A DNA stretch of 64,000 nt, from NCBI RefSeq assembly GCF_964204645.1, contig NC_134032.1:7862275-7926274 (forward strand). The letters are read 5' to 3'. The notes beneath the pieces were generated by a model. The model ran no database searches. It saw only the letters and a program-made list of their open reading frames with translations, and was not told where the DNA came from. The position numbers and the translations under genes are program-made. The stretch comes from Tubulanus polymorphus. Taxonomy: Eukaryota; Animalia; Nemertea. Below, piece by piece: positions 1 to 64,000 of this stretch (the first letter of the stretch is position 1; every line of letters starts with the position of its first letter).

Positions 1-762
1 CATAACATGTTCTATGATTGTGATGAGTTTCAAGCCCATCGGTTTTTGTATATGGCCACCAGGGGGCGTTGAACAATACAATAACTTAGTATTTCTATAT
101 TATATTCGTATCTATGCATATTTTGCTACCACAATCATTTGGAAAGTTGTAGCTCATAACATGGTCTATGATTGTGATGAGTTTCAAGCTCATCGGTTTT
201 TGTACATGGCCATCAGTGGGCGTTGAACAATACAATAACTTAGTATTTCTATATTATATTTGTATCTATGCATATTTTGCTACCACAATCAATTGGAAAG
301 TTGTAGCTCATGACATGGTCTACGATTGTGGTAAGTTTCAAGGACATAAGTAATTCCATGAGGTCACTAGGGGGTGTTGAATAGTAGAATAACTTAGTAT
401 TTCCTTATCATATTGGTACCTAGGCATATTTTGTTACCATGATCGATTGCAAAGTTGTAGCTCATGACATGTTCTATGATGATGGTGAGTGTCAATGTCA
501 TTGGGCTTCGCATATGGTCACCAGGGGGCGTTGAATAGAAGAAAAACTTAGTATTTCCAAATCATATTGGTACCTAGGCATATTTCGTTACCACAATCAA
601 ATACAAATTTGTAGCTGTTGACATGTGCTATGATTGTGGTGAGTTTCAAGGTCATTAGATTTTTCAAGGTCATTGGATGGGGCATTGAATATTGAAATTG
701 TTTGATTTTTGAGCATCTGAAACCACTTCCCAAGTGGGCATGGTGTCCCTGGACCCCTAGTT
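1..762 (+). mobile_element. HINE/DINE-1-type (Helentron-associated) non-autonomous element with ~154-bp tandem core; left end outside window
   Basis: ~5 copies of a ~154-bp unit (atggccaccagggggcgttgaa...); end ccacttcccaagtgggcatggtgtccctggacccctagtt is identical to 8211-8250. Confidence 0.75.
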
Positions 763-1795
763 TGAAATCTTAGGTACTCTAAGGTGTATTCTGAAGGCTT
801 TCTGGCTATCTTTCTTTTCTGACATTTTCCATCATGAATACGGCAGAATCTAAATAATGTTATATACCGGTAATCTAAAAATTTGATTTAATGATCATCA
901 CCTCATAGCAATGTAATCATTGATGCTTCCAACCCACAGAAAACTTATCTATGCGATTAAAAAACCCAAGATCGACTCATCCGCGACTAATGTAACGTTT
1001 ATTTTTTCAAATCATTTGCATTTGAGGAATAACATCCCATGATGAAACATTGCAAAGAATCATTCTATGCACTAAGTTCCGTGCTATCATGATCTTTTGA
1101 CTGATAGATCCTGGGATAACATGCCTGTTTTTTAAAATTGTTTATCGACAAAACCACAGGATACCAACCACATAAAGTGTAAGACATATAAACATCACAT
1201 AACGCATGGAAAATATGAAGTAAAATCTTTCGAGGACAGGAAATTAAGCGGAACTCTTGCGAGTAGGTGCATTAGCACCCATCGCACCCCCCTAAATACG
1301 GCCCTGAAATTTCACTGTGCAGTTCAGTGTTCTTGATTATCTTGTTGGAGTGGGTTATGTGCCTGTTCGAGGATTTATTAAGACTTGTGCTAGTGAGCTG
1401 TGAGTACTGATAAAAATATTATTGTTTAATTCTTTCAATGAAAAAAGTGTTAATTCTTTGTTTTTTTAGTTGTAGTATTTTGATTTTATTGATAAAATAA
1501 AGCATCAGAAAGTTGGGGAAGTTGATTCACATTTATTGAGCATTCTGATTTCCAGTGTGAAATACTCTACACTAACAGTTTTCACTATTAGTAGATTAGG
1601 CCATATTGATTGATATTAAGGTGACTTAGCGTACTAACTCGCGGAGCCAATCCGTTTGTGGGTGTACTTGAGCTATTTGGTAGAACTAGGTCAAAATAAA
1701 GGCATTGAATAAATTTTTTTTTCCTCACAGTTATGAATTACGTTAGAAATTTCGGGTTCAGTATATTGAAAGGTACTATTGTATTTGATTGACAG

Positions 1796-1845
1796 GTGAA
1801 AGTGAAGATGAGGCGGATACTAGCAAAGAAAACGATGATACAAAG
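1796..1845 (+). CDS. MSH6: MSH6 exon (acidic N-terminal region)
   Basis: gacag|GTGAA...CAAAG|gtta; [16 protein letters not shown]; phase fits next exon. Confidence 0.7.
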
Positions 1846-4800
1846 GTTAGAAAAAATCTATTTGGAAAATATCCTCGGAAGTTTCATTTGAAAATAAAGA
1901 TTTCGCTTGGAATATATCTCAGAAGTGACCTTGACATTTTTTCTAGGTTAATACTCCATCGAAAGATTCGGGCAGACGAAGGTCGTCGAGGACGAAGCCG
2001 CCTAAAAAGCGACGTCGGATTCTAGTCGCGGATGACAATGCAGATGATTCAGGTAATGGATAGGTCCCATCCTGTGTTGTAACAAGTTTGATGCTAAATT
2101 TGCTTTTAAACTAGACCAGTTATAACTGGACCAGCTTTCAAGCCGTCCTCCCTCGGCAGAGATTCAAAACTGTTGACACTGAAAGACTTTAGAATCACTT
2201 CCAAGGAAGGATGGTTTTAAACTATACTCAAAACAGTTTTAAGTAGACTCTGGTATAAGCTATGTTGTAATGATTTGTGTCTATTTCTCTTGTCAGACGG
2301 AGATGAATTCAAACCGGATTCCGATGAGGATGATGACGAAGATTTGAGCAGCGGTGTAGATGAGAATGAAGTGTCTGAAATTGAGTCTGAGAATTCTGAG
2401 CCGGAAACACCCGTCAAAGAGGTGAGAATTTGCAAATAAGATTTTTTGCGGATTGCCAAGGGTAAATTTTAATATTTTATTCATGTTCTTTTTCTTTGAA
2501 GAAGAAACGTAAAAGGGAAACTAAACCAACGTCGAAATCATCTGCGAAAAAAGGTCGGCAAATTCTGAAGATAAATGATAATGGCGACAATGATGACAGT
2601 GGCGATGGTGAAGATAATGGTGAGGATGAATCTCTGGAGATGAAGAGGAAAACCGCTGTTACTCCGGTTCCAAAAAGTTTCTCGCCGTTGGTTACGAAAT
2701 ACACTAAAAGTAAACTGGCATCATTCGCAGCAGCAGAAAATGTACGTATGCCAGCAGGAGCAATTAAAATCTCTGGTCTACAATTCTGTGGTTGAGGCCA
2801 GCTCCCCAATGGACCCGTCAGTCTCCAATTCTAAGTTTTGTAATGATTATTAGACAGTTTTCAATAGAGCTCTTGCGACCTAGCTGTAGGGACTCCAGAG
2901 TCAAAACCTTTCTCAGAAACTACGAAGTTCAGTTCCACTGTTGGCTATTGAGTTCTCTATTCAGCAGTTAACTCAGAAGACCCTTTTTAGACTGTTGACC
3001 TGCATCAATATAGGTACATTTTCAATTGAATCTAGCATAACTTAGATTGTCCGAAGTCAAAACTTTTCCATTGCTTGTAGAATATCTTGAATCTCAACTT
3101 CTCACTCGAGCCTAGAGGTGAATGTATCCAATTTTTAATAGTTCAGTTCCACAGTAGAATTCATAGTCAAAATAAGATTTAGATTAGAGGAACCCTAGTA
3201 GTGATAGTAAATCCGGTTCCAGGCTCCAGTCACAATTGCTCTAAATTGAGTCAAATAAGTTCATTTGAAACAAAGAATTCAAACAGTTGAGTTTTGTTTC
3301 GAATCCCAACTGGCTCGTGTTAGTCACATGTAATCTATTTACAATAATTTCATATTTAGGTTGGTAAATCTAGTGAGCCAACTGAAGGGGTAGTGTATAC
3401 TCATCTCACTTACGAATTCTTAAAGCCAGATAAAATCAAGTAAGTTTCCTCGGATGCTGATGTCTGATACGATTGAAGTAGTTGCAGTACACTTGCAAAG
3501 TGATAGAACCAATTTCTTATATTTGTTTAATATTTTAGGGATAAACATGGTCGACCATTGAACCATCCTGATTACGATCCAAGAACTTTAAACGTTCCTG
3601 AGAACGTGATGAAAACATTAACTCCGGTGAGTTTCATGATGTAAATGGGTGGATATATACGGCGTAGCATGGTTTCTAGGGACAATTTGATGATGCCATA
3701 GAGGGATTAATGTAGGCAGCCACCTCTCAAAGGTGTATACTGCATAATTAGTTCTTTGATGCCGCATAGTGGATTTGTGCGTCCATCTTTACTGGAGAAA
3801 TTTAAATTCAACCTTGTTTTTTATTTTCAGGCTATGCGTCAATGGTGGGAGATTAAAAAAGACCATTTCGACACAATTCTGTTCTTCAAGGTGACATGAA
3901 AAGAGAGCCATTTCGAAATATTCTGACCATTATTTTGAAGTCTGTCTTCAGTTCGGGGGTGAAATTATACAGAAAGATTTTTCTTTTCAGGTCGGCAAAT
4001 TTTATGAGTTGTATCATATGGATGCTGTCACTGCGGTCAATGAACTGGGAATCATTTATATGAAGGTGTGATATTCGGGCCGGATTTGTGGTCCCGTGTG
4101 TGGGCCTGTTTTGATTTTATTAAACCTTAAAATTCCAATGATTTAACTCTCAGTAGTTGAAATTTTTAATGATGATTGTGGAACTGGGTTCAGTAGAGTT
4201 ATCTGGGCCCAGTAATACAGTCATTTTCAAACGTGGTCTTGGCCCTGTACACTGGTCATAAGTTGTTAGGCCTGCTATAAAACAAATGTGGTTTTAGACT
4301 GGTTTTGAAATATGCAAATATGCTATGCAAATAGCCTCTGAGCTAAGTTCCAGAGTCAAAATTTTCTAATGGAACTACGTAAATCCTAATGATTTACGTT
4401 GAGGGGACTGTTAAAGATTAGAATACCTATTCATTTTTGGCCAGCCGTAGGCTAAGCCTATTTATTACTATACGAATGGAGCGAATTTGAATCACATGGT
4501 TTCTATAGCTAAGACCCTTTGACTGCAAATGAGCATATATTCATACAAATCATTCATTAAAGCATTATCCATTCTCCAAATCCTAGGGAGCTGAATTCTG
4601 AAAAAGGGCCTTGTTAAAATTTATGTGAGATTTTTTGAGAAAATCTGAACGCAGAAATATCTGTTTTGAAAAGCCAATCAAAAAAGCAAAGACTCCTCTC
4701 TGATTCACTTAGCCGCAGAAATCAGCAGGTGTTCACTTGAACTGGCAGTATCGTCTACTGTTAAACTTCCGGGTTTTGTTTTTAGATTTAAAACTGTATT

Positions 4801-6025
4801 TCAAGATTGATTTCTGTGAAATTTTGAGTTGATTTGGTTTTTGGGAGAAGTTTATTTGCACTACAGAAAATATCATTGACAATTATGCAAAGTCCGGTAA
4901 AAATAGCTTTTTTCTCAAATCGCATGGATAACCTTCATATGCTAACTAGCCGTGCTCAAACTGTGAATTCATTCAAATTTAATTCTGCAAAAAATATCAA
5001 ATTAAATCTAATTCAATTTTACTTTATTAAACAATAAAACATCAAATCCAATTCAATTTTGTTTTATTGAGTAAATTTGAGAAAATCCAATTCAATTCTA
5101 TTCCGCATTCAAATCAATAGGGAAAAGATTGATCTGAGGTATTTGTTCCTGCCAGCGCCAGTCGCTGTCTTTGCTACTTATGAAAGCATGATTATGCTGT
5201 GTAAATTATAGGTTTTGACTCTTGAGTTCGGTGTCTATTTTGACAAATATAACCCACAGAATGCATCATTTGCCATTTAATGAAAAGCTGAAAGGCTGGC
5301 TATAGTGCCCCTTGAGGCTCTTGTGGGAATCCAGTTCTGTGGATCTAAGTTAGAATTAGAATGGCTAGGCAATTTTAAGCAACAACTATAGTGGTAGGTC
5401 TTGAAAGCTATCTAATTTCGGCCCTCACAGAAAAATGTTTTCTTGCACAACCCTATCCCTAGATGATGTTTGACTTTGACTGTGGAATCAAATTTTAACT
5501 CGCCACTACTTACCTTAACTTTTTTTATGCATTGTTATTTAAAGGGTAACCACGCTCATTGTGGATTCCCCGAGATCGGTTACGCTCGCTACGCTGAGAC
5601 GTTAGTTCAGAAAGGTTATAAGGTCGCCCGTATCGAGCAGACAGAAACGCCGGCCATGATGGAAGAACGTTGCAAAAAAAGTGAGTGGTTTTAAAGTTTA
5701 GGATTTTTAGCACACTTCGGTCTCTGGTGTTCACTTTTTGTGTGTTTATACATTCCCTTCTAGAAGGAATCAAGTAAGATTTTCAATTCGTACATCTGCA
5801 GCCCAAAATTGGTTCAATCAAATAGATATAGGTTCTGGTATCAGTGGCTTTCAGTTGGATTTGCATGATCCCAGATAACTTGATTGCCGATTGCCTCGGC
5901 CTTCGTTTGGTTAATTTTCTCCATGGATTCGTGATGTCGCATGGATATCTTCATGAGGTCTTAATCAGACACCTTCAGTGAAGGAATCACAGGAGAAAAT
6001 TAAACATTTAATCATCAACATATTT

Positions 6026-6086
<61 letters not shown>

Positions 6087-9000
6087 TGTACTGAGAACAA
6101 TAAATATGTTGATTAAATGTGAAATACTAAACCATCACATTTGAAGATTATTTTAATACGACCATTTCAAATCCCTATTATGTACATGATGATATACCAT
6201 ACAATATACTTGATAATATACATGATAATATCCCCTATAATACAGTGGACACTTGGGTTCATACAGCTGGTGATCGCTCCCTTATCATATGTGAATAAAT
6301 TGTCGTGAGACGTAGCATAAGTGTGCAGAGCGAATGTAGGTAAAAATGTCCCGGGGAACAATCGTCCCCGGAAAAATGTCCCATAGGTAGAAGAAATTGT
6401 CCCAGTCTATCATTACTAATTTAGTAAATTTCACATCAAAATGACACCAGAGAACAAACTTGGTAACTATGTAAATTGCACACTCACCACAAAAAAAGAA
6501 TGGTTGAGCATCACTAGTGGGCCCCGATGTCGTAGCGTTGATCTCGTCCGGAGATGATTCCATCTTGCGGATGATTTCGTCCATATCTTCCGTAGTCAAA
6601 ATACTCGAGTGCCACATAATGTAGAGGTCTAGTAGAGTATGGGGATATGTATTTCCGTACCCTCTTTTTATACTCTGTATGTGCTCCCAGTGGGAACCAA
6701 TGAACGAGCTTGTTGATCGCCTGGCTGATTAGCCGGTGTCGGGCGCTGATTGGCTGACTAAGTATTGAGTCTCTCGACTTCGTACTGAGCACATCCGGAG
6801 TTTGTGTTAAACAACACTGGTGTGTATTGTGAGCGTATGTTGAACACAGTCACACTTCTTTGTCTAACATGAGCCAATCTTGCCCCTGCAACCCGGTCGA
6901 TTCCAGGAATAGCTTAACCCTTTAACTGGCAATCGGTCGCTAGCGACCGATTTGAATAGACCAGCTATAGTGAATAGAATAGTCAAGTATTGATTTCTGT
7001 GAAGCATTCTAACTAATTTTCCTGTCAGCAGATGGCGACACCAGACGGCCTACAATGTCTAACAAGGTTGGAAAGTGATATATCATACATTTGGCATGTA
7101 GAAGGGGGTATGTATGTCTGATTTCCAAAATTGAGAATATCGTTAGTAGTAATTTAGCGAGTTTGGCTGATATTTTGGACATAGTAATGAAAGATTCTGA
7201 TGATAATTCATATTGGGATGAATTTCATGACAGTTTTTTATTATGGGTGGCCCAAAAATCTGAATGACCTTGGGATCAGACCCTGAAGGTAACCCCCAAA
7301 GTTCGCAAACATGGTATCATTTGAAAGCTTATGAAAAGCGCTTTCATATTAAACATACAATATGGGGTTATCCCTCATATCTACTGAGTTATTAAGTTTT
7401 CCCCTTGCAAGGTCCAAAATCTCTCATAGGCCGAAAAATACTTGCCAGTTAAAGGGTTAATGGAAGATCCGCGTGTCAATATGTCAGCCACGTTAGTTTT
7501 CGTCTCCAGACTTTTATCCAAAGAATTCCTCCGAGACCTTGTCATATTTTGGATTAAACTTCACAGAGTTGGTGGTATGAGTGTGCAGTAGTGATTAGGT
7601 TGAACCGAGATTTGCTTTTTAGCCCACTTTGGACTTTAGTCCCAGCGGGCTATTGCGTTCACTTTTCGTCCGTCCGTCCGTAGTATTTTTGTATATGGCC
7701 ACCAGGGGGCGTTGAATAATACAATTACTTAGTATTTCTATATTATATTTGTAGCTATGCGTATTTTGTTACCACAATCAATTGCAAAGTTGTAGCTCAT
7801 GACATCATCTATGATTGTGGTGAGTTTTAAGGACATAGGCTATTCTATATGGTCACCAGGGGGCGTTGATTAGTAGAATAACTTAGTATTTCCTTATTAG
7901 ATTGGTACCAAGGCACATTTTGTTACCATGATCAATTGCAAAGTAGTAGTTCATGACATGTTCTATGATTGTGGTGAGTTTCAACGTCATTGGGTTTGCA
8001 TATGGTCACCAGGGAGCGTTGAATAGTAGAATAACTTAGCATTTCCATATTAAATTAGTAACGAGGCATATTTTGTTATCACAATCAATAACAAAATCGT
8101 AGCTGCTGACATGTTCTATGATTTTCGTGAGTTTCAAGGTCATTGGTTTTTGTATATGGTCACCAGGGGGCGTTGAAAATTGAAATTGTTAGATTGTTGA
8201 GCATTTGAAACCACTTCCCAAGTGGGCATGGTGTCCCTGGACCCCTAGTTTCTGAGTGAATAGAATAGTATTCCTTGCTATTGGAGAGGCCCTGGATTTG
8301 TGTTTGCCTCTTGCATCATAGTTCTAGTTTGTCCAGCGTTACTAATAATCATGTTAGTTTGTGATTTTGCGACTCGAAATTGCATCGATACCAGCCATTA
8401 ACAGATTTCTTAACCTCTCTGTTCTTCAGTTGGAAAACCGACGAAGTTTGACCGCGTTGTGAAACGAGAAGTTTGTCGAGTAACATCGAAGGGAACGAAA
8501 ACGTTCAGTTTCATCGATGGTGACCCAGCGGACGGAAACAACAACTTCCTCTTGGCAATTGCTGAAAAGGTATGTGAATTTATCTATTTCACGACCCGAT
8601 TCTGCTACAGACCATTTCAGAAAAGATGGCTTCATAAATCCTACTATGACATCATCAGTCTTTCCACTATAGACAGTTCAAGGCGAGATGGGCGCCCTCG
8701 GTCATCCCCCTTTGATATCATCAAATTACTCCTATGTATAATTCCAGACAAGGTGGCCATCTACTTAAATTTCCCATTGGCATCATCAACAGAGATGCTA
8801 GTTTTCCGGAAATATCCGGAATTCCGGAAATTTAGGATCGCCGATGTCAATTCTGGAAATTGGGTGAGAATTCCTCGCGGCGACCAGTAATGGCACGGAC
8901 CGTAAAAGCGTTCGTTTGCTTGTACTCGTCGTCGCTTCTGTGTTATTTTATCTTGGTCTCTGTTTCCGAGGACGTTCTTGCTACAATGTATATATGTGTG

Positions 9001-12000
9001 CTTGTTGTGGTATCTGTGCGTGCGTAGGCGGAGCGCCACTGTTGTGACGCCATTTCCAATTAAAAGTCAATTATCTTTACGCGCCGTTGTACATCGTCCC
9101 GCTGACGGCCAACAATGTGAAGATGCACGTGGTACTAATTAAGATGATATCTAATAAATATCATCTTAATTATTACCACGTGCGTGCTATGTCCGGAGGC
9201 ACGCAGCTTTGAAACTTTCTTTTTGCCTGCAGCTGTCAAGCGGGACGGTCTGCAAAATGAGCCCGCACGGAAATATTGTCAGTCGGGAGTCGGCCGATAT
9301 AAAGGCAATTGACAGCGGTATAAAAAATAAATTTAACTGGCACTGGCTAGAGTGTAAGGACTGGGACTACTTATCGAACTACATTCGTAAGTTAGACTTA
9401 GCTGGCGTGGCGTACTGCGTCGTTTGTAAAGACCAGGTCAAATACGGAAGTGGCGGGAAAAAAGATATTCTTCGTCACCCGGATAGCGCGCGGCATAAGC
9501 AGCGAGGGATGTGAAGCACAACGAATGCCTGCCGTCGTATTTTCAGATACCCAGATCGCTCTAGAACGCATTTCCGGCGATGCAAAAACGCAAAAAAAAC
9601 CCCGTTCTAAATTCCGGAATTTTGGTACTTTGGCCCTAGCATCTCTGCATCAATATATGAGTACATATCAGTATTCAGCATTATAGTCAGATAAACGTTA
9701 GCGCAAGGAAATATTCCAGACATTTTATTTATTCTTATCGTTGGATTTTGTATTATCTTCACAACTAGGACAGTGTTTCATCAATGGTCATGTGGAATGT
9801 TTTCATTGATTAATTTACATTTCTTATTTTAAGGTTCATGATGACAGTGCCGGTGGAGGCAGCTCATATGGGATCTGTTTTCTGGATACGTCTATCGGAA
9901 AATTTCATGTAAGATTTCAGCAAATGCATAACCCAGATGGTCCGATAGTCTGACAAGTTGCCGTCTTGATTTTCTAGAATTGAGTTTTACTTTAACTAAA
10001 TTCAATTGATTCATTCATGATATTTAGATTGGGCAGTTTGACGATGACCGACATTGCTCCAGATTACGGACATTGGTTTCTCATTATCCGCCTGTTGAGG
10101 TTCGTATGTACAACTGCTGAAACAGAACGTTCAGTGGCTTCTATTTTTTAAATCTCTATTTGAAATCATATCAAATTAGCCCTATTACTTTATTCCCCTA
10201 TAGTCATTTATGTAAAAAAAAAGTTTTCTCATGAAATAGCCACAGTAGACAAATTGCTATGCCCATATTTCCCCCCATGATATCAGGATATTACCCCCTA
10301 AATGCACTGCTTTAATAAAACGAAGTTGCCACCATTGATCGCACTGTGGCATCATCAGATAATGGCAATATCTCTTGTCATTCGGGGATTTAATGCAAGT
10401 GGGCATTGTTGGTCTGTTTTGCGGCGATTTCATCATTTGTCATTCGATATTTCCTTCTTGAAGGTTTTATATGAAAAGGGAAAAATCTCTGATAAAACTC
10501 AACAGTTCATCAACACGAATTTATCACACACGCTCCGTCAACCACTGACATCTTGGAAAGAATTCTGGGATGCGCCGCGAACGCTGAAACAGCTTGCTGA
10601 AAATGAGTACTTCGTCTCGTCGCAGAAAGATGGTGCCACTGCTGTATGGCCGGCTGAATTGAAAATGATGGTTTCCGATTGCGATAGTTTGAATCGAACT
10701 GCAGTCGAAGGTTATGAACTAGCTCTTAGTTCATTGGGAGCCGTCACGTGGTAAGTCCACCCCCTGTCCTGGGGGTTTTAGCGATCAGTTCATTTAAGGA
10801 TTTAGATTCAATTGTTGGCATAACTTAGGTCCATTAGGTGCGATTTGACTATTGAGGCAAATCTCGTTTCTTGTAAGATAAATACATACATTATGAATTT
10901 ACACATTTTGCACTTAATATCAAGGGTTACAAGCAACCCTCACACTCCCTGTTGATCTTTGGCAGAGTTTTCATGAAAAAATCTGCATCCATTGCCATGG
11001 TTTGAGGTTGAAGTAACTTGAGCATTAGAAACTAGACTTATGATAAATTCAGGTGTTAACCCAAATTTGTGGAAACGGATTTCGATATTAGATATCTATT
11101 GCAAATCCATTCCATTCCAAATTTCATCCGAAGTCCATCTGCAGAGAAACCTTAAAAAACCTCAGACCTTGATGTTTCCTCAGGAATTCTTTTATGAAAT
11201 AATATATTTGATATTTATGACAGAGTTCCAGAGTTGCATCTGGGATAAATGATTATATAGTTCATTTCCAACATTTTAAATCTCGAATCAAATTTTAACC
11301 AAAAACAATAAAACTAGATTCAGCCCACCTTCTTAAAAGGGCCCATCTGCTGTCTGCTTCAGGTATTTATCGCAGAGTTTTCTAGATGACGAAATTCTCT
11401 CGATGAAAAACTTCCAACAATACACACCCATCGATCTCAGCAGCCGTGACGATAACGCGGATAAAACGATGACGCCACAATTAAAATTTTCCGGAGCGCG
11501 GCAACTCGTATTGGATAGTGTAACTCTGGCAAATTTAGAGATATTTCAGAATAGCGGCAACGGATCGGCGGAAGGCACATTGTTACAACGATTGGATGAA
11601 TGTTCGACGCCCTTCGGTAAATTTAAGTTTAGAATGTCGAATTCCTGTTCATAGCTCAATCTCTCAGCTCAGAAAATGTCATTTGCGAAAAAATCTTAAA
11701 CAGCATTCGTATAGGGTCAGCCACCAGTCAAGTCTATTGGATGTCAGGCAAACAAAATAACACCTAGGAAGTATCAATGCATTCCAAACCCTAATGGTGA
11801 TGGGTGTCAGGATGAATAATATATACGACCAATCCATAAGAGAATGGCCACATTGGACACAAAACATATGCCTAAAACTGACTGTCGATGGGTTAATCCA
11901 CTTATGGTGTCAACTATCTTGAAGGTTGTTGAGTCTGAATGTCATTTGAAGCTTAACCCATACTCCCAAGTTGCCTAAGTAAGTGGGTTTTAGGATACAT

Positions 12001-15000
12001 GTATGTACATTGAAAGTGTGTCGTTTGTAGGTAAACGTTTGTTTAAACAGTGGTTGTGTTCACCGCTGTGTGACCCGGCCTCGGTTAACGATCGATTGGA
12101 TGCTGTAGATGATTTAATCGACTGTCAGGATGTTGTCGCCGAGGTTAAGCTGATGATGCAGAAATTACCGGATTTAGAACGGTTACTGAGCAAGTAAGTA
12201 AAAACGTGATACTTCAGATGGCTGCCTCAGTAAATACCCCTGGCTCCGAATTTAAGGAGTCTATGAAATAGATATTTTCATTACTGAAATTGTCGACTAA
12301 TCAATCATCACCGAGCGTGAAGGTCATGTGACACAACTTGTCGCTGATTGGCTACAACATTCTGATCAGGTCATAGAAAGTAGAACTTGTTGTATCCTTG
12401 CGATTAAGATACTCCTTCCGATCCCACAATCTGATCAGGTTGTAAGTTGACCCGAGCCTTGCTTAAATTGAAAAGTTTTGTTGTACCCATTAATTTAATA
12501 AAGTAGGCTATTGAAAATCAAATCTTAAAATTGCCAGGAGAAATGAAACTCAAAATTTCTATACGATTCCAGGATTCATTCGATGGGTTCGGCGAATCGT
12601 AGCGAATCGCACCCGGACGGACGAGCGATATTTTTCGAAGACGTCACGTACAGCAAGAGAAAAATCGAAGATTTCATCTCGACACTGTCGGGATTCAAAG
12701 TCGTGCTGGCGATTGTGAAGAAATTTGGTTCAGCGAAAAATCAGTTCAAATCACGTCTGTTGCGTCAGTGCTTGACGACTGTCGCTGATGACAACCAAGA
12801 AGAAAAAGTTAGATTCCCGGACGTGCAAGAATCTCTGGATTTTTTCGACGTAAGACTTTTTTCCATTGACTGACAACAGTTGTTAGCAAAAATTTATATT
12901 CCAGTTTACATTCAGTTTCAATTAAAGTGAGTAATCATTTGAATGAATTGAATATAAAAAGTATTGAATCGACTTTACCCCACCAACCGCAAAATCAGAG
13001 GCATCTATATTGATTTAACCATGTTTTAAGCAATCAGACAGGCTTCGATTGGCCTCATTTCTGAAATTCTCTTCCGGTGCATTGAAGAAACTCAATAAAA
13101 GGTCAACTAACGGTCGTTAGAGAGTTTGTGGTCCGGAATTGTTATTCCTAAACGGGAATACGTTCCATCAAAACCTGTCTGAAAGAATTTGTGATTCATC
13201 ACGTAGTCTTGTATTCAAGAGGAATGGCTCCAAGGATATACAGATCTTTGTGTTTAGGAGCGCCTTTCAGTGGATTTGGTTGCCTCATCGCCTCTCTTCA
13301 CCCAGGAGTAAATAGGTACCTGATAGATAACACCTGAGCACTTGAACCCAGGGATAGATGAATGTTAAATGGTTAGAGTAATAAGCTGGGAATAATGATA
13401 CTAATTTAATGGAAAGCGCAGTTGAATATTGTATCGCTGTGAAAAGGGCGCTATATTGTTAACGGTTTCGGGATTGGCTAAACATTTCTATCGTATTTCT
13501 TGTTTCAATCAGTGAATTATTTCCTAATTTCATAGAAATCTTTCGATCATGAGAAAGCTCGTAAAGAGGGTGTAATCATACCGGCGAAAGGAGTCGACAC
13601 AGATTATGATGAAGCGATGGTCGGGATAAAAACGATCAACAGAGATTTGGAAGAATATCTCAGCAAACAGAAGAAACGTTTTGGCTGTCCGGTGAGTAGA
13701 GGTTGAGATATCTAATAGGGGTAGATATTATGTCAATGGTTCATTTCTATCCAATATGAATGACACAAGCCTCAACTGACGATATGTCCTTGAATTCTCT
13801 AAATGTGATATCATTTGTCTACTTGCCTGCCCAAGTGTGAAAATTTCAGCCCCTGTGAGTCCATGGTATGAAGCTGTTATGCTATTGTTTTAAACTTATG
13901 GATGGTGTGAAGGGAGCTTTTGCCCAATCATTGTGAAGTTTTTTATACGAGGGGAGAAATCGTTTGGTGGAATTTTAGAAGTCTTTGCTTTTGCAGACGA
14001 TCAGTTACTGGGGAACTGGCAAGAATCGGTTCCAAATGGAAATTCCCGACGCCGTTGCGAAGAAAGTTCCGCACGAATTCGAATTGACGTCACAACGGAA
14101 AGGGTTCAAGCGCTATCAAACGACAGAAGTGAAAGACATGTACGAGAGAATGGTCGTGGCGGAGGAGCGAAAATCAGTCGCGCTTCGAGACATCATGAGA
14201 CGTATATTCTATAATTTCGATAGCAGGTACGAAACCTGGTGAAAAGATATAGCTGTCTTCATAAATCTTGCTAAGACGTCATCAACTTACCCCTATAGGT
14301 CCATCACAAGAAGGTGGCAACCTCCATACGAGTAAATTCCATTATACCATGAAGTTGTCGTCAGACACTATTTCCAGAAAAGATTGCCTTCATTTATCTC
14401 CTGTAACATCATCAAACTACATGTAACCCTACAAATGCTTTGAGAAAACATGGCTACCATGATATATCTCTCCAAGATATAATCAGGGTGGCCTCTGAAA
14501 TTCAGAGGAAACTAAGGGAGACTTGTTGAGATTGCTAGAATGCATGTAAAATCAAATAGTTTCCCCATGTGTCTTAAGTGACTTAGTGGATTGATTGGAT
14601 CCAGCAGATTAAGTCAGGGAATAGTCAGGGAACCTGATAATGGAATTGTTACTATCGACTATATCTTCAGAAAATGTGGCCTAAATAAGTCCTATGTCAT
14701 TAATTGTTTGGTTTTAATTGCATTGACTATAGTTTTGCACATGTTTTTAGCTATGGTGATTGGGAGTCTGCTGTACAATGTATGTCTATACTGGACGTAT
14801 TGATCAATATGGCCGCTTACAGCCGCTGCGGAGATGGTACAATGGTCCGACCAGAGATTGTATTGACTGATCAGCAAACACGGGTAGGTTCCTTACTCGT
14901 AATACAATCCACAGGTTTTACCTTCAAGACGTTGATGGAAAAAGGCCCTGAACCCAGTGCTGTGCTTGAGATGATATTTGACTACAATTATTAGTCCATG

Positions 15001-18000
15001 CAATTGATTGATTTAACTCTGGAACTCTGAAACTGGGTTCTCTAGTACTCAATATGTTTGACTGTCAATGTTGGAGACTTGGCCATACATTTCAATAAAA
15101 GATAATATGGTATTTTGCAAATTTTGGGGATCGGTTATGTGAATCTCACATTATATTCACCGGCATTTCAATCATGCAAAAAGAGTTTATGATTGCAAAA
15201 CTTCTATACGATAAAAGCTTTGACTGGCTTCAAGTCATGACTGAGGAACTGAACCAAATAGCTTAGTCTTTTTCTGAGCCTCCAATGGCATCACCCAGAT
15301 AACGAAATAGCACGCAATCAATTTTGATCATATGGGAATTATCCATATTGATTTCTTTTCGTGTATTTCATAGCCGTTTATAGAAATTCGTGAAGGTCGC
15401 CACCCGTGCATATCGCGTACTTATTCTGGAGACGACTTTATCCCGAACGACACTGTAGTCGGCTTGAAAGACGTAAGTTGTCCGAGGTCAATGTAGGACA
15501 AATGTTTTTTGGTTGTCGTGTAACTCAAGATTGTTGTTTTCTTTGCGTCTGAAATAGGAGAATCAAGCTGATGAAGAATGCAACACAGATGGTAGCGTCG
15601 TCCTAGTAACCGGTCCAAATATGGGTGGCAAATCAACGTTAATGAGACAAGTTGGTTTGATCGTTGTCTTAGCTCAAATGGTAGGTAACACCTCACTGCT
15701 GGTCAATATAAGACCCTTAGACGTGTTTCAATCGGGCACTACGGATTGTTCTTGTGCATCAGTTTCAACCGGAATACACTTCTATGCCTGGAATGCCATA
15801 ATCGGTAAACCTGATAGTGCAGGCCGGTAAAGAGTTTGATATCATATGGATTTGCTATACTTGCGCAGAAATACTTACAATTTAAACTTGCTTTAGCAGA
15901 ATAGATGGATGGGGCCCGAAATCCCACTGTGACATCATCAACTTACCCTGATACGAATTTCCTTCCTGCTAGTGTTTTCAGGTCACAAGAAAATTATGGG
16001 GGGTTTCTGAATTCTATGTAACAAAAGAGGCAACGCTCTTACCCATCGCCACTTATGATCTACTACGTTTATCAACCGCGTTTATAACATTTGAAAATAT
16101 GTTCTTCGATTCAAACACCATGTGAATTAATGCATTGGAATATGCACGCAATTGTGGAGCGCTTGTGAATACTACGCACTCACTCACAAATATCTGTCAT
16201 ACCTCCCCGCCGTGCGATTTATGATCCATGAGTTTGTTAGTAATCAGTTGATTTATACATCACTTTGATCCGAATGACTTGTACGTTCAGAATCCACGTG
16301 TGATTTCTTCACTCGGCATAAAGCAGCTCCACAAATGCCCTGAAACATAGTTATGACATCATCATCTATCAATTTTCATTGTAAAATCCAAAAAGGTGGT
16401 GCCACATTATAGTCCATGAAAGCCCTTTTCAACATTAAGCCGGCTTATTATAGGCAACAGTCATTGATAGATGATAAAAACTATTCTTAGTATATTTCTG
16501 AATGCTAATGAAATTAATTATTATAATGTTGCATGTGTGACAGATATGTATCGTGTGAAAGATTTTAATGTTACTTTACATACTGCGGCAATCTGACTGA
16601 CTTAGTTTCGATTGTATGGCGTTGATACAATCGAATTTAATTTTTCTGTAGGGTTGTTATGTTCCGGCTGAGAAATGTCGTTTATCGCCAGTTGATCGAG
16701 TGTTCACACGACTCGGAGCCAGCGACCGCATAATGGCCGGTGAAAGTACGTTCTTCGTTGAACTCAGCGAAACATCGGCCATCTTAAAACATGCTACGAA
16801 ACATTCTCTCGTTCTGCTCGACGAATTAGGTAAGAAATACATCCGCTTAAAGCTAGGGACACACGAGCGTATTTTTTCGCCCGATCGCGACAATTGAATT
16901 CGCCAGCGAATTTGCCGACGAATTTATGCGCCCGTTACGAGCGGGCACACGTAGCGATCAAACCGAAATTCGGTCAGCGACCGCCACTTAGTGGGAGAGA
17001 GTTAACAAATCATATAATATCAACAATGCATCCTATTGGTTAATAAAAATGGATCGCTCTGCGGAATTCGCCGAGTGCGGGCAGACGAGCGAATTTGCGG
17101 GCGATCCGATCGCCGACGAAGTCGCCGTTAGTTGCCACATTTGCAAATTTTTCATACAATTCATAAATTTGCCGCCATCGGGTGAAAAAATATGCTTGTG
17201 TACCCCTACCTTAAGACATCACGATGCAGCTATTAGACCCTTTCAGATACTTGTAACAATGATGGGTCCCACGATAAGATTCTAGGACAATTGCCCCCGG
17301 ATAAAACCCTTTTTGATTTGGATTAACACCACCTAAATACTTTACTTAGAAATTCATTTGTATATTATTGAATATAGATTTATAAGATATAGAATTACTG
17401 ATGTTGTGTGCAGATCAAAAACTTTAGATCAGCCCTTGTGTACTTATAAATCACTTACCAAATTAAAGGAAACTTAATAAGTCCGCTTATTAGTGCATTT
17501 GTTAATGTTGGCTAATTTATTGGAATTAGTTTTAGTGTTACTTTAGTCAATCAAAAACTCAAAAGCAGTCCTAGAGTAAATAGCTAGAATTAGTTCACTT
17601 CGTCTTAATTCTTAATTTGAAGTAAATATCTGCTTTACTTTAAGATTATAAAGATTTAATTTGTGGGGCAATTGTCCGGGGGCAGTTGTCTGAGGGGCAA
17701 TTGTCCTGATACCCAACGATAGATGGCTACTGCTATAAATCCTCATATGAGGTCATTTATTTTTGCCTCTTAAGTTCTTTTGAGAAAGGATGGTTGCTTC
17801 CATCTCCCTATGACATCATCAAATAACATGTTTTTGCCCTTTCCAGAAAAGATGACCGCCTCCATGCCTCCATATGTAAATTCTTCTATTCCTGTATTCC
17901 ATTCCAAATTATCATGGCAATATTGTTGCATATTTCAGGGCGTGGTACTGCTACCTACGACGGTACCGCAATTGCTTGCGCTGTTGTTGAGGAATTATCT

Positions 18001-20670
18001 CAACGAGTTTGCTGCAGAACTCTCTTCTCAACACACTATCACTCATTAGTCGAAGAGTTCTCGCATGACCCGAACATCCGACTTGGTCACATGGTATGTA
18101 TGGCCGGTTCTGAGATTCTTTGAAGAGGGTTGACCTGAATTTTTGAATGGGCACTTATATGAAAACCGCGAGAAACAGTGGGGTTTTTGTTGGCCCTCCC
18201 ACAGAAATTTTAGGACAAGAAGCGGTTTTCTGGACCTCAAAGGGGCCCATTTGGGTTCATTTTTTGTCTTTTTGAAATTATTCTCTTTCTTTTTCTTTGC
18301 AAACAGCGTCCTAATTATACCCTTGAGTTTGACTATGGATCTTATTTGACAACATGAAGTAACTCATTTGAAATGAACTGAAAATGCAGTGCTTCATCTA
18401 GCCGAAAATAGAGGGGCGGTCAACTCCGCCCCCGAAAATAGCCACCATTGTGCCCATCAGATGTGTCCCATGCTCGCCCTTGTGCCCTCATCACTTGCCG
18501 TAGGTCCGCTCTCCTGCCCTTGTCAGTCACGAGTTATGCGTCAGGGCTTTCAAAATAAGCCGTCTCATCCGGCTGTTAGTAAGTATCCTACGACGGCTAT
18601 GAACTATATAGTATGATATCAACGATAGTAGCTCATGTGATCAGTGGTTACCGTATATTTAAATGTACTGCAATCAGTGTGCATCGTGTGAAAACGTGCC
18701 TCAGACACGTGGCCTAGTTTGAGTTTCCAGGAATTTGGCTGACTTCCAAACAACTACCAATCATTCTAGCGACTGCCTCTGTAAAGCTGGTAGTGTATAT
18801 TCGATGGATTGTTTAGTTTTGAACACATCATGATGCTCTGGATATTTTTATATAGACTATTAGACAAATTTTATATATACAAGGTGAAGAACTTTTTTCG
18901 GTGAACTCACAGAGAGACTCGCAGAGAAAATTAGTTTGAGTAGCCTAATAGCATTAATGTGTTCTTAAGCTGGCTGCTTACCAATTATCAACAGTTACTT
19001 GCCAATCACTAACACTACAATTTAAATCAATTAATTTGATATTTCTACGATTAAAAATATGCAATTTCATGTAGCCTATAAGCTTACACTATTGCTGGCT
19101 CTTTTTCGCTGTATCATTTGCTTTTTTCTGCTATTTTTTTGTCTGCAACTGGTTTTCCAAATCATTTTGAAAGCCCTATCTATCCAGATTAACTTTTGTT
19201 CATTGACGAGCATAGGTGTAAGGATGTACTGTGGTCAAGTGTGTCACTCATGGCAAAATCAGAGTTAAACATAGTTTCTAGTCCTCAATCGTAGTAGGGG
19301 GTAGGTATGCAATAGGGAACATTGCAGGTTGCACCTAAAACAGACGTGAGTGCGTTATTATGTGCCCTTGCTCCAATGGAATCACGCACAAAAATGCCCT
19401 TATTTGAAATCAGCACCCTGCCCTTTTTAATGCTAGATGAAGCACTGAAATATGAAAAACTTAAGTCCTCGTTGTGTTCATATGCAAAAGTGAGTCTTCG
19501 TACAGCGATCTTAACGGGCATTCTAAAATTTCTGTATGCTGTGGTTTGTTTATAGTCGTGTATGGTTGAAAATGAGGATGACGAAGATCCTGGTCAAGAG
19601 ACGATAACTTTCCTTTACAAATTTGTCAAGGGGGCGTGTCCTAAAAGTTATGGTTTCAATGCTGCCCGACTCGCAAACATACCTGACGAGGTAAGTGTTC
19701 TAATCCCGTGGACTCAGTTCCACCCCGCAGACTTTTGCAGGATTTGTTACGGCCAACAAAAATTGAAAGAAAAAACAAGGCTTATGATTTTTTGAGCAGT
19801 TAACTTTCAAAGAGGCCTTGGAAATGAAAAGAGGGGTAAAACGAATGATTCATCAAAAGGCTCATTCCGAATGTCTAATATCCATAATGAAGGCATTTTC
19901 CAAAATTTTGAAAAATGATAGATATCTTGTTATTACAGGTGATAGAGGTTGCACGAACAAAAGCAAAGGAATTTGAAGAATCATTGGACAGATTGAAAAT
20001 ATTCAGGTTAGTTGTGATTGATATTTTTGTTTTTCTGCATGGGCCAGAGACTACTTTACAAGTTGAGGTTAAATAATCCAAGTAAAGATGACTTTAATTT
20101 CAAGACTACAATGCTATGTGCGCAGACGCTGCCCTCTTAGGTAGCATTGGACATTAGTATGTTACACAAGGCGAGAATCGGGTAACCCCATAGCTTTGGG
20201 ACTTAATACATCACGACTGTGCTGAGAATCCCATGTTGGTTGGACATGTTAATATTTCGATGAATCATTGATATTTTTGCCAAAAAGGATGAGACTTGAG
20301 CATTTTTCCAAGTCAGTACTGGTGTTAGGGGATTTCTATTCTAGGAGACAAGTACTGTAGAATTCACTTGATTCAGACGACTGGGGACTGCCCAGATTCT
20401 TTCGAATTAAGTAAAATTGGAATTATGAGTAATAGTTCACGTGGTTATGGGCTAAACGGATTAAATATTTCATCCAAATTAAGTGAAAATCCAGATGGAA
20501 AAATCCGAATTATGCGAATCATACTGTACTAAGTATCCTTTGCTGTAGATTAAAACAAATGTGATTATTGTCGTTGTAGAATGTTGAATGTGACAGATGT
20601 TCCACGCTCAAAACTAACCTGTCTCCAAAAACAGATCCACAGTCTTAAAACAACCGATCCCGTTAGCTAG
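1796..20670 (+). CDS. MSH6: DNA mismatch repair protein MSH6; 26 coding exons visible, 5' end upstream of the window
   Basis: Phase-consistent GT-AG chain: 1796-1845, 1947-2052, 2297-2421, 2502-2741, 3360-3439, 3539-3626, 3831-3890, 3991-4065, 5545-5680, 8430-8569, 9834-9908, 10028-10099, 10464-10750, 11363-11616, 12031-12193, 12573-12849, 13536-13691, 13997-14226, 14751-14883, 15374-15472, 15558-15680, 16652-16829, 17939-18093, 19556-19690, 19939-20006, 20580-20670(TAG). Motifs: [86 protein letters not shown]. Confidence 0.97.
1947..2052 (+). CDS. MSH6: MSH6 exon (basic NLS-like PPKKRRRI)
   Basis: ttctag|GTT...TCAG|gtaa. Confidence 0.8.
2297..2421 (+). CDS. MSH6: MSH6 exon
   Basis: DEFKPD...SSGVDE...ETPVKE; canonical splice sites. 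Confidence 0.85.
2502..2741 (+). CDS. MSH6: MSH6 exon
   Basis: KKRKRE...[13 protein letters not shown]|gt; acceptor could alternatively be 2505. Confidence 0.8.
3360..3439 (+). CDS. MSH6: MSH6 exon
   Basis: [14 protein letters not shown]; ag|...|gtaag. Confidence 0.88.
3539..3626 (+). CDS. MSH6: MSH6 exon
   Basis: [20 protein letters not shown]...LTP|gtgag. Confidence 0.92.
3831..3890 (+). CDS. MSH6: MSH6 exon (MutS domain I)
   Basis: [20 protein letters not shown]. Confidence 0.93.
3991..4065 (+). CDS. MSH6: MSH6 exon (Phe-X-Glu mismatch-binding motif)
   Basis: [25 protein letters not shown]. Confidence 0.95.
5545..5680 (+). CDS. MSH6: MSH6 exon
   Basis: [11 protein letters not shown]...[13 protein letters not shown]. 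Confidence 0.95.
6030..6083. repeat. (TA)n microsatellite
   Basis: Direct observation. Confidence 0.95.
6918..7456. mobile_element. piggyBac-like MITE
   Basis: TTAA|CCCTTTAACTGGCAA...TTGCCAGTTAAAGGG|TTAA: 15-bp TIR, CCC/GGG ends, TTAA TSD. Confidence 0.85.
7617..8250 (+). mobile_element. Complete HINE/DINE-1-type element (same family as 1-762)
   Basis: T-run, sub-TIR GCCCACTT...AAGTGGGC, 5' inverted repeat (AGCCC/GGGCT), (GTCC)n microsatellite, ~3.5 x 154-bp core, 3' stem GTCC/GGAC, ends in TT. Confidence 0.8.
8430..8569 (+). CDS. MSH6: MSH6 exon
   Basis: [20 protein letters not shown]...LLAIAEK. Confidence 0.93.
8790..9647 (+). mobile_element. Internally deleted hAT-like DNA transposon with 6-bp TSD
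   Basis: TIR CAGAGATGCTAG/CTAGCATCTCTG; TSD CATCAA (8784-8789, 9648-9653); ORF 9209-9514 with BED/TTF-like zinc finger (FNWHW...YCVVC...DILRH..S.RH). Confidence 0.75.
9834..9908 (+). CDS. MSH6: MSH6 exon (connector domain)
   Basis: [14 protein letters not shown]. Confidence 0.92.
10028..10099 (+). CDS. MSH6: MSH6 exon
   Basis: [24 protein letters not shown]. Confidence 0.93.
10464..10750 (+). CDS. MSH6: MSH6 exon
   Basis: VLYEKG...EFWDAPRTL...[12 protein letters not shown]. Confidence 0.93.
11363..11616 (+). CDS. MSH6: MSH6 exon
   Basis: [14 protein letters not shown]...[15 protein letters not shown]. Confidence 0.94.
12031..12193 (+). CDS. MSH6: MSH6 exon
   Basis: [12 protein letters not shown]...[10 protein letters not shown]. 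Confidence 0.95.
12573..12849 (+). CDS. MSH6: MSH6 exon
   Basis: IHSMGS...[22 protein letters not shown]. Confidence 0.94.
13270..13455 (+). mobile_element. SINE remnant (conserved central domain and 3' tail)
   Basis: ctctcttcacccaggagtaaataggtacc and aaagcgc...aaagggcgctata segments resembling widespread invertebrate SINE cores and tails. Confidence 0.45.
13536..13691 (+). CDS. MSH6: MSH6 exon
   Basis: [26 protein letters not shown]. Confidence 0.93.
13997..14226 (+). CDS. MSH6: MSH6 exon (clamp)
   Basis: [14 protein letters not shown]...KGFKRY...[11 protein letters not shown]. Confidence 0.94.
14751..14883 (+). CDS. MSH6: MSH6 exon
   Basis: [21 protein letters not shown]...RPEI. Confidence 0.93.
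15374..15472 (+). CDS. MSH6: MSH6 exon
   Basis: [11 protein letters not shown]...DFIPNDT. Confidence 0.93.
15558..15680 (+). CDS. MSH6: MSH6 exon (Walker A)
   Basis: [26 protein letters not shown]. Confidence 0.95.
16652..16829 (+). CDS. MSH6: MSH6 exon (Walker B)
   Basis: GCYVPAE...[11 protein letters not shown]...SLVLLDELG. Confidence 0.96.
16851..17210. mobile_element. TTAA-flanked MITE (Kolobok-like)
   Basis: TTAA at 16847-16850 and 17211-17214; imperfect ~45-bp TIRs agctagggacacacgagcgtatttttt / aaaaaatatgcttgtgtacccctacc. Confidence 0.65.
17939..18093 (+). CDS. MSH6: MSH6 exon
   Basis: [12 protein letters not shown]...[11 protein letters not shown]...LGHM. Confidence 0.96.
18387..19447. 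mobile_element. hAT-like non-autonomous element
   Basis: Perfect 16-bp TIR CAGTGCTTCATCTAGC/GCTAGATGAAGCACTG; TSD degenerate. Confidence 0.65.
19556..19690 (+). CDS. MSH6: MSH6 exon
   Basis: CMVENE...TITFLYK...[18 protein letters not shown]. Confidence 0.95.
19939..20006 (+). CDS. MSH6: MSH6 exon
   Basis: [23 protein letters not shown]. Confidence 0.88.
20580..20670 (+). CDS. MSH6: MSH6 terminal exon
   Basis: ttgtag|A ATG...TAG; phase-2 match to previous exon; AATAAA at 20817-20822. Confidence 0.75.
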
Positions 20671-21721
20671 ATATCTGCTGCCGCGGCGATTCCCTTTACG
20701 ACTTTTCCTACCGAATTGCGAGACTTAAGCAATGTAATAATTGCGTTGAAAAGAAAATACTTGCTCGAATTTGTTTTATAAGTTCTGGGAAAAAACTTTG
20801 TAGATATCTTTTTCTAAATAAATTTCTGTAAAACGAACACAGGATATTTCATACTATTTTGCTTCCATCAATCCTCCTTTGACATCATCGAGTTATCTGA
20901 TAAGACACTCCTTCCAGAGAAGAAGGTTGCTGCCATCATTAATGACATCAGCCGATTACCCCAAACCCTTCCGGAAAGATGGCTGGCTTCATAAATACCC
21001 CTAGGGGTATGAATTCATTGAAGCAGCACCACGCAGATACCGGTACTTCATGTTGCCAGAACCCGCATTGATTTGGGACCGACAAAATTTTAATTTTGCG
21101 AATTAAATTCTTTTCAGTAGACTTCGCTCAAGTCGGACCTTATGGCAGTTGATTTATCACTTGGGTGCTATTCTTTCTAGGATAATAGTGTCCCAAAAAT
21201 ATCCCGAGTAGTTAATAGGTTATCTGTGTTAATGGGTTCTAACTGAACGGAGTCTAATGTATCTTGCATTAATGGACTTAATCAACCCCGATCCTCCCAT
21301 GCATTTACCGCCGGCCCTTCCTACCGGCAGGTTTTCTCAATGTACATCTCTATACAAATAGATAGTAAAACACCCCCGATATACTGCCATACTCTGTACC
21401 GCCAAAATCATTCTGCACCGATGTGGGCGGTATATCGGGGGCTGACTATAGGTGGACCTTAAATGAGTTTTATTTTTGTAGAGAATAAAATGTTTTGTGA
21501 GATCACGCGGAGTCACGTGTTACTTATCAGTTGTCAGTTACTCCTTGCCTCCGCCCCTCCTGACAACGTGGCTAAGCATTCCTTCGGAGAAACACGAGTA
21601 GGATACTTCGTTATTTTCACTGACTTCAATTCAATATTTTCACTGACTGCGTTTTACTGAATTCATTTCGTTCACTTATATTTCAATCATTCAAGGTTAG
21701 TGCTTAAATTTGAAGTCGATT

Positions 21722-23626
21722 ATGCCGATTGACGTGCTTATTATGGGTCACTCCTTTGTGCATCGTCTCAGGACTTTCGAGCAGGAGCGCTTTTCCAATC
21801 TAGGCCTAGACCCAGACGTGGTAAAATTGCATTTTTTAGGTTTTGGAGGCGCTACAGTTTTACCGGGTGTAAAATCTATCCAACGGTGCCTGCCGAGTTT
21901 TGGTTCAAAATTTGACGTAGTATTCCTCCACTTAGGCGGAAACGATTTAGCCCGTTCAGACCCAAAAAGCTTGGCCTTTTCTTTGGTTGCATTGAGCAAT
22001 TTTCTGTGCAGCACGTACAGCGTGACACACTTATTAATTGGTCAGTCTCTGTTAGTATCATGCTTGATTTAAAAAAAGCATTTGACACTATTGATCATTC
22101 TATATTATTAGACAAGTTGTATAGTTACGGAATTCGAGGGGTTGCTCATTCATGGTTCAAATCCTACCTCACTAACCGCTTACAGCAAGTGTCGTTCAAG
22201 AACTATTTATCTGATGTCAGTCCCATTCCTATAGGGGTACCTCAGGGTTCCATCTTAGGGCCCTTGCTATTCATTTTGTTTGTTAATGACATCGTTTATT
22301 CTTGTAATTTAAACTTTTTACTATTTGCTGACGATACGACTGCCATTAACTCTCATTCCGATCTGAATATACTGCAATCAAATACTAATGTTGAGCTCAC
22401 TAAACTGTTTAACTGGCTAAACTCCAATAGGCTATCTGCTAATCTGTTGAAAACGAATCATATGCTTTTCCATAAAAAGATCAATATTCTTGATGATATC
22501 GACCTTGTAATGGGTAATGTTTCAATTGCTAGAAACAGAGAAACAAAATTCCTTGGTGTAATAATTGATGACAGCCTAACATGGAACTCCCACATAAACA
22601 AGCTGTGCTCTATTGTTAGCAGAAATATTGGTGTATTAAGAAAAGCACGACGTATTTTTCCTAGATCCGCGCTCATCAAGTTATTCAACGGTTTCATCCT
22701 TCCGTATCTACAGTACTGTAATATCGTCTGGGCATCTAATTATGTAACTAGGTTACGACCCCTTATTTTGCTTCAAAAACGCGCTATTCGCATTGCTAGT
22801 GGGGTAAATTTTTTAGAACACACTACTCCACTGTTCAAAAAGTCGTATCAACTCAAACTTCAAGACATCAATGTGTTCCAAAATTCTGTACTGATGTATA
22901 AATCTGTCCATGTGTTGCTGCCTGTCAAATTGTCCAATAGTTTAATTCGTATTTCTGATCTTCATTCCCACAACACCCGTAACTCTAATCAATTTCGTTT
23001 ACCTTATTACAGAACCAATATCAGGATGTTTTCTCCTAACATTAATTGTATTAGAGTCTGGAATTCTCTTCCAACTGAACTTCAGCAAGCATCCAACATA
23101 GATATATTCAAGCGGAATTTGAAAAGACATATAATAGGATTGTATTAATACTTATCATACTTGTGTTTAACATCATGTCCATCCATTCCGCCAGGGCATT
23201 AGGCTTTTTTTCATTAAAAGTATACCCCCCTTTGGGGTCCCTTTTTGTCCTTTTTCTTTACTACGCTTTACAGTGTAGAAGTACTTTCTGTAACTTTTCT
23301 TTCATGTAATAGTGATGACTGTATTTCTGTATTGTATCTCTTTAGTGAAGAAATAAACTTATTATTATTATATTATATTATTATAGTCGCTCAGGCGTCT
23401 GTCCCCTCCGACAAATTTCAATTCTAAGCTAATAGTATTCAACGAAACCGTGAAACGTTTAGTGTGTGAATCCTTAAATATAACTTTTTGGCAACACAGA
23501 GGTTTTTGGGCTGATATCCGGCCATTTCTTCTGAGAGATGGTGTACGTTTAAATGCAAAAGGCATGAAAAAATATGCTTTTAGTGTGAAGGCAGCTATTG
23601 GCCACGCCACTAAGAAATATTTCTAA
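21722..23626 (+). pseudogene. SGNH/GDSL hydrolase ORF of the Ngaro element, split by a LINE (halves 21722-22050 and ~23387-23626)
   Basis: Blocks MGHSFV, GFGGAT, LGGNDL before the insertion; FWQH...LRDGVRLN..GMKKY after it. Confidence 0.8.
22051..23384 (+). mobile_element. 5'-truncated LINE (CR1/L2-group-like RT ORF2)
   Basis: LDLKKAFDTIDH, GVPQGSILGPLLF, LFADD, KFLGV, W.SHI; open to stop at 23148; AATAAA plus (TTA/TAT)n tail; near-TSD agtctct / agtcgct. Confidence 0.9.
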
Positions 23627-23749
23627 TAGCTTGGTTTGAAGCAAGATACATCGTCTATTTGTCATCAATAAGTTATATGTGTTTCAATTTGATTATGAAT
23701 TTTACATATTCTTTTTACATATCTGACATGCATTTATGCAATTTTTAGT

Positions 23750-24235
23750 TACATGTGTTTTGGGGTTTTTACTTAAACGTACTCCCTGTTCTCAGGGGGT
23801 GGCATGTACTTTACCTATACATGTGTTTTGGGGTTTTTACTTCAACGTACTCCCTGTTCTCAGGGGGTGGCATGTACTTTACCTATACATGTGTTTTGGG
23901 GTTTTTACTTCAACGTACTCCCTGCTCTCAGGGGGTGGCATGTACTTTACCTATACATGTGTTTTGGGGGTTTTTACCTCAACGTACCCCCTGTTTTCAG
24001 GGGGTGGCATGTACTTTACCTATACATGTGTTTTGGGGTTTTTACCTCAACGTACCCCCTGTTTTCAGGGGGTGGCATGTAATTTACCTATACATGTGTT
24101 CTGGGGTTTTTTACCTCAACGTCCCCCTGTTCTCAGGAGGTGGCATGTATTCTATCGTTACATGTGTTTTGTGGCCCTCGCCGCAACCTACCCCTATTCT
24201 TTTCGGGGGTGGCATGTATTCTATAGATACATACT
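23750..24235. repeat. ~68-bp minisatellite, ~7 copies, inside Ngaro element
   Basis: Unit tacatgtgttttggggtttttacttcaacgtactccctgttctcagggggtggcatgtactttaccta. Confidence 0.92.
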
Positions 24236-24241
24236 TTAAAT

Positions 24242-24243
<2 letters not shown>

Positions 24244-24317
<74 letters not shown>
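24244..24317. repeat. (TA)n microsatellite
   Basis: Direct observation. Confidence 0.95.
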
Positions 24318-24319
<2 letters not shown>

Positions 24320-24492
24320 CATCTTTGTAACGTGTTTTTCTCTCAAAGGACGTTATGTTGTAAAAAACCCTTTGTTTGATAATTCATCGGAATCTTGCGG
24401 TTGTTTTTCATACTATTTCCATGATATACGCATTCGGCCAAGATGCTGTTCAATTTTCTGCTGGTTTTTTTTTCTATTTGCTAATTTTTTGG

Positions 24493-25502
24493 ATGCCGAG
24501 AGCCACGAGAGCTAAGCGTGCAGTCACCAGTAGACAAAAACGCCCTCGTTCGTCTGCGCTTACTGAAGCGGTTGCCACCCCCGTCAATGCCAGGGACCAA
24601 CCAACTAACCAAACCAACAACCAACAACCAACCAACAGCCAAACAACCAACAACCAGATGCGAATGCCGTCGCGGATATAGTCATTCAAAGACTCATCGA
24701 TAGTCATCTGCTACCAACACGCGACGCCACACAGAACTGCTTCCCGACTCCTGTAGTGAATTCTTCCAATCCTGGTGACGTCACACGGAACTTCTTTTCG
24801 ACACCTGTGGAGAATCCTCCCATTCCTGGTGAGCAACTTATCAGCGAGTTACTTACGTCCTCGCTTCCTTTGGACTTAGCAGTGTCGGAAAAAATAAAGT
24901 CCGATATTTGGGCAGATAGATATATTGATTTGTCGGCTCTTTTGATCGGTACTAAATCTGCCGAAGTTGACACACTTCGTGCTACCCTTTCTGAGAAAGG
25001 AGACTTAACATTGTGTAAACCTAGACGCAAACAGTTGTCATCCATTTACGAATGGAACAAAACATTCGATATCTTCATGTCTGTCTACGTGCAAAGACAT
25101 TCCGATGTTCAGGTTTTCCGTCAGCTGTTGAAATATGCTAGCACTATCCGTCAATTTGCTAACGATTTTGGTTTTCCCGCCGCAAAGAGCTACGATGAGC
25201 AATTCCGCCGATTCAGAGCGGTTTCTCCATCTCTGGCGTGGTCAAAAGTTCACGATGAACTCTGGCTACGGTGTAGTACTATAAGATCGGTAGATCAAAA
25301 GAAGCCCTTTCTTGCGAAGCCCCACCGACAGACAAAGCGTTTTCCGGTCGGTTTCTGCTGGAAATTCTGCCAGACTGGAACCTGCCAGTATAAGCTCTGT
25401 AGAAGAAAGCATGAATGCCCCCATTGCGGTAAAAAACATGCAGCCGACTCATGCACTGCCCAAAATTATTCCGACACCAATAAAACCACACAACTTAGAT
25501 AA
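24493..25502 (+). pseudogene. Ngaro gag-like ORF1, frameshifted within a (CAAC/CAA)n tract (~24596-24656)
   Basis: MPRATRAKR start; IKSDIWADRYIDLSALL, EWNKTFDIF, YDEQFR; C-terminal CWKFC...C..C...H.CPHCGKKH....C zinc knuckles. Confidence 0.8.
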
Positions 25503-27036
25503 TTTGCTAATTGGTTTCAAACAACGGAAGTTTCTGGTAGATGGTTTTACTTACGGGTTTCGTTTAGGATCAGCTACTCAAAGACCATATACTTTGGACA
25601 TCCCAAAGAATCACAAAAGTTTTTTAGATTGTCCTTCCATAGCGAAGGAAAAAATTCTGCATGAATTTGACCTAGGCCGTATTGCCGGTCCTTTCACCAC
25701 ACCTGTTCATAAAAATTATGTATGTAGCCCAATGGGTATAATAGCAAAAAAAGAATCTGGAAAATTTAGACTCATTCACGATCTGTCCTTTCCAGAGGGG
25801 TCCTCAGTAAACGACTTTGTAGAGGACGATCATAAAAAAGTGTCATATGACAACATCGAATCCGTTATTTCACTAGTTCAATTATATGGGCGCGGGTGCC
25901 TTATGGCCAAAGCAGATATTCAAGACGCCTTTCGTTTAATACCCGTCCATCCAGACGATTATCATTTGTTGATGTTTACTTATAACAATATGTATTACTA
26001 TGACCGTTGCCTGCCGATGGGTTGCGCATCATCCTGTCAATTATTTGAAGTATTCAGTTCAGCAATACAATGGATTCTATTGAATAAGAAAGACGTTCAG
26101 CATATCTCCCACCTATTAGACGACTTTTTCTTTATCGGGAGGCCCATTTCTAATCAGTGTAACTTAGCTTTGCACTCATTTTTCGAAATTTGTACAGAAA
26201 CCGGGATTCCCGTAAAACACGATAAGACTGTTCATCCCGGTACATGTTTAATAATATATGGTATTGAAATAGATTCAGACGCTATGGAAGCGCGTCTGCC
26301 ATTAGATAAAGTGGAAAAAATTCGTGCCCAATTGTTGGACAATAAGTGCAAAAAGTCGGTGACGCTCAAGGAACTACAGTCACTGCTAGGCCTGCTCAAT
26401 TTCGCTTGCAGCGTAATCATACCCGGTAGGGCGTTTCTACGGTGCCTCTGCGATCTGACTTGTGGAATATCCCGGCCACATCACAGAATTAGGCTAAATA
26501 ACGAAGCGAGATCTGATTTAACCGCGTGGTGGTCTTTCGTAAACCATTTTAATGGTAAATCATGTTTCTTATATTCATCGTGGACACCGTCTGACGCTAT
26601 TCGTTTGTATAGTGATGCTGCGGGATCGAAAGGTTTTGCAGCTGTTTTCGGTTCTCGTTGGTTCTCGGGTGGCTGGCAACATGATATGCTTGACCACCAC
26701 ATCACGATAAAAGAGTTCTTTCCCATAGTATTAGCGTTAGAAATATGGGGCGGTAACCTAAGAAACCATAAAATACTTTTTATGACCGACAACGCAGCTG
26801 TCGCACATATCATTAACAAAATGACCTCTACTGATAAGGTCATTATGCGTCTGGTCAGACGTTTGGTGCTGGCAGCAATGAAATATAATGTATTTATTCG
26901 GAGCGAGCATATTGCAGGGTACACTAATGTGATCAGTGACAAGTTGTCCCGTTTCTGTTTTCAGGAGGCCAGGCAGTATGCACCGTGGCTGAACAGACTG
27001 CCAACTCCTATACCACCGGCCAGCTACAGAATATAG
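25312..27036 (+). CDS. Ngaro reverse transcriptase-RNase H
   Basis: Open 574-aa frame overlapping gag; GKFRLIHDLS, KADIQDAFR, LPMGCASS, HLLDDFF; RNase H SDAAG, IKEFFPI, TDN, SDKLSR. Confidence 0.92.
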   Translation: MRSPTDRQSVFRSVSAGNSARLEPASISSVEESMNAPIAVKNMQPTHALPKIIPTPIKPHNLDNLLIGFKQRKFLVDGFTYGFRLGSATQRPYTLDIPKNHKSFLDCPSIAKEKILHEFDLGRIAGPFTTPVHKNYVCSPMGIIAKKESGKFRLIHDLSFPEGSSVNDFVEDDHKKVSYDNIESVISLVQLYGRGCLMAKADIQDAFRLIPVHPDDYHLLMFTYNNMYYYDRCLPMGCASSCQLFEVFSSAIQWILLNKKDVQHISHLLDDFFFIGRPISNQCNLALHSFFEICTETGIPVKHDKTVHPGTCLIIYGIEIDSDAMEARLPLDKVEKIRAQLLDNKCKKSVTLKELQSLLGLLNFACSVIIPGRAFLRCLCDLTCGISRPHHRIRLNNEARSDLTAWWSFVNHFNGKSCFLYSSWTPSDAIRLYSDAAGSKGFAAVFGSRWFSGGWQHDMLDHHITIKEFFPIVLALEIWGGNLRNHKILFMTDNAAVAHIINKMTSTDKVIMRLVRRLVLAAMKYNVFIRSEHIAGYTNVISDKLSRFCFQEARQYAPWLNRLPTPIPPASYRI

Positions 27037-27956
27037 TGCAATTTCTTTTCACCAGGTCCGTCGCTCCTTCCACCAGGGCTGCATATCGTCGCGCGGTTGA
27101 GCATTTTCAGAAATTTTTGGTGAACGTCGGCCACCAGGAGCCCTTCTTTCCCTCTTCTGAAGATACTATATCGAAATATATAGCGCATCGGTTTCTGTCA
27201 GGTTAGAGCAGTCCCTCTATTTTTTCATACATTTCAGCAATTAGCTTTTACCATAAATCAGCTCGCCTACCTGACCCCACTGCATCTTTCTTTATAAGAA
27301 AAATCCTAAAAGGCGTCGCAAATTCCATCCCGAGCAGCCCTGACGCCCGTTTACCCATTACAATAGATATTTTGACTCGGTTGGTTGCCGCGATACCCGT
27401 CGTAATGGGCGAGGGCTTCGACGGTATTTTGCTCAAGTCTATGTTCGTCTTGTGTTTTCATGCATTTTTGCGGGTCGGCGAGATATCGGTTAAGTCTAGT
27501 GGCCATGCGACTAAGGTATTACAAAAACATCAGGTCACCTTGTTCCATGGTCCTAATTTAACGCCGATGTTACGCGTCTGTATCACGGACTACAAGCATA
27601 GTGATTTGATACCAAAACCATTGCTGTTGCCAAAGCATTCAAACCCATCCGTTTGTCCGGTCACAATTATATCTCATTACCTCCATGTGAGCAAGCATAC
27701 GTCCGGTCCATTTTTTCAATTTCGAGATGGTGCAGCTGTATCGTATGTTTTTTTTGCAAAATCGCTAATAAAGTTGATATCATTTCTCGGCCTGCCAGTG
27801 GCCAGCTATACATCGCATAGCTTTCGGATTGGCGCCGCAACCAATGCCGCAACGAACGGGGTCCCCGAGCCAGTCATTCGAGAGTTAGGACGATGGAAGT
27901 CAGACGCTTTCAAACGATACATTAGAATCAATCCGGCCGGGACGGGACGACACTAA
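26985..27956 (+). pseudogene. Ngaro tyrosine recombinase with one in-frame TAG (27204-27206)
   Basis: STRAAY, RLPIT, FHAFLRVGE (R), HSFRIGAAT (HxxR), LGRWKSDAFKRY (W, Y); both ORF pieces share one frame. Confidence 0.9.
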
Positions 27957-30335
27957 TGACGCATTGACGCAATTTTAGATGCTAAAACTTTAATTTTGAG
28001 GGCCAGATTTTGTCTGCCTCACGTCGTTACCTTGTTTTTGTATTAAATAATGATTTTCCAAAGTAATTTGATAGCTTTGAGGAGGCCCAGACGTTAGTCT
28101 GCCTCCCTGTGCACGTATGTACTTAACTACGTATGTACACTTATATGTACATAACCCTTGTATATGTTAGTTTATATCTTATATATGACATCTTGTGCTT
28201 TAAATTTTAACGAATGATATTAGTTTCAATTTGAATTCATACGTTTTTTGGAGAGCCAGAATATTTCCCTGCCTACACGGGTTATTCAAAATCGTATCGT
28301 AACGTCTTACTCAAATACGGTTCATAATATTTGCTTGATCATAATGTTTGGTTGAGGGCCAGATGTTGTCTGCTTCACCATCCAATACTAAAACTCAATT
28401 ACACACGTATCATTCGTAAGAGGGCCAGATGTTGTCTGCCTCGTATGTCTATGTTACAGACTCACCCCTCTCTTGATATATGGAAACGACCTCGGTTTGG
28501 CCTGGATGTTTGTTTCAAACATCTTGTGGCGATTTTTTGGCCAAACTTTTCGCAAAATATATACATGTATGTTTCAATTTGCAACAATTTTGTAATAAAC
28601 TTAGTTTCACCAGTCATTTATACTAATAAATGACCTTTATCAATCAACTACATGTCTTGTTTATTTTGCTTCAAACAAAGCTCGTTGTTTTCCATTTCTC
28701 ACGGAGCGTGGATATCATAAATGAGTTTTATTTTTGTAGAGAATAAAATGTTTTGTGAGATCACGCGGAGTCACGTGTTACTTATCAGTTGTTAGTTACT
28801 CCTTGCCTCCGCCCCTCCTGACATCGTGGCTAAGCATTTCTTCGGAGAAACACGAGTAGGATACTTCGTTATTTTCACTGACTTCAATTCAATATCCCAC
28901 CCTTAATTCCCTCCCCTTTTCTTATGTGAAAATTTGTATACATTCGTATTGGGTGTATTTATTGTTGAATGTTGTCACATCATATGATTAATTATTTGGC
29001 GATTTTTTGGCCAAACTTTTCGCAAAATATATACATGTATGTTTCAATTTGCAACAATTTTGTAATAAACTTAGTTTCACCAGTCATTTATACTAATAAA
29101 TGACCTTTATCAATCAACTACATGTCTTGTTTATTTTGCTTCAAACAAAGCTCGTTGTTTTCCATTTCTCACGGAGCGTGGATATCATAAATGATATCCA
29201 GGGAGAAACACACTAGCTAATAGGATGTTATGGTTAGCGGTATAAGTCCCCTCGGTAAAAATCGCCATTTCTTCAAAGTAGGTGAAAATCCCCCTCCTGA
29301 ATGTAGTGTAAGTAGATACAATCTTAAGGTCAATTAATTCGTATAATTGATACATATAATAAATCCTCTCTGTCGCGTCTTTCCGTAATGGCACCTGCTA
29401 AAATCCAGACCTCATGTCAAGCTTCGAGAAAACCTGGGCACCGTGTAAACGCGAAAGAATATCATCGAGCTTTTTCATCGGATACGCATCCGATTTAGTT
29501 TTGACATTCAACTTTCGATAATCCACGCACATACGGAAGTTTCCGTTCGGTTTCGGCACCCATGGCGATTTCGACTCTTCTATCACGCCGTTGCGCAACA
29601 TTTCCGGAATTTGTTCCTCAGCGGCCTGACGTTTCGCAGGAGACAGATTGTACGGTTTCTGTCTAACTGGGGTGGTGTCATCTAAAACAATCTCGTGTTG
29701 TAAAACGCTCGTTCTACCCGGAGTATCACTTATAACGTCCGAAAATTCGCTCAAAATCGCTTCAACGGCCTCGCGGCGTTGAGCACTGCTGAACGGTTCA
29801 GCAACGCGCGAATCGACGACAGGTGGTTTATCGAACTCGACTTGTTGAGGACGACGGATCTCGGTGCCCAACAACGGCCATTTAACCACAGGATGTGATG
29901 TTGAGATCCAGTAATCTCCCGCAGCGAAATACACAATATACGGCTCTGTAGATGAAGTCTCGACCAATCAAAACCGGAGTCGACATCGACTCCACGACGA
30001 CACATTCCACACTCAGCGACAAGCCACAGCAGCCAATGTCTAGCATGACGATACCCGATGGCGAGAAGGTGGAACCTTCAAACCATTGCAGAATGGTCTC
30101 ATTACGTTTTACTGGCTGGACGCCACACAATTCGTCGGTTACTAACGTTACCGAAGCGACCGAATCGACCGATTAACGGCCGTGGATCGGAAAACGACCT
30201 GTCTGGAACAAACTCAGGTGCGTTCGCCCTTAACGACGACGGGCGATACCCCTGACGGTTACGAATTTCACCTCCTTACGACGTTTGTGCCCTAATTCAC
30301 CGCAATGGTAGCATATTCCCTATCACTTAACGAAA

Positions 30336-30414
30336 AGTAATGAAATTGAAAGAGACTTTGTGAACCGAAAAAGTTTTCATTCGATAAATGCGCAGGGTGT
30401 GTGTAATGCCGATG
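30336..30414 (+). pseudogene. Displaced PIF/Harbinger transposase segment
   Basis: SNEIERDFVNRKSFHSINAQGVCNADG followed by gtaag donor. Confidence 0.75.
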
Positions 30415-30501
30415 GTAAGTTCAAGGCCGGAAATTAACACGATACTGTCCGATTTGGCAATGTTCTGCGCGTATAGTGCCTTTTTTTCTTTTCAATGCGG
30501 T

Positions 30502-30852
30502 GTACCATCCAAGTAATTTGTCAGAAACAAATGCAAACCCCTCTCTTATAGAGATTCTCACTGGTGAGAATAAAAAAATTTAACTTGCCAGTACGGTGCC
30601 GGCCCTTGATCCTTGTTTGTGATGTATCATTATTCCCATAAAAACATAAAAAGTTCCCTGCCTCTATCCATCATTGCACGCAGGACCGTTTACAGAGTCG
30701 AAATGAAGCAATCTAGCGTAGGTCCTGGGCCAAATGCTCATGGATATATATATCAATATTTTGATTATCAGAGGGAGGGAGGGAGGGAGGGAGAGAGGGA
30801 GGGAGAGAGGAGGAGAGGGAGGGAGGGAGGGAGGGAGGGAGGGAGGGAGGGA
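30502..30852 (+). repeat. ~270-bp segment plus (GGGA)n, direct copy of 37747-38382
   Basis: Near-identical from gtaccatc(c/t)aagtaatttgtc to the GGGA tract. Confidence 0.9.
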
Positions 30853-33473
30853 GCACGGATCGTTGTACGCACCGTTTCTCCCAGCTACCCTCGACGATCT
30901 CAATCTTTTGACTGTCTTTGCTCGAACTTCGTCTCGAACTTTTTCCCGTCGACCTCTTTCTCTTCGCGATGTAATTTCTTTTGAGTCGCGTAATCATCAG
31001 CGAACATAGCGAGTTCCAGCGCACTCAGTTCATCTGTGAAAGTTTCATCCGAAAAGTGTCGCCTCGAAGATTGGACAAAAACTGGTCGGAAACGAGTCTA
31101 TCCAGAATTCTAACATATTCCGAATTTCCCAGTAGCGAATCCGACGGCTTCAAACAGTATCTGGCATATTCTTCCAGTCGCGCGACGAAATCCACGAACG
31201 TTTCGGTGTGATTTTTCGTTTCCCTACGGAACTTCAGACGATACGCGGATGGTGTCAATCTGTATCTGACAAATATCGCATCTTTTACCGTTTTGCACAC
31301 CTTTGTATCGCCATCACTTAACGAAAAGTACGCCTGCTGCACCGGACCGGTCAGATACGGTTCTAACACACTCGTTAAATCGCTGGATGGAATTCCGTAC
31401 CTATTCGCTAAATTTTCAAAAACACGGAACCAGTGATGTATGTCATCATTCTCGGACAGTTTAGTCATTTCATTAATTTTAGCAGGAGAATCTCGAGGTC
31501 GGCTCCGACTATCCGAAATCAGTTTCTGTACAGTGTCCAAAAAGCTTCGTTATCCTCGCGACGAGTAACGGAAAAATGTTCCAGCAATCCTTTAAAACTC
31601 TTTTCAGTGTCGAGAAGAGGTGATGACGGTGTAACTGGAGGGGTGTATGGAGAAACGGGTGATTTTTACCACGACAAATTGACAATCAGTGGCGAAAAAA
31701 GCTAATTTTTGGAAAAAGTAAACGATTTTTTAAAAGCTACCCATATTTATTTTATATCATCGCTTCGCAAATTTTTCAAATAAAATGATGGTAACGACAA
31801 AATTCTGATTTTACTTATGATATTTTAATGATAACCGTTAGAAGATGTTAGGCTTCAGGACCCGGTTCCACAGTTGTTGATTAACTTTTAACTCAGAGTT
31901 AAATTCCCTAACTCAGAGGTAAAAGTAACTCACAGTTAAGTCCGGTTCCACAGTTGTGTGTTAAATTTAACTCTAGAGTCAAATTCCTTAACTCAGGGTG
32001 AAATTCTAACTCTGGGTCAGACCTGAATTAAAATGCTTAACTCAGAGTTTAAAATGGCGGCATTCTACTTATTAGCGAGTAGAGAAGCCAAGAATAAAGA
32101 ATATCGAAGGATTACAAATCAACTGGAAATCACGGATGTTGAATGCTATAATAGATATCGCTTTACAAGAGCGGGTGTGCAGAGAATCGTTGAAATATGT
32201 AAGTAATAGGGGTTTAGTTGTTCTATACCAAAGGTCGAACGGTCGAGCTCGTAAAAAATGAAAAACATAAAAATAATAACAATTTCTACTTGAATTACTC
32301 GCGAAACTTATAAAAAATGAAAAATAATTCTCACACACTCGAATTTATTTTTCATTTTTACTCGCTAGAAAAAGTGTGAGTAAAGTGTGAGTGAAATAAA
32401 TTCGAGCGTGTGAGAGTAATTTTTCATTTTTTATGAGTTTCACTCCTAATTCAAGTAGAAATTGTTATTATTTTCATATTTTTCATTTTTTAATGAACAC
32501 GACCATTCAACTTTAACCTGAAAGCCCATTACCCCTATTACTCTTAAAATATTCATATACATGAATAAAATATATATGAATAACATATAAATTGATAGAT
32601 TATTCAATATAAAAGTGTGAGTGAAATAATTCATATTTAAAACATTGAATATTTATATTTGAATGAGTTTTAATAAAAGTTTTGTTATAAAAATGAAGAA
32701 AGAAGAAGAAGAACCCAACTTTAAAATCGAAATCAATGAAACCAATAAATCATTTTCACAGTCTTAAATTAAAAATTATATTTCAGCAACAAATTTAGTG
32801 TCCGCAAGGTATTATAAAATCGATAATATTACTATGATTAATCAAATATTATCAAATGAAACATATTTAATTATTGAACTAGTAGATACTTTTGATAATG
32901 GCGTTAAAAATCCTAAATTGTTCAATACAGTTTTTAATTTTAAAGGAACTTTAGATGAAAACATAATTAATATTATATTATATGAATAAAAAAACAATAA
33001 GTTAAATAAGTTAGTATTAGATAAAGTAACTTATTGTTTTTTTATTTAAATCTATTTGATTTTTATTCGCGCTATTGGTTAACAAGAATTGACTAGAATT
33101 CAAATAGATTTAACAAGAAATTCAATAACTTTAACTGTTAGTATCACTCGTGTATTATTTCATTGTTTCTCTTATTGAATAAGCCAACTAACTAATATCA
33201 CTCTTGTATTATCCTAGTCAAATGTAAAGAATTTACAATATCATACTTGAATGAATTAAAACATAAATTACTTCTTTTACTTCATTTTCAGAAATAAAGC
33301 ATAATATGTATTTGATACCATTAATACGTATTAAATACCATTAATACGTATTTGATACGTATTTAATACATATTTAATACATTGATACCTCAACCCTCCT
33401 TTTTTAACGTAAATATAATTTACTTATTTTCATACATTTCAACTAATATATTTTATATTTTCAGCGATTTCTT

Positions 33474-33774
33474 ATTTTGAATCATATAATTTTTCATCAA
33501 GTTCATGAATATATTTATGAGTTTTTAAACTCTTTAAATTTTTATATCTTTTATTGCATATTTCACAGCATTTAATATTATTCAATCTATCTGAAATATA
33601 ATTCATATTTTCTATTTATTCAGTGTATCTAATTTTACAGCAATCATAGAATTCTAACAACTTTTTTATACTATAAATTGAAAAAGAAAATAAACCTGTA
33701 AGCATAATAATTGATTTAATATTCTGTTGATTTTTATATATTAGATGTAATAAGTTTAATATATTTTCACTCAT
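33474..33774 (-). pseudogene. Small hydrophobic plus C2H2 zinc-finger ORF with internal TAA
   Basis: MSENILNLLHLIY...IRYTE*IENMNY...CEICNKRYKNLKSLKTHKYIH; homolog at 43528-43830 (+). Confidence 0.5.
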
Positions 33775-33794
33775 TTATTTATTTAATTAATTCA

Positions 33795-33992
33795 CTAATC
33801 TGATTCAATAACTTTTTTATGATTATTTTTATTTCCATTTAATTTTTTCAATTTCTTGCTCAATTTTATATTTTCATTCATCAAATCCATACTAATATTC
33901 TCATAGTATAAATGAAGCGCAGCCAATATTAATCCTCCTGCTACAAGATAATGTTTCAAATCACTTTTCCCAGTTGGGATGAAACCATCCAT
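33795..33992 (-). CDS. 65-aa single-pass membrane-like protein with basic tail
   Basis: Hydrophobic YLVAGGLILAALHLYY then K/N-rich tail; TAAATG start context. Confidence 0.45.
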   Translation of the reverse strand: MDGFIPTGKSDLKHYLVAGGLILAALHLYYENISMDLMNENIKLSKKLKKLNGNKNNHKKVIESD

Positions 33993-34049
33993 TTATTTAA
34001 GAAAGAAATTAAACAGTTTATAAAATATTAAATATTTATATGTTTCAAT

Positions 34050-36324
34050 TCAAATAACAATTAAACTTACTACTAATTCTTTATGCCGCTGAGAATTATA
34101 TTTTTGCTTGTGCGTAATCAATTTTATCACCTGATATTCTGTTATATTATTCTTAATTATTTCTTTATCGAAAAATTCATTTGATATGTAAATATTTTCA
34201 TCATTATGAATTAAAATTAGATGGCGCAATTTATTTCTAAAATATCTAGGATTAATGAAATCAATATTATATTCAGAATTATCTTTCAATAGTTCTAAAC
34301 GCTCGCATTGCTTAATTTTCATCATATTGTTAAGTTTCATTTTTCTTAAATAATCAGATTCTTTACGTATATCACATACATTTATGAAATCATTAGAATT
34401 TATCTTTAAATATTCAGTATATTTTTTCATCAATTCAAAATCCATTTTATCAATTATTTCAAAATGATCGTGTGTTATCTTCTTTACTTGGAAAATAGGT
34501 TTTTCTAATTTTGATAAAATAAAGTGTCTATCAGGGCTATGAACGCCTATTTTTAACTTTTTGATGATTTTTTCTATCGAAGACAATTCAAAATAATTAT
34601 TATTTAATACGTCTAATTGTAATGTTTTTATCAATAATTCTCTTAAACCTGTAGTAGTTTCATAAAAGCCTTGATCTGTTAAAATATAACTGAAATAAAG
34701 ATCTGTTATACATTTACATTGAGTTGAAAAACCTCTAATTTCAAAAATTGTATTATTGTCAATTCCAGATATTTTAGGAGTATAATCATTTAATTTCACT
34801 TCAGGAATTATTTCAAGTTTTTTAAATTCTGTCTCAAATAATTCATTATCAATATCTAATTGTTGCTTTAATTCATTACAAATTTTGTTTCTATTTTCAT
34901 CTATATCTTCTTGTAATTGTTTAAGTTCTTTCATCTCTTCTAACTTTTTAAATTCACTTTTAGATAATAATTTTAAATCAAAATCTTCTTCAATATCAAG
35001 TGCATCTAATTTATAAAAAGGTTTAGATTTTATATTGTATCTCTTTTTTAAAGTTGTAAAACTAATTCCTGTTTCACGTAATTTAAATCTAAATATAAAT
35101 TTATTCAATACTGTAAACATTGAATTAGTTGAAGATATAACAGTTGCTCCTTCAGTTTTAATATATTTTTTTGCTTCAATAATGAATTCTGATTTATCAT
35201 CATTTTGATCAATTGTTAGGTATAAACATGGGATATTCTTAATTGTAAACATTGATAAAATAAGTAAAAAGGAGGACTCTTCAATATTTTTACTTATCCT
35301 AGATTTATATCCTATAAATTTCCTTGCTAATAAATCACCATAATAACAGAAATAAAAGCATTTTTCAATCAAATCATAAATACATACAGTCTGTTGAACC
35401 TCATCAAATAATGATTTAAGTTGTAAATATGTAGGTGAATAGTAAATATTTTCTTTTTTTAAGTATTGTTTTATTTTTTCCATCACTTTTAATCCTCTTT
35501 TAAATGAAATACTTGTTATTTCAATTCTAATCAATCCTGTTTCAATTGATTTTTCAAATGATTCTTTTATTTTTCTAGCAATTTATGTAACTCATTAAAT
35601 TTGAACCGAAATTTATATTTACACCAGGAGATTTGAATTGACATGCTGTTTTATTATAGATCTTTATTTTATCATCCTTATGTAATGCTGAAACACAACT
35701 ATTGGAAAATTCTTTTAGAACTTTATATTTTATATTTTCGAACATTGATTTTATTTCATCTGAATTAAATGATCCTTTAAAATCTTGTGTCACATCTACA
35801 TCTAATATATTGTAATTTTTTTCATTTAATAATTTTTCAATATTATCTATTTTCTGTATTAATTCATTTAAATTTTGATTGCATAATGAAATTTTAAATA
35901 CAGCAATATAATCTGTTAATTTTAATTCTTGATTAATTCTACTTAATATATATGATTTTGAATTATCATCATGAATTGTTAAAACACGTGTAATTTTTAT
36001 AGCTAAGTTATCCAATATAATATCTCCTTGATTAAAACATTCTTTAATTTCATAATGTGTTATCTTTCTCTGATTAACGTTTAGAAAAGTTGTTCTATTT
36101 TCTTTAATAATTTCTTTTTCTAACATGATTTTATATAGCATTATATTATCGCAAAATATATCTGATGTTTCAATTAATTCATTATTTTCAGATTTATAAT
36201 ACTTATTTATATTTACTCCTGAAATATCTGCTAAATTATTGTTAACAGTTAAATAATATAATATTGAATTTATATATTTATTACTCATGTCTTTCGCGGG
36301 AACTTTAATTAATCTTGTGCACAT
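34050..36324 (-). pseudogene. Main protein of AT-rich element (~760 aa when the 249- and 494-aa ORFs are joined across a frameshift near 35575); candidate Rep_trans-like nickase
   Basis: DVDVTQD (~35782-35802), KIKIYNK (~35650-35670), GLIRIEIT (~35514-35537); the downstream frame is already open upstream of its annotated start (ARKIKESFEKSIETGLIRIE). Confidence 0.5.
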
Positions 36325-36394
36325 TTATATATCAAATTTTTATTAAAATAGGTTAAAATTCAAAAAGAGTTAGAGTTCGCTGAAACCTTACGCT

Positions 36395-36622
36395 TTAAAA
36401 TATTTTTTTACCCTTATTGGATTTATGTGATTTTAAATATTTACCTCCGCAATAACAATGCACTTTTTCATTAGGATTGAATTTTCTAAATTCATCATCT
36501 AAATTACATTGAACTGCAATATCTTTATATGATTTTTCATTATCTAATTCACATTGAATTCCAATATTTGATGAATTTTCATTGTAGATAATTTGTTTAT
36601 TATCAAAATTGAAATAATACAA
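36395..36622 (-). CDS. 75-aa hypothetical protein, partial zinc finger (HCYCGGKY) and two GIQC/AVQC motifs
   Basis: ORF track; tightly packed with neighbours. Confidence 0.4.
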   Translation of the reverse strand: MYYFNFDNKQIIYNENSSNIGIQCELDNEKSYKDIAVQCNLDDEFRKFNPNEKVHCYCGGKYLKSHKSNKGKKIF

Positions 36623-36625
36623 TTG

Positions 36626-37006
36626 TCAAATCAAATCATTGTAATCTTTTGAAAGTATTATATCATCATTTCTTTCATTGAAAGGAGTTTTAAGAATATT
36701 AATTATGTTTTCATCTAAAGTTCCTTTAAAATTAAAAACTGTATTGAACAATTTAGGATTTTTAACGCCATTATCAAAAGTATCTACTAGTTCAATAATT
36801 AAATATGTTTCATTTGATAATATTTGATTAATCATAGTAATATTATCGATTTTATAATGTCTTGCGGACACTAAATTTGTTGCTGAAATATAATTTTTAA
36901 TGTCAAACTGTGAAAATGATTTATTGGTTTCATTGATTTCGATTTTAAAGTTGGGTTCTTCTTCTTCTTTCTTCATTTTTATAACAAAACTTTTATTAAA
37001 ACTCAT
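36626..37006 (-). CDS. 126-aa hypothetical protein beginning inside the right TIR
   Basis: ATG ORF; a broken mirror copy lies in the left TIR (32663-32989). Confidence 0.5.
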   Translation of the reverse strand: MSFNKSFVIKMKKEEEEPNFKIEINETNKSFSQFDIKNYISATNLVSARHYKIDNITMINQILSNETYLIIELVDTFDNGVKNPKLFNTVFNFKGTLDENIINILKTPFNERNDDIILSKDYNDLI

Positions 37007-38024
37007 TCAAATATAAATATTCAATGTTTTAAATATGAATTATTTCACTCACACTTTTATATTGAATAATCTATCAATTTATATGTTATTCATATATATT
37101 TTATTCATGTATATGAATATTTTAAGAGTAATAGGGGTAATGGGCTTTCAGGTTAAAGTTGAATGGTCGTGTTCATTAAAAAATGAACTCATAAAAAATG
37201 AAAAATTATTCTCACACGCTCGAATTTATTTCACTCACACTTTACTCACACTTTTTTCTAGCGAGTAAAAATGAAAAATAAATTCGAGTGTGTGAGAATT
37301 ATTTTTCATTTTTTATAAGTTTCGCGAGTAATTCAAGTAGAAATTGTTATTATTTTTATGTTTTTCATTTTTTACGAGCTCGACCGTTCGACCTTTGGTA
37401 TAGAACAACTAAACCCCTATTACTTATGTAGACCATTGATGGCAGAAAAAACGTGCAATCGTGGATTGCCTTTGACTGTCGAACTGCAAGTTCCTATGGC
37501 ACCTCGATTTTATGCCAGTGGCTCATTTTAGGAGGTAATCGGAGATAGTTTTGGTGTATCGAAATCAACAGTTTCGAGATCCGTTACTCGTGTGACCGAC
37601 GCACTTCACCGATACGAAGAAAGCAGATTTTATCAAGTTTCCGAGAGACCCAGCAGAACTGGCAAAAACGAAATCTGATTTTTATGAAGTCGGAAATTTC
37701 CCCGGTGTTATTGCTTGTGTTGATGGAACACATATACGTATCTAAGTACCATCTAAGTAATTTGTCTGAAACAAATGCAAACCCCTCTCTTAGAGAGATT
37801 CTCACTGGTGAGAATAAAAAAATTTAACTTGCCAGTACGGTGCCGGCCCTTGATCCTTGTTTGTGATGTATCATTATTCCCATAAAAACATAAAAAGTTC
37901 CCTGCCTCTATCCATCATTGCACGCAGGACCGTTTACAGAGTCGAAATGAAGCAATCTAGCGTAGGTTCTGGGCCAAATGCTCATGGATATATATATATA
38001 TATATATCAATATTCTAATTATCA

Positions 38025-38382
38025 GAGGGAGGGAGGGAGGGAGGGAGGGAGGGAGGGAGGGAGGGAGGGACGGACGGACGGACGGAGGGAGGGAGGGAGG
38101 GAGGTAAGGGAGGGAGGGAGGGAGGGAGGGAGGGAGGGAGGGAGGGAGGGAGGGAGGGAGGGAGGGAGGGAGGGAGGGAGGGAGGGAGGGAGGGAGGGAG
38201 GGAGGGAGGGAGGGAGGGAGGGAGGGAGGGAGGGAGGGAGGGAGGGAGGGAGGGAGGGAGGGAGGGAGGGAGGGAGGGAGGGAGGGAGGGAGGGAGGGAG
38301 GGAGGGAGGGAGGGAGGGAGGGAGGGAGGGAGGGAGGGAGGGAGGGAGGGAGGGAGGGAGGGAGGGAGGGAGGGAGGGAGGG
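38025..38382. repeat. (GGGA)n microsatellite, ~350 bp
   Basis: Direct observation. Confidence 0.97.
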
Positions 38383-38650
38383 ATCTATACTGTAGCAAAA
38401 GCTGAATGAGAAAATATTCATGATTTTACAAATATCAAGCTTTCATATTTCATACAGTTCCCGAGTGGAGTTCGATAACTATAGGATAGGCCTTTATACC
38501 TCGGGGTGTGACGAAATATACCAGCGCCTTACAGTCGTCTGACAAATTACTACCTGCTACTGAAACTGGGTGCGTATTGACACTGGGAAGTTAAGGCGGA
38601 TGATTTTTCAGAGAGACGAGTTGAATTGGGCGTGAGAAGCCGCTAGACGA

Positions 38651-39751
38651 ATGATGAGCTATTCAAACACTTCGACCGTTCTGTCAACTACTGTTACTAC
38701 CACCACAAAACCAGTCTATCATGATATTTGCGATTTTGCTCAGGGTGAAATGCCGATCCGTTGGAATCATGAATTCAGCGTTTATATGTACATTTTCTTC
38801 TACGGTCCCGTCACTATATTGGGCATCACTTTGAATGTCATAACGATTTTAGTCTTGAAAAAGATGAACAAAGATGTTTACTATTTACTCAAAGTTCTCG
38901 CTATTTTCGACATATGTTATTCATCGAGTGTGTTCGTCATGTACCCTCTACGCACAATTCACCTCTATATACATTTACGGGATGTCATTTTGCGTTATGA
39001 TGACTGGCTGTTTGGCTGGGAATTTATACAAATTGCGATAGGACCGTTTTATATGTTTCAACAGACCAGAAACTGGTGCGTTATTCTTGTCAGTTTAGAA
39101 AGACTAGTAATTACAATTTTCCCGTTAAAATCGAGATTGTTTTGGACGCGAAAAGTAGTGAATTGTATAATAATATTGATAAATGTTTATGGTATTTGTT
39201 TTTACCTGCCATTGTTTTTGCCGGATCGAGTTCTCGAACCTATGCGTTGTTTTCATAGACATACTACTCTTTGGCGAGGCGGCTATTTCGCTTACTACGG
39301 CCCGTTCGTTGTTTGGAAGAAGGAGGCAGAAGGCTGGATGGGGACTGCATCAAGTGTCATCGCTCCTATGATCGCACTGCTTGTCGTAAACATCATTTTA
39401 ATTTTTGCTTTGATTGTGATCAAATTTTCACGAATTGGTAAAAGTCGTTCAGCAATAAAGAATCAAACTTCCAACACGTTAGAGTTACGCGCATTGAGAA
39501 TGTCGTTTGCTCTTGTTGCTGTTTTCGTCACATTCGAATCGTTGATATTTATCGAAAGGTTGCAGTGGGCTGGGTTTGGAATAATTTATCTTCCCATTGG
39601 TAATCTCACTGGTGATGAGGTTCTTATGGTTAGGCGAAAAATAGGTATAGGTTTAACTGTAGTTGATTCATGTATGAACTTTTTAGTCTATTGTTTGTCT
39701 AACAGTAAATTCAGAGTCGCTGTTGTTCAACTGATGAAGCGGAAAGTGTAA
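38651..39751 (+). CDS. Single-exon rhodopsin-class GPCR (FMRFamide-receptor/srw-like expanded family)
   Basis: 366 aa, seven hydrophobic segments; GITLN (TM1), LAIFD (TM2), RNWCVILVSLERL...FPL (TM3, DRY variant), DSCMNFLVYCLSNSKFR (TM7/H8); N-terminal NTS glycosylation site. Confidence 0.88.
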   Translation: MMSYSNTSTVLSTTVTTTTKPVYHDICDFAQGEMPIRWNHEFSVYMYIFFYGPVTILGITLNVITILVLKKMNKDVYYLLKVLAIFDICYSSSVFVMYPLRTIHLYIHLRDVILRYDDWLFGWEFIQIAIGPFYMFQQTRNWCVILVSLERLVITIFPLKSRLFWTRKVVNCIIILINVYGICFYLPLFLPDRVLEPMRCFHRHTTLWRGGYFAYYGPFVVWKKEAEGWMGTASSVIAPMIALLVVNIILIFALIVIKFSRIGKSRSAIKNQTSNTLELRALRMSFALVAVFVTFESLIFIERLQWAGFGIIYLPIGNLTGDEVLMVRRKIGIGLTVVDSCMNFLVYCLSNSKFRVAVVQLMKRKV

Positions 39752-41374
39752 ACCCTGTCGCGCTCGGGTAGGAAAGTTAACCGACTGAAAATACTAACTA
39801 TTTTACTATCGGTAAACATGATACATTAGAGAACTCAAAGCTTCTAGGGGAAACTGCTGGTTGATAAGTCTATTTTTACAGCAGAGGACTAAGGGCATTT
39901 TCACATATTGCCTCTCCAGACAACGGGAACGGACTGAACATAGCTGAAGCTCTGGATCAAACTCTCTCAAAGCATTCTTGTTTCGTGTATTCTACGACTT
40001 TCATTTTCTGGAAGAGTACATTTGCACTTTTAAGACACTAGTCTTGCGCTATAGAAGCTAAAATTGTGTCGTTAATTAATTAAACATTTACAATATTACC
40101 TTCAGTCGTTGAACTTAGTGAACTTTGAAAATTTCGAACTTAGTGAAATTTTAAAATATGAGCTATTTTTGAATATCGCTATCGATTTGCCCGGGTTAGA
40201 TAGACGGATGAACAATTCGATTTCAATCTTTCATTTTTGCTTCACCCAGCACTGGCAGTGGTTGTCTCCACCCAGTGATCTCCGTCACTCTACGATCCTA
40301 TTGTAACCAACCAGTGTCGTTCGCATCTTAGATTCTTGGTGAGATTTTTGCATGCTTATGTCTCCGACAATCCATCATTTGAACACCTCTCCCGCGCGAT
40401 CGGCGACAAAGACGACGGTTTGAAAGAATGTCGTTTGAATCGACGCACACGCAGGTACGCATGCGCGCTCGCTGGCTCGGTCGTCCATTATCAAAAACAC
40501 GACGATATTGTTTCTAATCACACGTCCTCACATCGACCATATCTGATAACTGAATATGCAAATTAGGATCGTAGGATCGACGTGAACTGTGTATGCAAAT
40601 TAGGCTCGCTCTCTACATCGCACGCCACCATCGTCCCATTTGAAATTGATCGTCTTTTTATCGATTGGTTTTCGATTATTGGCGACGTCGTCATAATGAA
40701 TCAAACGCGAGTCGTTCTGAGAGAACTTCTGGAATGCAATAATTTACACGATAGACCATCAAAGTTTTTATAACCACTGATAAGCTTTTGTCGTGATGTA
40801 CGGCCGGCAGATGAACTATAGTGTCTTGTGGACGGCCTCTATCCCAGGCCTGTTACACTACAATTTACTGTCTCAGAAAATGTGTTAGTTACCGAAGCTT
40901 TTAGATTAATCATTCGTTAAATATAATTTAAATAAAGTTTTTTTTGGTTTGGCACCTGGTCGATGTCCTACTGCACACTAGCGACACCTGGTGGATCCTC
41001 ACTTGCCAGAAGTGAAATCCTCTATTGCTGCAGTAGTTGATGTCCTAATGCACACTAGCGACACCTGGTGGATCCTCAATTGCCAATTGAATCCTCAATT
41101 GTGCACCAATGCGCTAGATAATAGACCGGGTTCAGAATTTTATGGAGTGCTGTCAGTTTTGTTTCACCTGTTGATTAGTAGCGATTGTTAACGGCGAACA
41201 AAACGTCTGAATTAAATATGATTTAAAACGGTCCTAACACAACACTTTTAAACCCGATACGTGACAGGTACGCGCCTGCAAACACTGACAGACGAGAGCA
41301 CGGTGAAATATGAGTGGACGAACAATTTTTTTGAATAAAAAGTTATCACGTAATGCATAATTTACATGTCTCAT

Positions 41375-41720
41375 TTTATTTCTATAACCAATTTAATAAC
41401 TTAAAACCAGTCTAAGCTCATTTTGGTTCTATAACCAATCTAACAACTTAAGACCAGTCTAAGTTCATTCTAGTTCTATAACCAATCTAACATCTTAAGA
41501 CCAGTCTAAACTCATTTTAGTTCTATAACCAATCTAACAACTTAAGACCAGTCTCTCTAAGTTCGTTTTGGTTCTATAACCAACCAAACAACTTAAGACC
41601 GGTCTAAACTCATTTTAGTTCTATAGCCAATCTAACAACTTAAGACCGGTCTGTCTAAGTTCGTTTTGGTTCTGTAGGCAATGATACTACACCAGACCAG
41701 TTAACGACAATCTTAGTTCT
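41375..41720. repeat. ~47-bp tandem repeat, ~7 copies
   Basis: ttctataaccaatctaacaacttaagaccagtctaagttcattctag repeated with degeneration. Confidence 0.85.
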
Positions 41721-42075
41721 GTAGCAAATCTCAAAAATTAAAAGCAGTCTTAAGACTGTGAAATTATTTGACCTAGTTCAAATGTTCCCAAATTTTTTTT
41801 CAGGCTTGTCGAATCGGAAGTGAGGGGTCTGTATCCTGCTCTGTCTAAGTATTACGGTTCAGGCAGAATGAATATTCTGGTATCGCCGATCTAAACTCGT
41901 GGGAGATGATGACCAGTTTGGCCCATCGTACGAACGACACCATCAAAGAGTAAGTCAATTACTATCAATAATTCATCCTACACAAAGCGGTCAATTATTA
42001 TCAATACTTTTCACACTCCTCAAGTGTGTGTGAAAGTCGATTAGCGAATAGTTAGTTACGCATATACAACATTAA

Positions 42076-42620
42076 GCTGGTCTCAGTGGCTCCCAGTGGG
42101 ACGGAGGCGTGATGCTGTTGCATCTGCACTATCAGTCCTGATTGACAAGCAAGTTTGAAAACTTGAAAATCAAGTGGGTTCGAGTCCCGCTGGCTGCGTA
42201 GAAAGCTGAAAATCAAGTGGGTTCGAGTCCTGCTGGCTGCGTACAAAGCTGAAAATCAAGTGGGTTCGAGCCCCGCTGGCTGCGTACAAAGCTGAAAATC
42301 AAGTGGGTTCGAGTCCCGCTGGCTGCGTACAAAGCTGAAAAACAAGTGGGTTCGAGTCCTGCTGGCTGCGTACGAAGCTGAAAATCAAGTGGGTTCGAGT
42401 CCTGCTGGCTGCGTACAAAGCTGAAAATCAAGTGGGTTCGAGTCCTTCTAGCTGTTTACAAAGCTGAGTGACAAGTGGGTTCGAGTCTTGCTGTTTGCTT
42501 ACAGTGCGCGGGCAACACTTCAAAAGCTAAAGTCCCGTCGTGAGGTTAAATAAGCAATAGTCTTTGGGAAACCAAGATCCAAACGACGTAAATAGAAATG
42601 AAGAAATAAAATTGAAATAG
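42076..42620 (+). mobile_element. tRNA-derived SINE with tandemly amplified 43-bp B-box unit
   Basis: A-box-like tggctcccagtgg ~42087; eight GGTTCGAG(T/C)C copies 42177-42488; A-rich tail. Confidence 0.65.
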
Positions 42621-42639
42621 CTACTGGTTAAACGTAGTT

Positions 42640-42712
42640 GTTCTGTTGGTCCAGTGCTTAGCACTCTACCTCTGTATATACGAGGTTAGGTGGTTCGAGT
42701 CCCGGTCATTGC
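42640..42712 (+). pseudogene. tRNA-like SINE head / tRNA pseudogene
   Basis: tggtccagtgcttagc (A-box-like) ... ggttcgagtccc (B-box); acceptor stem not convincing. Confidence 0.4.
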
Positions 42713-43094
42713 GTGGATCGGTATTTCTTTGACTATTTAATTAGTTGAATTTTTGTTTTGAACCACATCTCATTTTTTATAAAGTGCAGTGAAACTTCGT
42801 AGTTCAAAAAATAAAAATATCAACATTTCATTGTCAATATCATTATCATAACATTATCATTTATCATTTTCCTTTTCAATATCAATATCAAATCATTGTC
42901 ATTAATAACGTATCGTTTATGGTGTGTATGGATGAACTTTTTTCAGAGCCAGTTTTCGATCTCACGTTTTGAGCATCAGCGATTTTCAAACGGTTTTAAC
43001 GGATTACGGAGTTTGTTTCTCGTATCAACAGCAAGCTTTCGCAAAAGGGACAGGTTAGTAAAACTGGTCTTAAGGGGCGGGTTAGTAGTTAGTT

Positions 43095-44064
43095 AATTGA
43101 TAAAATGGATTTTTAATTGATGAAAAAGTAAACTGAATATTTAAAGATAAATTCAAATGATTTCATTAATGTGTGTGATATACGTAAATAATCTGATTAT
43201 TTAAGAAAAATGAAACTTAACAATATGAAAATTAAGCAATGCGAGCATTTAGAACTGTTGAAAGATAATTCTGAATATAATATTGATTTCATTAATCCTA
43301 GATATTTTAGAAATAAATTGTGCCATCTAATTTTAATTCATAATGAATAAAATATTTACATATCAAATGAATTTTTTGATAAAGAAATGGGTAAGAATAA
43401 TATAACAGATTATCAGTTGATAAAATTGATTACGCACAAGCAAAAATATAATTCTCAGCGGCATAAAGAATTAGTAGTAAGTCTAATTGTTATTTGATTT
43501 GAAACATTTAAAAGTTTAATATTTTAAATGAGCGAAAATATACTAAACTTATTACATCTAATATATAAAAATCAACAGAATATTGAATCAATTATTATGC
43601 TTACAGGATTAGTTTCATTCTCAGTTTACTCATAAAAACAGTTATTTGAATTTTATGATAATTGCAAAATTAGATACGCTGAATAAAAAGATAACATAAA
43701 TTATCTTTCAGATAGATTGAATAATATTAAATGCTGTGAAATATGCAATAAAAGATATAAAAATAAAAAATGATTAAGGAATCATAGATATATTCTTGAA
43801 TTAGATGAAAAGTTTTATAATTCAAATTAAGTTTGATGATGGACAGTAGTACTTCTTATTTGCTTCAATTTTTATATCCAATTTTTTATCAAAATTAATT
43901 TTAAAAGTTATTCATATTCATATATATGAATATTCTAAAAGTAATCAATGGGAATATGGGGGTTCATAACAAAGGTTGTGGGGTCGAAGAATTAATTCGA
44001 GTGTGCATGAATTTATTTTTCGACCGTTCGACCTTTGGTATGAACCCCTATTATCCCTATTACT
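43095..44064 (+). mobile_element. Second AT-rich TIR element, half 1 (C-terminus of main ORF, zinc-finger ORF, terminus)
   Basis: Homologous to 33470-34455 in reverse; ends ...tatccctattact followed by ACTGTA. Confidence 0.85.
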
Positions 44065-44206
44065 ACTGTAGGGCAAGTAGCGATAAGATTTTACAAGCGC
44101 CACCCGTACAGCGCCCCCTAGCGATTAAATTTGGAAAACCGTTCTATAAGTTTTTAGCCCTTGGCCCATAGTATCTACATACGTTTCGTCAACATCGGAC
44201 CATAAT

Positions 44207-46246
44207 TGTAAGACGAATATGTGATGGACCGGTAAAGTCCGGTATCCGGCTTTTACCGAGTCCAAATCCATATTTTAGTGACCCCGTATTGTGTGGGGAT
44301 TCTTTTGTTCTCTTTTGGCGTGGTAATAAAAGAAGGAAGACGTTAGGTAAATCTCGGCGTGGTCTTAGATTAATTTAGAGGTTCTGTGGAAACGATTATT
44401 CCCCCTTTCTTGATTGAGCCAACGAAAAAGGAGATTTCACAAATGGTGGCAGCGTACTGGGATTTTTAGAACCTTAAAACTGTGGAAATATTGAACGTAT
44501 AGTCTGTGTAAATTCTCTCACGGAGAGACGGAAAGTTATCGGTTTATATACGGCAACTGAGATTAATCTGGTGTCGGTTATTAGTTTGCTACTGTCTGTT
44601 GAGTTAACCTCCAGTGTTTTTACCTCAGATTGCAGACCCTAACCCACCTTTAATACAGCCAGCAATTATCAGTGTAGGCCTAAATTAAATGTATATATTT
44701 ATTTATCACTTCTCCAATAACGTCGGCTAATGGACAGGATCTTCACCTAAGAGGGATAGAGATAGTACGGCTTACATTAAGGGATCGTGACTTTGATATC
44801 TCCATGGTTATTGTAGATGATATTACTCAAGATTGTCTACTTGGTAGTGATTTCTTTGAGTCCTTTGAGTCCTTCAACTGCAAGATTGATTTTGAATTAA
44901 AGGAGCTTACTTTTGGCACGGCTAGCATTCCACTTCGAAATCAAGAGAGTAAGGCCAGATGCTGCAGGATTTTCGCCAGTAAAACCTTGTGTATCCCGGC
45001 GGGAACAGAGATAGTCACTAGTGGTATAATGAGACGTAAACTCGTGGGTAATAACTCGTCTTCAGGTACCATTGAGAACTTAAAATTATCGGGTCTGATG
45101 GCTGCCAAAGTAGTAGCAACGACATCGAAGAATCGCACACTGGTGCGACTAGCAGATTATACCGATTCACCACAGTGGATAAAAAGGGGCCAACCCATCG
45201 CCTGGTTTAGTCCAATTGAATCCCTGACCTTATCCCTGATTAATGAGGGCGAAAAGAGTGACCAGGACCGTTTAGTCTCACAGGGACCGATCCCTGAAGA
45301 AAAGGTCCAGTCCGTGCTAGATGACTTGCAGATTGCGGACATGGGGATTCCGGAGGAGGCCAAAAAGGAATTGACCAGTGCAATCCGGAGCAACATTGAT
45401 GTGTTCTCGACAGGTGATTTCGATCTGGGGCGCACTAGCCTATTAGAACACGAAATTGACACCCAGGATACTCGTCCGATTAAGCAAAACCCTCGTCGAA
45501 TACCACATCATCGACAAAAATTTGTGTAGGACACGACTGATCAACTTCTAGAACGGGGTTTGATACGTGAGTCACATGGAGCTTGGTCAAGCCCGATAGT
45601 CCTCGCAAAGAAAGCAGATGGCTCACTTAGATTCTGTGTGGACTACCGTAAACTTAATGAGGCCACGGTCAAAGATGCCCATCCATTACCGAGGGTTGAC
45701 TCGACGCTTGAGACTCTTGCGGGATCAACGAGGTTTTCGTCACTCGATCTTGCAAGTGGATACTGGCAGATGCCCGTGAGTGAGGCAGATAAAGCGAAAA
45801 CGGCCTTCGCTACAGAAAGGGGCTTATTCGAATGGAACGTCATGCCATCTAGTTTATACGTCCATGGGCTAACCAATGCACCTGCGTCGTTTTCACGGCT
45901 GGTGGCTCTGGTTTTGGACCCCGTGGCAAGGAAAACTTGTTTAGTGTATCTGGACGATGTTATTGTTTTCAGCCCTGACTTGGGAAGTCATCTTAATCGT
46001 TTTTTCGAAGTTTTTGCCTGTTTCCGAGCAGCTAACTTGAAGCTGAAACCCAAGAAGTGCCACTTGTTTCGGAGGATACTGAAATTCCTAGGTCATATAG
46101 TTAGCGGGGCTGGAATCCACACTGATCCGGAGAAAGTACAGCGAGTGATTGATTGGCCGGCCCCCTCCAACTTATCTGAACTTAGGAGTTTCATTGGACT
46201 CGTCGCATATTACTCTCGCTTCATTGAAGATTATGCATCGAATGCT
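44207..46246 (+). mobile_element. Truncated Gypsy LTR retrotransposon (5' LTR ~44207-44441, PBS TGGTGGCAGCG, protease end, RT)
   Basis: TG...CA LTR with AATAAA; CLLGSDF, DLGRTSLLEHEIDT, RFCVDYRKLN, SLDLASGYWQ, YLDDV, FLGHIV; stop at 45527-45529; gag largely absent. Confidence 0.87.
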
Positions 46247-46364
46247 TAAAGTTTTGATTTAAGCCTCATAATTGCAATGCGAAATTAAGCAGACACTTTT
46301 TTTCGTAAAACTGCTGCAGCTTAGCCCCAAGCAAGATGTCACATCAAACATGGGGTTTGTGCAA

Positions 46365-47529
46365 ATCTTTAAAATCTTGTGTAACATCTACATCTAATAT
46401 ATTGTAATTTTTTTCATTTAATAATTTTCCAATATTATCCATTTTCTGAATTAATTCATTTAAATTTTGATTGCATAATGAAATTTTAAATACAGCAATA
46501 TGATCTGTTAATTTTAATTCTTGATTAATTTTACTTCAGATATATGATTTTGAATTATCATCATGAATTGTTAAAACACGTGTAATTTTTATAGCTAAGT
46601 TATCCAATATAATATTTCCTTGATTAAAACATTCCTTAATTTCATAATGTGTTATTTTTCTCTGGTTAACGTTAAGAAAATTTGTTCTATTTTCTTTAAT
46701 AATCTCTTTTTCTAACATGATTCTATATAGCATTATATTATCGCAAAATATATCTGACGTTTCAATTAATTCATTATTTTTAGATTTATAATACTTATTT
46801 ATATTTACTCCTGAAATATCGGGTAAATTATTATTCACAGTTAAATAATACAGTATTGAATTTATGTATTCATTACTCATGTCTTTCGCGGGAACTTTGA
46901 TTCTTCTTGAGCACATTTTTATATCAAATTGTTATTAAAATAAGTTAAAATTCAAAAAGAGTTAGAGTTCGCTGAAACCTTACGCTTTAAAATATTTTTT
47001 TACCCTTATTGGTATTGCTTATTCATTCCCTTAACACATGTTCTACAATAACTTTGCTTACCATCTTTCTGAGTTTTATAATTATAATATTCCGAGAGTT
47101 GTTTATTCACTTCACATTTTGAACATTTCTTGTAGTAAATATTTATAACCCCAGGACCCAGTTCCACAGTTGTGAGTTAGAGTTAACTCTGAGTTAAAAT
47201 TAGTTCATTTTCAATGAGTTAACTCAGGGTCAAATTTTAGCTCCGAAATGTGGAACTGGACCCAGTACAGTATTATTTGTAATATCGTTGGTTGGTGGTT
47301 GTTCTGACGGACAGTAGTACTTCTTATTTGCTTCCATTTTAATATCCAATTTTTTATCAAAATTGATTTTAGAAATTATTCATATTCATGTATATGAATA
47401 TTCTAAGAGTAATAGGGATAATAGGGGTTCATAACAAAGTTTGAGGGGTCGAAAAATAAATTCGAGTGTGCGAGAATTTATTTTTCGACCGTTCAACCTT
47501 TGGTATGAACCCCTATTATCCCTATCACT
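46365..47529 (-). mobile_element. Second AT-rich TIR element, half 2 (N-terminus of main ORF, treble-clef-like zinc-finger ORF, terminus)
   Basis: Close homolog of 35775-36420; ends ...tatccctatcact followed by TACAGT. Confidence 0.85.
47154..47263. mobile_element. Short Harbinger-family MITE
   Basis: ggacccagttccaca ... tgtggaactggaccc inverted ends, matching the Harbinger end at 31859. Confidence 0.7.
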
Positions 47530-50500
47530 TACAGTTATTCCCAATCTTGACGAAATTTGATATGTCAATAATTTTGGCCATGGGCTAAATGTTGCTGAGC
47601 CATTTTCCCAAACTGATATTTAGAGAGCGCTGTACAGGTCACACTTGTCAAATTTTTCAATTGCTACTAGTCCTACAATCATTATTTGATATTGACAAAG
47701 CTTGGTATTGAACTTTGTGAGTGCTGTGTAGGTGGTCCTTGTAAAATCTTATCATAAAACAGCGGAGCTGTATCAGCCGATAGGCTGCTTGTCTCTCTCC
47801 GCACTGCAGCTTACAATATTCTCCACCAGAGAGCCTGTACTAAATTCTCCCAAGTCTCGTTTTTACTTTGAATCCTCGGGCAAATTTATCATCCTGGTGT
47901 CAAAATTATGATTTACTACTTCTATGATTTACTACTTTACTATATGTAAGTTTTACTTGCCGACCCTCTCCCTCCCATTCCTTCCCCTATCTATCTCCCT
48001 CCCCTATCCCTCCCCCTCCCTCGATACCAGGAACTGTGAATTTGCTCTAAACCTAAAGCTGTTGTTACACATAAATTATTGAATGAATATTTAATTTATT
48101 ATTTTCCTAATACTGGGATCGAGGGACTCTTATGTGTGCGTGGTTTACCTTATATAAAGTGGCTGGAACTGAGGGGATTATGTGCGTGGATAGTGGAGTT
48201 CCCAATGTCGGCGATGTCGGCAAGTAAAACTAACCTATACATCCAATTGCCGGCACTTCTCGCTGTACGATCTCTTCACATTGCGTCTTAGAAACCAAAT
48301 CACTACGTATACTTCCGTTTCTAGACAATCATACATGGAACGATCCAATTTGATGCAAAATACGAAACTTTCTGAAAGATTACCCCGCCTTCAAATGCTA
48401 TAATTCTATAATTCCCCGTAATTTGATAAACTCACTGGATATAAGTATATATTACAAACCGACTTTTGGGTCCCCAAAGTCTGTTCTGAAGACCCAACTG
48501 TATTCCAAAAACAAGACTTCATTCGAGATATGTGTAATCATATTAGCCGGTTAGTCGCACTCTGACGTGGAGAGCAGATTGGTAAGTTCAAACCCACTAA
48601 ATACAGAATTTAAAAGATGAAAAACAATTATATTTATCAAAAATTAAAATCACCTAACTATGGTCTCTTGTGAGAATAAAATTCGTGTTTGATCTTTCAA
48701 ACTGTATATAGAGGGTTTTGGAAAAAGTGTAGTCATATCATTTAGACAGTTTTGATATATAAAATTCAAATGTAAGTGGTGACTGTGAACCACAAGAACG
48801 AACAGCGACGATACTACGAGGAACCCCGAATCCAACGAATACGTATAGCGAACGAAACCAGCGACGACCCAGAAACAACAAGGCAGTGTGTTCAGTTACA
48901 AAGTTTAGTACGGTCTAACATTATATTTATTTGTGCCAAAAGATTACAGGCAAACTCAGTGGAAGTAATGCATGTTCTCCGATTGGTTGAAAGATATCAG
49001 TACTTCATGGTTCATGGCAGTACTTTACGGTTCGTCGGTTCATGGCGTGGTGTTTGTATTCCGGATATGCACGTCGTGACAATGTAAACAACTTAAAACT
49101 TCAATATTTAGGAATGCAAAACTGCATGACGAGCATTTGCACAATAACCCCATGTTTGATGTGACATCTTGCTTGGGGCTAAACTGCAGCAGTTTTACGA
49201 AAAAAGTGTCTGCTTAGTTTCGCATTGCTATTATGAGGCTTAAATCAAAACTTGAATCAGTTTTAATCGTAGTGTTAATTGAGAAACCAATAGCGATGAT
49301 TAAAAAGAGACACTTTTTCACAGTCCACTGCGCTTAAATTGCCATTGCAAATTAGAAGCATTTGTATCCTATATTTCATTTGGTACGAGTTTTATCCTAC
49401 GATCGTCGTATGGATTTAGCCAGTCTCGGCTGATACAATAGAAGCGTTTACTATTGATAGATAGCAAAAGCGGGAAGGAAGACCTCTTGCCAATATACGT
49501 ACTTCATTCAGCTCAAAATTCCATGCTGATCTGATATTACTGAGAACAAAGAATTATGCAATTGTCGACCCAAAACAGATGGTTGTATCAAGTTCAAATA
49601 ATCATATTTCTAGTGGTTCGACTCCCGTTTTCTGGTTGAATGAATAGTGCCGAGGTCATAGGAAAAACTACGTAATGCGGTTATGTCCCACGTCCAGAGA
49701 ACGAGAAAAAAGAAGCATTGTCGAAAAAACTTTCCTCCACACCCCGACCATCAGATCCCAAGCGATATTGCGGAAGTTTAAGACCCAGTTCGACAGTTAT
49801 TGGTTGAAATTTAGATTCAAGCACTGAAATTTGAGGGTTCATAGAGTCAAATGTTCTGACAATTGTGGAACCGAGTCTTGTGACAAAAATGGTGAATACC
49901 GAGTCGATATCGAATACTGGGTAAGAGTTTGAATGACACAGTAAACCTAGCCTTGCTCGGACATGACTAACAATGGCAAAATAATTTTTCTGCGTATTTT
50001 GTTATCCTGATCTCGGACTTCGCGTGCCTCAGCCCAATTTTACTAGTCCCAATGTGTCCTTGTTGGGTGAAATTTACTCAACAATAAACACAACCTCTCT
50101 TACTCTGTACCGTATACACTGAGTTAGAATTTCTGAAATACGGTAGACTCTGTCTCTTGTTCAGTTCAGTTGATAGTGGTTCAATTCTACCGGTAAAATG
50201 TAACAGGTGTACTCGATTTGTGCAAACGTTATGCATATATTTGAAACAAAAACCGATTAGATGAATGTGGCACCTTGCTTAAAGCTGTAGTTTTTAATCG
50301 ATGTGCTTATTGAAAAAAAAATGTGAAAAGCAAAGTGAAAATCTGAATTCTAAATCTCCAACTCCCTCTTCCGGTCTTTGACCTGCTCCGATCTATTACT
50401 GGCTAACTGTAATACTTTTCAGATATTCGCTGCGAACCTGCATTCCGTCAGCACTCGGGCGATTGTACGACTGCCAGACGGGCTCGCCGATAAAAAAACG

Positions 50501-51639
50501 TTTACCACGAACGAAATTCTGAAAAGCGAATTGAACATAACGCTAAAGATACACCTAATAATTACCCCTTCATTTCCCCTTTCCAACAATCAATTCCCAG
50601 ACGTCACTAGAAAGCCTAGAGCTCTTAAACTGATTTTCTATCAAATTTTCTAGGATTTTGCTTAAACCCAATGCCCACATCACTTTTTGATTTTGATTGA
50701 CCCCCTTCGTTCGTCAATCAGAGGATATAAAGTAATTTGTATAGGCTTGTAAAATCTGTATCTGTAACCTGTCTTGGTGAGTATGAATAAAGAATTTACA
50801 TTTTGCATCACAACAAAATTTGTGTTAAATGTATGTAACGGATATTCAGTGTACGTGCACTACGTGTTCGGTAAAAATTGGTCTTAACTAAAAGAACGAT
50901 TTTGAAACGAATCCGATTGAATTTAAATTATTTCAAAAATTTTTTATCGTTAACGTTTAGAACGAGCTAATTCTTTAAATGGACTTCCGAGTGTTTTGAT
51001 GATGAAAAATTTGAGAATCATTAAGGGAGACATAAAACTCATAAGGCTAAACAAAAATGATACCTTTTTTCTAATCGGCCGGGTCATTTTGTTAAGTGCT
51101 ATGAAATTTGTAATCAGTTCATTTCTATAGCTGCCGGGTCTGATACGGAAAAGTTGATCACGATTCTAGAAAACTAAGCCTAATGTACATAGTAGATAGC
51201 AAGTCGGGACAGGTTTTAGGCTCCCTTCAGAACCTTATAGAGATCAGTAAAACTAAAAGATATTTTGTTGGACGTTGTCGTTGGCTTGCAGCCTGCATAC
51301 ACATGCTGCGTTCTGTGTTTCTCTCCTCAGATGGGTGACTCCACCCTGACCCTATGGTTATTTCCGTTTCATATTCACCGGAAATGTAATCCTTAGATGA
51401 TACAGTGGAATTCCTTAGACATTCCTTAGTCGTAACTTTGCTCCATTTTGAATGTTTTAGCCATCCGTTTTCGGTCTAAACACCACCCAAAATATCTTAA
51501 ACTCATATACTGGTTCGATATCATGCATTTCCGCGCTGTATTGTACCTAATATCGCCTTTTAAGGCTGTGCAACAAGTCGTCCAAATTTAGTTCCTGTGC
51601 ACCTACCATGCGTTATCTAAGGGGTAGGTGGATGTGCAC

Positions 51640-51708
51640 TATATCATCATCCTCGGCAGGGATTCGAACCTGATGCCATCGCTAGACTCAGCCACGGCAC
51701 GAAACCCT
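51640..51708 (-). mobile_element. tRNA-derived SINE head
   Basis: Minus strand gccgtggctgagtctagcg ... ggttcgaatccc (A and B boxes). Confidence 0.45.
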
Positions 51709-52891
51709 CCCACTAGACCGGGTGCGCGGGTACATGCACAGGTTTACCTCGCAAAACCTTGCGGCACCAATCAGATTAGTTGAGGCAAATTCGACGGAAG
51801 AACGATAAACGAGAAAACCGGGGCTGAAATAAAACGGGATCATTAGTTTAAAACCTACATTAACAAGAAAATCTATAAATTGAAAGCTAATTTCATTATT
51901 TCAAAAAATTAAAAACAGCTGTATAGACCCGGCATTTCGGACTCACTCTAGAGATCATCGTCACACCCGAATTATGATGGTAATTCGTCCACAATATTGT
52001 CGTCAATTCATTGAAGAGGTTGCCAGTTTCAATGGCGAGCGAAGATTCATTTCCTTTCATTTCATTTTTTTAATAATGGTGTATAAATCGCGTTTATCAA
52101 TCAAGGTACTGCAGAGTTAACTGATTTTCTTCTATCAAAACTTGTTTAAAAAATGAGCGAAAACTATCCCAACGATGGAACCTCGACGGACCTCCACAAA
52201 CTGATGTCTACAAACTGGAAACATTCTTATTCAATGGTCGCGCATGTTATTTTCAAGGGGCCGATAAAAACCTTTTTTCATTGCTTAGATGCGGGAAGCA
52301 TTCATTACGCCATAAATATGATGAAACACTACGTCGATGTTGAAACGACAGTGATTCCACAATACAGAAGGAAATCTTTCGGGATTTTTACCGTATTACA
52401 AGTAATAAAACGATTATTTGTTCGATTACCTTTTCCTCGTAATTCGGCAGCTGATATCCGATCTCGATTTCGTCCTCGTAATTATAGCCGCGGTCGGTCC
52501 GAATTTTACTCAACTCCGGTTCGGAGTTGTCTCCGTCCAGCTAAAGAATGATAAATAACAAAATGATGCGTAAACGCTCGGATTGAAGAAGTTCATGAGT
52601 TGAAAAACCAATTGAAACGTTTTTCGAACCAAGAAAACTGACCGAAAACTGACGGGAAACTTCCGACCGATATCTTATATTTTGATGAATTCGATACTGT
52701 GACGAGTATCAAATTACAATAGTGGAAATCTTTCTGTTTGTGGCCTTGTGACGAATCCAAATTTCGATAAACTTAAGCGCTCATATCGATGTCGAATAAA
52801 CTTTCGTTTGCGGCGAATTTTGCAATCTGCCACAGGTTGAGATGAAAACGCGAAAGACATTTTGTCCTGCGATGTAGCTTGACGGTTTAAA

Positions 52892-54700
52892 TCACGACAT
52901 ATACGACATTGACGACCAAGATCTTAAATTGAATCTGCCGTCAGCTAGTATCTTACGTGACTGTGTGTAGTAAGTTTTGGCGTCAGCTTCAGAAGGAACT
53001 GAAGTCAAAACGTTATCAACGTAAATGTTCTTACTAAAATTAGAAGAAGTCTCATTACGATTCTGTTTCAGATGATGCAGTACTGTGCTATTCAAAATGA
53101 AAGGAGATGAAGTTGCTCCAAATAGCACTCTTTTGAAACGGTATATTTCAAATTTTGAATTTGCATCATCTGCATTACTAAGCCAGAAAAATCTAGTCGC
53201 ATCCCTGTCTTTCGGATGTTACCAATCTGCAAAAAAGCCTTCTCTATGTCGGCGGCCAATCCGACGTCAAAGAAACGGAATCTCAATAGAATTGATGTCA
53301 ATTCATTTAATAAAGAAGGGCCCGAATCAAGACAATCATTAAGGCTAGGATTATCCGAAGTCCGAAAACCGCAATCGAAAACGATCCGAATTGGCGTGGT
53401 TTTTGAATCTCGAAAGACAGGGTGATGCGCCAAATAGTGGATTCTATCAGACTTTGATAATTCAGAATCTGACACTTTCTCGATAAACCCTTTCTCTAAT
53501 TGATCAGAGATTATGTTAGAATACACTCTCAGCATATCTGGAGTTCTCGCTAAACGTTGCAAAGTACCACGAGTACGGTTTGTGACTGCATTGTAATTGG
53601 TTGGCAGAGGAGGAGGCATAATTGGCACTAATAACGAGCCATACGAGGATGGTGATCTACCGACGGACTCCAGATGACGAATATAACTTTCGGTTTGATC
53701 ATAGAAATGTCTCAGTGATACATGATCGTTAGATGGAGGAGATATTTCTAATAAAGCACGTAAATAACCTTGTTCAATTTTCTGAGATTGGCCGAATCGC
53801 TGCTTCAGTAATTTAATGGCTGTACGATAATTCTCTTCGGTTAATGGTAACCCGTCTATACAGCCTTTTGCTTCTCCTAATAACTGACATTTCAAATATG
53901 CAAATTTTTCGACATCAGAGAATGAACTGCTACTATGTCCTGCAGCGTCAAACAGACCCCAGAAGGTTTGCCAGTTCAAAATATTCCCGTCAAACTTGGG
54001 TAATTGTAATTTCGGTAATGTCGATTTTTGAATATCAGATTTATACCTTTTCGGAGTAGATTCAGTTTTCGTGAGTTTTTCTATTCTTTTTGAGTATGTC
54101 ATTATTTCTCCAAATAAACCAGATAAATACGTCTCACCTTCCATCACGTGCGACGTTATATCTTCATCGGACTCCAGAAGTTCAAGTAACTGTGCGTCGA
54201 TATTTTCCAGTTGCGTCAATTTCCGCTTGAGAGTTTCTAATGCAATGGTTGCTTTCAGGACATCTTGTTTTTCGACGTAGGTTTTCACATCCCCTAGAAT
54301 TTTTGTCGCCACTCCACGGTTTGCCGTTCTGCTGGCTTTCTGCTTTTTCAAAGAATCAGACATCTCGGATTCAGACTCGGATTTCACGTAGCAGTTTTCT
54401 CAGTTCTACAACTCTACGGCTCGAGGGACCATGTAAACGCCTTCCCTGTTAGACTACGAACGACGGAACGACTGTATTAGAAGACGTCTAGTTTATTTCT
54501 CACCCACAGTACAGGGCTCAACAGTATAAATACTTGTGTTCAATGATGTGTAAATCACAAACTGCTTTAACATATAAAAGAGAATTCATGCTTGAAATGG
54601 TATACACTGAATACAGTTAAATCCAGATTACAGCATTACAGTATTCACTATTATAGTATTCACAATATATCTTGAGATCATAAAGTGATACACATGAAAA
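52892..54700 (-). mobile_element. BEL/Pao LTR retrotransposon, internally deleted and 3'-truncated
   Basis: LTR 3' end CA at 54432, PBS TGGTCCCTCGAGCCG 54417-54431; gag LPKLQLPKFDGNILNWQTFW; RT HYLAHHPV, RIVFD, SLNDCL..GP, ADIEKAFLQI, FGATSSPF, YVDNVL; LTR 5' limit approximate. Confidence 0.88.
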
Positions 54701-56100
54701 ACTCCGCCAGGACGGAAAAACCCATGTCTATCGCCCTTGGGCCAGTTGCTTTCAAGTTGGTTAGAGACCAGTAATAAGTTGCCAGATGTGGTCCGGAACA
54801 ACTGTTCACACGCGTGTCAAATGGGCCCGTGTCCGAGCTAAATTTCAGCACCGGTCGAATCGGTCAAATGATTGCGTGTGAATTGCTACAGGTTCCGGAA
54901 GTGACTCACCTCACCTCACATTGTTTTTTTTTTTTTTCGATCTTAAAATAGGGATTTTCCCCATTATTTATTTATTTGGCTGGTAAATTTTGTTTGATTT
55001 TTCGATTGAGTGTCCCTTACAGACCCACCACACCTGCCGGGAGCGAAACAGGGGGTTTGATTTTGAAATCGGAAATCGAAGTACAGATATAGATGTGTGA
55101 TCGGCGGTCGAGTTAACAGAATATTTTAAAATCGAAGTACATAACTGGAAATTTGGTTCCGGTTCATCCAAACAATCTTCCATTCAGTCTGAACCGGCAA
55201 GCGACTGATTGGGATGAATTTTTCTGGCTGCCTAATTTAATACAATGAGATTCTGGAAATAGCTATATTACAAGATCATTTTGTCCATTTTTATATTTTT
55301 TTGGTCGTTTTCTACGTGTAAATAGTCCGATAGTTTAGTGTGGTTTTTTTCCTCGGGTAGATGTTGATGTAGAAGTCCTCTAAGTTGATGATCCCGCGTG
55401 TTGACTAGATAGGAAGAAAGCACATTTCGAAACGCAAATTTTCCAGATGAGAGTATGGCCCTGGGGTATCCGAAGTGTAGTTGTATGACATCGACGGTGC
55501 AGCTCCGATGAAGATGGGTTTCTCCGTCAAGGGGTGCGCAGTTGGTACTTCACATCTGGTGCTGAATTTGCCTAAAAGTATAAGTTTTACACTGGGAGCA
55601 GTTATGTGTTTCTAATATACAGTGAGTTAGGTCCGTGAATGTATCGCAATCAAACGGACAGTGCTATGCTTATTGATAGACCGTCAGTAAGAAAGCGGCA
55701 CAGACACGTGAATATTGAATACATGTTTGTACACTTACATATATACAGTCTTGATCGGGTTTTATTTATATTGTCACGATTAAGTTTTTGGTAGCTTTTA
55801 ATGAGACTGATGTCAAGAGGCAACTTTCCAGTCACCATTGCGCGTAGATAGACTGAGCTTGCTATCCTAAGGTCACAAACGGAGGCAGCGTTCCGGCTAT
55901 CGTGGCAATGAGACTGAGTTTACAGTCAAAACATCAGAAACAGTAAACTAATACGTATGTGATGATATAGAGCAAAAGTGGTCAGACAGTTCTATGCGTA
56001 TTGATAGACCGTCATCCCTGTTCGATCTAAATCAGAACATACCTCAAGTGTCAAAGTCGGGATATGTAGGTGTAAGTAATAAAAAAGGCGTTGGGTTTAA

Positions 56101-56800
56101 TTAATAGACTACGCTAATGGTGTCGATTGTGATTCTGTTTACTGCATTCAGTCCGTTTGCATCCAGGTGTATAAGTACATTGTTAAGAGTCCAAATATGA
56201 AGGTTTTGTTGAAGCATGATTTCTTGGTTTAGGCGATCTATTAGCGAGTTTTTGAAATAAATTATAGTGTTGATGCGGCCAGAGCCTTGTTCTAAATTGT
56301 AGTGATTTTTGTACAAAATGGATTGTGCGAGAAACAAAAGGTAGTTCGCGAGTGTGCGTTTGAAGAAATCTCTTTCTATTGTTTTAGTAATTCCTGTGTA
56401 GACGATGTCTTGAGTGATATTTATTGGTGTGTCTAGTATGCGTTGAATGATTGGTTGTATAGATGAATATAATCGCCTCACATTGTTAAAGCATTGTTTA
56501 GTAACGAGTGAGTGGTTTGCGTGTGAACGCGCACCTTATGCCGTGTGTTAGGGAATGTTATATAAATGTTATGCCATGTGCGGCCCGCCGCACACTGTGC
56601 ATTGTTACGGTATCCAGTTTTAACCAACATTTGGGCAACAGAACTGGCCCATTGTCTTTACTTTATTAACTTACTTTCCAATATAAAATTCCGAGTTTTT
56701 TTAAGTGATCAACCTCGACGAATTGAGGCGGGTCTGTCATGTGCAGTTCCCTCTGATCCGCATCGGTCGTGTCCATAAACCAAGCCCTCATGTTGACACG
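56101..56800 (-). pseudogene. Degenerate L1/Tx1-like LINE ORF2 C-terminus
   Basis: NYLLFLAQSILYK...YFKNSL..RL...W pattern typical of the post-RT region; heavily decayed. Confidence 0.4.
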
Positions 56801-59800
56801 CGTTGTGATCCGTCTGCTCTGGGAATAAGAATAAGTAAACAGTTTACTCTAAAAAAAACTGTGAATAACGTCACATTCATTAACGATAAGCTGCTTTTAT
56901 GGACTTCCGCGGCATAAGATCATAAGGTCCAGCTGTCGACGCGAATAAAATCGTAGTTAAGCTGCAATTGGAAACAGATTGTTTTCGATTATATCCGAAT
57001 AGCCTTGAGGAAGGGGAAGCGCCATATTAAAAAATGTGTTCAGATTTTAATCTACGTGTACGCTGATGAGGTTAGGTCTCTTTTCCTCACAATTTCCCGA
57101 CTTCAACACATATTAAAAACACGCTGACCACTCATCCTCTATCATTTTTTCACAATGATATTCTCGAGTTCCGCGAAATTTCAAATGATCGGTAAATTTG
57201 TCAAACCAATTCTACGCCAGTTGAGCCAACGTATTGTTATGGTTGTTAAATGTCCAGCAGTGTTGTGGTTGTATCCTGTCGGGTTTTGGAGTAAATCAAT
57301 TCTTACTTGTGTTGTTGGTATATATCTCACACGCTTGTAATTCTCTATATAAAACAAGTCGAACGATTTCTTGAGTCTATCCATCTTTATTTTCTCTTAG
57401 CCGGATGTATACATTCTATCTCTAAAGCTTTTTCTTTTTCTGACAACAGTTTCTTCCCAAAGCTTAACCGAGACTCATTTCTCTCTAAAACCAAACTAAA
57501 CTAAAAACCCTCCCTTTTTAATCGAAGTAACGAGACGAGTAGTACTGTATAGGTTAACTATTTATTTGACGCACGAGCTTTTGCTTCTAATGAATAGAAG
57601 CTTCATCAGGTGAATGAGTCTACGAAATCCAAAGCAATTTGATTAGATAAAAACGCTTAGATACTAGCATATGGCCCGGTGTCATTTTACGTACATGTTT
57701 TTTAATTCAGTATTACGATACGTTGACCCACATGGTTACTAAGTTCAAATCCCAAAAATAGAACACATTTTTTTGAAAATTCATTATAACTATTTCCTAA
57801 TTCTTTCTATTCAGCAAATCGAGTTCATATTCTTATAACATATTTACAGCAGTTATCTTTTATTCGTAAATTATTTTTTACAGTAAATATCCTTTTCCGG
57901 TGATTCGTGTTGAAACACTCCTCGGGGTGTAATGCTGGGTGATTTGGGAGACTGCCGCCATTCATGCATCACTGAATATGTCGTCACTCATGCATCACTA
58001 ACTGATAGGAATAATAATCCTAAATATAGCTGCAAAGCAGCGATAACGGGTTTTCTGGATGCATGTGATCGAAAGGAAAAATTAATTACCGGGTATTCGA
58101 TGGAAAAAATAAAATGAGATGATTCGGATATTATCGGAGCAATCCTCTTTTTGGTTGAATGGTCTAACCCCAGTATAGTCCCCGTGATTTGGAAATTCTC
58201 GGAGCCCTCCTCTATTTACTTACTAAATGACGTCACAAACTGTTATTTCGCCGGTGCTTGTTGTCTAACAATTCAATTCAATTCTTTATTTACAGTAACC
58301 TAATAAGTAATTTTCAGTTTCAAATAGGATGGAAAGTACATTCAGACAATCTGTTGGTTCAGAGAGACCGTTATTACAGTATCAATTTATACATTTCGTT
58401 TCGAAGCTGTCAGTTGCCGAATCTGAATGAAGATGAATTTTATTTGACGAAATTGGCGGAAAATATATGATCTCTTAAATCGTATAATTAATAAAATCCC
58501 TGTATTGACTCCTTTGATTTCTGAAGGATTCTGCGCCTAGTAGCCTATTAATTTGATTGCAGAAAATCAACAAAATACGGTGCCACAAACTCCAGGATTC
58601 CTCAACCCAGATGGAACTGGTCATCTCGGGAGAAGATGGCACACAAACCGAAGCGGAAACCAATACCATATCAACCCAGACAGGATCATCAACTGTGGAG
58701 AAAGGAACTGACATGACGTCAGTCAAGGAAGTCGATGGTAGAACGCAGACAGAGACGCCTGTGTGAGGTCACCACCCAAACTGACCGTTAAACATGAACC
58801 AGACCCATGTACGACGTCGACTAAGATGCTCATCGACGATTGAAACGAGGCTCGTACCAGTTTCGTCGGAACCTAGTACCACCACGTCTCGATCAGTGTA
58901 TTCAGCTCAAAGATCTATGCTACTCCCAGGTTTGGCAAAAAACTCTTGGACCCCCTTCCAAACTTTCTCATGATATGATTGGATTTTTATGAGTAAGTTA
59001 TTAATATCTAACACATTTTTTCAAAAACCGTTGTCGGCACTATCGTTTTTGTGCTTCAGCATTGGGTTTTGAATGAGTTCTTAAAAAGCAGAATCATAAA
59101 TCTCAGTTTATTGATTTAATTATAAATCATTCATCGTGGCTCAGAACGATTATGAATTTGGCTATGTCGTCTGCATAATTTCAACAACATGGTATAACGG
59201 AAATTACTGAAATTAAGCTGGATAGAGTAAAATTAAATTTAGCTTTATTGTCCGTAAAATCAACACACCAATTTCTGCGTTTCTGCATTTCTGCGTTTTG
59301 AAGAAACCGCGAAAGTACACCTTTCTGCTGATCGTGGAACCGGACGAAAACACAGTTTTCGTCAAATTCGTTTCATACAGGAGGGAGTAGAATGGAAGAA
59401 GCAGGGAATGAATTCCAAATAGGGTAATATTAGAAGCGGGTGAGATGATGGTTTAGAAATGTGAAAAATGTACAAATTAGTATATAAGTCAAAGGTTTTT
59501 GGAGTTCAATGGAGATGGGAGATAAAGCAGAAGAATGTAACAATAAGAAGAAAATAATGAGGTAGTGTGATCGTATAAGAAGACAATGTTATAACTTATA
59601 TTCAATTCATTTGAGCAAGGAGAAAGCTGAGGACAACCCAAATAAACAAGCCGGCCAACACCATTGTTGGAAAAGAAGTCACGCACCAACTATTAGGAGA
59701 ACTTGTGACACTGTTGTGGTCGCAAATCTCTACTACTGTGTTCTAGGCCGGATCTTCGGTTCTGGTTCTTGACTTCTTTTAATGCTCCCGTATATAACTT

Positions 59801-61632
59801 CTAAAGTTATCTATTCGTATTTATTCTCTCGTAACCAGATGCGTAAAATCTTTTACCTTGAGCGCCCTTCTTTCTAAAACCTCCCTCTCTTCTCTCCAGC
59901 CTCCCCGGCCCCTGAGCTTTCTTCAACCCCTCTAATCTATAAACGCTCCCTTTTTATATTGTTTTACTGTTTAGCAACGTTTGCAGGCCCTCTTCCACAC
60001 ATGTCTTGGTATTTACGGATTGTGACGTATTCATACGTCACAACATTCCTCCAATCCATGTATGGAGTGTTGACGTACCTACACACGTCACAATGATATC
60101 TTTTTCACTCATCAGAGCTCATGGCCGCACCATATTAGGTTTTTCTTCGTAGAAACATACGTCACTTCCAGACTTATTTACATTGCTTCTATTTATTGTT
60201 TATTTATGACGTACGCATCAACGCAGGTTGTCTCGCAATAGCAACGTTGGCCATGAACTCCAACTTCAGTACATTTACTTAAACTACTAAACTATTACCC
60301 AACAACACAACAGTGATATTTGGAGTTTTCTTGGGTGCGTAAGCCTCTGCCATTTTCAAAAGAATTTTTTAGGGCACCTTGAAATTTTGAGGGGGAGCGC
60401 TCCCCCTGCTCCTCCCTTGAATCCGCCCCTGAGTACGTACGTTTATGTATACGTATAAGTATCTATTCACATCATAGATTGATATAAAGCATTTAAGTAT
60501 ACATGTATAATGAAAAAACAATGTAGCAATAAATTATGCGAGGGGTTAGGAAAAGCCAAATAAACGGCTTAAACAAGTTTCCCCTCCATGACATACACAC
60601 CTTCTCACACTCTCTCTGCTCATTCACTCGTTACACAATCATACTAGAATGTAGCACAAAAAATCTAATCAAAAGTTATTATTAGATCTATTATGATAAC
60701 AAAATGAACAAAATGCAAAGGCTAACAAGCTTATGGGCTCAGTAATTACTAAATAGATACAATTTTAGGCATATAGTAAAAATACTCAGTTGACTTATAG
60801 ATTTTAGATTGGTAGTGCATTCTAATGTTTAGGTCATTGAATCTTGATTGGTAGTGCATTCTAATGTTTAGGTCATTGAATCTTGATAGAGTTAATTCTG
60901 AGATTTAATCTAGCAAATTCGATACGCAGGTTTTTGGGGCGACGTGAGGACCACCTATTACGTGTAACATTGCGAAAGAAGAAAAACTCTTTAAAAACTG
61001 TGGGTAGCAAATTATGTAACACTGTGAAAAAAAAACAAATGTGATCAATTGAAGTTTATAAATATCATGCAGTTTTGTTAAATTTCTTAAAGATCGGCTA
61101 GGTATGCTCGAACCAGTACGAGCGTGTTATTATCATAATTGCCTTGAAGTACAAATAAAGGTTAAAAATTCGAAATACAAGCGTTCCCCGAATGTGATGG
61201 AATATTTCAAATGTGAATGTACAAGACAGAAGTAAAGATTTTTAGCACATCAGAAGGGATTAAATGTTTGAGCCTGTTGAGGACTCCAAATACCCCGTGA
61301 TACTTTTTTTTTACATATATTGATGATATGATCATTCCATGTTGATATCTGATCGAATATAATTCCCAAAAATGTTGCTATTTTTTCATACGGTTTATTT
61401 TTTGTCCGCCGAGAAAAATATTGAGATGGGTATGTGGTTTAAAACCAAAACCATAACTTGTGTTTTACAAAAAGCCTTTTTGCTCTGAACCATTGTAGGC
61501 AAATAATACAGATTCCAGGGCTATCATCTTTAGCCCGGGGGTTAACTCAATTGAAAATGAATTAAGTAAGCCACCGGGTTAAAGTTAATACCAGTCAATC
61601 AAACCGGCCCCTGTAGTTTATGGGAAGATGGT

Positions 61633-62400
61633 CTATCGTTTAGGAATTTTGCGAGATTTTATTGGAAACGTTACGACGATTAAATGTTCTAGGCTGAGCA
61701 GTACAGTGCACCAGTTACGAGTTATCTGAAATATATAGAAAAACGGCAAAGATATTGATACAAAAATGAACCCGAAAATCCATTCATTTTTGCGAAACAC
61801 AATATTGCCTAAAATGGTGTAAATGTATACAGTTCTCAGCGGATAAATAATGAATGTAGCGATCATAAACAAAATATCGTTTATAGCGCGAATTTTGATG
61901 AGAAACTAAACATCAGATTTCATTGTTATAGAACAAACAAACAGCGTTAACGCGTTGAATGTAATAATACCCAGTACTGAAGATAACAGATAACATCCCA
62001 AGAACATTAAAACGCTGAATTTTAAAATGTAGTTAATCCGGCGTGTAAGAAATATCTGGCATGAGCAGAGGGGCAAATCACGACATGATAAGATAAAAAC
62101 CCACTATCTAAGAATTTAAAGAAGTCTAAAATCGAGAATTTATTTATTGAAACAATCTAAAATATAGGAACACGTCGTTTCGATCTCACACTAAAGATCA
62201 TCGTCAGGTGTGAACTCTAGTGTGAGATCGAAACGTCGTCTTCTTATGTTTTAGATTGTTTCAATAAATAAATTCTCGATTGTAGATTTCTTTTAATTTT
62301 TAAATAGTGGGTTTTTATCTTATCATCTGTTCACCACGTTTGAGTGTGGTTATCGTACTATAATCACGACACCTGAACACAATCTATAGTTCATTTACAT
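61633..62400 (-). pseudogene. Decayed paralog of the 38651 GPCR
   Basis: KSDV*FLIK...YPLRTVYIY...WIFG...PFFYIFQITRNWCTVLLSLEHL..TFPIKSR aligns with KDVYYLLK...YPLRTIHLY...WLFG...PFYMFQQTRNWCVILVSLERL..IFPLKSR; stop codon and insertion. Confidence 0.8.
62086..62361. mobile_element. Penelope-like inverted pseudo-LTR insertion with 10-bp TSD
   Basis: TSD AATCACGACA 62076-62085 / 62362-62371; ~105-bp inverted arms; CTGACGA...GAAAC core on minus strand 62171-62210. Confidence 0.6.
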
Positions 62401-62429
62401 ACCCACACTTTGAGTATTGTGATGTAATA

Positions 62430-63050
62430 TTTAGTAGCGCCAACAAAACAACTCTAGATAGGCTTGAACAGCTCCATTACCAGTCTGCTATCATAGTATC
62501 TGGCTGTATCACGGGTTCTAGTAGAGAAAAAGTTTTAGATGTCCTTAACTGGCAATCATTATCAAGCAGGCGCCTCGAGCGACAAAAAGTTTTCATGTAT
62601 AAATTTTCAAAATGTATGCAGCCCTCTTATGTTTTATCGCTCTTCAGTACCTACCAAAATATAGCTGAAAGAAACTTGAGAAATCAACAACCTTTTCGTA
62701 TACCCCATCGTGTACCAAGTAAGATTAAGAATTCCCCTATATTTAGACTTATGACTGTCTGGAATGACACTTGTACAGATATTCGCTCTATTCAAAACTT
62801 TTCAATTTTTAAATCTAGACTCTATAAACGACCATCACAAGTTTCCTCAATCACGACAGCCATGATTCCAAATTTAAATCGTAGAGAAGAAATGTCTCTA
62901 AATAGACTACTTTGTTCTTAATAATTGTAATAGTCTTTTTTTCTATATAGCGGTCTTTTCAATGTTAAATATTTATAACTTTGCTATTAATGTCAATTTT
63001 GACCTTAGCAAAATAACTTATTGTAAAATCTTTCCTGAAATAAAGCTATG
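62430..63050 (+). mobile_element. 3' end of a LINE (ORF2 C-terminus and UTR)
   Basis: LEQLHYQSAIIVSG...LNWQSLSSRR...FMYK...WND...FKSRL; AATAAA ~63039. Confidence 0.7.
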
Positions 63051-64000
63051 TATATATTTTTAAAAAGCGGTAATGCTGGCTCACTGCTTGTACATGCATG
63101 TACTGTTACAAGACGGTTATCAAACATTTTCAGTAGCAGTTTGAAATCTGTGGTCGTGTATAGATCCGTTTGAAAACATTCCTTAAAAGGAAGTTTCCTT
63201 CGTCGTAGAGTATGTAAAATGAAGTTTCGACAGGCAATTCAATTTGTGACTGTTTTCACATTTCATCATTTTTTGACGCCTTATAAAACGTTACCATTAT
63301 GAAACCTAAACAATGTTAACCATTCAGCGTCGTTTTACAAACGACAACCGTAAATCGATGTGCAAAACGTCACAGGTTTATGTCTACACATACAAGCTAT
63401 TGGGCAAAATATTATTGATTAAGATGTAGAATGACTCCCTGTGATTATATAGTGACCTCTATTTGAACGTCGAAATGTTATATTGCATTGAATATCTTGA
63501 GAAGACGTATTGTAATAGTAAAGGAAGTATGATTATATCAGGAGCGGCAGGCATAAATAGAAATGATAAGTAAATCGGATTATTCCGTCAAATGGTGGAT
63601 GTATACACGATGCGGAAGTCTGATATAAAAGTCAGACCCTGACGTGGGCATGCCGGTGAAATGACGAAGCTATCTACGATCTGAGTAGGGCCGGCGTGAA
63701 TTTCATCGGCGGCTGCTACAAGCGGTCTATATAAAAACGTGTAAACATATAATTTCAATATCCAAATGTTTAAGAAAATATGTTCGATATTAGGGGTATG
63801 CAGGTTTCATGAGATTAGCAATTTATAATAGCATAGCTGTCGTATACGGCTCCGCGTCCACTGATGGCATGTGTATAAGGTGACAATTCAATTCAATACT
63901 TTATTGATCCTTATTACATTGAAATTCCGGGATAAAATTCCCAAATTCAATAAAGTGACAAATTCTAAAATAAGAATATAGCTGCAAAGCAGCGATAACG

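Follow-up and report, generated by a model that had tools for sequence, protein, structure and literature searches.

The AT-rich insert at 32202-37424 of the window (the whole 64-kb stretch of DNA analysed here) is, on a judgement slightly better than even, a hairpin-ended replicon that has its own Rep_trans-like nickase and is supplied with a Polinton-type integrase in trans. That the product of its main gene is a predicted tyrosine nickase of the Rep_trans type (TBP-fold, non-HUH) is well supported by residues and fold, but not by profile scores, and dependence on a Polinton helper is plausible. The chances are about even that the element represents an undescribed class of eukaryotic mobile DNA, namely hairpin-ended replicons with TBP-fold (Rep_trans) nickases which, as Polinton satellites, mimic Polinton ends to hijack the integrase and perhaps virions.

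The element has a GC content of 22.2%, while most 1-kb bins of the window have about 35-45%. It starts with AGTAATAGGGG and finishes with CCCCTATTACT, and all of its interior ORFs lie on the minus strand. The element and its insertion site consist of the following features:

32202..37424, no strand: whole element, 5,223 bp, 22% GC, with an empty-site joint in reads
32196..32201, plus strand: left target-site duplication (TSD), TATGTA
37425..37430, plus strand: right TSD, TATGTA
32202..32974, plus strand: left terminal inverted repeat (TIR), 773 bp
36695..37424, minus strand: right TIR, 730 bp, without 44 bp inside the palindrome
32054..32200, plus strand: Harbinger-like host frame left of the insertion, from translation of the flank
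37427..37742, plus strand: Harbinger-like host frame right of the insertion, degraded, from translation of the flank

These features are in accordance with the first-pass annotation, which had described a 5,223-bp AT-rich insert with a TATGTA duplication, AGT…ACT ends, long TIRs and co-oriented ORFs. The two TIRs are nearly identical except for the 44-bp stretch absent from the right one, and the chance of a matching 6-mer pair at one site, calculated from base composition, is 3.5e-4. It had also been proposed that the element interrupts a Harbinger frame, and this holds: translated separately, the flanks read …VEIC and (C)RPL…, and the right flank matches HTH_Tnp_4 (E 4.5e-5, under the curated cut-off). 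The host copy itself is interrupted by a stop and changes frame. An intronless 7tm_1 receptor gene near the element, together with the repeat content, makes an invertebrate animal the likely host. Public reads under this species label include an empty site in which 32195 is joined to 37425, so that 5,229 bp are skipped, equal to the element plus one TSD (36 raw reads with 23 starts in run X5, and one X1 contig). This unoccupied site could represent either an allele or a different copy of the Harbinger.

Long TIRs, AGT…ACT ends, a 6-bp TSD and an intronless AT-rich interior are also properties of Polintons/Mavericks. Vertebrate Mavericks have (AGT)2//(ACT)2 ends and 6-bp TSDs (accessible part of PMC8097293), marks of integration which the ends and TSD of our element fit, as had been suggested; compared with the literature motif for Mavericks, AGTAGT, the end motif here is AGTAAT. 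Beyond the features already annotated, the window contains terminal palindromes, described below, and a second, rearranged copy of the element, whose interior is 86-95% identical to that of the main element:

43094..44064, plus strand: second copy, 3' portion, inferred to be inverted, with the end of Rep, small ORFs and a TIR of about 228 bp with a 125-bp hairpin
46367..47529, minus strand: second copy, 5' portion, with the start of Rep (95% nucleotide identity) and a TIR with a 122-bp hairpin (z -16.6)
44065..44070, minus strand: second-copy TSD, TACAGT on the minus strand
47530..47535, plus strand: second-copy TSD, TACAGT

The TIRs of this copy are about 228 bp long, and the hexamers flanking it are reverse complements of each other, which suggests that the copy underwent an inversion. 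Since the hexamers match once an inversion is allowed, TACAGT can be taken as the duplication at this site, which gives a 6-bp TSD in both copies. The fixed length bears on the question of whether the element integrates by itself. A self-sufficient transposon of a new class, in which a Rep dimer would cut 6 bp apart and integrate without a helper, is an unlikely explanation: the 6-bp TSD at 2/2 sites, together with AGT…ACT ends, matches Maverick marks (accessible part of PMC8097293), while the known Rep transposons are mostly without a TSD, at least in the sections of PMC10288648 available. It draws some strength, however, from the fact that Rep is the only large gene both here and in 15 metagenome loci of up to about 7.7 kb, that Rep_trans enzymes nick, religate and act as dimers, and that Replitron-1 is a case of a Rep leaving TSDs, though of variable length (same sections of PMC10288648).

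The main gene is broken in the 32202-37424 copy, where two long ORFs are halves of one gene:

35575..36324, minus strand: Rep gene, 5' segment of 249 aa, with motifs CDNI, DVDVTQD and KIYNK
34050..35582, minus strand: Rep gene, 3' segment, shifted to another frame and open over 510 codons from stop to stop, with the RxE motif

The halves match successive parts of P0001, a natural relative of 757 aa, at 48% and 33% identity. The family to which they belong comprises 171 clusters, with named members in insects (Planococcus citri LOC135836840 and LOC135836843, and Cacopsylla melanoneura), and its members are 750-1,200 aa long, extra domains included. We searched for fused forms of 1,841-5,000 aa and found none, which is weak evidence. 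A tree of 88 cores, made by a quick method, places P0001, P0004, P0154 and P0155, the nearest relatives of the window's protein, in one clade and named mealybug proteins in another. AlphaFold models of the family predict a TBP-like saddle, and in the model of P0001 the RxE motif is followed by a predicted long helix and two beta-rich domains. We do not claim the C-terminal domains as OB-fold/SSB, the BFVD matches being weak and without a range.

Across proteins about 20% identical, the motifs D, DxTxD, KxYNK and RxE are near-invariant: D65 is present in 83/83, D191 in 88/89 and E283 in 91/93 members, and Y236 in 90/91, K234 in 89/91 and K238 in 91/91. The three metal ligands of Rep_trans and its catalytic Tyr/Lys are thereby found in Rep_trans order and on predicted beta-strands (residues were matched to RepD by hand and strands taken from the model). 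This combination of predicted saddle and near-invariant catalytic residues supports the earlier proposal of a Rep_trans-like nickase. Rep_trans proper (PF02486; RepC/RepD of pT181/pC221, RepSTK1, inovirus gII-type) has in common with our family the predicted TBP-like saddle and an acidic triad, catalytic Tyr, Lys and RxE on beta-strands in the same order. The family differs from it in having D in place of R140, a longer insert after the Tyr and extra domains, and in being located on a TIR-flanked element in animal genomes, whereas Rep_trans is found on a bacterial circle. Structure searches gave moderate scores, with TBP equal to or above Rep_trans, and Rep_trans chains were absent among the best 50 matches listed in each of two wide searches (VIA). 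That TBP equals or beats Rep_trans could be expected if the protein were a non-catalytic TBP-like DNA-binding factor carried by an ordinary non-autonomous transposon. We consider this very improbable, given a near-invariant acidic triad and Tyr/Lys in Rep_trans order in proteins of such low identity; TBP is not known to have a site of this kind.

At the level of profiles the relationship is not detected. P0001, 20 family members and further scans of 18 and 41 proteins gave no match to PF02486, and hhalign against Rep_trans was not significant (probability 0.9% and 0.5%). Pfam returned nothing informative for the family, one Rho_N domain in 1/41 proteins aside, nor was there an informative match in PHROGs, PDB sequences or ESM Atlas features. 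As to HUH enzymes, a conserved HxH was absent among alignment columns conserved at ≥60%, and it is with TBP that the modelled fold aligns. No relatives were present in IMG/VR, phages or plasmids, and in GTDB the single locus lies on a lone 3.6-kb MAG contig, while 300 further genomes from that phylum yielded none; that contig is probably mis-binned eukaryotic DNA. The archaeal TBP-fold initiators Rep-Arvir (DUF7845), from archaeal viruses and plasmids, were recognised in a like manner, through marginal Foldseek matches to TBP and RepDE and conserved catalytic residues (accessible text of PMC13107129). Their motif is KHYYM, as opposed to KxYNK here, and the family members scanned gave no Pfam match to DUF7845.

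Apart from Rep, the only large frame, the element contains frames of at most 126 codons:

36626..37006, minus strand: ORF of 126 aa that starts within the right TIR and is partially duplicated, in broken form, in the left one; no family assignment
36398..36625, minus strand: open frame of 76 codons containing a CxCG motif; no family assignment
33795..33992, minus strand: ORF of 65 aa, including a hydrophobic stretch; no family assignment
33619..33774, minus strand: ORF of 52 aa, including a hydrophobic stretch and present in the second copy at 85% identity
33475..33615, minus strand: frame of 47 codons matching a C2H2 zinc finger (E 2.4e-4, under the cut-off)

No counterpart of these small ORFs was seen among 16 related loci. 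None of the element's ORFs matched pPolB or a retroviral-like integrase in Pfam or PHROGs, and the same sequence-level comparison gave no match to a packaging ATPase, protease or jelly-roll capsid. The absence of Polinton core genes noted in the first-pass annotation can thus be restated as none being detectable in the element's ORFs. Although the element would replicate as a Rep_trans replicon does and insert in the manner of a Polinton, by their defining tests it belongs to neither group, with no PF02486 score on the one hand and no PolB, integrase or capsid on the other. It also differs from Polintons in having a nickase and terminal hairpins and in lacking any detected ATPase or protease, and in size, 5 kb against 15-25 kb (accessible part of PMC6431247).

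In 15 metagenome loci the Rep gene is found alone, beside unannotated ORFs, or degraded in host-like DNA (L014), and none of the 12 ORFs neighbouring Rep in these relatives is an integrase, polymerase, ATPase or capsid. L001 and L002 together reach about 7.7 kb. The sequences of L001 and L012 break off within inverted repeats of 99% identity, and L007 consists of a head-to-head duplication, while the other 13 of the 16 loci checked have no long inverted repeat. The circular permutation of L006 and L008 gives a hint of circular or tandem forms. Since many short contigs carry a member of the family but no Polinton genes, the element is not simply a deleted Polinton, as had already been argued.

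The outer 300-340 bp of each TIR are themselves palindromic and are predicted to fold into a long hairpin:

32202..32542, no strand: left terminal palindrome, imperfect, with a predicted single-strand hairpin of -91.5 kcal/mol (z -16.1; 0/100 shuffles as stable)
37127..37424, no strand: right terminal palindrome, with a predicted hairpin of -58.6 kcal/mol

The base of the left stem coincides with the element end. Both copies in the window, which represent two diverged subfamilies with differing TIR interiors and hairpin lengths, have a conserved 22-mer in common in their outer arms, while the inner arms differ; this 22-mer had 0 matches in IMG/VR. The same palindrome arm is outermost at 4/4 ends in the window, with no flip/flop among them. 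At the inner palindrome boundary, 32542, 684 reads exit the element with mixed continuations (agreement 0.34), and at 37424 another 413 do so (agreement 0.35). Flipped ends, solo hairpins or different interiors could account for the exits at the inner boundary.

In X5 the Rep gene is covered to a depth of about 20-50, the ends to 630-1,600 and one short low-copy flank to about 7; a crude estimate from these values suggests roughly 3-7 copies of the Rep gene and more than 100 ends. An excess of this kind would imply that many elements with these ends have other interiors, and it speaks for a Polinton derivative or chimera, in which TIRs and hairpins would be those of a Polinton family of the host, with the Rep cassette a passenger captured from a small virus, virus segment or linear plasmid. 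Replicase swapping beside TIRs has been proposed for Polinton-like viruses (accessible part of PMC11296320), and the window's ends have no DNA similarity to the metagenome relatives. On the other hand, both diverged subfamilies hold the Rep gene and small ORFs between their ends, and unrelated relatives likewise end in inverted repeats. We regard such a chimera as rather improbable.

For the preferred reading, a hairpin-ended replicon with an integrase supplied in trans, the following course can be envisaged. Rep would nick at or near the base of the hairpin stem and stay on the 5' end via its tyrosine, and the free 3' end would be extended by a host polymerase in rolling-hairpin or strand-displacement copying, perhaps aided by the beta-rich C-terminal domains. 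Copying would produce linear double-stranded, Polinton-like ends, 5'-AGT…ACT-3', which the retroviral-like DDE integrase of a resident Polinton would, judging by the marks left, insert with a 6-bp stagger. Most genomic copies would be shorter derivatives retaining only the ends. Signs of borrowed capsids or of extrachromosomal forms did not emerge for this host. The lack of flipped ends in the window and the circular permutation of L006 and L008 speak against the classical rolling-hairpin detail.

Several known systems resemble the element in part. Parvoviruses and densoviruses are about 5 kb long and have inverted ends folding into hairpins and a Rep nickase. Terminal hairpins are common to both, but no HUH/SF3 NS1 or capsid was detected in our element, its insertion is precise and TSD-flanked, and flip/flop was not seen among the four ends in the window. 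Transpovirons are small, linear, TIR-flanked and capsid-less, and need a larger virus, being carried by the giant viruses that infect amoebae. They possess a gene for an SF1 helicase, which was not detected in our element. Replitrons and Helitrons, like the element, are mobile DNA of eukaryotes with a rolling-circle nickase (predicted in our case) as the main gene, but theirs are HUH enzymes, whereas the element combines a predicted TBP-fold enzyme with long inverted repeats and a 6-bp TSD of fixed length. As far as the available sections of PMC10288648 describe them, Rep transposons of eukaryotes use HUH enzymes, and the repeats of Replitrons are short and direct, in most cases without a TSD.

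In the literature searched (exclusive of subscription papers, supplements and Repbase reports) no description of such an element was found, nor is one given in the accessible parts of PMC11071296, PMC6431247, bioRxiv 10.64898/2026.10.13.758929 and 10.64898/2026.06.19.733378; an unclassified Repbase or Dfam entry may exist. A 2026 paper states, in its accessible part, that Rep_trans seems to be confined to bacteria, to which it adds a distant branch in archaea (PMC13107129), and the accessible part of PMC13595969 lists TBP-fold initiators for bacterial and archaeal viruses only. A eukaryotic branch of Rep_trans would be new, since that 2026 text calls Rep_trans bacterial only. If our reading is true, this would be the first lineage of Rep_trans-type enzymes in eukaryotes, and no earlier Polinton satellite would have had a replication initiator of its own; the 171-cluster family in insects and other animals would extend the Rep_trans class to eukaryotes. 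Self-copying by a nickase together with Polinton-type insertion would make the element a parasite of Polintons, and through it one could read out, indirectly, how active Polinton integrases have recently been in animals.

Circular permutation was observed between two metagenome loci, L006 and L008, which carry the same unit of ~2.2 kb with a partial gene of the Rep family, i.e. the family of the element's predicted Rep_trans-like nickase. This relation between the two contigs suggests that the unit exists as a circle or as a tandem array. In another such locus an upstream ORF of 382 aa (L002:346-1491) begins with a stretch resembling the C-terminal beta domain of Rep and ends with what by eye is a CxxC/HNH-like motif; a Pfam scan of this ORF gave no match.

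An intact family member of 1,040 codons is borne by L018 (3,575 bp), a lone contig in an Acidobacteriota MAG. This contig was probably mis-binned, since genes of this type were absent from the 300 other genomes of the same phylum that were searched. Members in Planococcus citri (LOC135836840 and LOC135836843; proteins P0009, P0010 and P0128) are annotated as chromosomal genes with multiple isoforms, and the acidic motif is degenerate in isoform P0128. It is possible that these genes reflect domestication or decay.

The window also contains the following features:

24609-27953, three long frames
30502-30850 and 37746-38104, direct duplication of 350 bp (93%) with a GGA-rich microsatellite
31860-32050 and 47152-47263, very high-copy short repeat, from read depth in run X5
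42116-42545, tandem array of a 43-bp unit
44684-46249, Gypsy-like protease/RT fragment
62085-62326, palindrome of 243 bp (88%), foldback/MITE-like

The palindrome shows no sequence relationship to the hairpins of the element. By their motifs the three frames resemble a DIRS-type retroelement (gag-like, RT and tyrosine recombinase), and the 43-bp unit includes GGTTCGAGTCC, which we take to be tRNA B-box-like. The direct duplication flanks, on either side, the Harbinger hosting the element. X5 read depth over the short repeat reaches ~17,000; this repeat adjoins the first copy of the element and is inserted within the second, rearranged copy, where the Gypsy-like fragment falls in the putatively inverted segment.

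Follow-up and report, generated by a model that had tools for sequence, protein, structure and literature searches.

Organization of an AT-rich element in Tubulanus polymorphus

We analysed a window of 64 000 nucleotides from the nemertean Tubulanus polymorphus (NC_134032.1, positions 7,862,275 to 7,926,274; positions below are those within the window). It contains an AT-rich mobile element of 5223 bp, of about 20% GC in DNA of about 40% GC, with all genes on the minus strand. The following features were found.

32202..37424 (-), whole element
32196..32201, left copy of the candidate target-site duplication (TSD), TATGTA
37425..37430, right copy of the candidate TSD, TATGTA
32200..32974 (+), left terminal inverted repeat (TIR) of about 775 bp, terminus AGTAATAGGGG...
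36695..37426 (-), right TIR, lacking about 44 nt of the inboard palindrome arm that the left TIR has
32230..32516, terminal palindrome of the left end (arms 32252-32350 and 32394-32492), candidate origin and nick-site hairpin or cruciform
37185..37381, shorter palindrome of the right end
36395..37006 (-), upstream ORF of 126 aa that continues in frame past one TGA into 75 more residues and starts inside the right TIR
35575..36324 (-), Rep_trans-like gene, first piece (249 aa), carrying D59 (36150-36148), D177 (35796-35794), D181 (35784-35782), K221 (35664-35662), Y223 (35658-35656) and K225 (35652-35650)
35575..35580 (-), site of the reading-frame break, between the Cys codon and the following Arg codon and next to an A5 run
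34050..35570 (-), Rep_trans-like gene, second piece (506 aa), carrying GLIRIEIT (Arg 35528-35526, Glu 35522-35520), the rest of the predicted TBP-fold domain and a C-terminal half of about 320 aa that ends in the family's ...VSLI tail
33795..33992 (-), 65-aa protein with one hydrophobic segment, conserved downstream of the Rep-like gene in the related locus L001 (E 5e-8)
33472..33606 (-), 44-aa ORF with a C2H2-type zinc finger (zf-C2H2_6, E 2e-4, below the Pfam cut-off)

The TIRs are 99–100% complementary. When folded as single-stranded DNA, the left terminal palindrome (~290 nt) reaches −86.5 kcal/mol (z −17.8), and 0 of 100 shuffled sequences folded as well. The duplication may be the 6 bp TATGTA, but it could equally be TG (32198-32199) with element ends TA..TA, as both give the same empty site. 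With the element and one copy removed, the flanks read ...RIVEIC/RPLMAEK... in frame. The element is inserted in a Harbinger-type gene remnant, and both flanks are ordinary TE-rich animal-type DNA. Apart from the zinc finger, no known domain was recognized in the ORFs of the element, which include no helicase, polymerase or integrase.

The two large ORFs are one broken gene

The original prediction was that the 249- and 494-aa ORFs, which abut in different frames, carry a triad of short motifs once joined. This observation is confirmed. The ORFs at 36324..35575 (249 aa) and 35534..34050 (494 aa from a TTG; the frame is open from 35570, giving 506 aa) lie in frames one base apart. The first ends ...SYINC + TAG (35580-35575), while the second frame already reads (A)RKIKESFEKSIETGLIRIEITS from 35579. 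The motifs DVDVTQD (35802-35782), KIKIYNK (35670-35650, with the Tyr codon at 35658-35656) and GLIRIEIT (35537-35514) together span exactly 35514-35802.

Whether homologues are consistently encoded as two ORFs had been set beforehand as a test of the prediction, and they are not. The natural relatives P0002 (427 aa) and P0003/L002 read ...FGSNLFNYINCHQKRLKNSFENSIEEGLIRIEVTS... in one frame, and dozens of relatives are single ORFs of 800–950 aa. The ORFs therefore represent one gene of about 755 residues and not two genes. The break lies next to an A5 run, so that an assembly error cannot be excluded. Programmed frameshifting was rejected because relatives have no break at this point, and a reading of TGA as Trp (genetic code 4) was rejected because the long ORFs are open under code 11.

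A family with near-invariant motifs

The two pieces were searched separately, without being joined across the break. Pfam, PHROGs and PDB-sequence searches of both pieces, of the close relatives and of 134 family members gave no meaningful hit. Neither the pieces nor the relatives P0001–P0003 matched Pfam Rep_trans (PF02486), and 0 of 134 members gave any hit to it at E ≤ 10. HMMER likewise found nothing. A word-based search with the 506-aa piece, a tblastn search of this piece against plasmids and of RepC against phages, a search for related loci in metagenome and IMG/VR contigs, and a search for the TIR terminus in metagenome contigs were all negative. Exact look-up of the 249-aa ORF and of the neighbouring GPCR ORF returned no record. 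The C-terminal half has no Pfam or PDB-sequence relative.

An exhaustive profile search, however, identified 276 relatives (clusters at 50% identity, a lower bound for the family), 113 of them at E ≤ 1e-10. They are of varied composition, are mostly single ORFs of 550–950 aa and have no known domain. Their most conserved positions are F-x-D, D-x-D-x-T-x-D, R-x-K-x-Y-N-K and G-x-T-R-x-E. The near-invariant columns are FxD (D 100%), K (94%), DxD(98%)xT(91%)xD(98%), R(86%)xK(98%)xY(100%)N(94%)K(99%) and G(99%)xxR(98%)xE(97%), indicating that the three motifs are more than a chance occurrence.

One relative is an annotated nuclear gene in Planococcus citri, a lone ORF inside an intron of a NAPRTase gene. 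Locus L002 also has flanks of normal GC content, but most relatives are on short contigs without recognizable host flanks. The largest gene is the only one conserved across the loci of the family. In the relatives L011–L014, an IR-flanked end segment occurs in both orientations, as hairpin transfer would produce, and tandem repeats occur in relatives.

Predicted fold and comparison with Rep_trans proteins

The natural protein P0002 served for structure prediction. A first AlphaFold2 run with 7 sequences was unusable (pLDDT 40.6), whereas the model based on 134 family sequences reached pLDDT 93.7 and pTM 0.92. In this model all of the conserved residues lie on beta strands. The Tyr is on strand 199–205, and the three acidic residues (Asp of FxD, Asp of DxD and Glu of RxE) are on three different strands (44–55, 152–164 and 247–254).

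Foldseek against PDB placed TBP and RepDE (4cwc/4cwe) in the top four (E 1.4e-3 to 2.8e-3, probability 0.84–0.98). Against BFVD, 15 hits at E ≤ 1e-3 were obtained, with viral TBPs and inovirus Rep proteins at E 2e-5 to 1e-3. They include 'Replication-associated protein G2P [Inoviridae]' (E 7.2e-5, probability 0.99) and A0A345MNV4, which is named as a PF02486 inovirus initiator (PMC13107129). The TM-scores are low (0.19–0.28), and non-catalytic TBPs score as well as Rep proteins, so the fold match alone does not show a nickase.

For the sequence comparison, a word-based search with RepC returned only near-identical staphylococcal proteins, and Rep_trans diversity was obtained instead from contigs of bacterial and archaeal genomes. 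With a narrow Rep_trans alignment, hhalign paired the wrong, pseudo-symmetric strands. Against 25 non-redundant Rep_trans sequences the score was 26–31.5 (P 0.013–0.003), while the reversed control scored 11.6 and 0 of 40 block-shuffled controls reached the real score. The hhalign probability is only 0.3–3.5%, and no sequence profile method reaches significance. The alignment is nevertheless colinear over 278 columns. It pairs the FxD Asp with D46, DxTxD with D142-A144-D146, K-x-Y-N-K with R189-Y191-K193, and R-x-E with R212-E214. Of nine Rep_trans residues compared (the strictly conserved motif residues plus metal ligand D46, catalytic Y191, R189 and K193), eight pair with family invariants: the metal ligands D46, D142 and E214, the catalytic Y191, and R189, K193, D146 and R212. 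Those residues are the experimentally defined active site of Rep_trans (PMC4797284; PMC5714925). In the family, the basic residues flanking the Tyr are Lys at −2 (98%) and Lys at +2 (99%).

Other Rep_trans features are not kept. The position of R140, the Arg of motif I (RxD), is Asp (69%), Ser or Glu. Motif II (T/SxY/ExG) is not recognizable, and the family has VGxNCLT where it is expected. The Glu of motif III (YxKxxE) is not in register, as the family reads Y-N-K-F-V-x-x-x-E/T-S without a Glu at +5.

The original interpretation, a eukaryotic Rep_trans-like nicking enzyme of about 760 aa, is thus supported in part, by predicted structure rather than by sequence. It holds that there is one gene of about 755 aa split by a frame change, that it resides in a eukaryotic genome, that the three motifs are the invariant core of the family, that the Tyr of KIKIYNK aligns with the catalytic Y191 of RepC/RepD, and that the predicted fold is TBP-like as in Rep_trans. 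The remark that this fold had not been described among animal transposases agrees with the literature searched, which does not describe such an enzyme in eukaryotes; PMC13107129 states that Rep_trans is restricted to bacteria and adds an archaeal sister family. However, the protein is not a member of Pfam Rep_trans and is at best a new, very distant family of the same superfamily, and a role as transposase is not shown. It may be a replication initiator of an episome-like element, and the insertion may have been made by another enzyme.

A putative tyrosine nickase for replication from terminal palindromes

We consider it more likely than not that the element is a young insertion whose main gene encodes a tyrosine nickase that starts rolling-circle or rolling-hairpin replication at the terminal palindromes. 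In this view, the N-terminal ~330–430 aa form a TBP-like double beta-alpha domain of the Rep_trans superfamily, in which D59, D177 and the Glu of R-I-E would hold Mg2+/Mn2+. Y223 would attack a phosphodiester in one DNA strand and stay linked to the 5' end, and K221 and K225 would take the roles of R189 and K193 in rejoining. The nick would be made at a hairpin or cruciform extruded from the terminal palindromes and would prime copying of the element by host polymerases. The C-terminal half probably supplies recognition of the element's own ends. The single gene, its family, the predicted fold, the conserved residues, the TIRs, the palindrome and the insertion are established by our analysis, while catalysis, the nick site, the replication mode and the enzyme responsible for the insertion are inferences. 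Rep_trans and HUH rolling-circle elements are not known to make TIRs plus TSDs, so that the insertion is not explained by this enzyme.

It is possible, although doubtful, that the insertion was made in trans by a DDE/RVE-type integrase and that the element is a small satellite-like replicon, comparable to a transpoviron, which the Rep-like protein only replicates. The candidate 6-bp TSD, the 5'-AG...CT-3' ends and the long TIRs recall Polinton/Maverick elements, and the AT-richness, TIRs, one large protein, small membrane protein, zinc-finger proteins and tandem repeats in relatives resemble transpovirons (PMC7031253). On the other hand, the TSD length is ambiguous between 2 and 6 bp, no Polinton or giant-virus gene was seen in the window, and no relatives were found in IMG/VR. 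Transpovirons encode an SF1 helicase (PMC5499653), which was not detected in any ORF of the element or in the C-terminal half. Classical transpoviron or Polinton identity was rejected, as the core genes, which in Polintons include those for an RVE integrase and a protein-primed polymerase, are absent.

It is less likely that the Tyr enzyme is itself the transposase, cutting and rejoining the element ends in the way of a tyrosine-HUH transposase or a telomere resolvase, instead of serving as a replication initiator. The clean TIR ends with a duplication, the lack of any other recognizable enzyme in the element and the conservation of only the largest gene across loci would fit. However, single-strand tyrosine nickases of the HUH and Rep_trans kinds are not known to make TSDs, most relatives lack recognizable host flanks, and the flip-flop end in L011–L014 points to replication.

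A non-catalytic TBP-like DNA-binding factor, for example in transcription or packaging, with a coincidental or convergent motif match, is unlikely. TBP and viral VETF-L/TBP proteins do score as well as Rep proteins in Foldseek and the sequence statistics are weak, but a 100% conserved Tyr flanked by invariant Lys residues plus three carboxylates of about 98–100% conservation on separate strands is an active-site pattern and not a DNA-saddle pattern, and eight of the nine Rep_trans residues pair in one colinear alignment.

Bacterial, phage or organelle DNA, by contamination or recent transfer, is very improbable despite the 20% GC, the compact intronless ORFs and the otherwise prokaryotic distribution of Rep_trans, given the TIRs and duplication inside a gene remnant whose frame continues across the empty site, the animal-type flanks, the P. 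citri gene and the flanks of L002, although the prokaryotic genomes were scanned for Rep_trans rather than for this family and absence from prokaryotes is not implied.

Two unrelated enzyme folds are known to start rolling-circle replication. HUH enzymes occur in all domains of life, while Rep_trans was thought to be bacterial and was extended to archaea in 2026 by structure alone (PMC13107129). A family with the predicted Rep_trans fold and active-site residues, with a young transposon-like copy in one animal genome and a lone ORF in the P. citri chromosome, would extend this enzyme class to eukaryotic mobile DNA. It would also define a new kind of eukaryotic element and give a handle on thousands of unannotated AT-rich 5–9 kb metagenome contigs. 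A more far-reaching and tentative reading, which we regard as less likely than not, is that these are a previously unrecognized class of eukaryotic selfish replicons, possibly small viruses or virus satellites that can endogenize in animal genomes. They would be linear, 5–9 kb, with hairpin-forming inverted ends, and would be copied by rolling-hairpin or rolling-circle synthesis started by a non-HUH, TBP-fold tyrosine nickase. This would put the Rep_trans superfamily in all three domains of life, as a eukaryotic counterpart to parvovirus-type replication built on an unrelated enzyme.

Relation to other initiators and elements

Rep_trans (PF02486) rolling-circle initiators and MOBT relaxases (RepC/RepD of pT181/pC221, RepSTK1, RstA of CTXphi, NicK, Orf20 of Tn916) share with the present family the TBP-like fold, here predicted, a Tyr on a beta strand in [RK]-x-Y-N-K, catalytic in Rep_trans, and an N-terminal Asp, a D-x-[AT]-x-D strand and an R-x-E strand in the same order. 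A hairpin- or cruciform-forming inverted repeat is available as substrate. Apart from the lack of significant sequence similarity and the motif differences given above, the present protein is two to three times longer, with its C-terminal half in place of the small DNA-binding domain, the host is eukaryotic, and the element is linear-looking with TIRs and not a small circle.

Rep-Arvir (DUF7845) of archaeal pleolipoviruses and plasmids (PMC13107129) is also joined to Rep_trans only by structure, with Foldseek hits to the same viral TBP and inovirus Rep entries, a conserved Tyr and a hairpin origin. The Tyr context differs, being KHYYM there and Y-N-K here, the latter identical to pT181-type Rep. 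Rep-Arvir has a central wHTH domain and archaeal hosts, and no member of the present family hits DUF7845.

Parvovirus NS1/Rep and Helitron/Replitron RepHel would, by our hypothesis, follow the same logic of a Tyr nickase acting at terminal hairpins of a ~5-kb eukaryotic element (rolling hairpin) or at transposon ends. Their fold is unrelated (HUH/RRM-like, with the Tyr on a helix), and they have a fused SF3 or Pif1 helicase, which is absent here.

In transpovirons of giant viruses, the large protein is an SF1 helicase fused to an inactivated polymerase, neither of which is detectable here, and the present copy is in an animal chromosome. What is shared is the length of 5–9 kb, the AT-richness, TIRs of several hundred bp, one large protein plus small membrane and zinc-finger proteins, and internal tandem repeats in some relatives.

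One gene interrupted by a frame change

On the minus strand, an ATG-started ORF of 249 aa is followed by a second open frame, which is listed as 494 aa from a TTG but is open from further upstream, giving 506 aa. The two frames are one base apart. The first ends ...FGSNLMSYINC-TAG, while the second already reads (A)RKIKESFEKSIETGLIRIEITS... from 35579. The three motifs of the original prediction were found exactly where it had placed them, and its observation is confirmed. The relevant positions are:

36324..35575, minus strand, first piece of the gene (249 aa)
35534..34050, minus strand, second piece as listed from the TTG (494 aa); open from 35570 (506 aa)
35802-35782, minus strand, motif DVDVTQD
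35670-35650, minus strand, motif KIKIYNK, with the Tyr codon at 35658-35656
35537-35514, minus strand, motif GLIRIEIT
35575-35580, site of the frame break, next to an A5 run

The break interrupts a single gene. A search with the 249-aa piece identified three metagenome proteins which are 51-53% identical. Two of these, P0002 (427 aa) and P0003, run through the junction in one frame (...FGSNLFNYINCHQKRLKNSFENSIEEGLIRIEVTS...). The second piece continues to the native C-terminus of the family (...VSLI). The break may be a mutation or an assembly error, but it is not a conserved programmed shift, because it is absent from the relatives. The two pieces were searched separately, and a natural uninterrupted relative was used for prediction of the fold.

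The gene resides in an AT-rich element with inverted ends

The gene lies in an island of 20% GC within DNA of about 40% GC. The island is bounded by inverted repeats which are 99-100% complementary, indicating a recent insertion. Their termini read AGTAATAGGGG... and occur only at these two places in the window. The sequence TATGTA flanks both ends. As TA is palindromic, the duplication could equally be TG with element ends TA...TA, and both readings give the same empty site. With the element removed, the flanks read ...YRFTRAGVQRIVEIC|RPLMAEKTCNRG...EVIGDSFGVSKSTVSR... in one frame. The right flank hits HTH_Tnp_4 (E 4.5e-5). The element therefore sits in a decayed Harbinger/PIF-type transposase gene, which carries its own in-frame stop. 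The boundaries and the surrounding features are:

32200-32974, left inverted repeat
36695-37426, right inverted repeat
32196-32201 and 37425-37430, the two TATGTA copies
32033-32199 and 37427-37700, plus strand, the Harbinger/PIF-type transposase gene split by the element, with its in-frame stop at 37529-37531
37990-38420, a long (GGGA)n / GGGAGGGA microsatellite of about 400 bp just right of the Harbinger remnant, creating spurious ORFs of 127-154 aa on both strands
38651-39751, plus strand, an intronless 366-aa ORF with a weak rhodopsin-family 7TM match (7tm_1 E 2.7e-4, below the cut-off) and no exact product on record
22006-27036, 29398-29967, 45560-46249 and 53092-54387, several retroelement ORFs (RVT_1, RVT_thumb, and DUF1759 of the BEL/Pao type)

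The remainder of the window is thus TE-rich animal-type DNA.

Each end of the element carries a palindrome. The left 320 nt fold as single-stranded DNA into a hairpin of ~290 nt that starts about 28 nt from the terminus (-86.5 kcal/mol, z -17.8). The right end has lost about 44 nt of one arm.

Four other ORFs are present in the element, all on the minus strand. A 126-aa ORF starts in the right inverted repeat and continues in frame past a single TGA into 75 more residues (together 36395-37006, minus strand); the left inverted repeat holds a damaged second copy of its first part (32798-32989, plus strand). The others are a 65-aa single-pass membrane protein, conserved in the related locus L001, a 52-aa ORF, and a 44-aa ORF with a C2H2 finger. 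Domain searches assigned no known function to any of them.

A family of 276 relatives with a near-invariant core

A word-based search with the 506-aa piece found nothing. An exhaustive HMMER profile search of 1.84 billion representatives, however, revealed 276 relatives at E<=1e-3, 113 of them at E<=1e-10. Most are 550-950 aa long, and their composition ranges from very AT-biased to GC-rich. Many are single long ORFs (for example P0036). Consistent encoding of the homologues as two ORFs, which had been named beforehand as a result that would speak against the prediction, was thus not observed. None of the relatives has a Pfam domain.

The near-invariant columns are F-x-D (Asp 100%); one Lys (94%); D-x-D(98%)-x-T(91%)-x-D(98%); R(86%)-x-K(98%)-x-Y(100%)-N(94%)-K(99%); G(93%); and G(99%)-x-x-R(98%)-x-E(97%)-x-T, plus W, T and G further on. 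The motifs of the original prediction are thus the conserved core of a real family, and the window copy keeps all of them. In the L003 and L002 lineage of relatives, the C-terminal module (...G-x-I-x-E-V-x-G-F... then ...F-x-x-x-K...) is duplicated and is followed by a Q/M-rich low-complexity tail (L003 2886-3734).

Relation to Rep_trans: sequence and predicted structure

Sequence methods did not detect a relation to Rep_trans. Pfam gave no hit from any of 134 members, even at E<=10, profile searches against PDB sequences gave nothing, and neither did the family HMM against Rep_trans proteins.

Structure prediction, in contrast, indicates the same fold. An AlphaFold2 model of the natural protein P0002, computed with 134 family sequences, reached pLDDT 93.7 and pTM 0.92, while a run with 7 sequences had failed. 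Foldseek against the PDB placed TBP (1tbp, 2z8u) and the Rep_trans initiator RepDE (4cwc_A, 4cwe_A; E 2.6-2.8e-3, probability 0.84-0.90) in the first four positions. Foldseek against BFVD gave 15 hits at E<=1e-3, among which are 'Replication-associated protein G2P [Inoviridae sp.]' (E 7.2e-5, probability 0.99), viral TBPs and several unnamed A0A345M/N entries. One of those, A0A345MNV4, is named as an inovirus initiator with PF02486 (PMC13107129). As the TM-scores are low (0.19-0.28), this is evidence at the level of the fold only. The Rep_trans catalytic domain has been described by Carr et al. (PMC4797284), and its fold is stated to be the TBP fold (PMC13107129).

We then constructed a Rep_trans alignment from pT181 RepC (locus L004, protein P0155), plasmid Reps and 79 loci from bacterial genomes, of which 25 sequences remained after removal of redundancy. 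In hhalign, the family scores 26.2 against this alignment (P 0.013), or 31.5 (P 0.003) with a different match-state rule, although the probability is only 3.5%. The reversed control scores 11.6, and none of 40 block-shuffled controls reaches the real score. The alignment is colinear over 278 columns. It pairs F-x-D of the family with S-F-D46, the conserved Lys strand with R-I-E-F-N-P-N-K, D-x-T-x-D with D142-A144-D146, K-x-Y-N-K with R189-I-Y191-N-K193, and T-R-x-E with W-R212-V-E214. In the Rep_trans enzyme, D46, D142 and E214 bind the metal, Y191 is the nucleophile, and R189 and K193 are needed for rejoining (Carr et al., PMC4797284). The family counterparts lie on strands 44-55, 152-164, 199-205 and 247-254 of the model.

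Of the five published motifs (PMC5714925), N' (Asp) and motif IV ([WL]xRxE) are kept. In motif I (RxD) the Asp is kept but the Arg is not, motif II is not recognizable, and in motif III (YxKxxE) YxK is kept but the Glu is not. We consider it probable that this is a new, very distant family of the Rep_trans superfamily; it is not a member of Pfam Rep_trans. The interpretation as a Rep_trans-like enzyme is thus supported in part, namely for the predicted fold and active site, whereas Pfam membership is not supported and a role as transposase is unproven.

Proposed mode of action

By analogy with pT181-type initiators, the enzyme would nick one strand at a hairpin or cruciform extruded from an inverted repeat and would stay attached through the Tyr, and the 3'-OH would then prime strand-displacement synthesis. 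The interrupted gene, its family with the conserved residues, and the inverted repeats and palindromes, which offer such a substrate at each end, come from the analysis itself; nicking, attachment and priming are inferred. We hold the explanation as a whole with moderate confidence, less firmly than the relation to the Rep_trans superfamily alone.

Relatives give a hint of hairpin-end replication. The same element of 7.3-8.9 kb was assembled from four independent samples (L011-L014), with a constant gene order (371 aa, ~200 aa, the 931-aa Rep-like protein, 257 aa, 177 aa, 175 aa). Each contig ends in a 132-140-nt inverted repeat whose 595-nt spacer occurs in both orientations. In L011 (7996-8854), L012 (6997-7795) and L013 (6866-7740), the 595-nt segment encodes the 175-aa ORF and is flanked by perfect inverted repeats of 102-140 nt. 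This is what flip/flop hairpin transfer produces, but a site-specific inversion of the segment is an alternative explanation. In distant relatives, tandem repeat arrays with units of 11 nt, 28-31 nt and 67 nt lie upstream of the Rep-like gene (L015 472-892; L016 1-370 and 1282-1669). These recall iterons or the central repeats of transpovirons.

The element encodes no helicase or polymerase, so that host or helper functions would be needed. The C-terminal half of about 320-400 aa has no detectable relatives and may, as a guess, recognize the ends. The insertion itself, with inverted repeats and a duplication, is not what single-strand nickases are known to produce. It may be the work of another integrase, and a 6-bp duplication with AG termini would recall Polintons/Mavericks. 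Alternatively, it may reflect an unknown activity of this protein.

Distribution

Most relatives are located on metagenome contigs of 3-9 kb from ENA, JGI and Logan. One is an annotated nuclear gene of the mealybug Planococcus citri (XP_065207965 and isoforms; L097 11077-13836, OX465510.1). It is a single 919-aa ORF without recognizable inverted repeats, annotated as part of a spliced gene with three isoforms, inside an intron of a NAPRTase gene, and may be a domesticated or fossil copy. L002 is another AT-rich island with flanks of normal GC content. No relatives were found in IMG/VR.

Comparison with known systems

Full-text searches found no description of a Rep_trans-type enzyme in eukaryotic elements, and the Rep_trans family is stated to be one that 'appears to be restricted to bacteria' (PMC13107129). 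What is new here is a distant family with the predicted fold and active-site residues of Rep_trans. The elements may represent a new class of eukaryotic replicon, although this reading is tentative. The closest known enzymes are the Rep_trans initiators and MOBT relaxases, and the archaeal Rep-Arvir family, which was linked to Rep_trans in 2026 by the same kind of structural evidence. By architecture, the closest known elements are transpovirons (7 kb, AT-rich, with TIRs, membrane and zinc-finger proteins; PMC7031253), which carry an SF1 helicase instead (PMC5499653). By the proposed logic, the closest elements are parvoviruses and Helitrons, which use the unrelated HUH fold.
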